A stretch of 63,821 nucleotides of DNA, counting the filler, from Folioceros fuciformis (taxonomy: Eukaryota): the NCBI GenBank assembly GCA_049999805.1. It is 7 parts of 7 records of this genome, joined end to end, with 100 filler letters (N's around TTAATTAATTAA, not from the genome) between each part and the next. Parts side by side here need not be neighbours in the genome. Positions count along the whole stretch, not along the records: positions 13,202 to 31,097 come from JBNGIO010004407.1; 6 more parts are not named here. One strand, written 5' to 3'. Of this stretch, positions 1 through 63,821 are shown in pieces. Below the pieces are notes generated by a model. It was not told the DNA's origin. It worked only from the letters and a program-made list of their open reading frames with translations, and did no database searches. The position numbers were made by a program, and so were the translations under genes. How positions within the stretch are numbered: the stretch's first letter is position 1; each line of letters begins with the position of its first letter.

Positions 1-2099
1 CGTCCTCATCCTCAGCAATCGGCGACGGAGGGAGGAGAGGAGTCCCCTGCGACGGGACCCACCTGTGCCGCCACCAGCGAGGTGGAGATCCTCTAGGAGG
101 ATCTGCCCGACCAACGGCGGGGTAGGAGGGTCAGAGGCGGGCCAGTGAGGGGAGGAGCGCGAAGTCCAGGAGGGAGGTGAACGTGGCAAGGAGAGAGGCA
201 ACAATAAATGCATCCTAGGCTAGTTTTTTTTTAGGTTGCTTTTGCTTGGACCTAAGCCGCTCACAATTAAGAGCGCTGACTGACCCCCCTGACCAGACTT
301 TATGGCGGAAAGGACCTGCCACTAGCATGTACAAGAGGCTGGTTTGGTGCTTCAGGAACACAGCAAAAACGAGCCCAACATTCCGACCTTGCGGGAGCCT
401 AGCGATGGCTGCTGCTGGATGGGGAAATCCAAGCAGGCGAGCGCACGTAGTGTTCTGAGGGTGCGGTGTGAAAGTCACGATTGCTCCGCGATGGTGGTTT
501 TGGGGACGAATCGGGAGGGGGAGCCTTGCCGAGTGGAAGCCAAGCTTCCCTACTATCCCCGTTGCTAGTCGTGTAGGGTGGTAGGAGTAAAAGGGGGCAA
601 ATTTGCCAGTTGCAGAGTGGACGGCAAACGCATCCCTTACTCCCTAGCGTTCTTGCCACCTCCTTAAACATCGAGAGAGAGGAGAAGGCCCGGTGAAGGG
701 CGAGTCAAGAGAGAGAAGTCGTGAGAAGCGAGTTGATTGCGTGTGACTGATTAAGAAGAAATTGAAGGAGGAATGGGTGGGGAAAAGGAGAAGCGTCAAC
801 GCGGAAGAAGGCATCAGGTAGTGTCAGCATGTGTGGGGGCCTAGCTTGAGTTGCTTGTGATTGAAGTGTCTGAGTGGGTCGATACAGAGGTCGCAGTTGT
901 TGCGACAAAGGAGAGTTTGGAGAACGGGAAGTCCTGAGAGGTAGAAGAGTTGCCGGAGCTGGGTGCCGGCGGCAGTATTTGACGGATCGTGCATGCGNNN
1001 NNNNNNNNNNNNNNNNNNNNNNNNNNNNNNNNNNNNNNNNNNNNNNNNNNNNNNNNNNNNNNNNNNNNNNNNNNNNNNNNNNNNNNNNNNNNNNNNNGTG
1101 CATGCGGGTGATATCTTGTAAGGTGGAATGCGAATGGGCCAAGAGAAAGAGTCCCAGGCCTGAGTTGTTTGGTGTCTGGTGAGTGGATGTGTGTGTGCGT
1201 GGGATCTGGAGAGACTTACGAAGGGTGCTGGTGAGGGCGCTGTGGCATTGGCGGAGTAGGGGATGCTATATGTGATCAAGGATGAGTGAGTTGCGGGTGG
1301 TAAGTGGCTGAGAAACGGGGGTGTGTTCTGTCTAACCTTGTGAATGCTTGACTGAGAGGTTGCGGGGTGCGCTGAGTGTGTGCTATTTGGGGATAAGAGT
1401 GGACACCAGTGCAAGATTAGTCGGGCCAGATCGTGGCCATGGAAGCATGAGACCCGCGGGGTAGTAGCTCTTGAGTGCGGTAAGTCGCGGGTTGAGAGTG
1501 AACAATGGTGATTAGAGTGTGCGGCTGGATGACTGTAACTGGCTGGGGTAGTGTGAGACCCCAAAATGCCGTTTAGGATCTGAGTGAAACCGGCAGGGGG
1601 TAACTTGAGTTTAGAGATAGAGAGAGAGACTAAGAGCGGGACCCACCGAGGGTGTGGGGTCCACTACCGTCGTAGGGCAATGACCAAGGCAGCCGAAAGC
1701 CGAGGTAGTAGAAGTACCTTCGAGGTAGTTAGAAGGTCGGTAGTTGTAGAGCCCCAGTAGCCGAGTGAGTTGGAGAGGTAGTTCAGAGCCATGGTAGCTG
1801 AGTCGCAACGAAGGTAGCGGAAGTTGTCCTGCAGGTAGAGGAGTGGAAGGTAGGTAAAGCCTGACCTTTGGTAGTAACTGACTTTGTGAGAAAACCTGTG
1901 CTCTTTGACACGTCGAATCCCAATGCTATAACGACAAAGAGGGTTTGTGTGGACCTCGCAGCACCCCTGGGTGCAATATTTTCCCCCACATATGCCAAGG
2001 GCGAGAAGGCACAAGACTTTTATTGGTTAGTGGACTATCGCAACATATGGTTAGGCATGTTGTATAAGCAACGACCTCCTAGGATATTTTGACTCACCT

Positions 2100-2939
2100 T
2101 GCTCAATATATTCATCTCCTAATGTAATGAGTGTTGTTTGTAGCTTCATGTAACTTCCAAAATCTTTTAATGAAGGAGCCTAACACAATCGAACATCATA
2201 TTAATGCTTTTCAATTGGCATGATCTCAATTGGAATCTACAAATGGTGTACCTATCACATACATGGAGGCTTATGTCACTCTCTTATATTCATTGCCACC
2301 TTCCTATAGGCCCTTTATTAAATCTTAAAATGTGATTCATGGTGCAAGAAAAGCTGTTAATTGAGATCCACATGGAGGGCTAGATATTAATGTTTCCGAG
2401 CTTATTGGAGCATTACTATAGGAGAAGGCAAGTAGACGTCATTATCACTCCAAAGCCAACAAGCAACATGTGATGTATTCTCAAAGGGTAGAGGAAGAGG
2501 ACGAAGCAGCAGCCGAGGTTCCACTACTCAATGACCCCAATATTCTACACAATCTTCTCATAATGGAGAAGCATCTTCTTCAACACTTGCAAGAGGTAAC
2601 AAGAAGAGTACAATTATATGCAATTGGTGTAGAGTCCCAATCACATGGAAAAGGATTGTCAAAAGAAGAAGAATGGGGAACCTCAAAAGGAGGCCCCACC
2701 CAGAGCTAACACTGCAGCAAAAAAACAATCTTTCTCAACTCTAGCAATGCTCATTATTTGCCTGGCTTCTTCCAAGCCCTCTAATACTTCATGGTGCCTA
2801 GACAATGGAGTTACTTCACATATTTGCTACAATAGAGACTCTTTTGAGTCATACACACCATCCACAGGACATTAGTTTGTCCTCTTGGGTGATGATCACA
2901 AACCAACCCATAGAAGGTGTAGGTTCTATTGTATTCAAG
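2100..2939 (+). mobile_element. Degenerate Ty1/copia gag-protease fragment
   Basis: Broken frames read IEHHINAF, LLYSLPPSYRPFI, zinc knuckle CNWC..HMEKDCQKKKNGEP and protease WCLDNGVTSHIC. It has stops and frameshifts and is cut off at 2940. Confidence 0.85.
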
Positions 2940-4367
2940 TGTGATTATGTAGTGCCGATTTTGTACAACTGGGACTTAGGGTAGAGACTAAGGAGAAGGG
3001 GTGAGAGAAGAAGGGGTAACACGACGGAAGTAGGAGCAACGAAGGAGAAGAAGAGGCAAGGATGGGGTTAGAAATGTAGGCGGAGAAGAAGGAGGAAGGG
3101 AGGAGACAGGGCGAGCGGGAAAACTAAAGGTATTATCAAGTACTATGTGGGGTTGTCAATCCCACAGTCACAGCTACCTAAAATACCAACTACAAGTCAC
3201 TCTCAATACACACATTTATTGAAGTAGGTGGCTAGAAACCACCGGATGCTGAAGGAGAGAAGTGTCTTCATCCACTATACTCTCCTATAGTTTCTACGTT
3301 GGCCATGAATGACCAATGGACTAGTTCTTTTCTCCAGCCAGTGGTGTCATGGCCACTAATGTTGGTTAACAGGTACCTCCAAGGACTTCTTCTCGAGGCT
3401 TTACCCTTTCGGCTAATAGCGATCACACCCACCACTGACCTTGGGGAGGGGTGAGAACTTGCAAGGCTCCATGCTGACTGCTAGAAAACTCAACCACAGC
3501 CCCCTCTTGACCACCTCCTTTGAGATGGTGGCACATAAGCCGGCCAACAAAGGTCCTCCGCTCCCTTGAGCAGGAGGACTCCTCCAAGGCCAAGAGCCAA
3601 GAGAAGTGGCGATGTCTAACGGAGTGGAGAGCATTTTATGGATGGAGGCCTTTGCTACCAATGGCACTCGGCGTCCTTCCTCCTAGGTTTACACCTACCT
3701 ACTGACATCTACAGCACCGTGCAAGATGCCTACTCCTATTTAAAATTCATACCACACCTAGCACACTAATTTTACAGTCTTGACACATGACGGGCTTTTA
3801 ATGAGGGGTGGATTCTTAAACAGGAAGTCCGCTCCTCCACCCTCCCTTTAGCTGAGGAATATGAGGTCATTTCGGGAAAAATCCTACCACCGGATCTTCT
3901 GGATGCTGGCTTCGCTTGCTCACTCTACCACAAAGAGCCAGGATAGACACTAGCGCTGTCACCACTGGATCTGGTCTGCAAAGAAATTCCGCAAATTCCC
4001 TCCCTGCCTAACCTACCAACTGCCACGGCAGCGGCCTTGTCATCAGTACCTCCTGTTGTTGGGTTCGCAGCCTTCCCTGTACTGGTGTCAAGAGGAGTGG
4101 TGGCTTCAGGACTTCAGCAGTTTCGACATAGAATTGAGCCTCTGTCCGTCTCACAATAGCTTGCACCTGGAGGCAGAAGAAGATTTGGCATCGTAGTACT
4201 CGATGGGTCATAGGTGTTGGACCTGGATTTTCCTGAACTCAAAGACTCCCAAAATGAGCAAGCTAGAAAGCGCTCCAAACCCAATTTCGGCCATGGTTGG
4301 GAGGAGGCAGGCTCAAGACCCGATCGCAGGCTTAGGCTATGCCTCTGGCCCAGGATGGGGTGTCACA
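2940..4367. mobile_element. LTR-like insertion (~1.4 kb)
   Basis: Begins TGTGA exactly where the copia protease stops and ends GGGGTGTCACA (TGTGA/TCACA inverted termini). A PBS-like TGGCTATCAGAAC follows. No matching TSD. Confidence 0.45.
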
Positions 4368-4664
4368 ACATTTTTGGCTATCAGAACTGGCACACTCCGG
4401 GTCATATCTGGATCTAGTTCTTTCTGCTCACTCCACCATCCTGCAGGAACCCACCATCTTCACTACATGGTGGGTAGTCCTCAATAGGGGAGTCCGTTGG
4501 TCCCCTGGTTTCACCCTCGCAAACCAACTGAGATCTCCCAACAGCAGCAACCGACTTGGGTAAGCACTATTTTGTTGATTCGAACCTCGTTGCGACTTTG
4601 AGCCAAGGTTGTTAGGGTCTCCACTGCCTCCAGCGTTGATTAACCACAATCCGTGCAACTAAAG

Positions 4665-4897
4665 TGTTGTTACCACTAAGGCGGCGCCGACGGAACAGAG
4701 TAAGAAAGGTTTAGGGCACGGTTCAATTTAGGGTTATATAATTAACCTCAATAGTTATTAAATATAGTTAAGATAGTCAAAACAATTAAGCAGTTTAGGG
4801 AGTTTAACTGTGACGGTTTAACCGCTAACTAGGGCTACATAAAACGAGCCCACAATAATGATAAATCAATCTTTCTTTTCCTTGCTATAGTTTTCTA
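4665..4897 (+). repeat. 5' LTR of copia element
   Basis: Starts TGTTGTTACCACTAAGGCGGCGCCG, repeated at 10291, and is followed by a tRNA-Met PBS. Confidence 0.9.
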
Positions 4898-5338
4898 AAT
4901 GGTATCAGAGCTACGTTGCTCCTTGCCGCGTGTTTCCCGCTTCAGCACTTAAGGCTTGAGCCTTTGAGCCTGGGTCCTATGGCGCAAAGCAAGGCACGCC
5001 GAATCTCGAGCAATCGATCTTGAATCCTCTGCAAGATGCCGCGATGACGCACGCCACCCTCCAGCGCATCGCGGGCGCCCACAGCAATGCCCCGCACCTG
5101 GACCCTGCAACGACCACACAAGGCGCTTACCACATGGCAAATTTTCAAGACCTCACCTCGAATTCTTCCCCAAGGATTACCTTCGAATCCAAATCGTTTG
5201 ACTTGAATCCCAGATGGAAACCATAATCCCCATCATGCGTGACCTATTAGCAAGTCACCGCCAGTAAGCCAGACATTGCACACGCCCACCTTCAATCCCA
5301 TGTCGAAACACAATCTCCAGGGACGAAAAGCAAAACCC

Positions 5339-8300
5339 ATGGCAACCAATCCAGTTGTCAATACATCGATTGTCAACACCACGAAAGTGGAATTTAGGGA
5401 TCGAGACCGGTTCAATGGCAGCGACTACGATACCTGGCATATGTGAATCACGGCCTTCTGGAGGAGCACGACCTCATGGGAATCGTCGAAAGTACAGTTC
5501 CCAAACCCACGACTGCAGGAGGCGCCTCCATCAACCAAATCGCAGCCTGGGTAAAGAAAGACAAGAGGGCCATCAGCATCTTATTCTCAGCACTGGATAA
5601 GAACATGCTCTAGCACACTCAAGGCTAGAAGACCGCCCACGAGATCTGGAAGGTGTTCAAGGACATGTTCGCAGCACAAAGCTCCATGTCAATAGTAAAC
5701 GCCCCACGACAATTCTACCTACTAAGAATGAAGGAAAGTGAGATGATCGAGCAGCATGTACACAACTTCATATCAGCAAGAGCAAAGCTAGCATCCAGTG
5801 ATACCACACTAAACGAGTACCAAGCAGCAGTTGCGTTACTAACATCCCTTCTTGCATAATACAAAACGCTTGTAAGCTCGCAGAGCTCAGCCCTTCGTCA
5901 GGCCCAAAGTGCAGCTCAATTAGGAGCCATACTTGCATACACCTTTGCAGAGGTTCTAGGCGCATTCCTAGAGGAGGAAGCCAGCAGAACAACAACTCAA
6001 AGGCCTTCTAGCAGAGCCAACCACACACTCTTCACATCAAGAGGCCATGGAGTTCAAAGAGGAGGTTTTCGTAACAGTCCCCCAATCCGCAAGCCACCTG
6101 GACAAGCGACACAAGGCAACTTTAGCCCCAACAATCGCTTCATTAGCAGACAACCATAGAAGGGCACTTGCAACTAGTGTAAAATACCAGGTCACTTCGA
6201 GTACGAATGCAGGAAGAAACAAAACGGAGAGTCAAGGAGAGACGTACCTAGAAATGAGTCCTATGTCACTACAGTGAATCCCACTCCAACAAACTCCATC
6301 CTGGCCGTGTACCTCACACTTACAAGGACAAACAGGACGAGATGGTTCCTCGACTCTGGAGCCACAACACAAATTTGCAACTGTAAGAACATGTTTAGCA
6401 CTTACCGTGACGTGCTTTCTCATCAGCACGTTTTGCTAGGAGACGACAGTGCTCTCTCAGTCAAAGGAACTGGTGATGTTCAACTCAAACTATCTAATGG
6501 CGAAACACTTACCATCAACGGTGTACTATACGTCCCCACGATGACAAAGAACTTGCTCTCAGTCAGGAAGCTTGCCACTGAACATAGCCTGGTAATCATC
6601 TTCCAAGGTAATCACTGCACCATTCACCACTCAAGCGACCCAGGTAGCACAACCTTAGCTTATGGCCTTCCCTATAATGACCTCTATCTTCTAAACATAC
6701 AATCCTTCTCCTCACTCCTCGCCGATGGAACATCCTACAGTTCACACAAGGAGTCACTCCTTTGGCACTGCACAGCTGGAGACATGAACCCCCGATATTT
6801 ATATCAACTTGCAAACCCAGATATGTACAGAGACCCCGTCAAACTCAAGGTCCCCTCAGACTTCTTCTGCGAAGTATGTCAGTATACAAAACTCAACCAA
6901 CTTCCCTTTACAAACACAAATCCAACTTGTGCTCACAAGCTCTTAGAGGTCGTCCATTCTGACATCTGCAGCCCTATGAGCGCCACTTCCTTTGGAGGGC
7001 ACCAATACTTCATTACCTTCCTTGACGAGTGGAGTTGCTACTATCTCATCTTCTTCCTGAAATACTAGAGTGAGGCCCTTACCCGTTCCAGGAGTTTGTC
7101 TCTTTAGCTGAATGCCACACTGGGTTCCAAGTCTGCACCCTACGTACAGACAATGGGGAAGAATATATCAGTCATGATTTCCAACAATTTTGCAGAACCC
7201 AAGGCATCCAACGTCAGTACACAGTACCTCATACACCTCAATAGAACCCATTCGCAAAAAGACTCAATAGGTCTATACTTGAGATATCTAGATCCCTCAA
7301 ACTTTCAGGACTCTCCCGTGGCTACTGGGCGGAAGCAGCATCCACCGCCATCTACCTGAAGAATCGTCTGCCCACTAAGGAATTGCCAAACACCACACCT
7401 TTTGAACATTGGACAGGCCACAAGCCTCGCATCTCCCACCTGCAGATCTTTGGTAGCCCTGCTTTTGCCCATATAGCAAACGACATTAGAAGAAAATGGG
7501 ATGATAAGGGCAAAAAGCTTCTATTCATAGGCTACTCAAACCAGGTCAAAACCTACAAGCTCTTCGACCCTTCAACCCGCGAGGTAACCCTCTCCCGCTG
7601 TGTGCACGTCAATGAATCTCACATTCTTCACACTTACCTCCATGGCATCACCACTTCTTCACCATTTCCCACTGCTGGTACGATTGGTTCTTCCCCTCTT
7701 GACCTTGAGGAGGGCACATATGATGACTGATGAAATAGGTCTAGATTAGGGCATTATTCATTAGGGCCTCATAACTTAAACATTATTATCTACCTAGGGT
7801 TATTTAGGTAGTTAGTAGTTATATTAGTTACAACAACTTACGGTTGCAACTACTTATGGTTGCAACCATTTATGGTTGTAACCACCCAACTACCCAGCCT
7901 ATTTAAAGGCTTGTACTTTACTCATCTTACATTGTTTCTTCTTCTTCCAATCTAAGAGCTACAAATTCTCATCAATGACACCCCTTCATCTTTTCTTCAA
8001 GATCAGGAGGTTCCTCCACCAGTCCTTGAACCTAAACAAGATGAAATGTTAGCACCAAAACAAGTAAGTCAACAAGCACCAGAGGTAATTCCCCACCAAC
8101 CTGTAGCCCATTCAGTTCCATCACAGCCTCTTCCCCAAGATGTACAGACCTTCAGGCGATCCTCAAGGAGCAAGCCACCAAGAGAAGAATGGAAGGATCC
8201 ACCTTACACACTTGGAGACACGCTGATCGGTAGAACTCCTCCTTCAGCATAACCTACACCTACAGACACTCAGACGCAAGTGGATCAGCTGCACCTCATC

Positions 8301-9925
8301 ATGCACAAGGCATACTCAGCCATTGAGATGTATGGAGTTCCCCCAACAATTGAAGAAGCCCTCAACATACTTGAATGGAAGGCAGCAGTGCAATTAGAGT
8401 ACGCTTCACTCATCTCTATTGAAACTTGGATTCTTACTGATTTACCACATGGCAGAAAGCCCATCTCCTGCAAATGGACCTTCCAAAGAAAGCTAAATCT
8501 TGACGAAAGTGTCTCAAGATACAAAGCAAGGCTGGTAGCCTATGATTCACACAAATCCTAGGCTTCGACTATGAAGAAAGCAAGCTCTTCAGTCCAGTAG
8601 TGAAGGCAACATCTATGAGGATCCTCTTGGCTTTCCCTGCACAGCACGGACTCGACATCCATCAGGTCAACATCAAAGCAGCTTTCCTGTACGGAACCCT
8701 ACACGAGGAGATATACATGTTGCAGCCGCCTGGATTTGTCAATGACTATCGAAAAGTCTGCAAGATGTTAAAATCACTCTACGGTCTCAAGCAATCGGCG
8801 TAGGTCTAGAACGAGATAGTCGACCTATACCTCAAGAAATGCGGCTTCACACCCCTCTCAGCTGACTCAAGCGTCTACATGCTAAGGAAGGACAAAGACA
8901 AGTATGTTATTGTTACCTTGTACGTGGATGATAATTTCATCTTCGTTACTGACCCACAGCTAATTCAGCATGTTAAGAACCTCCTCACCAAAGAGTATGA
9001 GGTGGATGACATGGGCACCCTAAGGTATGCCCTAGGAGTCTAGTTTGAGAGGAACACAAATGAGCATTCCTTCTTCATACACCAGGAGCACTATGTTGAG
9101 CAACTCCTCACCAAGTTCAACCTGCAAGACACGAAGCTAGTATCCACTCCCATGGCCACATGACAGAAGGTGTCAGCCTTAGACAGTCCAACAACACCCG
9201 AGCAGGCAGAAGAAATGGCAAATGTGCCCTATAGTGAAGCTGCAGGAAGTCTGCTTTACTAGTCTATCTGGACGAGACCAGATATCGCTCAAGCAGTAAA
9301 CGTGATGTTGAGGTACCTATCGAATCCTGGCATGGCGCACTGGACCTGCGTAAAGAGGATCCTACGTTACCTGAAGGGAACAAAATCATTCGGCATAGAA
9401 TACACAGGCAATTCCGGTACCCAAAAGTGCCTACTGACCTCTTTTTCAGACGCCGACTGAGCAGGTAACCCTAATGCTCGCAAGTCCACCTCTGCATACT
9501 GTATGATGATAAACATGAGCGGCATCTCCTGGGCATGCAAGAAAATGTAGACGGTATGCCTATCATCAACAAAGGCGTAGTACACAGCCACACTCTTGGC
9601 CACAAAAGAAATACTTTGGATCCACCAGTTCCTGCACGACATACACGAAGATTAGGAACAGCCCACACAGTTGTAGTGCAACAATCAGTTAGCGATCGCT
9701 ATGACCTTAAACCCTATCCTGCACGCAAGAACGAAGTATGTGGAGATCCAGCACCACTTCATCCGACAAGCGGTGGCTAACAAACATGTTAAGCTCAGGT
9801 ATGTGAGCACAGCCGAGAACACAGCCGACCTCTTCACGAAAGGACTCATAAAGCAACTTCATCTTAAGCACGCGCAAGGTATCGGCCTACTCAAGAAAGA
9901 GACTTATCTCGAGGCAGCCGAATAG
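5339..9925 (+). pseudogene. copia gag-pol pseudogene
   Basis: WFLDSGATTQIC (protease), LEVVHSDICSP (integrase), CKWTFQRK, YKARLVA, YVDD (RT) and HARTKYVEIQHHFIR (RNase H). Many in-frame stops and frameshifts. Confidence 0.92.
7728..7974. mobile_element. Solo LTR (247 bp) nested in copia pol
   Basis: Termini TGATGA...TCATCA with a perfect 5-bp TSD ATGAC at 7723-7727 and 7975-7979. AT-rich and interrupts the reading frame. Confidence 0.9.
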
Positions 9926-10290
9926 TCAAAGACATGGGGAGCACTCGCAACAGCAGCACTGTCAGACAAACAATTATCAGTCGTCTGGCAGAGGTAATCC
10001 AGTCACAGTCCTGAACCTCTCAGCACTCACGCTCGCATCCTTCCGCACACAAACAGTCACAACACCATCTTTGCACCGCTTCTTCGCCAACTTGGGTCTT
10101 GAGGCTCCAGTCCGCTCGAGACTCTCGACTCCCTTGCTTATGAGCTGGATGATGCAACTCGCAAGCTGAAGCAGCCACCACAAGCCAGAAAGAACGCACA
10201 GAAGGAGCTGCACGCAAGCATGTGCCAAGCAAGACATTCTTCTGAGACTGAATCCTTTCCCTCACCCTCCTTGTCTACGGCGAGGGGGAG

Positions 10291-10435
10291 TGTTGTTACT
10301 ACTAAGGCGGCGCCGACAAAACGGAGTAAGAAAGGTTTAGCGCACGGTTCAGTTTAGGGTTATATAATTACCCTCAGCAGTTATTAAATATAGTTAAGAC
10401 ATTCAAAACAATTAAGCAGTTTAGGCGGTTTAACC
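10291..10435 (+). repeat. 3' LTR (truncated) of copia element
   Basis: Aligns to the 5' LTR with about 11 substitutions (counted by eye) over ~135 bp, then diverges. Confidence 0.9.
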
Positions 10436-10592
10436 ATCTTCATCCGCGCGCACTGCCCTAGCAATTATTGGTAGGACTTAGCCTCTTGGTAGNNNNNNNN
10501 NNNNNNNNNNNNNNNNNNNNNNNNNNNNNNNNNNNNNNNNNNNNNNNNNNNNNNNNNNNNNNNNNNNNNNNNNNNNNNNNNNNNNNNNNNNN

Positions 10593-12230
10593 AAGACGAA
10601 CAATAATCAGTGGTTTGGTAGAGGCAGTCTAGTCGCAATCTTGAACCTCTCAGCACTCATGCCTTAGAGGACAAACTCCTCTGCAAACACTGTAACCACT
10701 GCTAGACAAGCACCTATGTCTGTCTCACAAGGCATCATGGCTGTCTATCTTACCCGGAATCTTGTCGACCATCATGGCTAGTACTTGGATTCTTGTGCCT
10801 CTATGCACATATGCCACACTAAATCCTTCTTTGCTACCTATGAAGCAATATCTTCAGACACTTTCGTGCTCTTGGGAGACGACTCTGGCCTAAGAGTCGC
10901 TGGAAGAGGCACAGTTCCTCTAACACTTGCTGATAAATCACAAGTCACCTTACTAAACGTGTTTCATGTCCTTGTCATGGTGAAGAATCTGATCTTTGTT
11001 GCCTTGCTAATGAAGATGCAGATATTTATCCTTGTTTTTTACCAAACCTATTGTACGATGAAAAGATGTGATCATGATCAGATTTCTAGTAGCGCGTATC
11101 CTATCCAAGACATCTACAAATTGGATGCTCATGCATCTAACACCGAAATTGCTGAGACAACCCTAGCAGTTCGCCAAGGAAACAAGACTGGAAAAAATTG
11201 AAGCCTGCAGATGGCACCTAAGGGTAGAGCATCCTAGCAATGGTCTCTTTAAGCAGATTGTTGGCTCAGATCTATACCAGGAGTCGATTGGCCCTCTTCC
11301 TGACCCTACATTTTGCAAGACTTGCATACTCTCCAACCAAAGGCAAGCTTCTTTTCCTGAACGCAAGCCAAATCAGAACAAGTCTATCCTGAAAATTGGT
11401 TCACTCCAACCTTTGAGGTCCTATGAGCACAATTTCTTTGGTAGAGCTCTCTATTTCCTAACCCTAATTGATGACCATTCAAGAATATGCTTCACATATT
11501 CTCTTGAGCGTAAGAGCTAGACTTTTGATACTTTCAAGACATGGCTGGCTATGGTTGAGACACAGACCTCAGCCAAACTATAGTGCTTGCACACCGACAA
11601 CGGCAAGGGATTCACTTCAAACCAGTTTTCTAAACTCTATGTAGACAAGGGTATCGTGCGGTAATCACAATCGCCTACACACCCCAACAAAATGGGGTGG
11701 CTGAAAGACTTAATCAGACTCTACAATGTATGGCCAAAGCCAGGCTTAAACACTCAAAGCTAGATAGCCAGTATTGGGCCGAGGCCATAGCCTTTGCCAC
11801 TTACCTGCGAAATTGGCTTCCTTCACGTTCCTTTCAAGGTCGCACTTCTTATGAATTATGGACTAGCTCTAAACCCTCAATTGCTCACTTACAAATCTTT
11901 GGATGTGCTGCCTATGCTTGGATACCTGCGGAGAAACATAGGAAGTTAGACGAAAGATCAGAAAAAATTCTCTTTCTTGGTTATGAAGATGAGATGAAGG
12001 GTTACAAACTTTACTATCCCCTTACAAGCACCCTTACTTATGCTTTCAATGTCAAGTTTCTTGAAGACCTCTTGGTGTCTGAAGTTGATACACTGTCTGC
12101 TAGCTCTCTTCCTTCTAATCATGAGCCCGATAATTTGTACGAGGATGTTTTTATTCTTGATCAAGTGCCACTCCCTGCAGCTGCCCCTATTGCACCAGTT
12201 GCCAATGCTCCACATGTGGCCAATGTCTCG
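10593..12230 (+). mobile_element. Ty1/copia protease-integrase fragment
   Basis: LDSCASMHIC, TDNGKGFTS, PQQNGVAERLNQTL, YWAEAI and HLQIFGCAAY motifs, interrupted by stops. Confidence 0.9.
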
Positions 12231-13101
12231 AGACGGGGTGGACTATTATCAGTGATCTCAACTAGGTTGGAGGCATCATTAAGGTGCTCCTAGTCTTGCT
12301 GAATGTGGACACCCCAACAACAGAAACCACACCAGCCCGCGCACCCCGGCCGTTGGCAATTGGGAGGATGTTGTCCTCCACGCACTCCTCGAACTCAATC
12401 AAAAGTTCCTCAAAAACATTATAACAAAGATGGTTGTTTGTGACATCAGCCCAAGTGTGGAGGCAAAACCCCAGGCACTGATTGCCAACGGGTTCCACCT
12501 TTAGTGGCCACACTTATCCCACTATCGTTGAGACATTGGGTTTCGTTCCCACGAAGGAGCGATGAGGTTCCTTGCTACTGTGGATGGAGGGTCGGACTTG
12601 ATCGACTCGATGATGGATTCGAGGGCTCCCCTCCAGCTCCGATCAGGCGTAGGACAGGCCTCGCTGTCCGGCGGTCAGCTGCGCCTCTCTCGGTGCCCAC
12701 AAACTCACTTCAGTCACTACAACAACCCTAACCTCTTAGATCTGCGACTTCCCTCACTCACTTCACTCACTCTCTCACTCTAGCACCAACACCAGCAACT
12801 AACAATGACACCACTACCTTCTACACTTCCCTACTGACTCCTCCTACCCGGCAAGAGTCACTAGACTAACCCCAGAGAAAAGAAAGAAGGGAACACACTC
12901 CCCTCTTGGATATCTCCCCCCCACAACCTTACCAGACGCCATGAAACATGGCCGGCCTACAGCACTTGTCCAAACAGGGAACAAGAGTGGATAGGTCGAG
13001 AGAAAGACACATCCTTTACAATCAAGAGTTAGGGGCAAGTCCTTACACCTTGGTCATTACACCTTGTGATCCTACCAGACACTGTACAGCCGGCAACACG
13101 C

Positions 13102-13201
13102 NNNNNNNNNNNNNNNNNNNNNNNNNNNNNNNNNNNNNNNNNNNNTTAATTAATTAANNNNNNNNNNNNNNNNNNNNNNNNNNNNNNNNNNNNNNNNNNN
13201 N
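13102..13201. other. Artificial contig joiner (also at 31098-31197, 39231-39330, 45981-46080, 51402-51501, 62062-62161)
   Basis: Identical N44-TTAATTAATTAA-N44 cassette, which places stop codons in all six frames. Confidence 0.97.
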
Positions 13202-13204
13202 TTG

Positions 13205-13358
13205 GAATTGTGCGTCAAAACCTCATGTTGTCTTCTAAATGTTATTATGAATAAAAAGCGAATATGATTGATTCCACTAAAAGACAGTTTTTTTAAATTG
13301 TGCATCAAAACTTCATATTCTCTTCTACATGTTATTATGAATGAAAAGCAATTATCAT
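13205..13358. repeat. AT-rich imperfect direct repeat (2 copies, ~90 bp period)
   Basis: AATTGTGC.TCAAAAC.TCAT.TT.TCTTCTA.ATGTTATTATGAAT.AAAAGC occurs twice. Confidence 0.7.
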
Positions 13359-13563
13359 AAAAGAAAACTCAATAATTTTCAAACATTGTTTAAATCCAAA
13401 TATTTATTGTTCAAACACCCATTTGAGAGACAACTCTTAGCAGATTGCCTTATAAAACAAAAGAACAAAAATTCTTCCGCAAAAATGTGTCCGTCCGTTC
13501 CAGTCCTTTCTTGCCATCGAGCTGTTTAGCAAGCTTGGGATGGGGACACAGGTGCCATAGCAA

Positions 13564-15064
13564 TTAGGAGGAGCCTTTGGCGCACCATTTGCCTCCGTGA
13601 ACTGTGAAGATAAAGGGGTTCTCGCAATCAAAATCAAATCCGTAGTTTCTGGCCAAGTTGAGCAAACGGTTAACGATAGGCATGGGCAGAGTGGTCTTGC
13701 GCGACAGTACGAACACGGACTTGGTCACCGCTCCCGACGGACCCGGTTGGCAACTCACTACCAGGGCGGCGTCGTACCCGGACGCCGCTTTGCCCGTCGC
13801 AGCCGCTATCCAGTATGGCCCCGTGGCGGTCTTCTGACCGGGTTGCATGAAGTGCACGGTTAGCTTACCCGGGGAGGTACGGTTCTGCACGCCCACGCCC
13901 AACCCGAACGCCTCAGTGAGCGGCCGGGTATCGTCGGCGGCTACCAGTTTGCTGCCGCTGGAGACGGCGAAGGNNNNNNNNNNNNNNNNNNNNNNNNNNN
14001 NNNNNNNNNNNNNNNNNNNNNNNNNNNNNNNNNNNNNNNNNNNNNNNNNNNNNNNNNNNNNNNNNNNNNNNNNAGCTTTCCGGCCGCAAACGGGTTTCTT
14101 GGGAGCAAGGTTTCCGCGGCGGAGATGAGACGGGAGCGGGATGAGTCGATGGATTCCACGTGCTCCTCTAGGGATAGGGCCTGGAACTTGACCTGCGAGG
14201 CCATTGCTCTGAGGCGCTGCAGCTGGAATGCCTTCTTTCCGTCCCCTTGCAGTAGTTTGGAGTCTCGCTGTTGGACCTGACGGATCTTGGATTCCAGGTC
14301 GTTCAGTCCCACGGCCAGGCTGCGGACGGCATTCTCGATTGTGGATATGGCCGCTGTGTACGTGTGGACGGAGCTTGTTTGGAGATGCCCCGTCAGTGCG
14401 ATCACCTGGATTGGATTCAAGACGAGGAAAAGTGGGATCAGGCATGTCGTGGAGTGGTTCTGAACGGGCCAGGGTTTAGAGGAGGGAGGTAGGGTTTTAC
14501 CTGGGAGAGCGCTGTTGAGATGCGGCCGGTAGGTCCTAGCTCAGAACAAATTGATCGGGCTGCGTTGCAAGCGCCGACGGATCCGAGATCGATTTGAGAT
14601 ATGCCAACCTTGGCAAGCGGGCCGACCACCTGCGTACGGGTGGAGCCAGCACGGTTGGTGAAGTATGCATCTGTCCTTTCTTCCTTCGTTGGTGGAGGAG
14701 AGTGAGAGCATTTTTCACTTGGAGAATGCATGAGCTAGGGTTATACCTGGACTCCCCGGTTCTTGACGCCAATGGTGATGCCAGATGTTGAATTTGCCGA
14801 CTTGGTGAAGGTGTAGTTGGCCGATACGCAGGTAACTCCTTCCTGGGAAAGCTTGAAGCGAGCAGTGCTACCTATCTCGTACCACACGCCGGTGTAGGCT
14901 TTCAGATCGATGGAGTCGAAAGTTGGAGGGTCAGGGCATGTTGCTGGGGTGAAGGAACGTGTGCACCATGAGGATGCAGCAAAGTTGGACGGCACCAACG
15001 ACAGGAGCAGGCATAATGCAGCCACCAACTTGGAGGTCCATGCGTCAGTGCCGAATTGTGCCAT
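13564..15064 (-). CDS. Secreted lipocalin (ApoD/Blc-like) with a large helical insertion; exons 15064-14747, 14629-14501, 14405-[gap 14073-13974]-13564
   Basis: Signal peptide LVAALCLLLSLVPSNFA and SCR1 CPDPPTFDSIDLKAYTGVWYEIG, then CVSANY. The C-terminal half reads PGKLTVHF..GPYWI..YDAALVVSC..VFVLSRK (SCR3). Two phase-0 GT-AG introns keep the frame. Confidence 0.82.
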
Positions 15065-18000
15065 CCAGGAGTGGGAGTATCTCCTAGCGGAGAGACTATC
15101 GTCTGGTGGAGCATGCATATGGAGAGAACTGAAAGAGGTCAGAATTTGAATAGAGACCTGTGGCAAATCGATTGCATTCGCGTAACAATACGATCCTCTA
15201 ATCAGTCACACATGAAGACGGTGCTAGCACATACCAGTTCGGTCCAGTGCGCTGCCTGACTCCCTGCACCTCATCTTGTTGCCTCCGACCCCAGCATTGC
15301 CTGTTTTCCCTCCCAATTGTCACCATGTGGACTGCAGTGGTGAGCAGCCGTCTGCATTGTCTAGGAACGAAGAAGCCAATCTGCTCAAGCAAACCATCTG
15401 CCTTGTATTGGAGAGACTGACTGCAGGGGTTGTCTGAAGCTTGAAGCCGTTGAAGGTCTGGCAACGAAGACCCTCGGACTCCTTGCTGGGACTTCAATTA
15501 CGATGATCCTTCAGCAAGGCTGACGCCCTGCTTTTTATTGACTTGGTCTCTCTCTTTGATACTGAGCTGCTAACATTCCTTTCTCCCAGGTGCTGAGAAG
15601 GTCTCCAGCCTCTCTCCTACGCAGTGAAGACAACAACGAGGAAGAGAGAGGATATGTTCATGCCATGAATGGTGGTACATATATGGGCAACAGCATGGGG
15701 CTACCGCGCGGGGATACCACAGTCACAATCACCTCCTGCTCAGTCAGATCCATGGCAATGTTGCTTGTTCTGGCGCGGGAACAACATAGTCATTAATGCT
15801 GGGTGGAACCCTGTGAGCGTGGAGTGTCCTTGAAGTGCAAGCAGGTGGGTTTGATATATCAGGATGGCAAAGAAAACTTCAGAGCTCAACGGCCTGCACC
15901 ATTACTCCGAATCTCATGGTTTGCTTCCCCTCCCTTTGATTTTGTGTCCGTCACCTTATCGCAACCCCGTACGTGCAGAGACATCGCTCATTCTTGACAC
16001 AGTACATATGTCTGACAATTTTGTGAAGAGGGGGCGGCCAACGGCGCGGGACACTTGGAATGCGGGTCGGCTCCATCCAGCGTGGTATTTCGCACGGAGT
16101 TGTGATGGATGTAAAACTCGTTCACATGTGCAGGATAGAAAGAGAGGTGTCGTACATGGACCGTTGCTGGGTCAAGGTTACGAGACGGGGCTCAGGGGCA
16201 AACTGTACCAGCTGACAGGCCATGGAGGCTTAGGTCACCTTATTGCGAGCGCCAAAGATGCCAACGCTCTAACTCCTCCATAAAGCCGGGTTACCGTTCT
16301 TTCCCACTGCTCTATTTAATGCTGCACATAAAAGTGATTCCGTTGCCTAAGTTCCCTAGATAAAGCTGAAATAAATAATATGTAGCTTACCAAATTCCTG
16401 ATTCCTTTAAGATAACATGATTTATATTATACCTGTGTCGTATCCTTTGAAAATATCTCCCAACTGGAGTTCATATTTTGGAATAAATTATCTGCTGGTT
16501 AAACTACTGACCTAAAAAAAAAGCAGTAGTTTTTTTGTCATGACTTGGATAAATCTCGAATCTATGTTAGACTTATTGCATCAATTTTGATATTATTTAT
16601 ATAATTAAATAATAATTTTAAAAATGTATAAAAAAACCATCTCCTTATGATACCATAATGTTATGAAATTAGTATATCCACTTGCAACTTTAAGCTATGA
16701 CAACATTTGCACAAAAAATTATGTAGAGATTTGGGAGAACCAATTAAGAGTTTCTATGAAATAAAAGATTCTTTTATTCCAAGCGAATTTCAAGATTTTT
16801 ACATGTTCATCGGTTAATGATTATTTACTACTCATATCTAAATAATCCTATGAATAAGAGGATTTTCATTAGAATAAATTTCACACCATAATAAATATTC
16901 TAGAGTTGAAGTGACTTTGCATTTTCAATTCAAAGTATAAACATAAATGTTCTACACAGTTTGTCATATGGGACACCAACGTGGAAAACATAATCACTAT
17001 TCTTGAAAAAGTATTATTTTCTGAAGCATAAACATAAGCACAAGTTTATTACAATTGAAAGAAGTTATGAACAAAAGAGAAGAATATCTTGTTTGAAAAA
17101 TCTATTTAATTTTTAGTTTTTTTTTCTATGTATGCTACATACATCTATGGGAAAATTTAATTTTGCATAATTGGAGTAATTATAAAATTAGATCGTGACA
17201 CAATTCTTTAATCCTCTGGCAAGGAAGATATTTTTGAGCGAACATTCTTAATCATTTCAAGTGGGCGGTGGTGGTGGGCAACTCATGTGTCCAAGTGCTG
17301 CTCTAAATATTTATTATTTAGGGTAGCCTCATTGAAATTTTGGTCATCTTCTAGACTAGGCTCTTTCTAAGGACCTAGGACAGTGAGATACTGCACTTGG
17401 AGTAGCATAAGGAGTAGGATAGATAAAGTATGTAACATTCCAAAAGTGGGATTGGTTTCTCTTTGTGAGGAATCTTGGGTTCTCCTTTATGCATCTTGGC
17501 TTTTTGGAAAGTTGTCCCCGAAGTCATGGAGGAGATGTTTGGCTCTTGGGTGTCCTAAACAAAGACTTGGTTCTTGTGATAGAACATTACCCTTGTTACA
17601 CATGTGAACTGAAAAGAGAACTAGTAGAACAAACTATTCAGATCTGAACAGTTGTCAACTCTATCCCTTAGTAGTGGGCAGAGCATGTTATGGAGTGGAC
17701 TTGGGGTAAAGAATTCATGCACACGTGTGGAGAGAACACGTGCACATGCCATGCCATGGCAGTTCACTTAGGCATGCAGAAAGTCAAGTGCTATTATGGT
17801 GGGGACAATGGTTTAAAAGAACAGAATAGTTAGTTAACTATGTAGAAAATGGTCGTTGTTTTCAGGAAACGCCGCGGAGAAATGTTACACACATTGCTCT
17901 GGTGTCGTTCGTGTGTTCAGTTAGAAAATGTTTGGTGGAGGAGCGGGAGACGGAGCTGGACCGGGAGAGGATCAGGGAGAGGGAGAAGAGCAGGGAGAGG

Positions 18001-18301
18001 GAGAGGGAGGAGGAGAGTCGTGTTGTGAGAGTCGTCTGGGTTGCAGGGACCACGCCGAACTTGTGTTCAAACAAAAGTGGAAGGATAGACAGAGATGGCA
18101 GGCAGGGGTGGGGTAAGATTGCGAGCAGATGCACTGCATGTGTGGTTTGTCACACACATTCGCCAAGTCAGGTCTGGAGAGGAAGCGAGGAAAGCCTAGG
18201 GTCAGGGCCAGGGCCTGGGCCAGAGGCAGGGCCTGGGCCTGGCTCCGACAGCAAGCGGATGGCGTCTTTGGACAAGCGCCACGAATTCGTAACACTCCAC
18301 A

Positions 18302-18397
18302 TTAGAATAGGAGGCAGGCGGTATCTTTGCCGTAGTGCATGCCGCATCCTTGTGCAGTTAGAATAGCAGGCAGCGGTATCTTTGCCGTAGCGCATGC
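18302..18397. repeat. Direct repeat (2 x ~40 bp) upstream of ABCC gene
   Basis: TTAGAATAG.AGGCAG(G)CGGTATCTTTGCCGTAG.GCATGC at 18302 and 18358. Confidence 0.75.
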
Positions 18398-18988
18398 ACC
18401 AGAGCGTCCAATCGAGCTGAAGCAGCAACCAACTCGCACGATGCGCTATTTCCTTAGAAGTTGCTGCCACGCTATATATATGTCCCGTCGGCCCCGCACC
18501 CGTAGGTTGCTTCGGGCGGTGTCGAATCAGGATGACTCGTTTCAGCGCGGGACGATTTCTGCACGGCACTTCCTCACGATTCAGATTCGATCGCCTGTCA
18601 CGAACGGGAACCTGCCCCGCCACTTTCGTCCGTGAGGTAGAGCTCGTAGCAGCAGCCAGTGAGAGGGCGACGATGCTGCACTCTGGCCCCCGGCCGCCCT
18701 TGTTGATAGCACGTCCACGTGCATTTGCCTCTTCTTTGCTCCTGGTGTTATCATCCTGTCCGGGATGCACCTCCCAGGTGTCTCTGTTCTTGGGCGGTGC
18801 ACGAGTGCCGGAGAAGGCTCTGCAGGCGGTGTCTGTGCTTTCCCCACAGACCTTTGCCTGCAGGCTGGGTGCTAGATTTTGTTGGGGCCGGGGCCAGCGC
18901 AGGGGGAGGGTGTGGCCAGGGGGTAGCTAGACTACTGATAAGGATTCGGGAAGGAAGTTTCTCTCCTGTCTGGTTTGGGAGTGGTGGG

Positions 18989-21900
18989 ATGGATTCTGAG
19001 CACAAGGATGCCACCGACGTGCATGACGGGGAGCAGTTCCGGATGCCCACAGCTGGACCCAGCCCCGAGCTGCGAGCAAACATTATCAGCTGGCATCTCT
19101 GGCTGTGGGTGTACTCGCTGGTGAAGACGGGGAATAAAAGACCTCTTCAGGCAGAGGATCTGTACGATCTGAATCCGAAGGAGACGACCGGCTACTCCGA
19201 AAAGCAGTGGAAGGGTGCCATCGGGAGAAATCAGCGCGGAAATAATGGGAGGGGGCTCCCGGTGTGGACTCTGCTGTTTTCTTCTCTTGGGAGGGAGTAC
19301 TTTCTGGCATCGTTGTACAAGCCGGTGTGGCTGGCCCTGGTGTTGCTGCAGGTGTATGTGCTCAAGGCCCTGGTGACGAGTGCTGAGAAGGATAGGCATC
19401 TGCAATGGTGGTGGGGCACGTTGCTGGTTGTTGCCATGCTGGTGACGTCTACTGGGATGAGCATCACCCAGCACTCTTGTTTCACGCGCAGCCAGAAGGT
19501 GGGCATGAAGGTGCGGTCTATCATGGCCTTGGCGGTGTTCGAGAAGGTGTTGGCCATGAAGTCTGTGGCCTTGGCGGAGAGCAGCAGCGGCCAGATGCTG
19601 AACCTGGTGACCAATGACACGCAGAAGGTGCTGGATGCTGCCATGTACTTCCATTTCGTGTGGTTTTCGGTTGTGGAGATCGTGGTGGTCGCCGGCTTCT
19701 GTATCTGGGAAGCTGGAGTGAGTGCGATTCCAGGGGTGGTGTTGGGGCTCTTGACGCTGCCGTTGCAGGTCTGGATGGCCCGGGCCGTCGGGAGCCTGAG
19801 GAGCAAGGCTGTGAAACTGACCGATGCCAGGGTGAGGATGGTGGCGGAGATCCTGACTGGAATCCGGGTCGTCAAGTACAATGGCTGGACTTCGGCGTTT
19901 CTGCAGCAGGTGGAGGATCTGCGGAAGGCGGAGCTGCATTGGATCAGGAGAACTGCCTTCTTAAGGTCGTGCACGTCGGCTATAAAGGATTCTGTGACTC
20001 CGTTTGCGACGTTGGCCACGTTCGGGACCTACGTGGCTTTGCATCATGGGAACCTGAACCCGAGCAAGGCGTTCACCATTCTTGCTCTGTTCAGCGTGCT
20101 TGTGAGGACTTATTCCATCGCACCCACCGGGGTACAGGTCTTCGGAGAGGCTCTCATTTCTATGAGTAGGCTGCAGTCACTGCTTGACCTACCGAATGGG
20201 AATTCGGATGAGGAGACGATGGAGCGGCTCAAGAAAGTTTACGGGCCTGCTGTTGCTCCCAAAGAAGCCGTTGCCGCAGTTGGGTGCAATTTCTCCTGGA
20301 ACGTCAGTGACATTCCCGTGAAGAGCTTTTCCAAGGATCGGTCTGGGAGTGGAAGCCTGAGAAGGAGCGGGAGACGGATTTCTAGTAGCTTCCGGGGAAG
20401 CATGAGCCTGAGGATAGCAGATGAGGATGCTGTTGACCTTCAGCTGCAACGGTCTTTGTCGGATGCTGCTGGAAAATATATCTTGAACAATGTCAACATG
20501 AAGGTGGAAAAAGGTGATTTGGTGGCTATTGTGGGGCCTGTTGGAAGTGGGAAAAGCTCCCTGCTTCTTGCCCTGTTAGGAGAGATGCGGACTCTGAGTG
20601 GGGTTCATTACACTGACGGGAGAGTTGCGTATGTGCCTCAACAGCCATGGATATTCAACGGAACGGTGAAAGACAATATCCTCTTCGGACACCAGTACAA
20701 TGACGAGAGGTACAGGCGAGTCCTATTTGCTTGTGCTCTGGAGCACGACCTCACCCAGTTTGAGGCTGGAGATCGCACAGAGATCGGGGAGCGAGGGATA
20801 AACTTGAGTGGGGGGCAGAAGGCAAGGATCAGCTTGGCCCGTGCCTGCTACAGCGATGTGAATATTGTGTTTTTGGATGATCCTTTGGCCGCTGTGGATG
20901 TGCCAACTGCGAAGCACTTGATGGTGCATGTCTTGGGTGGAGTTCTCAAGGGAAGGACAGTCATCCTTGTTACCCACAACAGGACTTCCCTCCAATATTG
21001 CAATAGGCTTTATCTCATGGAAAATGGTCAGCTCCGAAGCATGACGAAGGAGGACATCTTGAGGCACAGTGCAGCCCAGGGCATGACAGAAACAACGGAC
21101 GAGGATCAGACCGCACAGACGACAGAAGCTGACGAGGCAGAGCTGCAGGAGGAGACAGATGCAGGACCGGATGAAACAGGAGAGCAGGTTGGTCAGCGAA
21201 ACCCCCAGGCCAAGACGGACCACGATTCAGCAGATGCAGAAGGGCGAACTCGGGATGGGGATGAGAAGCCCAGCAACAAGAAAGGAGGCAAGGGGGCCAT
21301 CACAGTGGACGAAGACAGAGTACAAGGAGTGGTGGGCTGGTCCAACTTCGTGGCTTACGTCAGAGGTGGGGGCCGCGGCCTGTGGGCAATGGTGGTAATA
21401 GGCTTCGGCCTGGCACAATCAGTGCGAGTCATGGTGGACTACTGGCTGAGTGCGTGGGTGGACAGAAAGTATGGACTCAATACAAAGGTATATATCATCA
21501 CATACGCTGTCTTCGCGACAGGTGCGCTGTGCCTCTCTCTCTGCCGAGCCCTCCTCTTCACAGAAGCAGCAATTCGAGCAGCCAAGCAGATGCATTCGGA
21601 CATGGCTGAGAAGGTCTTCAGGTCACCTCAGCTTTTCTTCGACCAGAACCCTGTTGGCCGGATAGTGAACAGGTTCAGCAAAGACCAAGCACTTGTCGAT
21701 GAGTTGCTTCCCTTCACGGCCTTCACCACCGCAGAGAACTTGGTGGGCTGTCTCGGCTCACTTGCCATAATCGCGGTTCTCATCCCCTGGTTCATATTCG
21801 TCATGCCACCATTCATCATCGGCTTCTTCTTTCTGCAGCGTAGATACATGGTGGTATCCAGAGAGCTCAAGAGGCTAGACGGCGTCTCTCGGTCCCCGAT

Positions 21901-23116
21901 GTACGAGCACATTGCACAGACCCTGGCAGGAGTGACGTCAATGCGGGCCTACGGGGTGGGATCCCGAGCCCACACACGTTTCATCGCTCTGGTTGATGCT
22001 AATCACCGGCCATACATCCTGTTCGTACATGCTGGACGCTGGCTGGGCATAAGGCTGGACGCCCTCGCCGCTATGTGCGTTACAGTTGCCGCCCTCCTGG
22101 TGGTCCTGCTCAGACACAAGCTTGGTCCAGGAACAGCCGGAGTTGTCCTGGTACAGGCCCTGCAGCTCACTGGCTTCTTCCAGTATGGTGTCCGCATGGC
22201 TGCAGAGACCGAGAACTACTTTACCAGTGTAGAGAGGATCCAAACATACGCCAACCTCTCAACCGAAGCAGATCCCCACACACCTCCAGGAGTGATCCCA
22301 GAGGCCTGGCCCAGCACAGGTGCCATCGAATTCTCGGATTACACCATGGCCTACAGGGAGGACTTGCCTCCGGTGCTGAACAACCTCTCCTTCTCCGTCC
22401 AGCCAATGAAGAAGGTGGGCATTTTAGGGCGCACCGGAGCCGGCAAGTCCAGCCTCGCAGCAGCCCTGTTCCGCATGGTGGAGAACAAGGCTTGCTCCGG
22501 CACCATCCTAGTGGACGGCATAGACATCAAATCCGTAGGCTTAGATGACCTCCGGCAACGCTTGTCTATGATCCCCCAAGACCCCGTCCTCTTCCGAGGC
22601 ACAGTCAGAATCAACCTGGATCCCTTCAACCAGCACGCAGACGAGGATATCAACGAGGCCATCCGCAAAGTGCACCTGAAGAAGAAGATCCAGAGCCTGG
22701 ACAGCATGGTCGAGAGCAACGGGGAGAACTTCAGCGTAGGCCAACGGCAATTACTCTGCCTTGCCAGAGCCCTCCTCCGCAAGTCCCGAATAATCGTCAT
22801 GGATGAGGCCACAGCTGCTGTGGACGGAGAGACCGACCAACTCATTCAAACAACAATGCGTGAGGTGTTCCGAGACTGCACTGTCCTCACAATCGCGCAC
22901 AGAATCGAGACAGTGATCGACTCCGACCTACTCCTGGTGTTGGCCAAGGGCGGGCGTATTGCGGAATTCGACTCCCCCGCCAACCTGCTACGCAAGGCTT
23001 CCGATACGGAGGAGCCGGGAGTGTTCGCCAACATGGTCTTGCAAAGCGGGAAGCTCATAGCCGCCCAGTTGATGCAAGCGGCAGAAAGGGGTCGCCCCGA
23101 GCCGAGCCAGTCGTGA
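18989..23116 (+). CDS. ABC transporter C family (MRP-type, no TMD0), intronless, ~1375 aa
   Basis: TMD1-NBD1-TMD2-NBD2 layout. Lasso-like KRPLQAEDLY; NBD1 GPVGSGKSS, LSGGQ, FLDD; FFDQNPVGRIVNRFSKD; NBD2 GRTGAGKSS, FSVGQ, VMDEATA. First ATG is at 18989. Confidence 0.95.
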   Translation: MDSEHKDATDVHDGEQFRMPTAGPSPELRANIISWHLWLWVYSLVKTGNKRPLQAEDLYDLNPKETTGYSEKQWKGAIGRNQRGNNGRGLPVWTLLFSSLGREYFLASLYKPVWLALVLLQVYVLKALVTSAEKDRHLQWWWGTLLVVAMLVTSTGMSITQHSCFTRSQKVGMKVRSIMALAVFEKVLAMKSVALAESSSGQMLNLVTNDTQKVLDAAMYFHFVWFSVVEIVVVAGFCIWEAGVSAIPGVVLGLLTLPLQVWMARAVGSLRSKAVKLTDARVRMVAEILTGIRVVKYNGWTSAFLQQVEDLRKAELHWIRRTAFLRSCTSAIKDSVTPFATLATFGTYVALHHGNLNPSKAFTILALFSVLVRTYSIAPTGVQVFGEALISMSRLQSLLDLPNGNSDEETMERLKKVYGPAVAPKEAVAAVGCNFSWNVSDIPVKSFSKDRSGSGSLRRSGRRISSSFRGSMSLRIADEDAVDLQLQRSLSDAAGKYILNNVNMKVEKGDLVAIVGPVGSGKSSLLLALLGEMRTLSGVHYTDGRVAYVPQQPWIFNGTVKDNILFGHQYNDERYRRVLFACALEHDLTQFEAGDRTEIGERGINLSGGQKARISLARACYSDVNIVFLDDPLAAVDVPTAKHLMVHVLGGVLKGRTVILVTHNRTSLQYCNRLYLMENGQLRSMTKEDILRHSAAQGMTETTDEDQTAQTTEADEAELQEETDAGPDETGEQVGQRNPQAKTDHDSADAEGRTRDGDEKPSNKKGGKGAITVDEDRVQGVVGWSNFVAYVRGGGRGLWAMVVIGFGLAQSVRVMVDYWLSAWVDRKYGLNTKVYIITYAVFATGALCLSLCRALLFTEAAIRAAKQMHSDMAEKVFRSPQLFFDQNPVGRIVNRFSKDQALVDELLPFTAFTTAENLVGCLGSLAIIAVLIPWFIFVMPPFIIGFFFLQRRYMVVSRELKRLDGVSRSPMYEHIAQTLAGVTSMRAYGVGSRAHTRFIALVDANHRPYILFVHAGRWLGIRLDALAAMCVTVAALLVVLLRHKLGPGTAGVVLVQALQLTGFFQYGVRMAAETENYFTSVERIQTYANLSTEADPHTPPGVIPEAWPSTGAIEFSDYTMAYREDLPPVLNNLSFSVQPMKKVGILGRTGAGKSSLAAALFRMVENKACSGTILVDGIDIKSVGLDDLRQRLSMIPQDPVLFRGTVRINLDPFNQHADEDINEAIRKVHLKKKIQSLDSMVESNGENFSVGQRQLLCLARALLRKSRIIVMDEATAAVDGETDQLIQTTMREVFRDCTVLTIAHRIETVIDSDLLLVLAKGGRIAEFDSPANLLRKASDTEEPGVFANMVLQSGKLIAAQLMQAAERGRPEPSQS

Positions 23117-24793
23117 ACACTTGACCACCTAAGGTATCATATCAACACTTCCCCAACGTATGTACCTGTAGCCCATAATTCTACCTATAGCACGAGAATC
23201 CTTACTTCCTTTGTCTAGCAGCATCCACCATTCCGCATGGTCCATTCCGCTGCCCATAGCATGAGACTCAACGTTTCCTTGCACCATCTAGCATTCACAA
23301 CCTTACATGCCCAGAACGATTGTACCACGAATCGTGGAATCGTGAAACAAATGTGATTAAACGTCTCCTCCAGAGCTGGCGGTGACGCCGAGAACAGTGT
23401 CCTTGGATAACGATGGCCAAAAAACAGAATGAAATCTGCGCAGCATGAAATTTGCAAAACCCACGAGTCTTGCACCTGACGTTCACTCACCTTGACCTTT
23501 TCTCATCCGGCAGGCCCGCCGGGTGCCATCTGGGACGATAACGGGGACCACCTCAACCTGGCCATCAAAGTGCTCATAGCCCGCTGCCCAGCACAGGAGG
23601 AGGGAACCGGTACGAGGCCACAGGCCAGACCAAGTTCGGGAGCGCGGATTTTGTGAACGAGATCCTCAAGGACTCGGCATCCGTGCCCTGCTCTTCCCAA
23701 AATAGGCAGCGGCATCTCCAGCATCACTGTGTTGCTCACAGGCAACTCGCAGGGCAGGAGGAGAGGAGTGTTCCCCGACGGGCGGCCGGGTTCAGGGACA
23801 GACAACGCAGACCATTGGATCCCATGAGGGTTGGTTAAAGCATCGAATCTCAGGAGAAGCAAGCGTTCTATCGTCGAGGATGTAACGTACATTCTACAAT
23901 CCGTGAGCTGAAATTGTCGCGTGAGAGTATGTCCAGTGTGCGACGAAGACTTATGATAATCTACGGAAAACTTAACTTATTTGATAAAACCCTAACCTAA
24001 AGCCCTAAAAAGAAAATTGTATCACACGCAGGCAGACGAAAACTCCATGTGACGCTTTAGTGCTAGGTGTCCTATTAAACATGCATATGTTGGATGCTCC
24101 ATGCTACGCCATTGAAGAAAACATGCATATGTTGTATGCTTTATACTATCCCTGTATTATTAAAGGTGCATATATTTCATGCTTCATGCTGGATGCTTCA
24201 TATAAAACTCCAACAAGAGTGGCTTGTCTTGTTGAAGGAGATGCATGGGTAGCATGCTTCATGCAAAATTGCTCCTTCAAGAGTGGAGTGGTGGCAACTA
24301 CTTAAACTTGGCGAGATAATTGGTGGTATTAATGGCAGCTATGTAGTTAAGATTTGCTTAGGGGACATATAAGGGCTAAGGTAGAAGTTCTAAATACACT
24401 TGTTGTTTTAGTGGGAGACTAAGTTGTGAGTTTTGTGTGTAGAGATTGGATAGCAAACTTTTTAGAGAGTCAAGGATAGTAGCATTTGGGCCTACATCTC
24501 TAGACTCTATTGTGTTAGTGTTCTCAATAAAAAGTAGCACCTTGTGATTGTCAAGTCATCAATGGACCACATACAACTTGAAGCTTGATGTTGTGTAGTG
24601 TGCTTGAGTGTGTTGAGAGTTGTATGCTGGTTTCTTACAAAGGGAAGGCACTTTCTTACAAGATTGCATGAAAGGGAGGGATTGGAACATATATTGTATA
24701 AGTAAGGCAGCCTTCATGCAACCCATGTTAGGACCTTGACATAGGTTGGCTTTCCAAGGCTTCATACTTCTTCATTTCACCCCTCAAGAACTA

Positions 24794-24937
24794 CTAAACA
24801 ACTCTAAATGCTCTCAGCTAAACAACTCTAAATGCTCTCAACTGAACAACTCTAAATGCTCTCAACTGAACAACTCTAAATGCTCTCAACTGAACAACTC
24901 TAAATGCTCTCAACTAAACAACTCTAAATTCTCTTAA
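24794..24937. repeat. 24-bp tandem repeat x6
   Basis: Unit CTRAACAACTCTAAATGCTCTCAR, head-to-tail with no spacers. Confidence 0.95.
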
Positions 24938-25104
24938 CTCGCATAACATGGCACTAGACTCTAAGCACCCACATGCTCGTGGTTTTCTTTTTAATCTAAA
25001 GGCTTACACAATAGAGTTTGGCCATTTACATGCAACTGGCCATTGCCTTGACAAATTTGCTTTCAAAGCTCTCCACAACTATCTCTGTCTCCACTCAAGT
25101 TTAG

Positions 25105-25529
25105 GGTATTAGGGAGCTCACTAAAGTCGATGGCTCTAAAGGTCCAAAATCTACGGGCACTTTGCACAGACCCTATACATCCATTATACGGAGTGACATC
25201 CATTATACGGAACTACGGGGGTGGGGTCCGGAGCCCAAAAATGCATTGGCGCACTGATTGATCCCAATCCCAAGGCACATGCCCTTGCAGTGCGCGCCGG
25301 CCGGTGCCTAGGCACCACACTAGGCTTCCTCGTTGCCATGTGCGTTACAGTTGCTGCCCTCTTGGTGGTCTTGGTAAGACTCAAGCTTTGTCTTGGAGCA
25401 GGCCCTGCATCTCAATGTCTTCCTCTAGTTCGTTGTCCGCATGGATGCAGAGACCGAGAACTATTTCACCAGGGTGGAGAGGATCCAAACATATACCAAC
25501 ACTCAATCGAAGTAGATCCTCACACACCT
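25105..25529 (+). pseudogene. Degenerate partial copy of ABCC TMD2 (corresponds to ~21855-22285)
   Basis: Shares ATGTGCGTTACAGTTGC, GCAGAGACCGAGAACTA and GAGAGGATCCAAACATA with the intact gene. Contains indels and ends at an LTR start. Confidence 0.9.
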
Positions 25530-27520
25530 GTAAGACTACTATGTTAAGATATAGCACGCTAGCCCTTATGGCACAATTCGGATTAAGGCAGATACATAAT
25601 AGGCACCATATCAAACCGACACCGAGACGGTTACAGGCACATGATGCTTGGGCACAGCCCTCATGTATTGAGCGCATCTACTCAGCCAATTATTCAATCC
25701 ATACTACAGCAATCCATCCAGTGTCATATGTGACCGAAACATGGTATCAAAGCGGGCACTACAACACCCCTGATATCTGCACTACATAATAATGAGACAT
25801 AAAGACTTACAGCCATGCCAAGCTTACGGAGGAGACAGTGTTTGCTCCAAAGAGCAAACCAAATTTTAGAGAATATGGAAATTCAAAGAACCCGCAGACA
25901 GCAGAGCTACCTAAAAGAGGCCTATGAGAACCTTTTGCACTACGCTTGGATCAGGACCTGCTTTGTCCTCCTTGTGATCGCAAAAGAATTATACGTCATA
26001 GGTTTTGTTGACCCACAGGACTACAACTGAGCATACATACACTTCTCCTTCCTCTACACACAAGAATGAGCACAAAACAATTCACAATGATTAGACAGTT
26101 CACAACCACAATTGATGTGCACAACCCAATTGACCCAACACAAATTAAGGAATCCATAATTTGCTACACAACCTCTGCAGACAAAATTGTCTTCTCATAA
26201 TTGTCTTCTGCGGAGTGAATGGAGGTCAGCAGGCTTCCTAGTTACTGGGAATGATGATCACTAGAATCACGCCTGCCCTTGGGGAAGGTGAGCCCCCATG
26301 GCTCTCGGGTGAATTTGAGGTTTACGTCTGGATGGTCTTAGCGGTCCACTACTATCAAGGTGATGGGAAGCATTTTCCGCGTCCTATCCAGAGGGCTGGA
26401 CACGAGGTCAAGTTTTCCTCCTGATCATGGTACTTATGCTATGTAAATACGTAGGCAGGGGTCCCCTTAGTATTATAAGGGGATGACAATATCAATCAGC
26501 ATTCTTTTCTTCACGAAAAAATTGTCTTCTCATAGTGCCAGGTTCACCAAATAACCTATACATTCTGCCCCCAACACCTGAAATTGAAGAATTGCAAAAC
26601 AACATTATCCTAATACTACAAAACTTAGAAGCCAACATAGTTCCCAACCCCACTACTTGCAACCTCTACAAAATCCTACTCACTATCCAAGTACAAACTA
26701 CATGCCTACTCAAGCACACAATCCTCACCCTCTAAGCAACTAAGTCATAGCTCTTACCACAATGGCCACATCTTCAATCAACCTGTCAAAGGAAGACCGC
26801 TTTGATGGCCAGCAACACAACTTTGCTGTATGGAAATTCTGTATCACTGAAATTTTGAAAGAACGTAAGCTTCGGGCTTATGTTGGCGGTGTAGGAAACC
26901 CTCCTGTTGTCACAGCACAACTCCCCGCCACCACCACTGCAGCATAGAAAGAGGAGTGGGAAGATAAAAACCAACAGGCCAAAAATATCCTCATGCAATC
27001 TATGAGGTCAGGGAACGTCCAGCAAATCGCAGGTGTAAAGACTATAGCCAAAGCCTAGAAACAGCGACATCACATATATGCCTCAACAAACACTATGCAC
27101 ACAGTGCACACTATTAATTTCTTTGAACACCGAATGTCCGAGACTGACCAGGTGGATCAACACACCATGCACTTTAGGTGCTAGATGACAAAATTTACAG
27201 CCACAGGCTTCGCCATCCAAGAGGATCTTTCTGCAGCTCTCCTATTATCCACCTTACCGGAGTCTTGGGTTAATGTAGTCCAATCCCTACAAGGTGTACA
27301 ACCTCTCACCGTTAACAAGGTGATCAACGAAGAGGCTAGAAGGAAAATACAAAGCAACTCCTTTACAGGCAAATCCTCCTCAAGGGCATTCTTCATGGGA
27401 CGCGGTAGATCTAGGGGCATAGGCCGTGGCTATTTCAGAGGCAGCAATCGAGGCAAAAGTACTTACCCTAACAGAGGACGTGGAAATTATAATCCTTCAT
27501 GGAAACCAGTGTGTGGATAC
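25529..27520 (+). mobile_element. Ty1/copia 5' part (element A): LTR, PBS, leader, gag
   Basis: LTR TG...GAAACA ends 25741, followed by PBS TGGTATCAAAGC 25742-25753. Gag starts 26762 (DRFDGQQHNFAVWK, LLLSTLPESW) and is cut at the zinc knuckle (PVCGY). The LTR start is uncertain (25529 or 25542). Confidence 0.85.
26200..26517 (+). mobile_element. 5'-truncated non-LTR (LINE/SINE-like) insertion
   Basis: Flanked by 17-bp direct repeat AAAATTGTCTTCTCATA (26183-26199 and 26518-26534). Ends in a short A-run. Confidence 0.7.
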
Positions 27521-28676
27521 TGAAGGATCGCTAGAGGAGCATGGTGAAGGAGAAGAGAGGAGGAGGCAAGGAGGAGAGGAGAAAAAAAGGTCACACTCTC
27601 ACAATGAGTCTCTCAATATGCAAGGGAGCTCAAGGGGGTATTTATACCCTCTAGAAGAGCTCCCTAGGAAGCTTCACAAGAAGCGCACAGGAAGCTGTGC
27701 AAGAAGCTTCTAACATATTTGCTTAAGCTAATCTAAACTAATAATACTTAATTAGACACTAATCTTAGACTAAACATGTTAGTCTAAGCACATTGGGCTT
27801 TAGTAACCCTACAACCTCCCCCTTAAAGGCCAATTTACCTTCATGCGAGAGTGGCCTACCTCATGCCCATGAGTGTCCGAGCTTGTGCGAATTGCTCCGA
27901 AGAGAGCCCCTTGGTAAGAACATCTGCAGGGTTCTAACTGGTATGAACTTTGACAAGTTGTACCCTCTTGTCTTCCAACACCGCTCGAATGAAGTGATAC
28001 TTCACTTCCACATGTTTGGTCTTCGCATGAAACACTGGATTCTTCGCCAATTGGATAGCACTCTGGCTATCACAATGCAACACTGGCAGCTCAACCTTGA
28101 TCCCCAAATCTCCCACTAAACGAGCAAGCCACATGGCTTCCTTGCATGCCTCAGTTGCTGCAACATACTCGGCCTCTGTGGTAGATAGTGTTATGCATGA
28201 TTGCAAACGAGATTGCCATGAGACTGCCCCTCATGTGCACATGAAGACGTAACTTGATGTGGACCTCCTTTTGTCCATATCCCTTGCATAATCAGCATCC
28301 ATATATCCCACGACAGATGCATCTTTACTACCAAAACATATGCACAAAGCTTTTGTACCATTCAAGTACCTCATAACTCCTTTCACTGCCTCCCAATGCC
28401 TTCCTGCCAGGGTTTGACATAAACCTGCTAACCACTCCCATTGCAAAGGCAATGTCAGGACGCGTAGCAATCATTGCATACATCAAACTCCCCACAGCTG
28501 ATGAGTATGGNNNNNNNNNNNNNNNNNNNNNNNNNNNNNNNNNNNNNNNNNNNNNNNNNNNNNNNNNNNNNNNNNNNNNNNNNNNNNNNNNNNNNNNNNN
28601 NNNNNNNNNNGCTGAAATCTCATCACTGTTAGTCCCAGCAATTAGCATATCATCCACATAGAGGACTAGAATGAGC
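27521..28676 (-). mobile_element. Ty1/copia 3' part (element B): RT/RNase H, PPT, 3' LTR 27813-27521
   Basis: LYVDDMLIAG, YSSAVGSLMYAM, LSTTEAEY and HAKTKHVEVKYHFIR motifs, PPT AAGGGGGAGG, LTR TGTAGG...CCTTCA. Confidence 0.92.
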
Positions 28677-31097
28677 TGTTGGGAGGATTAATGTTCACAC
28701 CCTCGTAGGTTAGGTTTATATAGATAGATAATATATATATATAGTTCCTTATCTATTAAGTTAGGTTACATAGACGGTTATAACCGTAGTTAGGTTACAT
28801 GCCAAGAAACCGAACTAACTGTCTCTAATTGCTACACTTCATCGTGCACGCACATCCGAGTGCAACTCGCCAAAAAGCTTGAACGTGTGTTGTTAATATA
28901 TACACGCATTTTGTAAAACGTCATGGTATCAGAGCAAGCCAAGCGTTGATGCAACTCCTGCGCCCTCTATCAAGGCGCAATCGTTTTCTATCACCTAGAC
29001 AGGAAAATCATGGATCGCACTAACGCCCTGCACACAAGTTAGACAATCACGGATACCTGTCTCCATGGGCAGTCTGACTTTGCTTCAGTGGGTGGAATGG
29101 ATGATGTTCTTGCGCCAGTTTATGAATCCAGAGCTTGCTGTCATGATCTATCAAGCTGTGGAAGCAGTGCTTTGGCGTGATGAGCAGGCGAGGAAGAAGA
29201 GAGCCCTTTGCATCCGAAAGAGAGTCAGGACTGTCGTGGGAGGATTCAGCAAGAATGTTGCAAGGCGCGTGTAGCGCTTGTCCTGGATCTGCACAGCGAC
29301 TTAGTGAAGTTAGAACCTGAGGAGATGGCCAGTCCTGTCCCTTAGAATGGCTCAATGTCGCTACAATGGAGGCAATCGGCAAAGGATTGTACATCCCGCC
29401 CTGCCTTACGAAATCTCAAACTTCCCATTGCCTAGAAGAAGAAGGTCTGTTAATCATCAGTAGTATGAGTGTATTCCTAACCTAGCTACGTCTAATCCAA
29501 GCACTCATGCTTACCATAAGTCTGTGCTAGGCAGGCAAAGGGAACCCGAGTCACAACAGCAGTTTCAGCCATATATAAAGAAACTGGAGAGTCTCTCACT
29601 ACTGCAGTTGAGAATTTAACCCATCGTCTGGACAACATTAATAGCACAGCCTTGTGTTGTACACAACACATCCTCACCATCTTGGATTCCCTGACAAACA
29701 ACATTGCTAGGTTAGAAGAACACCTTAAACAAATAGACCTGAAAATCTTTGTACTCATGAAGCCACAGTTGCAGGAAAATGAGAGAGCCACTCAGACAAG
29801 TCAGTCCAGGTAGTATCGTCCAACCTGTGCAGTGTGTCAGTCAAGGCAAGTCGACTCAGCTCATGTTGACAGCTGTTGATTTATGAGTGAGCAGGAGAGT
29901 TTGTATACTACACCTGAATGGCTGATGAAGCTTGCGCAGGAAGTTGGACTCTTTGAGTTTAGTGATGAAGATGATGACTTGAACACACAAGTTAATGTGG
30001 ATCTTGACCGTGCATCGGTGAACACAAAACTCTCACACGAGAATTACCGGTTCTTTAGAAACTTCAACATGGATGAAGACAATAAAGCAAGGGACGAAAT
30101 GCTTGCTGCTCTGCAGTCAATGACCACAGTGGTTTTAAAGAGAAGGACCATCTGGTCACAGTCAGTGAATATGACATATGGGTTATGCGAATGCAAGGAA
30201 CTCTTGAAGAGAAAAACCTATGGGGCATGGTAAGTGGAGATGTACCAAAGCCTGAAGTAACCTCAGCTGACTTCCCATTGTGGAGCATTGCAGACATCAA
30301 AGCCAGGAACCTCATCAGGTCAGGCCTGGCTCCAGAGATGCTACGTCAGGCTTCCGATGGCCTAGGGGACTCAGCCAAGGACATGTGGGATCATTTGGCG
30401 ATGATGTTTGCCTCCCACGACATGGCCGCGTCCATGTCCGCCTCTGCAAGGTACCATGGCCTGCGAATGACAGAGGGAGAATCAGTTGAGCACTACATTG
30501 CTAGATTTCGCATTGCACGTGCTAAGCTAAGCTCCACAGGCATTAAAGTCATTGACTATGAAGCAGGATGCAGACTGCTAAGCTCATTACCTCCAAGTTT
30601 TGGGCCGTTTGTTACTGGCGAGTAGGCTATGGTAAAGGTCGAAGCCAGAATCTCGAAAGCCTTGAAGATAGACTCAGATCCCATGACATTTAACGGTGTT
30701 GTTGGTGCTATGCTGCAGGAGGAAGCCACGAGGCTGTCCTCCCGATCTGGAAGACAGCAGACACAGGGTCAGCAAGCCGTGTTTGCTGGTAGGGGAAAAC
30801 CCTTTAAGCGAGGCAGAGGGGGTTCATGGAATGCAAGTCGAGGAGGAAGGTCAAGTGGACCTGGACAAAGCTCAAGCAGTCAAATGCGAGCAGGAAACTA
30901 CAACTGGTGTGGAATACCTGGCCATCGGGCCCGTGATTGCCGCAAGAAGAAGGCTGGAGAGCCTAGGAAGGAAGGTGCTGCTGTAGCTCCTGCAGCACAT
31001 ACAGTGCATGCACCAAAGAAGAAGTCAGCACAAGTAATCCTGACTGTGTGTGTGAACCTCCAAAGTTTGGGGTAGTAGTTTGTTTTGGTTGAAAAAG
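28677..31097 (+). mobile_element. Ty1/copia 5' part (element C): LTR 28677-28923, PBS, long leader, gag
   Basis: LTR TGTTGG...CGTCA, PBS TGGTATCAGAGC 28924-28935. Gag reads WVMRMQGTLEEKNLW, LLSSLPPSF and knuckle YNWCGIPGHRARDC. Confidence 0.9.
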
Positions 31098-31198
31098 NNN
31101 NNNNNNNNNNNNNNNNNNNNNNNNNNNNNNNNNNNNNNNNNTTAATTAATTAANNNNNNNNNNNNNNNNNNNNNNNNNNNNNNNNNNNNNNNNNNNNT

Positions 31199-31486
31199 GA
31201 ACTGCCCGGTACCTACCCGCACTCTTGTGGGTACGATGGTGCTACCGGGATGCTCTTTGCCGGCTCCAAGCAAGGGCTGAGATTCGGCCCCACTGCAAAG
31301 GCAGGCGAAGTGCTGGGCGCTGGCTTGCTCTACGACTCCAACGAGATCTACTTCGCCAAGAACAAAAAGGTGTTCGGCTGGCGTACCTGTAATGTGCAAT
31401 CCTCTTGCGCTCTCTACCCCACCGTAGGCATGCTCACAAGCAGTGACGCAAAGGTACACTTTCGTGCTTCCATTCCCCTTCCTTAA
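31199..31486 (+). CDS. 3' end of a SPRY-domain protein (RanBP9/10-like), 5' lost at contig edge
   Basis: LPGTYPHSCGYDGATG..FGP...GEVLGAGL..IYFAKN..LYPTVGM fits the SPRY consensus. Confidence 0.7.
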   Translation, partial: ELPGTYPHSCGYDGATGMLFAGSKQGLRFGPTAKAGEVLGAGLLYDSNEIYFAKNKKVFGWRTCNVQSSCALYPTVGMLTSSDAKVHFRASIPLP

Positions 31487-32843
31487 TTGACAATGTCGGC
31501 CATCCATCTCGTGTCTGCTACTCTCTCCCACAAGTCGTTGTACCTAGTCTCGATTATGCCCTTCCTTTCAACACGTTCTTGTCTGCACTAAGGATCCCTA
31601 CGTGCGTGTGCGTTTCTCCCGACGTCACACTGAGGTGGTCCAATCCAAGAGCCGTCACCCCAGCGGAGGGAAGTACATCGGAACTGTGAGCAGACTTTAC
31701 TCCACGACCTCGCCAATGACCCCCCAACCAAAGTCGACGTCGCACCATACAGGCGACTATGCACTTCAAAGCTCTCACCTTATCCAGCAGGTCCTGCTCA
31801 CATAGGGAGAACGCCCCCGTGTGAAGCAGCAATAAGAGAACGATTCCTACTGATTGCAACCTCTAAAACGCTATTTGCAAACTCTGCTTGCATACCAGCT
31901 GCACAAACCACAAACTGCCATCATGAAGAAGAGCTTGTTCCCCACAGCTGGTGACGGATAGCAAAGAGTGCATGATTGTTTGTTACCGAAAATTTCAAAG
32001 AATGTCTCAGCAGGTTGCATCAAGCTTGGGACTTTGGGCACTCCTTCTCACATGCTGGAAAACAGCCACATGAATCACAGTTCGCATAAGTAAGCAGCTT
32101 CGGTGGATGTACTTGCCCGGTGCTAGGGATAGATGATAGGGAATGAATGGCTGTGGTTGTAAGTGCCCTTTGACACCTGAAACAAAAGCCTCCACGAATA
32201 CGGGGAAGCCGTACAGTGAGCGGGAGATCAGAGGAGGGGAGACAGTGTGTCTAGAGGTTGGAGGGTTTCTCTTTTGGCTAGCAATGGGACTTTTGGGAAA
32301 ATGGACTCTGTGGCTCAAACGATTGCCGTGTGGGAGTTACTGGGAGTTACGAGTTGAATTGAGTCGGTGGCCAGATGTCCACCAAGTTCCAGCCCGTTGA
32401 GTTCCCACCAAGTTCCAACCTCACTGATAGAAGCGGTATGTCACACGGCTCACGACTCACGGCTCACCAACAAATGGCACTTGCAAGAGCGATTCACCAA
32501 GAGACGTTGAGGTTAGGGCATACCTCAGAGGAAAACACCTGAATTAGTCTAGCTCCGGCTCCAGCGCCGTTCTCTCGGCTACATTGGGTGCAGGTATAGT
32601 TAGTTAATTTGGGGCCCGGATCTTTCCCCTTCTGTCTTGGGCGATGGTGGAAAGGGTTCAATCTTCCTTTCTCCTCGAGTTCACATTACATTCTCACATT
32701 ACATTACTTGTGAGCCTTGATTTCATTACTATCCTCCTTTCTTNNNNNNNNNNNNNNNNNNNNNNNNNNNNNNNNNNNNNNNNNNNNNNNNNNNNNNNNN
32801 NNNNNNNNNNNNNNNNNNNNNNNNNNNNNNNNNNNNNNNNNNN

Positions 32844-32985
32844 GCTAATCCCATTTTGAATCCCCTTACCACCTTCTTGCCTCCACCTCCTTAAAATTGC
32901 TAATCCCATTTTGAATCCCCTTACCACCTTCTTGCCTCCGCCTCCTTAAAATTGCTAATCCCATTTTGAATCCCTTTATCATCTC
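32844..32985. repeat. 55-bp tandem repeat (~2.5 visible copies, abuts a gap)
   Basis: GCTAATCCCATTTTGAATCCC starts at 32844, 32899 and 32954. Confidence 0.85.
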
Positions 32986-33538
32986 TTTGCTTTTAGGTCC
33001 TCCCACTCGTCAATACTATCCACAAACTTCTTTTACTTGGCTTTCTCAAACTGCCAACTAACTTAGAAGATTCGAGGTTGAACTCCTTGCTTTGCCCTCT
33101 CCCTCCTCCCAACTTCCCCTTTCTCACATCCTTCGACCACTCCATTCGCAGGGCCTTAAATTAAAATATCTTCGTCTTACCTTGTCTCTTCGTCTTACCT
33201 TGTCCCCTCTTTCCATTTCCCCTCTCACTTCTAGACTCCGTTTCTCGAAGTCACAGAACATGGAAGACCTCCAAAATGCCCAGCCAAAGACACAGAGGTG
33301 GGGATACAAANNNNNNNNNNNNNNNNNNNNNNNNNNNNNNNNNNNNNNNNNNNNNNNNNNNNNNNNNNNNNNNNNNNNNNNNNNNNNNNNNNNNNNNNNN
33401 NNNNNNNNNNAGTCAACGGCAACACAGCATCAAGCGAAGTCTTGAAGAAGCAAGATGGAGATCGGAGTGGGGTTGGCCAAGGTGTCGCGGTCCGTTGCAC
33501 ATTCCGTGCTCGTTGAGGTGAGGAGAAGCACTACCGTG

Positions 33539-33571
33539 GTGGCAGGAATTTGAGTCACAAGTTCCGCTGAT
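33539..33571 (+). promoter_or_regulatory. Conserved upstream motif of HSPA12-like genes (second copy ~38656-38688)
   Basis: GTGGCAGGAATTTGAGTCACAAGTTCCGCTGAT is identical in both paralogues and contains TGAGTCA within an imperfect palindrome. Confidence 0.45.
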
Positions 33572-33597
33572 TCGTCCTGGCAGCTGGGTAAGCTGCG

Positions 33598-35490
33598 ATG
33601 GCGACGGGGAAGGGGAGCGAGGTGCGAGTGGTGGTAGGGATCGATTTCGGCACCACTTTCTCGGGCTTTGCATTTGCGCACAAGGACGAGCCCGATAAGA
33701 TCTGCACATTCTACGAGTGGCCGGGGCAGGAGGGCAAATCGTATTGCAAGACGCAGACCGCACTCTTCTACACGAAGAAGAATACGGCGTCGAGAAGCAG
33801 GCCAGTTTACGAGGTGACACACTGGGGATGGCCGGCGCAGGCCCGGCAGCTGAAACGAGGCCAGGGCCCGGCAGCTGAATCGGAAGCTGGGGTTTACGTC
33901 ACCAGGTTCAAGCTTCATCTGGCGCCGCAAAAGGCTCGGGATGCCGCTGTGTCCAGGATGCTGTCAGGGCTGGAAATGGAATGGACAGGAGGCAACGGGA
34001 AGAAAAGCATGGCCGGGCTGGCCGAAGAGGCGGACTCCAAGACGGGTGGGGACGCTGTCGGCCTCAAACTTCCCGAGGGCTTGCCAGTGGTGAGAGCGAC
34101 GGCCGACTTCATCAGGGAGATATCCACCTTCGCTCTCGCGCATTTGAAGGAGACATGGGGCGGCCACATTACGGCCAAGGATGTGCGATGGTGCCTGACC
34201 GTGCCCGCCATCTGGGACGATTTCGCCAAGCAGACCATGCGCAAGTGCGCGGAGATGGCCGGGATGGTGGCAGGCCCTAGCTGCCCGCCTCACCTAGCCC
34301 AGACCGCAAGCCCGCATCCCGTGCTTATCGTGTTGGAGTCGGAGGCGGCATCAGCCTACTGCGCGAAGACCAGATCAAAGCAGCTGAACCTAAAGCGCGG
34401 AGACGAGTTCATGGTGGTGGACATCGGGGGAGGCACCACGGACATCGTGGTCCACACCACGGCTAACAATGGCGACAAGGAGCTGAAGCTGAAGGAAACG
34501 GTGCAGAGCTCGGGTGATCTCTGCGGGGGCGTGCATGTGGATGCCAACTTCGTCCACATGCTGCGGGCCAGGATAGGCTGCTTTGACGAAGCGGTGAGCC
34601 AGAACCCTGCTGCCATGACCGTGCTGCACAGGCGGTGGTGCGACATGACAACCTCCTTCGATGGCTCCGAGGCCTGGGGCTCTCAGATTCTGGACGTTCC
34701 CAAGGCCATGAAGAAGGCGTGGAAAGCCTACAACAGGAAATTTGGTGGGAGCGAAGACACGGACTTCAACTACGCCGAGATCGAGCTCACGGTGTCGAAC
34801 ATGAGGCAGATCTTCGACCCCGTGGTAGACAGGATCATAGAGCTCATTCGGGAGGCCATGACCCCGCGCTTGAAGCAGGTGCTGCTGGTAGGCGGTTTCT
34901 CTGTCTCGCCTTACCTGCGGCACAGAGTGAAGGCAGCACTCGCAGGCATGCTGGAAGACAAAGCAATCGTGATGCCGCCAGATCCCGGTAGCGCCGTGTG
35001 CCAAGGAGCTGTCCTCTTCGGTTTCTCCCCAGACGTTATCACCTCCAGAGTGTCCCGGAAAACCTACGGCCTGGAGATGATACGCTCCTTCGATGCGGAG
35101 CGAGATCCTCCCAGCCATCGGATACGGGGTGGCTTCTTGGGTTGGCGATGCATACGCAGGTTCGGCATCTTCGTGCGCAGGGGACAGCACGTTGGCGTGG
35201 ATGAATGTTTCTCCCTTCCCGGATGGCCCGGTCATCCAGACCAAACCATTGTCAAATTTCGCATCTTCAGCACAGACGCCCTGGAGGTGCGCTACGTCAC
35301 CGAGCCCGGCGTGGTTCTGGAAGGCGAATACAGAATGGACATCTCGCAGGATCCCGAGATGCTGGGTATGGAGCGCAAATGGATGACGTCCATGTTCTTC
35401 GGCAGGTCGTGCATCCGCGTTCAGACTCGACGACTCAACTTCGGTGACACTGACGAGATGGTCGAAATGGCCTCCACCCTTGAATTGTGA
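33598..35490 (+). CDS. HSPA12-like atypical Hsp70, intronless, 630 aa
   Basis: VVGIDFGTTFSGFAF, CKTQTALFY, FKLHL, WCLTVPAIWDD, LESEAA, VVDIGGGTTD, FDPVVDRI, LVGGFS.SPYL and SRKTYG motifs. No EEVD tail. Confidence 0.9.
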   Translation: MATGKGSEVRVVVGIDFGTTFSGFAFAHKDEPDKICTFYEWPGQEGKSYCKTQTALFYTKKNTASRSRPVYEVTHWGWPAQARQLKRGQGPAAESEAGVYVTRFKLHLAPQKARDAAVSRMLSGLEMEWTGGNGKKSMAGLAEEADSKTGGDAVGLKLPEGLPVVRATADFIREISTFALAHLKETWGGHITAKDVRWCLTVPAIWDDFAKQTMRKCAEMAGMVAGPSCPPHLAQTASPHPVLIVLESEAASAYCAKTRSKQLNLKRGDEFMVVDIGGGTTDIVVHTTANNGDKELKLKETVQSSGDLCGGVHVDANFVHMLRARIGCFDEAVSQNPAAMTVLHRRWCDMTTSFDGSEAWGSQILDVPKAMKKAWKAYNRKFGGSEDTDFNYAEIELTVSNMRQIFDPVVDRIIELIREAMTPRLKQVLLVGGFSVSPYLRHRVKAALAGMLEDKAIVMPPDPGSAVCQGAVLFGFSPDVITSRVSRKTYGLEMIRSFDAERDPPSHRIRGGFLGWRCIRRFGIFVRRGQHVGVDECFSLPGWPGHPDQTIVKFRIFSTDALEVRYVTEPGVVLEGEYRMDISQDPEMLGMERKWMTSMFFGRSCIRVQTRRLNFGDTDEMVEMASTLEL

Positions 35491-35688
35491 CTGACCAGCA
35501 TTTCACAAATCAACTTGTAAATTGATGACAACTTGTGACTTGTCAAGTCGATTCTCAAAGGCTCCGTGGAAGACGAGCAATGAACTTTCGAAGTTCGAGA
35601 CACTCCTTCACGAGGAAGGTCAAGGCTGTCGTCGTCGGTCCAGATGTTGAGTGATCTTGCCAGGAGAGATGTGTAGACGCACCGGAAT

Positions 35689-35912
35689 GTCTGTGGCTGT
35701 ACCCTAACATGTGGGAAGGTATGCCCCCACACAACCTGCTAGGCAGCGCTTTCAGTTTGCGGGTGACAAAGCATGCATGTGCGGTGGGAGCAGTTGTGGA
35801 AGCACAGGTTGCAAATGTGGTTTTCGACAATGCAAGTGCCAGACACTGTCCTTGTTATGCTGCTTCACAGGAGTGCGATCCCAACGTATGCAGAGACTGC
35901 TGGATGAGGTGC
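35689..35912 (+). pseudogene. Remnant of an E(z)/CLF/SWN-type CXC (pre-SET) domain
   Basis: VCGCTLTCGKVCP...DKACMC..SC..GCKC...QC / RHCPCYAASQECDPNVCRDCWM matches the CXC consensus CPCFAA.RECDPDVCRNCW. Frameshifted, with no SET domain. Confidence 0.75.
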
Positions 35913-35959
35913 CAAAGCCTGGGAGAAAAGAGAGTATTACAGTATGGAGTCAGGGTTCC

Positions 35960-37798
35960 TCAATTGAGCTCCAGCCCTATGCTGCGGTGCATCTCAATCA
36001 CTTCTTCCATGTTGCCGAAATTGAGACGTCGGGCCTGCACCTGTATGCAGGAGGTGCCTAAGTACATGGATACCTGCAGCCTCCGTGCCAGATCCAAATT
36101 CTCTAAATCATCCGAAATGTCCACTTCAAATTCGCCCTCCAACACCACTCCCGGATCAGTAGTGTAGTTCACATCCACAGCGTCTGTACTGTAAATGCTG
36201 ACAGAGAGCGAGGTCTCCTTCCTCACAACTGGGAGAATGTTGCGCTTCACACATTGGTCGATGGCAACATGCTCTCCTTTCCTCACAAAAATTTTGAAAC
36301 TGTTCGCACACCTCGGTCCCCTGTCTGTCACTACGAGACACTCCTGGGGATCAGACGAGGGAATGAACGGCCGTAGAAGCTTCACTCCGTAGGTTTTGCG
36401 GGAAACCCTGGACGTGATAACCCGAGGACAGAGCCCAAAAATGACAGCTCCATGGCACACCGCACTACCCGGTTCCGAGGGCATGACGATCCTGTCATTC
36501 AGCACGTCGGCGAAGGCGTCCTTGATTCTCTTCCTTAGATACGGAGACGATGAGAAGCCACCAACCAACAAGAGCAGCGTCATGCCTGTGGTGAGTTGCT
36601 GCCTGATGAGCTCCACGATCCTGCTCACCACAGGGTCGAAAATCTGCATCATGTCTGACCTTCTTAACTCAATCTCGTCGTAGTTGGTAGTATCGTCGGC
36701 GTTGCCAGAGGCAGGTGGATTCGCTTTGTCGTGCAGGCGCCAAGCTCGGGACAGCGTCGGAGGCAATTCAAGAGATCGGATGTCGTCACTTCCATCTCCA
36801 TAGGTGGCCTTGATGTCGCCCCAGCGTCTCATGAGCCGAGTAAGAGACGAAGGATTCAGCCTAAGCCACTCCTCCAGGCAGCCAATACGTGTGGAGAGCA
36901 GCAACAACAAGTTGAGGTCCACATTAGTGCCACCGCACAGGTCGCCAGAGCTCCGGGACGTCTCTCGGAGGCGCAATTCCGAGTCGTCATCGTTGTCTCT
37001 GGTGTGCACCACTATATCCGTGGTGCCACCCCCCAGATCTGCTACCACGAACCGGTCTCCCTTCTGCAGTCTGAGCTGCTTGAAGTTTTTAGCGCAATAC
37101 AAAGAAGCGGCCTCCGATTCCAGAACGATGCGCAGAGGATGTGGGCTGGCAGCCGCTGCTGATTCCCGAGGGCAATGCGGGCCCGTCACCATGCCTGCCA
37201 TCTGCGCGCAGTTGCGCATGACCTGCTTGGCGGAATCATCCCAGATAGCGGGCACGGTGAGACACCACTGCAAATCCCTGGAAGTGATGTGGCCGCCATA
37301 AGTCTCCTGCAGGTGGCTCACCGTGAAGGCGGACAATTTGGCCAGGTAGTCGCTGATGACTGTCACCACAGACAAACCTACCGGCAGCGGTGGCGCTGTG
37401 GGTGCCAGTACCGGTGCCCTGCCCGATCGCGAGCTGCTGGGGATGTGGTTGCTGGGATCCTTGAATGTGCAGGCTCCGGGATCAGCTTGCCGTGGCGCCA
37501 AGTGGAGCTTGAACTTGGTGAGAAACACGGACCTCTCCCCTCCTTCATCCCCGTCCTTCTGCCTCAAATGGCATGCCTGTGCTGGCCAACCCCAGGATGT
37601 GAGAGCAAACTCGCCAGATGCCTTCTTCACGTAGTGAAGGCTAGTCTGGGTCTTGCAGTACGGCCTGCCTTCACAGCCGGGCCACTCATAGAATGAGTAG
37701 ATTTTGTCTGGCTGATCCCTGTGTGCAAATGCAAATCCTGAGAAGGTTGTTCCCATGTCAATCCCTACAACCAACTTGGCTTCCTCTGCTGGCGCCAT
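35960..37798 (-). CDS. HSPA12-like atypical Hsp70, intronless, 612 aa
   Basis: Same motif set (GIDMGTTFSG, WCLTVPAIWDD, LESEAA, DLGGGTTD, LVGGFSSSPYL). The ATG at 37798 aligns with the paralogue start. Confidence 0.9.
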   Translation of the reverse strand: MAPAEEAKLVVGIDMGTTFSGFAFAHRDQPDKIYSFYEWPGCEGRPYCKTQTSLHYVKKASGEFALTSWGWPAQACHLRQKDGDEGGERSVFLTKFKLHLAPRQADPGACTFKDPSNHIPSSSRSGRAPVLAPTAPPLPVGLSVVTVISDYLAKLSAFTVSHLQETYGGHITSRDLQWCLTVPAIWDDSAKQVMRNCAQMAGMVTGPHCPRESAAAASPHPLRIVLESEAASLYCAKNFKQLRLQKGDRFVVADLGGGTTDIVVHTRDNDDDSELRLRETSRSSGDLCGGTNVDLNLLLLLSTRIGCLEEWLRLNPSSLTRLMRRWGDIKATYGDGSDDIRSLELPPTLSRAWRLHDKANPPASGNADDTTNYDEIELRRSDMMQIFDPVVSRIVELIRQQLTTGMTLLLLVGGFSSSPYLRKRIKDAFADVLNDRIVMPSEPGSAVCHGAVIFGLCPRVITSRVSRKTYGVKLLRPFIPSSDPQECLVVTDRGPRCANSFKIFVRKGEHVAIDQCVKRNILPVVRKETSLSVSIYSTDAVDVNYTTDPGVVLEGEFEVDISDDLENLDLARRLQVSMYLGTSCIQVQARRLNFGNMEEVIEMHRSIGLELN

Positions 37799-37824
37799 CT
37801 TCTCTGTCAAATACGGATTGTCCA

Positions 37825-38004
37825 CTAGGTCGCAAGCAGCAAATCCCACGGATGCCTCCCACAATCGTCACTGGTTTGCTCTGTACTACGAAATTGCACC
37901 AAGAGGCTATCACCCTAGGTCGCAAGTACCAGATCCCACTGATACCTCCCAAAATCGTCACTGGTTCGCTCTGTACTACGAAATTCCACCAAGACGCTAT
38001 CACC
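37825..38004. repeat. 90-bp tandem duplication in leader of second HSPA12-like gene
   Basis: CTAGGTCGCAAG...AATCGTCACTGGTT.GCTCTGTACTACGAAATT...CTATCACC starts at 37825 and 37915. Confidence 0.9.
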
Positions 38005-38714
38005 CTGTACATGTGTACAAGAGACTACTCAGCCAGGGCCAGGTCCTGGTCTATCAACAGCCTGGTGTCCCCACAACTTGGCCCGCACATCCTTTCAAAC
38101 CAAGTGGCACAGCGAGTACAAACAGTGGAGATCGGGGGTCAACGATAACAAGGAAACCACTTTTACTTCACAAGCTGGCCGGGCCGAGACTTGATACACG
38201 CTTCCAGATTCGATGGATAAGCCACGCGGACAACATGTGGATGGGCAATGCTTTGAAAAGCGTGCTATATGTAGTATGTATGTATATCTGTGTTGGTGTG
38301 GAGATGTAATCCATTCGGGGGAAGAAAGGACGATGGCACTATGCAGAGCTGGCGTAGTTTCCTACATGAAGACAAAAGCTGACTCCAGAGACTGGCCTTT
38401 CGTGAGATAACGCCACAGTGGCCCCACGCTTTGCCACATAGTACATGGTGCAACTGGCGGTAGCGCGAGGTCATGGACATGAAGCGTGGAATGAGTCGTC
38501 TCCTAACAAAAAGCAACAGGCACAAACAATCCACACAGCACCTGCCGCAACCTTCAGCCCCTAGACGGAATCTGAAAATTGGTGTGGGGTTGGCGAACGT
38601 GTCGTCGTGGATACAAGCCCTTGGTCATTGAGATAGAGGAGAAAGCAGAACCGAGGTGGCAGGAATTTGAGTCACAAGTTCCGCTGATTTGTCTTGTCAT
38701 CTGGTTAAGCTGCG

Positions 38715-39230
38715 ATGGCTAAGGGGATCGAGGTGCGAGTGCTGGTTGAAATCGATTTCAGCTCCACTTTCTCGGGCTTCACATTTGCGCACAAGGACGA
38801 GCCTGATAAGATCTGCGCCTTCTACGAGTGGTCAGGTCAGCAGGGCAAATCGTATTGCAAGACGCAGACAGGGCTCTTCTACGTGACGAAGAACAAAGCT
38901 TCGAGCTGCGATCCAGTGTACGAGGTGACACGCTGGGGATGGCCGGCAAAAGCCCGGCAGCTCAAACAAGGCCAGTGTTCGGCCGCTGGATCGGAAGCTG
39001 GGGTTCACCTCACCAAGTTCAAGCTGCACCTGGCGTCTCAAAAGGCTCGGGATGGCGCTCTGTCGAGGATGCTGTCAGGGCTGCAAATGGGATGGAAGGG
39101 TAAGCACGGCCTGGCTGAGGCAGAGGAGGAGGGGGCGGAGAAGGAGATGGCGAGGGCTACGACCGACTTCCTCAGGGAGATCTCTCGCTCTGGAGCATGT
39201 GCACGTAGGTGAGCCAGAACCCTGCCACCA
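38715..39230 (+). pseudogene. Third HSPA12-like copy (pseudogene, truncated at contig end)
   Basis: Close match to the 5' end of the 33598 gene. The phosphate loop has decayed to VEIDFSST, an internal deletion jumps to GGTGAGCCAGAACCCTGC (as at 34593), and there is a stop at 39212. Confidence 0.88.
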
Positions 39231-40434
39231 NNNNNNNNNNNNNNNNNNNNNNNNNNNNNNNNNNNNNNNNNNNNTTAATTAATTAANNNNNNNNNNNNNN
39301 NNNNNNNNNNNNNNNNNNNNNNNNNNNNNNGCCTCCGTGTTGGCTGCCGTGGCCCAGACCTGCACCATCCCCCTGCCATGGCTCCCCGCTGCATCTGCTC
39401 CTACCAACCTACCGGATTGCAACCAGACCAGCTCCGGCCTCCAATCCAGGCCCGCCGCATTACTGCCTCCCGCACACGGCGCGGATGCAAACGAAAATGC
39501 CCCGCAGCAGGCCGGCGGGGAGGACACCAGGCGCTGCCTCCCGCTTACACAAAATGGCGGCTGGATGGACGCCGCAAACATTGCCATCCCCGCTCACCTG
39601 ATCCTACACTACATCAACCAGTGCCCACAGAATATACGGCTGCACCAGATTCAAACAACGAGAACCCACAGTTATGGCCGCAGCCTGTGACAGCTCCTGT
39701 GCTTCTAGGCCTATCCTTTCCATGTCCACGGAATGCGCTAACCACACATCAACCCCCGCTCTAACTGGGCCTGGTTCCTCGTTACCGTGGTTAGCAACGG
39801 ATGGATGATTGCAAAACACAACGCGTGAGCGAGGCGCGATGCACCCGTAACGAATCCACTCTTGGGGCCTCCACCAGGGAGCCTGTTCAACCCTGGGTCT
39901 AATGGATGATTGCAATTCCGCATCACTGTCGGTGCAAGCTTCGGGCTGAGCGAGTGAGAGCTAACCAGGGATTGCAATTGCTTTAATCACATCCCCTGGG
40001 CCACTTCATCTGTGGATTTGTGAGTGTGATCCAGATGAACGGGGCCGGATCCAGCATTCCATCACAATTTGGCATCGAGAGCATTCACGAATGATTCCGG
40101 TCCTGCCCGAGGGTGATTAGGGATGGGGAGCTGGTGATGCAACCGATTCCTGGAAGGCCGGCAGGCAAAAGGGTACTGGACAAGTGACCTCACGGCTTCC
40201 ACGACGGCAGTTGCAAGAGGAGGTAGCCAGGCACAGCGTGTTGTACAACAAGAGCTGACCACTTGCACAAGAGCATTGGAGCTGGTACCGCGACATATGC
40301 AAGACGTAGGACTGTACAAGCTGCTAGAATACAGTGAGTCCCAAGATCAATCCTTGGTTGAGTAGGAGTAGATTGATAGCCCACACATAGATATATAGCC
40401 TTTACGCATGAGATATCCGATGAGGATATCAATA

Positions 40435-40572
40435 CCTCGACCGCGGTATTATCCTATATATCTTGGACCTCGACCTCGATATTATCCTATATANNNNNNN
40501 NNNGGACCTCGACCTCGATATTATCCTATATATCTTGGACCTCGACCTCGGTATTCTCCTATATATCTTGGA
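40435..40572. repeat. ~33-bp tandem repeat (~4 copies) inside the 3' LTR of element D
   Basis: CCTCGACCTCGATATTATCCTATATATCTTGGA is repeated here but single-copy in the other LTR. A 10-N gap lies inside. Confidence 0.8.
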
Positions 40573-40650
40573 TACACTCTGTGCATTCTATTTTAGATGT
40601 GTTGCACAAACCCTAAGGTTTCTAACACTCCGACTCAACACATCTATGGG

Positions 40651-43600
40651 CTATCCTATAACACTTACTAGCCCTAGCATCTTGCTAAACTTCATATGTT
40701 TCTCTAAGGCTAGACCCTTGGTAAGAATATTAGCAAGCATGTCTTTTGTAGGACAATAAGCTAGTTCTATTTCCTTAGATTGAACTTTCTCTCTAATGAA
40801 GTGATGCTTGACTTCGATGTGTTTTGTCCTCGCATGAAACATTGTATTCTTAGCCAAATGAATGCAACTTTGATTGTCATTGAAGATGGGTGTAGCAACT
40901 TTTTGCTTCAATCCCATTTCTTCGAGCAATCTTTGAAGCCATATGACTTACACTGCTGCAGTTGATATATGCCATCTACTTAGCCTTTGTAGAGGATAGT
41001 GCTACTGTGGGCTAACGCCTACTACTCCACAAGATGGCTACCCCAAATAGCATAAAGACATATCATGTGGTAGACTTACGAGTATCAACATCTACAACCC
41101 AATCCAAGTCACAAAATCCAATGACTTGGGCTTCTTCTAGTTGTTTTTGGTAAGTCAATTTCCAAGGCTTTGTACCTTGCAAGTACCTGAATATTCTCTT
41201 CACGGCTTGATAATGCTTGTTGTTAAGGGTTGACCAAAAACTTGCTTACAAGTCCCACTGCCTCTACGATGTCACACCTCGTGCTTATCGCTAAATAAGT
41301 AAGACAGCAAACAATACGCCCGATAGAGATTTTTGTCTACTTGTCCTGTCACGTTTACATTTGTAGAATCTACTTCCTTTGACAATTTCTCATTGGGGAC
41401 CATAGACGTTTTCACTCGTTTGCAATCTTGCATTCCAAAACACTACAATATAGTGTCCACATATGTTTGTTAACTTAAGGAAATCATCCCATTGATCCTT
41501 TGTCTTTCCACCTTTATATCTAGAAAGTAATGGAGCTCGCCCATGTCTCGCATATCAAAACTCTCTTTGAGGTGGTTCTTAGTTGAATGTAAAAGGTCCA
41601 CATTATTGCTAGCCATATCAAATCATCCACGTGTACAGCAATGATTATTACAGAATGTCCCACTCTCTGCATTGGTTTTCTTGAAACCTTTAGACTGAAA
41701 ATGATTGTCCAACTTACCACGCGAGGGCAGATTGCTTAAGACAATAGATCGACTTCAGTAACTTACACACTTCCCCCTCTCGTCATGGTATCTCGTATGC
41801 CTCCGGTTGATCCATGTAGATCTCTTCATCTAAGTCTCCATGGTATCTCATATGCCTGCAGTTGATCCATGTAGATCTCTTCATCTAACTCTCAATTCAA
41901 GAAGGCATTTTGAACATCCATATGATGTACCTCCATGTTCAAAGTAGCAACAATAGGTAGGAGAGCTTGGATAGATGCTATCTTAGCAACATGAGAGAAA
42001 GTATCGGTGTAGTCCATACCTAGAACTTGTGTATACCCTTTCCCAACTAACCTTGCCTTGTAACACTCTATTCTACCGTAGGCCTTTCGCTTAATCTTGA
42101 ATGTCCACTTGGACCCTATGCTTTTTCTTCTAGGAGATAGAGGAGTAATTATGTAAGTGAGTGGTATTCACTGTCCACAGCCTCTCTCCATTCCTTTGCC
42201 TTTGAACCTTGGAATGCTTCCTTCAAGCTTCGTGGTTCTGCAGCATCTACAAAACATGTCGACTCCTTCTGCACACAACCATTGATGGAGTCTCTAAGCT
42301 TTTGTGAAGGTTTCCTTTCTCTAGTTGACTTCCGTAAGATGCACAATGTCTTTGGAATGTTGTGATCTTTGTCGTCTTCAATTACAACAATACCTGGAGC
42401 TTCATCTACTTCTCCTATTGTAGGGACATCGGGAGTTTCTCTCCCTTCCCCCTCTATGTCACAAAGTTGAGAAGGTATTGCATGTATGGGAGCGGGTAGT
42501 ATTGGGTTGTTACTAGGCATAAGAACCCCAACATGGTCAGGACCATATGACGAAGCAATCTTTGGACCTCCACTCCTTTGGTAGGTTCGACAACCTCATG
42601 AAATATAACATCCGACTAAAAAAGAGCTTCTTCTTCAAAGCCAAAGTGATGCTTTTCAGTGAAATGACCCAGGTATTGACGAATACCACATATTATTAGA
42701 AAAATGGTACCCACAATAACATGAAAACCATGAAATCATGTAGCTGAAAGAAAAGTTGAACCATAAATACCATCGGAAATTGTGAAAGGTGCTTCTACAT
42801 GTTCCATTCCTTNNNNNNNNNNNNNNNNNNNNNNNNNNNNNNNNNNNNNNNNNNNNNNNNNNNNNNNNNNNNNNNNNNNNNNNNNNNNNNNNNNNNNNNN
42901 NNNNNNNNNNNNACATCAATTCCCTTAGGAGGCCAAATAGCTCTTGTAGTAAGATTATATAACCGATACCCTTTAACCTCATTTGAATAATGAAACATAA
43001 GGCATTTTATGCCTGTCAAATCCCACTTGGTCCGGTTGGCCTTTGGAACATGAGCATAAACCGTAGAACCAAATACTCGTAAATGACTAATGTCAGGCTT
43101 GATGTCAGACCACTCTTCCTTTGAAGTCATGTCGGGTACGGCCTTTGTCGAAACTTTGTTTAACAAATAGGTAGCCCTTATAACAGCTTCTCCCCAAAAA
43201 TGTAGAGGCAAGGCACTATGATGGAGCATGCACTTAGCGGCTTCAACAAGGCTCCGTATTTGCGCTCTACCACTCCATTTTGTTGAGGAGTGAATGGTGA
43301 GTTGTCAGATACTGCCATTCGCCTTACAAAAATTCTGGAAAACAGAAGATACATATTCACCTTACAAAAATTCTGGAAAAGAGAAATACATATTCATCTT
43401 ACAAAAATTCTGGAAAAGAGAAGATACATATTCACCTTACAAAAATTCTGGAAAAGAGAAGATACATATTCACCTTACAAAAATTCTGGAAAAGAGAAGA
43501 TACATATTCACCTTACAAAAATTCTGGAAAAGAGAAGATACATATTCACCTTACAAAAATTCTAGAAAAGAGAAGATACATATTCACCTCCATTGTCACT

Positions 43601-45279
43601 GTGAAGTATCTTAAGTTGGTCACCATGTTTGTTCTTAACCAAAGCTTTCCATTCCTTAAAGGTAGTAAACACTTGAGATTTCTCCTTCAAGAGGTAAGTC
43701 CATACCTTCCATGTGAAGTCATTGACAAAGATGAGAATATAGCATGAGAATATAGCATGCACCCCCTATGGAAGGGTTCTTCATGGGCCCACACACATCA
43801 GTGTGCACCAGCTCTAGTGCCTTCTGCACTTGGTGTGCTGCAAGCTTAGGGAACTTTGTCCGATGTAGTTTCCTCATGACACAACCATGGCATAAGAGTG
43901 TCTTAGTGATCTCCTTCAAATCCAGTCCTGTCACCATGTGGCTCTTCCGCATCAACTTCAGTTTGTCCACTCCAATGTGTCCCAAACGTTGATGCCATAG
44001 ATCAACAGAACCGATGTGATCATGTGAACTATGTGTACAATAGGGCTTACGCACAAGAGCACATAATTTGTACAGATTCCCCACACGAACACCACATGTA
44101 GCAATAGAGGTGTGTGACGGCGCAGGCTGTATCATTTGGATGCGACAGCCAGTAGAATTAAACACAACCTCATGACCTGCATCTACAATATTTGCAACAA
44201 AAAGAAGATTCCGTGCAAGATTAGGTACATAATGCACATTCTGAATACGTGCGGAGGTTCCGCCCTGCAATTGGACATGTAAATTGCCTTTTCCCTTAAT
44301 GCCTTGAGACGTATTGTCACCAAATGCCACAGTCTAGCCTACTGGGAGTTCTACATAGCTTGTGAACCAAGGAAGCTCATAGCTGAAATGTTGGGATGCA
44401 CCGCAGTCAATATAAAGACTCTTATCCTTACGTGATGAAGGGACTTGATCCCTATGACTGAAGCACACGAATGCTTGTTCCTTTGGGTTCTTATCGCTAA
44501 CTTGATGGGCTTCATATGATTTCTCCTTCTTCAAGTATGCCAATACACTCCTTTGCATGATGACTTGGCTTCCTTCAATAATAGCAAGATCCTTTCACCT
44601 TTTGTGTTGTGCCTGTATCTTGTGTTCTTTCCATGGATTTGGATTGTGAAGCCTTTCGTTGAGTTTTGCCTTTCTTCGAGAAGAGAACTATGTCGGCAAT
44701 CTTCTCTTTCTTGGGGGATTGCAACAACTCCTCTTGCAGGAGCGAACCAACTACTTCATCTAATGTGGGCGGTTGCGTGCTCAAGCATGAAGATATCATT
44801 GTTCGATAAATCATCACAAAGTGTTCATACGCAGGTGTTAAACTACTCAAAAGTACCAAAATGATCCTTCCTTCAGTTGGTTGCATATCCGCTGCCTTTA
44901 TTTGATCCACTAGGGGTTTCAACTTGTTGACATATTGCTGAATAGTGTCGCCCTCGACTATTTTGCAGTAGGATAGTTGTTGCTCCAACAACAGCTTGGT
45001 CACCATAATCTTCGTGTCATATATAATGCAAAGAGTCGTCCAAGCTTCTTTCACAGTTGCATCTTCATCCACTTGTGAAAGTATGTCATCAGACAAATTT
45101 AGAAGGATTGTTGACAATGCTTTTGCATTGTTTCACCTGTCTTCCACGGTGGGTGTCCGTCCTAGACCTTCATCAACAAATTCCAATAGTCCTCTATGGG
45201 CAAGTATCAACCTTACCTTACGCTTCTATAGGCTAAAGTTATTGCCTACGAACTTCTCCACTACTAACATGGTCTCCAT
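40651..45279 (-). pseudogene. copia gag-pol pseudogene of element D
   Basis: YIDCGASQH, LWHQRLGH, LELVHTDVCGP, SDNGGEY, VHVDDL and HARTKHIEVKHHFIRE motifs. Many stops and frameshifts. Confidence 0.92.
43323..43587. repeat. 38-bp tandem repeat x7 inside integrase
   Basis: Unit CTTACAAAAATTCTGGAAAAGAGAAGATACATATTCAC. One copy is 37 bp. Confidence 0.96.
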
Positions 45280-46080
45280 TTACACTCCGTTGGAAACTAA
45301 AAAAACTCTCTCGCACTTATTACTACAATCAAGCTTCACTAACTTGCATACAAGATCTTACAGACACCAAGTCTATATAGCCACGAACAACACAAGAAGA
45401 AGCAAGAGATAATAGTCCTACACAAGGTAGTATTGAGTATGTATCTCAACCAACAAAAGGACACGCATCCTAGAACTTGGAGCTTAGAATTGGGTTCTGA
45501 TACCATGTTCGAAAACAGTGAGTCCCAATAGCTGTGAGTCCCAAGATCAATCCTTGGTTGAGTACGATTAGATTGATAGCCCATATACAGCCTTTAAGCA
45601 TGACGATATCCGATGAGTATAAACAATACCTCGATCTCGGTATTATCCTACATATCTGGGATACACTCTCTACATTCTATTTTAGATGTGTTGCACAAAC
45701 CCTATGGGTTTCTAACACAAACAAGATATCATGTTCCCACTCGCACCCCACGTCCAGCAGGCGGAGTCAGATTATAGTGCTGTCCTCGTCTTGCATTGCG
45801 AGCGGTGCAGTCGGTTAATCGATTGGTCTGTTCTGGAAATGTGTTTCTCAGTGCCACTCATTGATGATCGGTTTTGCAATGCGCAGGGATGTGAATCGCC
45901 TCGGCCCCACGGTTCCCACAGCCCTGCAGCTGTACCACGAGATTCTTGTTTCAAGAGAACGGGTAAGGCAATGGAAGAAANNNNNNNNNNNNNNNNNNNN
46001 NNNNNNNNNNNNNNNNNNNNNNNNTTAATTAATTAANNNNNNNNNNNNNNNNNNNNNNNNNNNNNNNNNNNNNNNNNNNN

Positions 46081-47415
46081 GGATTAGGGAGCGGGGCGGA
46101 CGCGCAGGTCATGGCTGCCGCGGGCTCTGGGGGGTTGTTTCAACCTAAGCTCGTGTGGTTTGCCAAGTCGGAGGAGGACGAGAACAGGTTTATCGACCGG
46201 GCGGTGAACGCGTGTCTGGCGTCGTCCGCTCTGGCGTTCGCTTTGAGCAAGTTTCTGACTGTGGACCACGACTATTGGCAAGTGAGTGGCTGGTGGGTGG
46301 AGTGTTTGGTGTGGCGGGTTGCGTCGTTGGAACCGTGGCTGAGCTCGGTTGGGTTGGTCTGTGTTCCAGGGTTGGACGCTGTATGAGATTCTGCGGTACG
46401 CTCCTGAGCATAACTGGGGGGCTTACGAGGAGGCTTTGAAGAATGATCCGGTGGTTGCGAAGATGATGATCAGTGGCGTGGTGTATACCGTTGGTGACTG
46501 GATTGCGCAGGTACGTGGAGGGAGCGCTTTTGCGCACGTATGATGCTAGCGTGCTCGTGGGTGGACTGGGAAGGGAAGGAGGAGGATTTGAGTGAGTCGA
46601 TGGAACTGACTGGTTGCGGTGGTGTGCAGTGCAACGAGGGGAGACCGCTGTTGGAATTTGATCGCATGCGGATACTGCGATCGGGCTTGGTGGGGTTCAG
46701 TTTCCATGGGTCCTTGTCCCATTTCTACTACCACTTCTGCGAGGTAGGTTCATCTGCGCGGCCTCCGCATGTTTCCGGTGGCGACATTGTCTGCCTCGGT
46801 TGCTGACAGCCGGACTTGTGGCCTCCAGGAATTGTTCCCCTTTCAAGACTGGTGGGTGGTGCCACTCAAGGTTGCCTTTGACCAAACAATCTGGTCTGCC
46901 TTCTGGAACAGTCTCTACTTCACGTTGCTCGGTGTGTTGAGGCTAGAAAATCCCTTGACCATTTTCAAGGACTTGAAAGCAACCTTCCTCCCCATGCTCA
47001 CTGTAAGTTAAACTCTCGTTTCGGTGTGCTCCGTTTCGAATGTTGCACGATTCCGGCTGTGGGAACTGACAGTCGAAAACCTATGTCCCACACCTACAGG
47101 CTGGCTGGAAGCTTTGGCCTTTCGCCCATCTCTTGACGTATGGAGTTATCCCACTAGAACAACGTCTGTTGTGGGTCGACTGCGTGGAGATTGTGTGGGT
47201 CACAATCCTGTCAATGTAAGAGCTTCCGACCCATCCACTTCCGTATCCAAAACGAGGGAATATCAGACCTCATCCGGTGCGTGATCCCTAAAGCTTGTAC
47301 TGGTGGTCTCTCTTGTCTCAGGATGTCCAATGAAAAAGCGGAGTCTAGATCTGCGACTGCGGAGAATGATCTACCAGGAATACTTAAATCCCCCTCAGAC
47401 TCCACCCATCCGTGA
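46081..47415 (+). CDS. Mpv17/PMP22 family membrane protein (5' partial); exons ..46281, 46370-46510, 46630-46743, 46829-47002, 47100-47215, 47322-47415
   Basis: DHDYWQGWTLYEILRYAPEHNW, GDWIAQ, KVAFDQTIW and AGWKLWPFAH motifs, with consistent GT-AG introns. Confidence 0.92.
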
Positions 47416-47998
47416 CACGGTAGGAGTGTCTCTCACTGTCGGTCCACTGGAGATATCATTGAATATGCAATCTGCTTTATGCAGTGATGTTGTCCGTGGT
47501 ACGGCATGACCCCCAAAGAAGTACAGGAAATGCCCTCGTGTGCCGTTGCTGGCAACATCCACCGCGTTGAGTCTGCGGTAGAGCAGATTGCAAACGTCGT
47601 GTACACTAGTTTGATAAGAGTTTTGTTGTTTCATATCAGCCTCACGATTTGATCGATGTACATAAAACGTAGATGATTTTTCCTGAGTTTACAATGTGTG
47701 CCAACCCTGGCTGATCCTGCTCAAGGAATTGGCAACAAACTGAGCTCTAATCTCCATATGGCGGATAGCAGACAACAAATCAAGCCCCGAACCTTCGAGT
47801 GCCTAGAGAAGATGTAGCAATCAACCTAATCGATCGACATGCATCAATCCAATTCCTCTCATCTAGAAAAGCAATGTACATATCTACTTCAAAGCTCTCT
47901 AAAACTTGACTCAGAACCAAAACTGAGTGAAACTGGCTCAAACGGTGTAGGTCACGCGCTAAGACAGATTCAATGAGTATGGTACAAGAAAAAGAGTT

Positions 47999-48990
47999 CT
48001 ACAGAATGGCAGAAATGGCCTCATCTCCAAGGCCGAATGCGGGGAGGCGAGGGGGAAGGAGAGGAGGAATCCCCGGCGCGGGTGCNNNNNNNNNNNNNNN
48101 NNNNNNNNNNNNNNNNNNNNNNNNNNNNNNNNNNNNNNNNNNNNNNNNNNNNNNNNNNNNNNNNNNNNNNNNNNNNNNNNNNNNNAGGGGGCGGGAGTCG
48201 GGCAAAGGTGGCACGGCTGCCTCCAGATTTACAACGTCCATCACGACGTCCATCCCGGGGCGGACGGCGGGGTCGGGGTGGGAGCAGACCAGCCCCAGCT
48301 GCAGCAGACGCGACATCTCCTCCGCCTTGTACTTCCCTCCCAGCCTGGGATCGGCGGCGTCCAGCAGCCTGCCGGCCTTATGCAGCTCCCAGACCCAGTC
48401 GATGAGAATGGCCTCCTCCGGGAGCCGCGCCATGTCCACGGGCCCCCGCCCCGTCAAGATCTCTAGCACCAGGACCCCGAAGCTGAACACGTCCATCTTG
48501 TCCGTGGCCTTGAGGGAGTACACGGCCTCGGGCGCCAGGTACCCCGTGGTGCCGGCCACGCTGGTGCAGTCGTTCTCCATGGGCATGGCCATGCCGAAGT
48601 CCCCGAGCCGGGCGCGCATCCCGCCGTCGATGAGCACGTTGCTGCTCTTCACGTCCCGGTGGACGATGCGGCGGCGGCACAGAAAGTGCAGGAAGTGGAG
48701 CGCCGCGGCGATGTCCAGCACCAGCAGGCAGCGCTGCGGCCAGGCCAGCACGGCGTCCGCCAGCAGCCGGTCCAGGGACCCGTTGGGCATGAAGTCGTAC
48801 ACCAGCAGGAGCTCCGAGTTCTCCCGGCACCAGCCCCGGAGCGGGACCAGGTTCTGGTGCCGCAGCTGCGCGATCAGAGCCACCTCCGCCAGGAATTCCT
48901 TCTGCGCCTGCTCCTTCTTCTCCTTCTCCTTCTCCTTCCCGTCCATCTCCCTCCGCGAGCATCGCTTCACGGCCACGGGAGTCCCGTCCG
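47999..48990 (-). CDS. Receptor-like kinase domain (L-type lectin RLK-like), partial between gaps
   Basis: VAVKR, EFLAEV, LRHQNLVPLRGWC, MPNGSLD, HRDVKSSN, LGDFG, GTTGYLAPE and LGLVCSHPDP motifs. The ectodomain is not visible. Confidence 0.85.
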
Positions 48991-49574
48991 NNNNNNNNNN
49001 NNNNNNNNNNNNNNNNNNNNNNNNNNNNNNNNNNNNNNNNNNNNNNNNNNNNNNNNNNNNNNNNNNNNNNNNNNNNNNNNNNNNNNNNNNCAATTCTGCC
49101 CCTCACCCATCTCCACATTGACGCCTTCCAGACCACTTCGATCATCACCATCTGATACAAATCGTCCACCACTCCGAATAGAATTGATGTTGTACGAGAT
49201 TTGGCTGCGGATGCTGCTCAGCGATTCAAATTGGTACCAGCGACATTCAGAATCCGACGAGACCAGCCCAGAATCTCAGATGCAGTGGAGATCCCCAAGC
49301 TTCTTACATGTCGTCTTTCCCCTTCATACATGTCGTGTTGGGTCTTCCTTTGGATCCGGGGTTATCCACAAGTGTCAAAGGAAGGGCGGACTCGTCAGCC
49401 TGGTCCGTCTCGGGAACCTCGACGGGCGTGGTCTCTAATAAACTCTGTAGAAAGCGAGTTTCTGTGGCCGACATGGGAGTGTCCCGAGGCAAAATTCGTA
49501 CCCCAATGCAGGGACGCTGTACTGCCGGGTTGCACAGAGGGCCTTTGGTCCTGAGCCTACTCTTAACATCGTCT

Positions 49575-51828
49575 CTATTCAACTCTTCCTGTTACTCTTT
49601 GCACCGCAGCTTTGATGCCTTCCTTGTCCAGGGTCGTCGTCACATGTACTTCTTGGACCTGCAGGAGAAGGGAGATGACTTTAAAAAGGGCCCTCAGGGG
49701 CAGCTCGGGGGCTGGTCCCATGTGTTTCATGTGTTGGGTTGGGCGCTGTACCTGGCGGCCAGCTCGGGCCAGTAGGGTAAACGAGCCATCTTCCACCCGT
49801 TCCTGCCCAGGTCAACAGCAAGCATACGTGAGTCCCTAGGACGAAGAAGGAGGCAAGCATGGGTGACGAATCATGTACTGTTCCTAGGTAGGAGAACCTG
49901 GACTTACATTAGAAACCCACAGCTCCAGGTCTTGTGATACCACACGCTTTTCGCTCGCTTGTCTCCCGAGGGTGACTGCCGTGACGCTGCACGAGAGAGA
50001 GAGGAGGCTGAAGACGAAGAAGAAGAAGAGGGACAAGCAGGAAGCGAACGGGATTCTTGCTGCCTGCTTACCCTTCCTCTTTGAGGAGCTCTTCGCAGAT
50101 CACCTCCAGACCAGCAAGTGGAGTGTCGGGGACGTCGGAAGCACTGTCTTCGGACGAGGGCGTAGGAGCGTCTCCTGGTGCTTCAACTGGCATTAGGGTA
50201 TCCAACGTCTCAAACAGTGGATCAGCTTCCAGCTGTTTCAGTGACAGTGCTAGCCTCCCCTTTTCCCTACAGGTGCAAAGCCTTAGACATGAGCTGGCAG
50301 GAGCGGAGTGTACGAAAGGAACCTGCTCTTCTTAGCCAGACACTCACTCACCTGTCGACAGACACCACTTTCACCTTCACTTCCTGTCCAACTTGGACGA
50401 CAGTTTTGGGATCCGTCACCATGTTCCAGGACAACTCCGATATGTGGACGAGGCCACTGACTTTGTAGGAGCCTGCAAACAAACAGGTGAGCCCATAGCA
50501 GCGTAACGACATGCCAAACCATAGCTCCCAGGGACAGAAAAATCAGTTCATGAACGACATAAAGTTTCAGCATCGGAATCACCGTCAGGAAATTTGAGGT
50601 TCACAAAGGCACCGTAGTCAGTGACTGAATTCACCACTCCTTCGAAAAAGTCACCCACGTTGATGTCTCTCAAATTCTGCCAAACGATTGCTTGCTTCTC
50701 GGAGAAAATCAACCTTTTGGCTTCGTCGTTGGCCTCTATGATCTGCAGGTGTATTCAACTCCTGGTTCTTTCAGAATACGGCGTGATGGCCTGCTCGCAT
50801 ACCAAAACGCAAAAGCCACTGCACTCCTTCATTGTCAACAGACAGGCAACGAAAACCACATTCCAGGCTTTACATGGGAAGCTGAGCAGTACCTTCAGTT
50901 TCAGAGTCTGCCCGACCAGGCCCTTCGCCACATCCACTATGGTCTTACTTCCGTCTGCACATCAGAACAAGAATGACATAAGAATAGAAGCTATCGATGG
51001 CAACCGACCCACAAAGCACCACCACACCACTTGCAGGACAGAAATTCACCTTCAGGCACTCGGCTCCAATCAAGTTGCGATAGCGGAAGGAACCCTAGGA
51101 GAGAAAGGTACCGCACCAGGAGTCCTCCGGTGTTGGAACCCTCCACTTTCCCATCATGGATTGCTCCTGTCTTCACGAACTCAACTGCTTTCTTCCAATC
51201 TGCAGCTCTCTGTTGTGCAAGAGTGAGCAGCCACAAGACATCCAAACCGTTCCACTCTTCCGGCCAGAGTGAGATACCATACCCGCTTCACCTTGGCCGG
51301 CTTCTCCGGATTCTTCACCTTGGCCTCCTTAGTCTCCTTAGCCTCCGTTTCCCCCGGGACCTCTTCCCCTCCAGCTGCAACCCCATCTACCTTCTCCACC
51401 GNNNNNNNNNNNNNNNNNNNNNNNNNNNNNNNNNNNNNNNNNNNNTTAATTAATTAANNNNNNNNNNNNNNNNNNNNNNNNNNNNNNNNNNNNNNNNNNN
51501 NGCCAGGTCCCGTGACAGATGCCGTTGCGGTCGCCACTGCCCTGTGCACCTGCACCCGCACGTGCAGCAGCGGCTCGCTCAGACTCGTTGCCATCGCCAG
51601 CTTCCGGAACTCGGACGTGGCATGCCGGGCGTCGGAGCGCAGATGGCGCGCCGAGCTGCGCAAGGACGCGGAGGCTGCTACCGAGCTGCGGTGGCGGAGG
51701 CCCTGCAATCTCTGCGCCGGCGCTCGCTGAGGCTGCTGCCTACCTACCGCAGCCTCAGCCGCACCCGTACCTGGTGAGCCTACCGCGGCTGTCGCGCTCA
51801 CTCCCCAGGTGGCCTGCATTCCGGCCAT
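49575..51828 (-). CDS. SRRP1: Plastid S1-domain RNA-binding protein (SRRP1-like), multi-exon; transit peptide probably at 51502-51828 across a joiner
   Basis: ADWKKA..GGLLVRY..LGFLP, DYGAFV, GLVHISELSW, EKRVVSQDLELW and FTLLARAGRQVQE motifs. The N-terminal linkage is inferred. Confidence 0.8.
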
Positions 51829-52390
51829 GCCTTTTCAATCCCTCGAGCGACCCCGTTCTCAGCCACAATGCTAAATCGAAGGAAGGCAAGCCTAGCATAG
51901 AATCATGTAGGCGGCCACTGTGTGTCGCTCGTACATAGTACATATGTATGTGCATCGGTCCTTCCTAACCAGCATTTGTCCCCACCCGATCGTCACGACG
52001 CGTGTCTCACGCATATGTATATATTTGGCCAACCCGACATGACAGTTATGGCATCAAACACAGATTCCCGTAACCACTGGATGGCAATGAAAAAGCTTAA
52101 AACATTCCGGGTCCCTGCCGGTTTAGGTGACAAAAATGTAACGCCCGCTGGGACCTTCCGAGGGCCTTGCGTATCATATCACAAGACAGCTGAGAGAAGT
52201 GGATTTGCCAAAGGTAATAGTCTACAGCCATGGGTCTGCACATTAGAACAGCTGCTTCCGTTCTCCTCTCTTCCGAGGAGCAGCTGCAACACTTCCCACC
52301 TAGCTCATGGCCTTTTGCAACGAATGGAACAAGAGAATCCGTTTTAAACTCCATGCATGCTTCAAGATTGACCTAACATGATACGGCGGA

Positions 52391-53263
52391 CTACCTCCCC
52401 CTCCCGCGGCCCCGTCCACGTCCCCGTCCCCTGCCCCTGCCCGCTGGTTTTCCTGCGGACCGACAAAAGGTGGCTTTCGTTAGCTTCCTTCCATGGGAAA
52501 TTAGAGGCTTGGAAAGAATGGACAAGAAATGCAAGGCAGCAGCTCCAATACCTGCACTCGGCTTCTTGGCCTTCACTCGAGGAGTGTCATCAACCAGTAG
52601 AGTGTCCAGGTTGAGGCTGTCCGGAAGGATGTAGTAACGAATGTTGTTTCCCCTGATGCTCAGATGGTCGACGGACACTGGATTTTTGCCCTTCAGTGTC
52701 AGCTTCACTGTTTTCAAGTGAGTATTCATGCTGATATCAACTCCTGCAATGTGCATTCGAAAGTTAGGGCAGGCACAAATGTTGCGACAGCAANNNNNNN
52801 NNNNNNNNNNNNNNNNNNNNNNNNNNNNNNNNNNNNNNNNNNNNNNNNNNNNNNNNNNNNNNNNNNNNNNNNNNNNNNNNNNNNNNNNNNNNNCAGTGGA
52901 AAAACTCAAAATACCTGTGATGGTGCCGTGGACGATGGTGCCATTTTTCAGCTCAATGGATACCGTCTCGTTGTTCAATTTCATCAGAAACCTGCGATAG
53001 CATTGCGCACCATTATACCTTTCCCCCATTCCACAACCCTAGCAATTCGACCTAATCTGGCAATCGAAATGGAAATGCAGGGCTGAGTCCTGTGCTGCAA
53101 CCACCCCCACGTTCCAACCAGGTGCAAAGCAGGGGCACCACGATTGCTTATCCTGGATTGAGGGTGACGCTGTAGTACGAGTGTCGTAGCAAAAATACAA
53201 GCAGCTAAGACTGAAAGAAAAAGGCTGGTGGCCAAGCGGCAATACGCACCTGACGAGCTTCAT
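52391..53263 (-). CDS. SmD1: Small nuclear ribonucleoprotein Sm D1 (4 exons)
   Basis: [56 protein letters not shown] and a C-terminal GR repeat. Confidence 0.97.
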
Positions 53264-53506
53264 GATGCTTGCCTCAGGTTATCTCCCCTCTACCGCGTAC
53301 TTGGCAGCACAAAACAGTGACGAAGCGTGTAGCCACGGCCAGCCGGGCTAAACAGTATCCAGCACCCGCAGGGATGGAAGACCGAAGGCACGCCGAGGCA
53401 GGGCGGGCGAATTTGAGTCGTTACAGCTTAACTCTGTCAATACCCTAACCGCGGCTAACAGTTTGTCCGGATCAATAACCGGGAAAACGAGTGTGGTGTC
53501 CAAGAA

Positions 53507-54027
53507 ATGGCTACGCTCATTCCCGCTGGACTCCTGTTCAATCGTGGCCTTTACTGTCGGCCAACGAGATTGGGACTGGCCAGCACGGGGACGAGGAAGC
53601 AGCAAGCGAGACTTCGGGTTCATTGCGTGGCCGGAGAGTTTGAAATCGGCAGGCTTGAGAGATACACGGAGCTAGCCCGATCCGAGGTGCTCTTTGTGCG
53701 GGCCGTGGTGGATGAGGAGGAGGACGAGGTGATCATCTTCAAGGTGTGTGTGCGCCCTTCGAGTCAGGGCATTATGATTCGGTGGAGCGAATACTGTGAA
53801 TGATGTGCAGCTCAACATTAGCTTACCTTCGACTGTGGCAGGGTTTCTCGTCCTCTCTCGTTCGTCCTACAGCAGCGGATCCCTCCGAACCCGTGTTGCC
53901 ACCAAATGCTGCTATACAGAGTATCGACAGAATTCGAGGCCCTTACAATCCAGCTAACGTGAAGTACATTGAGCAGGGAATCAGCTGGGAGGCGTTTGAC
54001 GGTGTGCTAAAAGACAACGGGCTGTAG
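53507..54027 (+). CDS. Small conserved plastid-type protein of unknown function; exons 53507-53743, 53842-54027
   Basis: Transit-like N-terminus. RLERYT..EVL.V.A..DEVIIFK|GFSSSL..DP..PVLP..IDRIRGPYNP resembles a cyanobacterial/plant family (recalled as At5g52960-like, unverified). Confidence 0.8.
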
Positions 54028-54280
54028 CTCGCATACCTAGATTTCCTTGAAGTTGCTGTGGAGATGTCATGCCATTCAGTTTCCTCGCTTAGGAGTAGCT
54101 AAACACCGCTGTGTGTCCTTTCACAAGGTACTGGACTAACTGTTGTGACACACGAATTCTAAAGACGACGTGTGGGGTCAAAAAGAATCTGAAACCCGCG
54201 TATAAGGGAACACGTTGCTGCATCAGATTACAGTGAACCTCCCAATCAGGGTTCTTCTATGCTTTGTTATCAATCACTGT

Positions 54281-56114
54281 CTAACGTATTGCTAGATCCG
54301 CTAGTCCAAAGGACCTGTCCACAGCCACGCACCACGACTTGTATCTCTTACCGCGTAGCTCCTCAGGTCCTTCGGGATAAAAGAACGTGGGCTTCAGTTC
54401 CGACGTGCCATGCTTGAATATCTGCTCTTCAGACCACAACCCAACAGCCAGTCCTGCAGCATATGCCGCTCCCAGAGCGGTGGTTTCAATATCAGCTGGC
54501 CTCACCACAGGGCTGCCCAAAAGGTCCGCCTGGTCACAACAACAAATCCCTTCAGTGATGACTTTCTTGCAAGGGTAGAGCGAGCGACAGAGCTGGCAAT
54601 AGGTAAATACCTGAAGTTGCATGAGAAGATCGTTAACAGTTGCCCCGCCATCCACCCTGAGGAGAAATTCTGCTTCGTTATCTCTCTTGGAATCAGAGTT
54701 CATGGCATCCAACACGGCTTTCGCCTGGAAACAGATGCTTTCGAGGACTGCTCGAGCAATGTGACCCTTATTTGTATATCTTGTGATTCCTATCAGTACA
54801 CCTCGAGCATCGTCTTTCCACCATGGGGCAAAAATCCCATTGAAAGCAGGGACAAAGTATACGCCACCAGTGCTGTCCACTGTGTTTGCCAGGTCCTCCA
54901 CTTCAGCAGCAGTTTTGATCAGTCCAAGGGCATCCCTTAGCCACTGAACTGCAGCACCGGCGATAGCGATTGATCCTTCAAGTGCATAATTGGTAGGTGC
55001 TTGTGAGCCAAGTTTGAATGCTATGGTAGTTAACAGTCCATGCTTGGAGGGCACAATCTCGTTCCCTGTGTTCAACACAATGAAGCAGCCAGTGCCGTAA
55101 GTGCTCTTAGCCTCCCCCGGCTTGCACTGCTGGCCAAGGGTTGCAGCATGCTGATCTCCAAGACACCCTGCCAAGGTTACTCCAGCAAGGGGCCATCCGT
55201 CTGCAATCTTACCAATCACCTCAGCATTGCTGATAATGCGAGGAAGAATAGTATGAGGAATGCCCAAGGTCTTGAGAGTGGGTTCATGCCACTCTAAAGT
55301 TCTGAGATCCATGAGCATAGTCCTGGCTGCATTCGAGCAGTCAGTGACGTGCAGCCCAGTATTGGGGCCACCTGTAAGATTCCAGATAAGCCAGGTGTCA
55401 ATAGTACCAAACAAAGCATCACTACTCTCCACTGCTTCTTTCACAGCTGGAACGGACTCCAGGAGCCATATAATTTTCGTTGCACTGAAATACGTGCTGA
55501 TTGGCAACCCTGTTGTCTGGACAAAATGGGTGCGACCTTCAGACAGCTCCGCCTCCAAACGCCTGCGAAGGCACCGTACTTATGTCTAGTAATCTCAGGA
55601 TAATAAGCACAATTAACAAGCGTCTAGTGTGCAAACTACCTGCAAATAGCGCTGGTTCTTCCATCCATCCAGACGATTGCATTGTACAGAGGCTTGCCAG
55701 TGCTCTTGCTCCAAATTACAGTGGTCTCTCGTTGGTTGGTGATACCAATCGCTTTCAGATGCCCCTCAACCGAAAATCCTGCTTCTCCCGCCTTCTGAGA
55801 TGCCTTCTCCATGCACATCCTCACGGATTCCAAAATCTCTAGGGGGTCATGCTCCACCCAGCTGCACCTCCCAGCAGTACAGGACCGACGATCATCAGTC
55901 TGAACAAGGCCCCATTCCACACAGTAACACAAAATACAAAACCCCACAATTGAACAAGTACAGCGAAGGACAATTTGGCCTACCCAGCTTGAGGACATAT
56001 CTGCTGGAACTCAAGCTGATGCGATGCCACGGGCTTGGCAGTCTGGTCGTACAGGATGAACCTGGAGCTGGTTGTACCCTGATCGATCGCTCCCACCAAA
56101 AACTTGCTGGCCAT
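54281..56114 (-). CDS. GLI1: Glycerol kinase (4 exons)
   Basis: [48 protein letters not shown] and ETTALGAA motifs, with three GT-AG introns. Confidence 0.95.
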
Positions 56115-56512
56115 TGCTCCAGTCCTGTGGGTTGTCCTGCGGTTCTGAACCCAGTGGATGACTTGCTGATTAGGCCTCTGCGTCCAGGAGGTGTCTGTGC
56201 CCTGAATGTCCCCCTTGCGAATTCCTAACAGCGATGTGCGGAGCAGGTAAGAAAGGTTAAAGGTGAGCTTGGAAGCCAAGGCGATTGCCGGCGGAAAGCA
56301 GACCCGCATCCTCCCGACTTCCTAATATCGATTCTGGAATCTTCTACTGTCTCCGTTCGGTGTTTTTGTCTCGAGGCATGATTTTCGTTACGACTGAGGT
56401 CAAGCGGAATCAAGGCCAACAGAAAGTGGTTGCAACGTTTCTATTCTGTACCAAATTCCAACCCACGCACCAGTTTCCTGACGCCTGTACCGCCTTTTGG
56501 GTCATATCCGCC

Positions 56513-57581
56513 ATGATGGTGAAGGCATCAGCAGTAAGCACGGATGAAGACGACGACGAGGAAGAGAAGGCCAGGTTGGATGCCATAGCCAGCGTGGTGA
56601 TCGATTCTGAACAGGTGCTCAGGAACGCAACAGAGCCGTCTGCTAAGAAGCGAGGACGGAGCACGGTTGCGGACAGTGTGAAGGGGCAGCTAGGTGCTTC
56701 CAACGGACTCAAGCACTACCAGATTCGGGTAAGTTGCTGGCGACTTCGACATGTCAGGGAGGTGCTGTGCTCTTCGTTGCATCGGCTTAGGGCTGACAGT
56801 GCCGGGGTGAGGGAGGATGTGATCTACAGGGCCAAGATCTTCTTCACGCCCTTTTGGACAAAACCTTCGGAGCAAATTTCAGTGACAAAACCCCAGTCGC
56901 AGCAGCTGCGGCACGTGAGGACCCTTTGGGCAATGAAGTCGATGATGATGACGATGACATACAATTGTTCAGGACTGCACCTCGCGGCTTCGTCCTCAAG
57001 GATGCTGCTGGTGGCTGTTCCCCTCGCCGCGTCTTCAATAGCAGTGTCCCTGCAGTCAGTTTCATGTCATCGCTGACCTCACATGACATGACATGTCCAT
57101 GTGCGCCCGTGCAGAAGCCCCTTCAATTGGCAAACGAGTTGAGCGCAGGAGAGGCAGCAGAAAATGCCTCTGCGTCGATGAGGACAATCCAAAGGTACGT
57201 TGCTGATGGGCTTCCTCCTTCCATAAGACACACCCATCGTACACTTGTCGTGAAGGATTTCAAAACACGGATTTCCATGCCTATGCCCAGCACCAGCAGC
57301 GGCTGCAGTCGGTGGCAGTGGACGGGACCAGCATTATCCAGCAGGCTGAGAGGGAAAACGCCAGGGCAAGAGCAGCGGATGAAGCTGCAGAAGTTGCCTT
57401 GCACGAGGCACGTAAGAGGGAGGAGGACAGGGTAGCCTCCCTCAAGCGAGAGCGAGGAGAAGAGTGGCTGCCATCGGTGGCCAGGGATCTGGCCCATGCC
57501 TTGCCCCTGAAAAAAAAGAGGAAGAAAAAAGGCAAAGGCGTGTCCCAAGCCCAGTTACCGGCCAACCCCCATGCACAATAG
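56513..57581 (+). CDS. Uncharacterised nuclear protein, possibly CUSTOS-like (4 exons)
   Basis: Spliced frame LKHYQIR|..LLHALLD..DDDIQLF..|..|RLQSVAVDG..EEDRVASLKRERGEEWLPSVA with a basic NLS KKKRKKK. The family name is from memory. Confidence 0.65.
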
Positions 57582-58169
57582 TCTGTAGTATTCATCACGG
57601 GGATGTGTCCCGTTTCTTGACATGATCATTTTTCTGCTTCGTCATTGGCCATGCACGAAGGCAGCAGGGTCGGCTCCAACTGGACCCGCCACCGAGCTAC
57701 CCGTTTGCTTGCCATATCAGGCACCCGAGCCGTTTTGGTTGNNNNNNNNNNNNNNNNNNNNNNNNNNNNNNNNNNNNNNNNNNNNNNNNNNNNNNNNNNN
57801 NNNNNNNNNNNNNNNNNNNNNNNNNNNNNNNNNNNNNNNNNCTTCTGTCCTCCTGCTGCGCTCCTGGCGCAACATGCGTCCCGGCATCCACAGCTCGTCG
57901 TCTTCCGAGCGTGAAGTTGAGCGCAATCAATAGCCTCTGCCATCAGCAATTGGAGCCCGTGTATAGCAGGTGAACTGCCTGGTTCTCTGGCCCCCTGAAA
58001 CTCTGTTGCTGGAATGTTTTCGTCCTGGGTTGCTTAGCGTTTTCAGGGGTTGGGATTTCCTTGACGGGTTCGGAGGAGGTGTGGTCTTCAAGTAGGGGAA
58101 GTAGGGTTTTGTTCCGATGTGCTTGTGGTTGAAGGGATTTCATCGCCGTGTGCGCAGGCCGCGTGCGGC

Positions 58170-59606
58170 ATGGCACCTCAGCGGCACTTGGCCGTCGCGT
58201 TGGCTCGGATCTGCAAGGCAAGAACCGGCTCCGCGGCGATCCCCGCCTCATCGCATTTGGTGGATGGGGCGCGGTCTGGGTCCGTGTCTGCTTTCTCTCA
58301 GCACGGCGGCTCCCGGCTGCAGTCTGGTGCAGCTGGGGCCGCTGTGGCGTCGAGTGAGGCCGATGCTGGAATTTTGATGAAGGGTGTGAGGATGGCAGGG
58401 CGGCCGCTTTATTTGGACATGCAGGCAACCTCGCCGGTGGATCCTCGGGTGTTGGACGCCATGTTGCCGTACTTCCTTGATCAGTACGGCAATCCCCACT
58501 CCAGGACTCACATGTTTGGATGGGAGAGTGATGAGGCGGTAGAGAAGGCGAGGGAGCAAGTGGCCAAATTGATCGGGGCGGACCCGAAAGAGATCATTTT
58601 TACTTCGGGGGCAACGGAAGCCAACAACATTGCCATCAAGGGGGTAATGCATTTCTACAGGGACAAGAAGAAGCATGCCATCACTGTGCAGACAGAGCAC
58701 AAGTGTGTTTTGGACTCTTGCCGGCATCTGCAACAGGAGGGCTTTGAGGTCACCTATCTGCCTGTCAAGAAGGACGGGTTGATTGATCTGGCGCAGCTTG
58801 AAGCAGCGATCCGTCCGGATACAGGCATTGTGTCTGTTATGACTGTCAACAACGAAATTGGAGTGATTCAGCCTGTCGCAGAGATTGGAGCCATATGCAG
58901 GAAGCACAAGGTGTTTTTTCACACTGACGCTGCTCAGGCAGCTGGAAAGATTCCCATCAGCGTGGATGACATGAAGATCGATCTGATGTCCTTGAGTGCG
59001 CACAAAATCTACGGTCCCAAGGGAGTGGGCGCCTTGTACATGAGGCGTCGACCTCGTGTACGTGTTGAAGCACAGATGAGTGGCGGTGGTCAGGAAAGAG
59101 GTATTCGAAGTGGTACAGTGCCTACTCCATTGGCCGTGGGAATGGGAAGTGCGTGTGAGGTTGCAAGGCAGGAGATGGCTTACGACGAAAAGCACATCAG
59201 GGAGCTGCACGAGCGGCTGTTGAAGGGTATTTCAGCTCAGTTGGAAGGTGTAGTGGTGAACGGCAGCATAGATCAGCGGTATGTGGGTAATCTGAACATA
59301 TCATTTGCGTTCGTAGAGGGCGAGTCTCTCTTGATGGGACTGAAGGAGGTTGCAGTCTCTAGCGGGAGTGCGTGTACCAGTGCCAGTCTCGAACCTTCCT
59401 ACGTTCTGCGAGCGCTGGGGGTTGAGGAAGACATGGCTCACACATCCATTCGATTTGGCGTGGGCAGGTTCACAACTAAGGAGGAGGTTGATAGGGCTAT
59501 TGCTCTTACAGTGGAACAAGTCAAGAAGCTGAGAGAGATGAGTCCACTGTGGGAAATGGTGCAAGAGGGGATTGATTTGAAGAGCATAAAGTGGTCCCAG
59601 CATTGA
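58170..59606 (+). CDS. NFS1: Mitochondrial cysteine desulfurase, 478 aa
   Basis: Presequence, [49 protein letters not shown] and C-terminal IKWSQH. Confidence 0.97.
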
Positions 59607-60061
59607 GCGGCCTTTGCCCTTGCCCAAAGTTATCCTTTCCTAACCGTGTATAGTTGTTTGCCTTTAGAATATGCTGTGTAATTGAACTCCACGAGCACCG
59701 TGTTGGTTCTATGATGGCCCTCTGCTCAAGAAAAGAGGACATTTCTAGCTGCCTGGGCAGCGTTTTTTTGTGTTGTCACTTGTTCAACCCAACAATGTAA
59801 AACTTCTCATAGTGGTGGGGAAAAAAACAATTTAGCCAGTCCACTTGGCGTGTCCAGGAGTGCCAGAATCCATCTGATCTTTTTTCGGCACATTCTAGTC
59901 CAGTGTGTAAGAATCCGAGAAGTGGGACTTGCGCTGGCGCGTGTCTACGTGCGAGAAGCGCGTGCCCCGCCGCGGCCAGCGTGTGCCGGGCCAAGATTCC
60001 GTCTGGTCTGAACGTTACCGCTAACTGTATGTATGTACATACCAGGAGAACCTTATGCCGG

Positions 60062-62061
60062 TCAATGAACAGAAGATACTGGACCACCGTCTTTCAGTAC
60101 CACCTTGGGGATGCTGAATGCTGAGGAGAAAAACCTAGTCTTTAGTGGCCGATGGGGTTCTCCTGATCTCGTAGGTTCAACAGACCTCGATAGCACTGTA
60201 GGTAGTGGAACCTCTCCATCGTGAAGTACTGGTGTTGCTTGCGCACGTGCTGATAGCCCTTTAAGCTCTTTCACCGGGCTGCTCATATCTGAATGGTGAG
60301 ACACTAGGGGCTTTTTCCTCGTCTGCAAAGAAAGTTGAAGGTGGTCAGACAAAACGAGCCCTACTTACGTCACGTGCATTTTCGTGGATGTCATTTGCCA
60401 GACAGTACCTTTCTGCTGGAGGAATTCCTTTTGTCTTCGTTAACCTTCCGACCCTTCTTTTTCCCTACAATAAAGGATGAACAGGAAAGGGTGCTGGAGC
60501 CGTTTTCATCCACAACGAATTTGCTGCTCTTATCAGCACCGAGTGCATTCTCTAGTTCCTCGCAGCAGTGGGCAGTGGTCGTCGGAGGTGAAACCTGCAA
60601 ATCGCACCGCATGCCAACCATCTCAGTAGTCTTCCCACAACGTCGAGCTTGCTCTGTAGTAGACAAAAAGCATAGCTGTGGGCGAACATTTTCACTTGTA
60701 ATTGGCGTTGAAGTTTTTGACTTCTTCACCCGACCACTGTCTTCGTCAGCGATTGGCAATCTCTTCCTTGCTCTCGTTTGAGAGGCAACTGGAATGTTCA
60801 GTGAAGCTCCTGCATCCTGCAATGGTTGCCTGAGAACATCGTGGCTCCCTTTCGTGTGGGACCTCGTCTTTCTCCCTTTCTCCTGCAGGTCCATCGACCA
60901 AACTTAGTCTCGAAGTAGACAAGCACAAACACAGGTCTGAACAGAGCTTGATTGCTCTAGGTTGAGGCGAATTATTAGGATGGAATGGATCTTACGTGTT
61001 CACTGACTACCTCCTTATTGGCCACTGACGTGTTCCTCACTTGGTCAGCTGCAGCTGCTTCCAGTTCAGCCTTAAGGTTGCGACTCGTTGTATCCTTGTG
61101 GCCCACATTGGGAGCCCGCTCTTGTCTCTGAGAGGAAAGGGCTGGTTATACTTCAGTGTGACTCTAGCTAGCGCCATGCACATTTACCTCAGCATTGGTA
61201 CCTGCTTGTCTTGAAAGGCGGCCTCTAATTCGCCATACAGGAGTCTGAGATTCGCGTTCTCCTGACGTAATTCATCCATCCTTTTCCTTAGCTCCTCTGG
61301 CTTGCTAGCAGATTCTTCGTCCGGCTTGCGCGATTGAGGTGCATTTGGCTGTGGAAAGTAAATATATTTGTCAATTTCCCGAACAAGCAAAACTCTAGAG
61401 AAATGCAGGTGCTGGAAAAACGCTGGAATCTTAAAACCAGAGCGTTGTATTTCTTCTGGGTGCCCAACTTGAGGCTTACTTGGTCGGGAAGACTTGCAAT
61501 ATTTGCTTGTCGGCGAGTTTGTAAGACCAGATTCAGTTGTGGAATGTTCTCTGCTTCGACTTGAGATGGACCCACTGTCATATCCAATCCTGTAAGCTTC
61601 TGCTTCAATTGATGGACTTCGTCTTCTGACTGCTTCAGCTCAACTCTGAGCACCGTGGCCTCAAGATCTGTCCTATCTTTTACTGATTGTACATCCAGTA
61701 TTACTTGTCGGAGCCTTTCGATTTCTTGTCTGGCTGTGTGTAACTGCTCGCTTTTGACCTTCAAACGACCAGCATACGTTTCCTCCATCCTCTTCATCTG
61801 ATCCCAGACAAAATTTCTCTCCCTCTTGAGCAGGTCCACCTCTTTTGTCTGTTTGGAGGAAACGAGGTCATTATCAAACTTCAGCTTCTCCGTCTCTGAG
61901 AAGCGGTTTCTCTGTTCCTCATCTACCAAACTCTGAAGACGTAGCACTTCCTCTTGTGTTTCCTTAAGTCTCTTGTGATCTGCCAACTGTCTATGTTCAG
62001 CTGAATCAACTGACTGCTGTAGACAGGTTGCTCGTCGCTCTATTTCTGCCCTCTTTGACTC
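60062..62061 (-). CDS. Coiled-coil protein, multi-exon, 5' truncated
   Basis: Heptad-rich ORF 61288-61986 (KRERNFVWDQMKRMEE) and C-terminal FFSSAFSIPK. Recalled as similar to the plant 'cytomatrix protein-related' family. Exon structure is approximate. Confidence 0.6.
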
Positions 62062-62161
62062 NNNNNNNNNNNNNNNNNNNNNNNNNNNNNNNNNNNNNNN
62101 NNNNNTTAATTAATTAANNNNNNNNNNNNNNNNNNNNNNNNNNNNNNNNNNNNNNNNNNNN

Positions 62162-63460
62162 CACCTGCAGCTGGTTCTTCCAAAGACTCCAAACCGGGCC
62201 AGATCAAATGCATCGGCTCTTGTAACTGGTGTGGTGCAGCTGGCCATTGGGAGAGGGAATGTCGTAAAAAGAAATCTGGGGAACCCAAACGAGCTGAGTC
62301 TTCTCAAAAAGGGGCTGCTGCTCACACTGTCTCCAAGGCCAAATCTTCCTCTGGCCAGTCTGCCACCAAGCAATCAGTAGTTTTTACAACTTGTTTGTCT
62401 ACTTTTTCCAAGAGAGATAATGCCTGGTACTTGGATTCAAGAGCAATGACACACATATGCNNNNNNNNNNNNNNNNNNNNNNNNNNNNNNNNNNNNNNNN
62501 NNNNNNNNNNNNNNNNNNNNNNNNNNNNNNNNNNNNNNNNNNNNNNNNNNNNNNNNNNNNCAGCTGTTACGTACTAGTGCCTACAATATCACTTTTACTT
62601 CTACAGGCTGCCGTATTTTTCACACAGATTCTAGCAAGTCCCTAGTTGCTTAGGGTCTCTTAGAACATGACCTGTATCGCCTGGATATGGTGTGTGTTCC
62701 TGCTCATCGCGCTCACCTTGTTGCTAAGTCGCAGGAAGCACTTGCCCAACTTTGGCATGCACGTCTAGGTCATGCCAATCAGGACAAGTAAGTTCGGATG
62801 TCTAAGCTTAATTGTTATCGGGAACCTCTTCCCAAGTGCTTTCGAGAGTTACCTAGTTGTANNNNNNNNNNNNNNNNNNNNNNNNNNNNNNNNNNNNNNN
62901 NNNNNNNNNNNNNNNNNNNNNNNNNNNNNNNNNNNNNNNNNNNNNNNNNNNNNNNNNNNNNTCTCTCTACTACTTGACAATTACTGACGACTATAGCAGA
63001 TACTCTTGGACTTACCCAATGAAACGCAAGTCCGACACTTTTCAGTTCTTCCAGGAGTGGCTGGTAATGATCCAGCGTCAAACAGGCTGCCTTCTCCGCT
63101 GCCTCAAGTCCGACAATGGGACTGAATTTGTTAATTCTGCCTTCAATGAGTACTTGGCAGCATAGGGGATTACTCGTCAGTTTAGTATTCCTTACACCCA
63201 GCAACAAAACGGGGTTGCTGAGCGTAGGAATCAAACTCTTCTTAATATGACCAGGAGTATGCTAACATGGTCTGGTTTGAGCGAGGCGTATTGGGCCGAG
63301 GCTGTCGTGACTGCTACATATATTCTCAACAGGTTGCTTACCTCAGCTTTGCCTGTTCGCACACCTTTTGAAGCGATGTGGCAGTGCAAGCCGAGTCTCC
63401 TTCACCTTCGAGTTTTTGGCTCCCCAGCCTATGCTCTTATCCATCCTGAACAACGTAATA
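62162..63460 (+). mobile_element. Ty1/copia gag-PR-integrase fragments
   Basis: CNWCGAAGHWEREC, WYLDSRAMTHIC, LWHARLGH, KSDNGTEF and QQNGVAERRN motifs. Pol stops abruptly at ~63460, where non-coding LTR-like sequence begins. Confidence 0.9.
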
Positions 63461-63821
63461 ATGCGATTCATGATCGCGAGGGGCACGAGCAGGTGTGTAA
63501 GCGGCGATGCTAGGCAAGGACAAGGAAGAGAAGAATGAAAAACGGTTATCATTGTTCACGGGAAATTCTACATATATACAAAGCATTCGTAGGTGGTTAT
63601 AACTGTTCATAAAACCACTAATATCTAGTCAACCTAACTTTAGGTGACACATCTATTTCATTACTCCCTCTTGGTTGCAATGAACAGATATAAAAGTATG
63701 TGAAGAATATAAAACCCCTAGAACGGGTTCATGTACAGACAAGAACTCCAACAAAACACTTGAATGGGATACGGGCTAAGTTGTTGTGCCCACATCCCGT
63801 GTCCTCAACGCACGCTCAAGC

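Follow-up and report, generated by a model that had tools for sequence, protein, structure and literature searches.

The minus strand at 15064..13564 carries a three-exon gene of Folioceros fuciformis. The window, i.e., the whole stretch of DNA that was analysed, is 63,821 nucleotides long with filler and joins seven parts of the genome assembly GCA_049999805.1; the gene lies in the part that comes from JBNGIO010004407.1. As read from the sequence, the locus is a single three-exon nuclear gene of a plant-type genome with a predicted protein of ~439 aa. It is the sole match in a tblastn search over the window.

Exon 1 (14747..15064, minus strand) encodes 106 aa from a start ATG at 15064..15062. 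Its translation contains a signal-peptide-like N-terminus, a CPDPP motif, two N-x-S/T sites, and lipocalin strands A-C (GVWYEIG, CVSANYTF, and ITIGVKNRGVQ). By eye, a hydrophobic run, LVAALCLLLSLV, follows a short N-region, and this N-terminus looks like a secretion signal. Intron 1 (14684..14746, minus strand) is a phase 0, GT..AG intron of 63 nt with in-frame stops inside, and it marks the N-terminal edge of the insert described below.

Exon 2 (14501..14683, minus strand) is translated as 61 aa that form the base of the insert and the beginning of helix 1. It carries the best-conserved motif of the insert, GPL..G..Q..L.S.G.C..AR..CS, which includes a C-x6-C pair. Intron 2 (14406..14500, minus strand) is 95 nt long, of phase 0, and also GT..AG; it reads GTAAAA...TTTTCCTCGTCTTGAATCCAATCCAG, with a pyrimidine tract and a CAG end, and makes the frame change needed between exons 2 and 3.

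Exon 3 is interrupted by an assembly gap. The first part (14074..14405, minus strand) encodes 110 aa plus 2 nt and contains helices of the inserted bundle, from AISTIENAVRSLAVGLNDLESKIRQVQQRD to LEEHVESIDSSRSRL. The second part (13564..13973, minus strand) encodes 135 aa followed by a TAA stop at 13566..13564, and comprises the end of the insert, strands D-H, a C-terminal helix, and strand I. Its translation includes the strand segments GVGVQNRTSPGKLTVHF, PYWIAAATG, YDAALVVSC, and VFVLSRK and the C-terminal helix PIVNRLLNLARNYG.

The strings quoted in the earlier note are present on the minus strand: GVWYEIG, CVSANY, and IGVKNRG in exon 1 (15064..14747), the two helical strings in the ORF at 14405..14074, and GVGVQ, PGKLTVHF, YWI, YDAALV, and VLSR in the ORF at 13973..13567. 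The long helical insert described there stands, but its length of 153 aa is refined to 61 + 110 = 171 aa before the gap and ~210 residues in total.

The assembly gap and contig evidence

The gap at 13974..14073 is a placeholder of 100 N. A 1247-nt contig of the public run X1 links 14074 to 13973 via 77 letters, with a shorter side of 104 letters. Since 332 + 77 = 409 = 3 x 136 + 1, exon 3 enters the C-terminal ORF in frame, in agreement with the proposal of a single gene across the gap. The 27 codons concerned (77 letters and 2 nt on each side) are known by length alone, with a stop-free reading assumed, and probably encode the end of helix 4. Separate genes on either side of the gap are ruled out, as one X1 contig spans both in frame.

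Among runs X1-X4, only X1 yields contigs over the locus, and its kind is guessed as RNA. The contig keeps both proposed introns and has no joint at 14746/14684 or 14500/14406, although contig-level data cannot exclude rarer spliced forms. Immediately upstream, run X1 has a GT..AG joint on the + strand at 15138..15589. Because this joint adjoins the gene, the reads that cover the gene could come from antisense or unspliced transcripts or from DNA. Cover by X1 contigs is zero at 13202-13497 and 13794-13867 and near zero at 13720-13793, which carries no evidential weight.

The retained introns, together with spliced + strand RNA that overlaps the 5' end, could point to a decaying or non-functional copy that is transcribed solely as unspliced or antisense RNA and is not translated. 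Against this, the exons are free of frameshifts and stops, the frames are kept, and the GT..AG splice sites of both introns are intact. The eight cysteines and the lipocalin motifs are also kept, and the helical exon has a coding-type GC pattern (GC3 0.73 versus GC2 0.43). A decaying copy is thus a very improbable explanation of the locus.

Homologues with the same insert

Two full-length homologues share the layout of the predicted protein. The first is a 427-aa protein of the liverwort Calypogeia fissa, annotated as an "unnamed protein product", and the second is a 413-aa JGI "lipocalin" whose codons lie within a 1554-nt contig. With the window protein, these make up the three members of the family in this analysis. 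Both homologues, which come from other organisms, keep the insert.

The four coding pieces of the window align in order to both homologues. The N-terminal part of exon 1 is 61% identical to the C. fissa protein, and in the alignment to the homologues homology picks up again in the same frame at 14683, after intron 1. Exon 2 matches residues 113-159 of the C. fissa protein (BLASTP E 4e-9). The first part of exon 3 matches residues 148-243 of the JGI protein (E 1e-5, 24% identity) and has no BLASTP match to the C. fissa protein, and the C-terminal half matches residues 283-410 of the JGI protein (E 2e-23). The order of these exon-by-exon matches and the GC3 and GC2 values of the helical exon place the observation beyond chance. 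Eight Cys are conserved across all three members and N-x-S/T sites are present, features that fit secretion.

The insert had been proposed as a gain at a phase-0 intron, and its N-terminal edge does coincide with intron 1, but its C-terminal edge lies inside exon 3.

A different product would arise if exon 1 spliced directly to an acceptor near 13921, giving an ordinary lipocalin of ~220 aa and leaving the helical frame as intron or as part of an alternative isoform. An in-phase AG stands ahead of GCG TTC GGG, upstream of AFGLGVGVQ, the junction of the product would look like the short loop between strands C and D in Blc, and the X1 contig gives no RNA support to the three-exon form. Exons 2 and 3, however, have in-frame homology, in matching order, to the inserts of two full-length proteins from other organisms, and all 413 codons of the JGI protein lie on one contig. 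The codon-position GC pattern of the helical exon and the frame that continues through the 77-letter gap argue in the same direction. Direct splicing is therefore regarded as very improbable, and the three-exon form is retained.

Wider searches returned few relatives. With exon 3 as query, HMMER retrieved two matches (E ~1e-5) from 1.84 billion representatives, and neither the C. fissa nor the JGI protein was among them; one of the two is a bacterial-type repeat protein that looks like chance. When longer homologues were sought with the C-terminal piece, 0 of 471 candidates scored. This reflects a word-index limit, because the JGI protein was missed even though it matches pairwise at 2e-23. 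A metagenome scan with the family alignment yielded 186 pattern stretches and 0 relatives. A second scan, with the family motif, found one locus, an insert-less lipocalin that shares SGYDAALVYSC and has a short C-D junction.

The lipocalin barrel and the predicted four-helix bundle

The Pfam family Lipocalin_2 (PF08212) matches the window protein in two halves, as had been expected beforehand. Residues 52-90 of exon 1 correspond to profile positions 1-37 (E 0.0027, 18.1 bits, under the 24-bit cut-off), and residues 29-115 of the C-terminal piece correspond to positions 61-138 (E 1.2e-5, 25.7 bits, over the cut-off). The JGI protein matches Lipocalin_2 in two stretches (E 1.2e-12, 48.5 bits) and also PF00061 (E 8.2e-6, 26.5 bits). 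The C. fissa protein reaches 13.5 bits for Lipocalin_2, below the Pfam cut-off, and the insert accounts for the poor annotation of such genes.

Two short motifs, known in lipocalins as SCR1 (G-x-W-Y/F) and SCR3 (a conserved Arg following strand H), are present as GVWYEIG on strand A in exon 1 and as VFVLSRK in the C-terminal piece. Both align with the motifs of Blc and ApoD. The family profile matches human ApoD (2hzq) with an E of 1.1e-8 in two stretches on either side of the insert, with CPxPP and ALVYSC aligned. In ApoD, the Cys of the CPxPP start and that of the strand-G "SC" are disulfide partners. A phmmer search of the PDB with the C-terminal piece gave a single irrelevant match (E 0.39). 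The ESM Atlas returned ordinary ApoD/lipocalin clusters only (182-243 aa, scores 0.85-0.87), which serve as leads only.

The 413-aa JGI protein, standing for the window protein, was modelled with AlphaFold2 from a 38-row alignment (mean pLDDT 84.1, pTM 0.69), in which the prediction of the insert is based on two full sequences. The model runs from strands A-C through helices 99-147, 152-193, 201-245, and 248-293 to strands D-H, a helix, and strand I. It forms a complete eight-stranded lipocalin barrel with four helices of 42-49 residues each in the C-D hairpin, as expected for a barrel broken by a long helical domain. An initial run with 6 rows and without bacterial sequences predicted the same four helices, and the means over blocks of 10 residues reached 94. 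Foldseek found no match at E <= 0.001 for this first, low-confidence model.

The barrel became confident only once 34 bacterial Blc rows joined the alignment, so part of its similarity to Blc was built in. In the rows listed (5 of 34), 5 of 5 have a single gap of ~200 columns, placed precisely at the junction of strands C and D. With the final model, Foldseek matched ApoD 2hzq (E 8e-6, TM 0.82 by target length) and Blc 3mbt (TM 0.87). The alignments cover ~370-380 columns, so the matches to ApoD and Blc bridge the insert. By sequence profile and predicted fold, the window protein is a lipocalin closest to ApoD among solved structures, and the resemblance proposed in the earlier note, CPxPP start included, is borne out.

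ApoD-like lipocalins, e.g., human ApoD, Sandercyanin, and bilin-binding protein/insecticyanin, are secreted proteins with an eight-stranded calyx, as proposed here. ApoD and the family have several sequence features in common: a C-P-x-P-P start, G-x-W-Y-E-I, ALVYSC, and ILSR/ILAR at the end of strand H; the tie is one of similarity. Strands C and D of ApoD are joined within ~23 residues (46-69), whereas ~200-235 positions with four long helices separate them here. Bacterial Blc and plant TIL (3mbt, 1qwd, and 8wb2) have the same barrel fold (TM by target 0.87, 0.76, and 0.72) and share G-x-W-Y-E-I and YLWILSR-type motifs with the family. Both are insert-less and have 23-32% sequence identity to the JGI protein. 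Blc belongs to the lipoproteins, and TIL is not known to have a signal peptide.

The predicted architecture is an ApoD-like barrel with a four-helix bundle of ~200-210 residues inserted between strands C and D, and confidence in it is high. Three of the four helices of the JGI protein are amphipathic (z 2.8-4.1 versus shuffles), while helix 4 is not; helix 4 of the C. fissa protein is markedly hydrophobic. The window's own exons are weakly amphipathic, with a z of 1.5 that was reached by 35 and 40 of 500 shuffles. In the C. fissa and JGI proteins, the bundle surface carries little charge and many S, T, Q, N, and A residues.

The bundle has neither a sequence relative nor a specific fold relative in the Pfam and fold searches. 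On the insert, Pfam gives coiled-coil-type matches only, all sub-threshold, and the top fold matches are designed four-helix proteins. The closest geometries are designed maquettes (6z0c and 8d9p) and the ClyA-family tail of AhlB (6grj). VIA-align gives a Z of 15.1 over 195 aligned residues for 6z0c and 13.3 for 6grj, and Foldseek gives a TM by target of 0.63-0.69 for the maquettes and AhlB. At 7-10% identity, this likeness is of a generic fold and is without functional implication.

Matches to pore-forming families could point to a membrane-active element of the ClyA/Hbl type, in which case the protein would act in defence by disturbing the membranes of microbes and the barrel would serve as its sensor or lipid-binding head. 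The top 34 rows of VIA-align include AhlB (Z 13.3) and HblL1, SmhA, Hbl-B, NheA, and MakA/B/E (Z 9.8-11.2), and the hydrophobic helix 4 of the C. fissa protein would suit such a role. The best match is nevertheless the designed maquette, and a Z below ~13 is ordinary for helical bundles. Pfam detects no sequence similarity to these toxins, and AlphaFold2 predicts no head or beta-tongue. A toxin-like function is accordingly given very little credence.

A putative extracellular carrier

Four loops ring the open end of the lipocalin calyx, and the C-D loop is among them. Since the bundle is inserted in this loop, it is expected at the ligand entrance. The protein is a putative extracellular carrier for a hydrophobic small molecule or lipid. 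Its amphipathic bundle may dock on a hydrophobic surface, i.e., membrane, cuticle, or wall lipid, or may cap the calyx, and would in either case control loading and release of the ligand. The conserved C-x6-C segment at the base of the bundle could act as a hinge beside the pocket. Such a docking or lid mechanism is plausible, at somewhat less than an even chance. The overall explanation, a secreted ApoD-like barrel with a C-D four-helix insert that works as a carrier with a docking or lid bundle, is slightly favoured.

The exchangeable apolipoproteins, e.g., apolipophorin III and the N-terminal domain of ApoE, offer a functional analogy only. They are secreted, lipid-related proteins made of up-down amphipathic helix bundles, and these bundles open on lipid. 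No apolipoprotein family of Pfam matches the insert, the C. fissa protein, or the JGI protein, and apolipophorin III and ApoE are absent among the 50 matches listed in each of two fold searches. The surface of apolipoprotein bundles is K/E-rich, in contrast to the S/T/Q/N-rich surface found here, and the present bundle is an internal insert. A more specific version of the carrier is a bryophyte lipocalin made by natural domain insertion, in which an apolipoprotein-like bundle would open where it meets a hydrophobic surface and pass lipids on to the calyx. The surface could be the plasma membrane, the cuticle, or spore-wall precursors. Such an extracellular lipid shuttle, which would "dock and load" with a single chain and be confined to early land plants, is speculative and rather doubtful.

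With the same architecture, the bundle could instead be a protein-protein module, such as a stalk, an oligomerisation domain, or a receptor- or wall-binding domain that positions the barrel. Long four-helix bundles are frequent interaction scaffolds, trypanosome surface receptors, talin rod bundles, and a plant invertase-inhibitor bundle are among the fold matches, and the low-charge surface of the C. fissa and JGI proteins would be in keeping with this role. Yet every fold match is in the range usual for helical bundles, and a role as a pure stalk does not explain why the bundle is inserted at the mouth of the calyx. By inspection, neither terminus has a TM or GPI anchor signal. An interaction module is considered unlikely, and the carrier with a docking or lid bundle is the preferred reading.

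The usual view of lipocalins is of compact barrels with a single domain, and in the engineered variants called "anticalins" changes of a few residues are made in the same four loops at the barrel mouth. Secreted lipocalins specific to seedless plants (SLL) were named in a 2025 preprint (10.1101/2025.03.13.638958). As described there, they are of the Blc/ApoD type, occur in bryophytes and charophytes, are secreted according to SignalP/DeepLoc, and are of unknown function; those of P. patens include Pp3c11_15530 and Pp3c1_13830 (10.1101/2025.03.13.638958). The present family is likewise putatively secreted, as judged by eye, and its nearest full-length homologue is from a liverwort; the SLL group enters this comparison by description only. 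In the text passages of the preprint, as distinct from its figures and supplements, "helical" and "coiled" occur 0 times and "insert" solely in the cloning methods (10.1101/2025.03.13.638958). A literature search found no report of a lipocalin with a helical-bundle insertion in the papers searchable. The description of the protein as new is thus half right: secreted seedless-plant lipocalins were already known, but the insert architecture is not described in the literature searched, which includes the text passages of the preprint.

A lipocalin that carries a whole folded domain of 200 residues in a mouth loop would mean that the scaffold accepts much larger grafts than those few residues. The insertion of the bundle hints at a coupling of surface docking and ligand loading. 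For the secreted lipocalins of seedless plants, named in 2025 and of unknown function, the insert may provide a concrete handle on extracellular lipid handling in bryophytes.

The lipocalin gene and its surroundings

The lipocalin gene lies on the minus strand at the start of scaffold 13202..31097, which also contains 100-N placeholder gaps. Exon 1 (15064..14747) encodes 106 residues, comprising a Met, a hydrophobic signal-like run, CPDPP, GVWYEIG, CVSANYTF, and ITIGVKNRGVQ. Proposed intron 1 (14746..14684, 63 nt) is bounded by GT..AG and contains in-frame stops. Exon 2 (14683..14501) is translated into 61 aa and is followed by proposed intron 2 (14500..14406, 95 nt), which starts with GTAAAA and ends in a pyrimidine tract and CAG. 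Exon 3 begins at 14405 and stays open for 110 codons up to an N gap (13974..14073) that interrupts it. Past the gap, a C-terminal open frame of 135 codons (13973..13567) ends at a TAA stop (13566..13564). All strings quoted in an earlier note on this DNA are found at this locus. The GC content of the exons is 0.55-0.61, with 0.46 and 0.53 in the introns and 0.22-0.30 in intergenic DNA. The helical exon has a coding-like pattern, with a GC3 of 0.73 versus a GC2 of 0.43.

The gap is bridged by one public sequencing run (X1), guessed to be RNA and kept as contigs. Every sampled word of 14074..15064 is present in X1. A 1247-nt contig covers 15139..14074, continues for 77 letters, and then covers 13973..13870. 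Both sides of the gap are on one contig and therefore belong to the same molecule, with a true gap of 77 nt. The 332 nt of exon 3 before the gap and these 77 give 409, or 3 x 136 + 1, which places 13973 at codon position 2, the exact frame of the C-terminal open frame. Since the frame is kept, exon 3 is most likely a single exon of ~816 nt, with 27 codons across the gap if its letters are stop-free, as assumed, and the protein is ~439 aa. The earlier reading of both sides as one gene is thus borne out.

No spliced joints for introns 1 and 2 are listed in X1, and the 1247-nt contig reads through both; in a run kept as contigs, a rarer spliced form could be present without being represented. The X1 reads over the gene may be antisense RNA, pre-mRNA, or DNA. 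Just upstream of the gene, an X1 joint skips 15138..15589 with GT..AG on the plus strand, at depths of 22.7 for the joined form and 57.2 for the unspliced form. This points to a spliced plus-strand RNA, antisense or divergent to the lipocalin gene, with its start within the 5′ end of that gene or a short distance upstream. Two ORFs near this joint (15569-15793 and 15858-16280) have no Pfam match.

The same scaffold encodes a full-size ABC transporter (18713..23113, plus strand), a single intronless ORF of 1467 codons with two ABC_membrane and two ABC_tran regions. The scaffolds are separate and joined by six-frame-stop linkers of 44 N, TTAATTAATTAA, and 44 N (13102-13201, 31098-31197, 39231-39330, 45981-46080, 51402-51501, and 62062-62161); adjacency across linkers is therefore meaningless. 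Two divergent Hsp70-like genes, full-length intronless ORFs of ~630 aa, lie tail to tail (33595..35487, plus; 35963..37864, minus), and an Hsp70-like fragment is found at 38709..39212 (plus). The two ORFs match PF00012 only partially (E 5e-8 and 1e-8) and represent an unusual family. A cysteine-desulfurase-like class-V aminotransferase (58068..59603, plus; Aminotran_5 E 4e-92) and a glycerol-kinase-like FGGY carbohydrate kinase (54284..55576, minus) are ordinary housekeeping genes. Ty1/copia-type retroelement fragments with gag zinc knuckle, integrase, and RT-like ORFs were recognized by eye at 6178..7730, 10782..12293, 30086..31075, and 42149..45132.

Homologues and profile matches

Residues 52-90 of exon 1 match Pfam Lipocalin_2 positions 1-37 (E 0.0027, 18.1 bits, under the 24-bit cut-off), and residues 29-115 of the C-terminal piece match positions 61-138 (E 1.2e-5, 25.7 bits). 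These are the two half-matches predicted earlier, the exon 1 one being sub-threshold. Exon 2 has no Pfam match, and exon 3 has nothing above threshold, with coiled-coil-type matches sub-threshold only.

As a query for longer proteins, the C-terminal piece matched 0 of 471 candidates, and exon 1 matched one of 697. This protein, P0008, is a 427-aa "unnamed protein product [Calypogeia fissa]" from a liverwort (E 6e-12, 61% identity, 38% of the query). Its Pfam lipocalin score is sub-threshold at 13.5 bits, which may be the reason for the "unnamed" label. With P0008 as the query, two proteins passed among 8000 scored candidates, including P0009, a 413-aa protein named "lipocalin" by JGI on a 1554-nt contig (E 7.5e-39, 95% query coverage). 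P0009 matches Lipocalin_2 in two stretches (E 1.2e-12) and PF00061 (E 8.2e-6). Both homologues possess a signal-like start, a CPxPP/GKWYEIG N-terminal part, an A/S/T/Q/N-rich insert of ~200 residues, and a C-terminal lipocalin half.

The four window pieces are collinear with both proteins, leaving ~30 alignment columns empty at the N gap. By BLASTP, exon 2 matches P0008 residues 113-159 (E 4e-9), exon 3 matches P0009 residues 148-243 (E 1e-5, 24% identity) and has no match to P0008, and the C-terminal half matches P0009 residues 283-410 (E 2e-23). In tblastn of both homologues against the window, the lipocalin locus alone falls below E 0.1, other matches having E >= 0.6. In a HMMER search of 1.84 billion representatives, exon 3 had just 2 matches, with E near 1e-5; the one examined is a repeat protein, apparently matched by chance.

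A metagenome contig (L121) encodes a eukaryote-type, intron-containing lipocalin (949..2007, plus) that has a short C-D junction, no insert, and an acidic C-terminal extension of ~100 aa. It matches P0009 (E 8e-9 and 1e-12) and has the SGYDAALVYSC and GKWYE motifs of the family. It is a possible insert-free relative, and its short junction fits a lineage-specific gain of the insert. The earlier proposal of a gain at an intron is unproven, as an intron coincides with just the N-terminal edge of the insert.

Predicted structure of the interrupted barrel

P0009 was modelled with AlphaFold2, standing in for the window protein. An alignment of 6 rows gave a mean pLDDT of 58.6 with an unfolded barrel and confident helices at 99-147, 152-195, 201-245, and 248-293 (means of 10-residue blocks reaching 94). 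Bacterial lipocalin (Blc) genes, collected with a degenerate motif, were added as a barrel profile. The 120 loci yielded 82 ORFs (76 of 150-230 aa), of which 35 were non-redundant at 55% identity and 34 were used, for a final alignment of 38 rows. In 5 of the 34 Blc rows, those inspected, a single ~200-column gap runs exactly from the end of strand C to the start of strand D.

The 38-row model has a mean pLDDT of 84.1 and a pTM of 0.69; the barrel owes its confidence to the Blc rows, and two full sequences underlie the insert. Strands A, B, and C (53-61, 72-81, and 86-96) are followed by the insert helices (99-147, 152-193, 201-245, and 248-293), strands D-H (300-372), a helix (379-391), and strand I. 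Foldseek matches the model to human ApoD (E 8e-6, TM by target 0.82), Blc (TM 0.87), bilin-binding protein, Sandercyanin, Arabidopsis TIL, and the VDE lipocalin domain. At ~370-380 columns, these alignments extend over the insert and thus place both halves of the model on a single lipocalin chain. ApoD is also the best match of the two-homologue sequence profile (E 1.1e-8), in two stretches that align positions 51-96 and 331-420 with ApoD residues 5-46 and 69-151. The interrupted barrel and the ApoD likeness claimed earlier are therefore upheld by the homologues, the model, and the Foldseek and profile matches. The bundle alone is similar to designed four-helix maquettes (Z 15.1 over 195 aligned residues) and to ClyA-family helical tails (Z 9.8-13.3, a range that the tool calls ordinary for helical bundles).

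Proposed role and place among plant lipocalins

In lipocalins, loops A-B, C-D, E-F, and G-H encircle the open end of the calyx. By this topology, the bundle would hang at the edge of the opening through which the ligand enters. The base is the best-conserved part of the insert, GPL..G..Q..L.S.G.C..AR..CS, with a C-x6-C pair. Eight Cys are kept in all three proteins; six would fit N-terminal, ApoD-like, and C-terminal pairs, pairings that we infer from the alignment. Helices 1-3 of P0009 are amphipathic (z 2.8-4.1, with the observed value attained in 0-5 of 500 shuffles), unlike helix 4 (z 0.6); the window's own exons are only weakly amphipathic (z 1.5). In P0008, residues ~255-305, the helix 4 region, are strongly hydrophobic (IVPMTIVPDLGKVTYLLASAELAIIVQAG...); the window counterpart is mostly within the N gap. 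ApoD, with its hydrophobic mouth loops, and the exchangeable apolipoproteins offer a possible analogy for the role of the bundle. On the best reading, the protein would carry a hydrophobic ligand outside the cell, with the bundle either docking on a surface of lipid or other hydrophobic material or forming a cap over the calyx.

The text of a 2025 preprint describes a third group of plant lipocalins, the secreted seedless-plant-specific SLLs (10.1101/2025.03.13.638958). In its running text, the words "helical" and "coiled" have 0 occurrences (10.1101/2025.03.13.638958). None of the papers listed in literature searches describes a lipocalin interrupted by a helical bundle, and the clusters listed in the ESM Atlas were ordinary lipocalins alone (182-243 aa). 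The insert-bearing lipocalins could represent an SLL subgroup.
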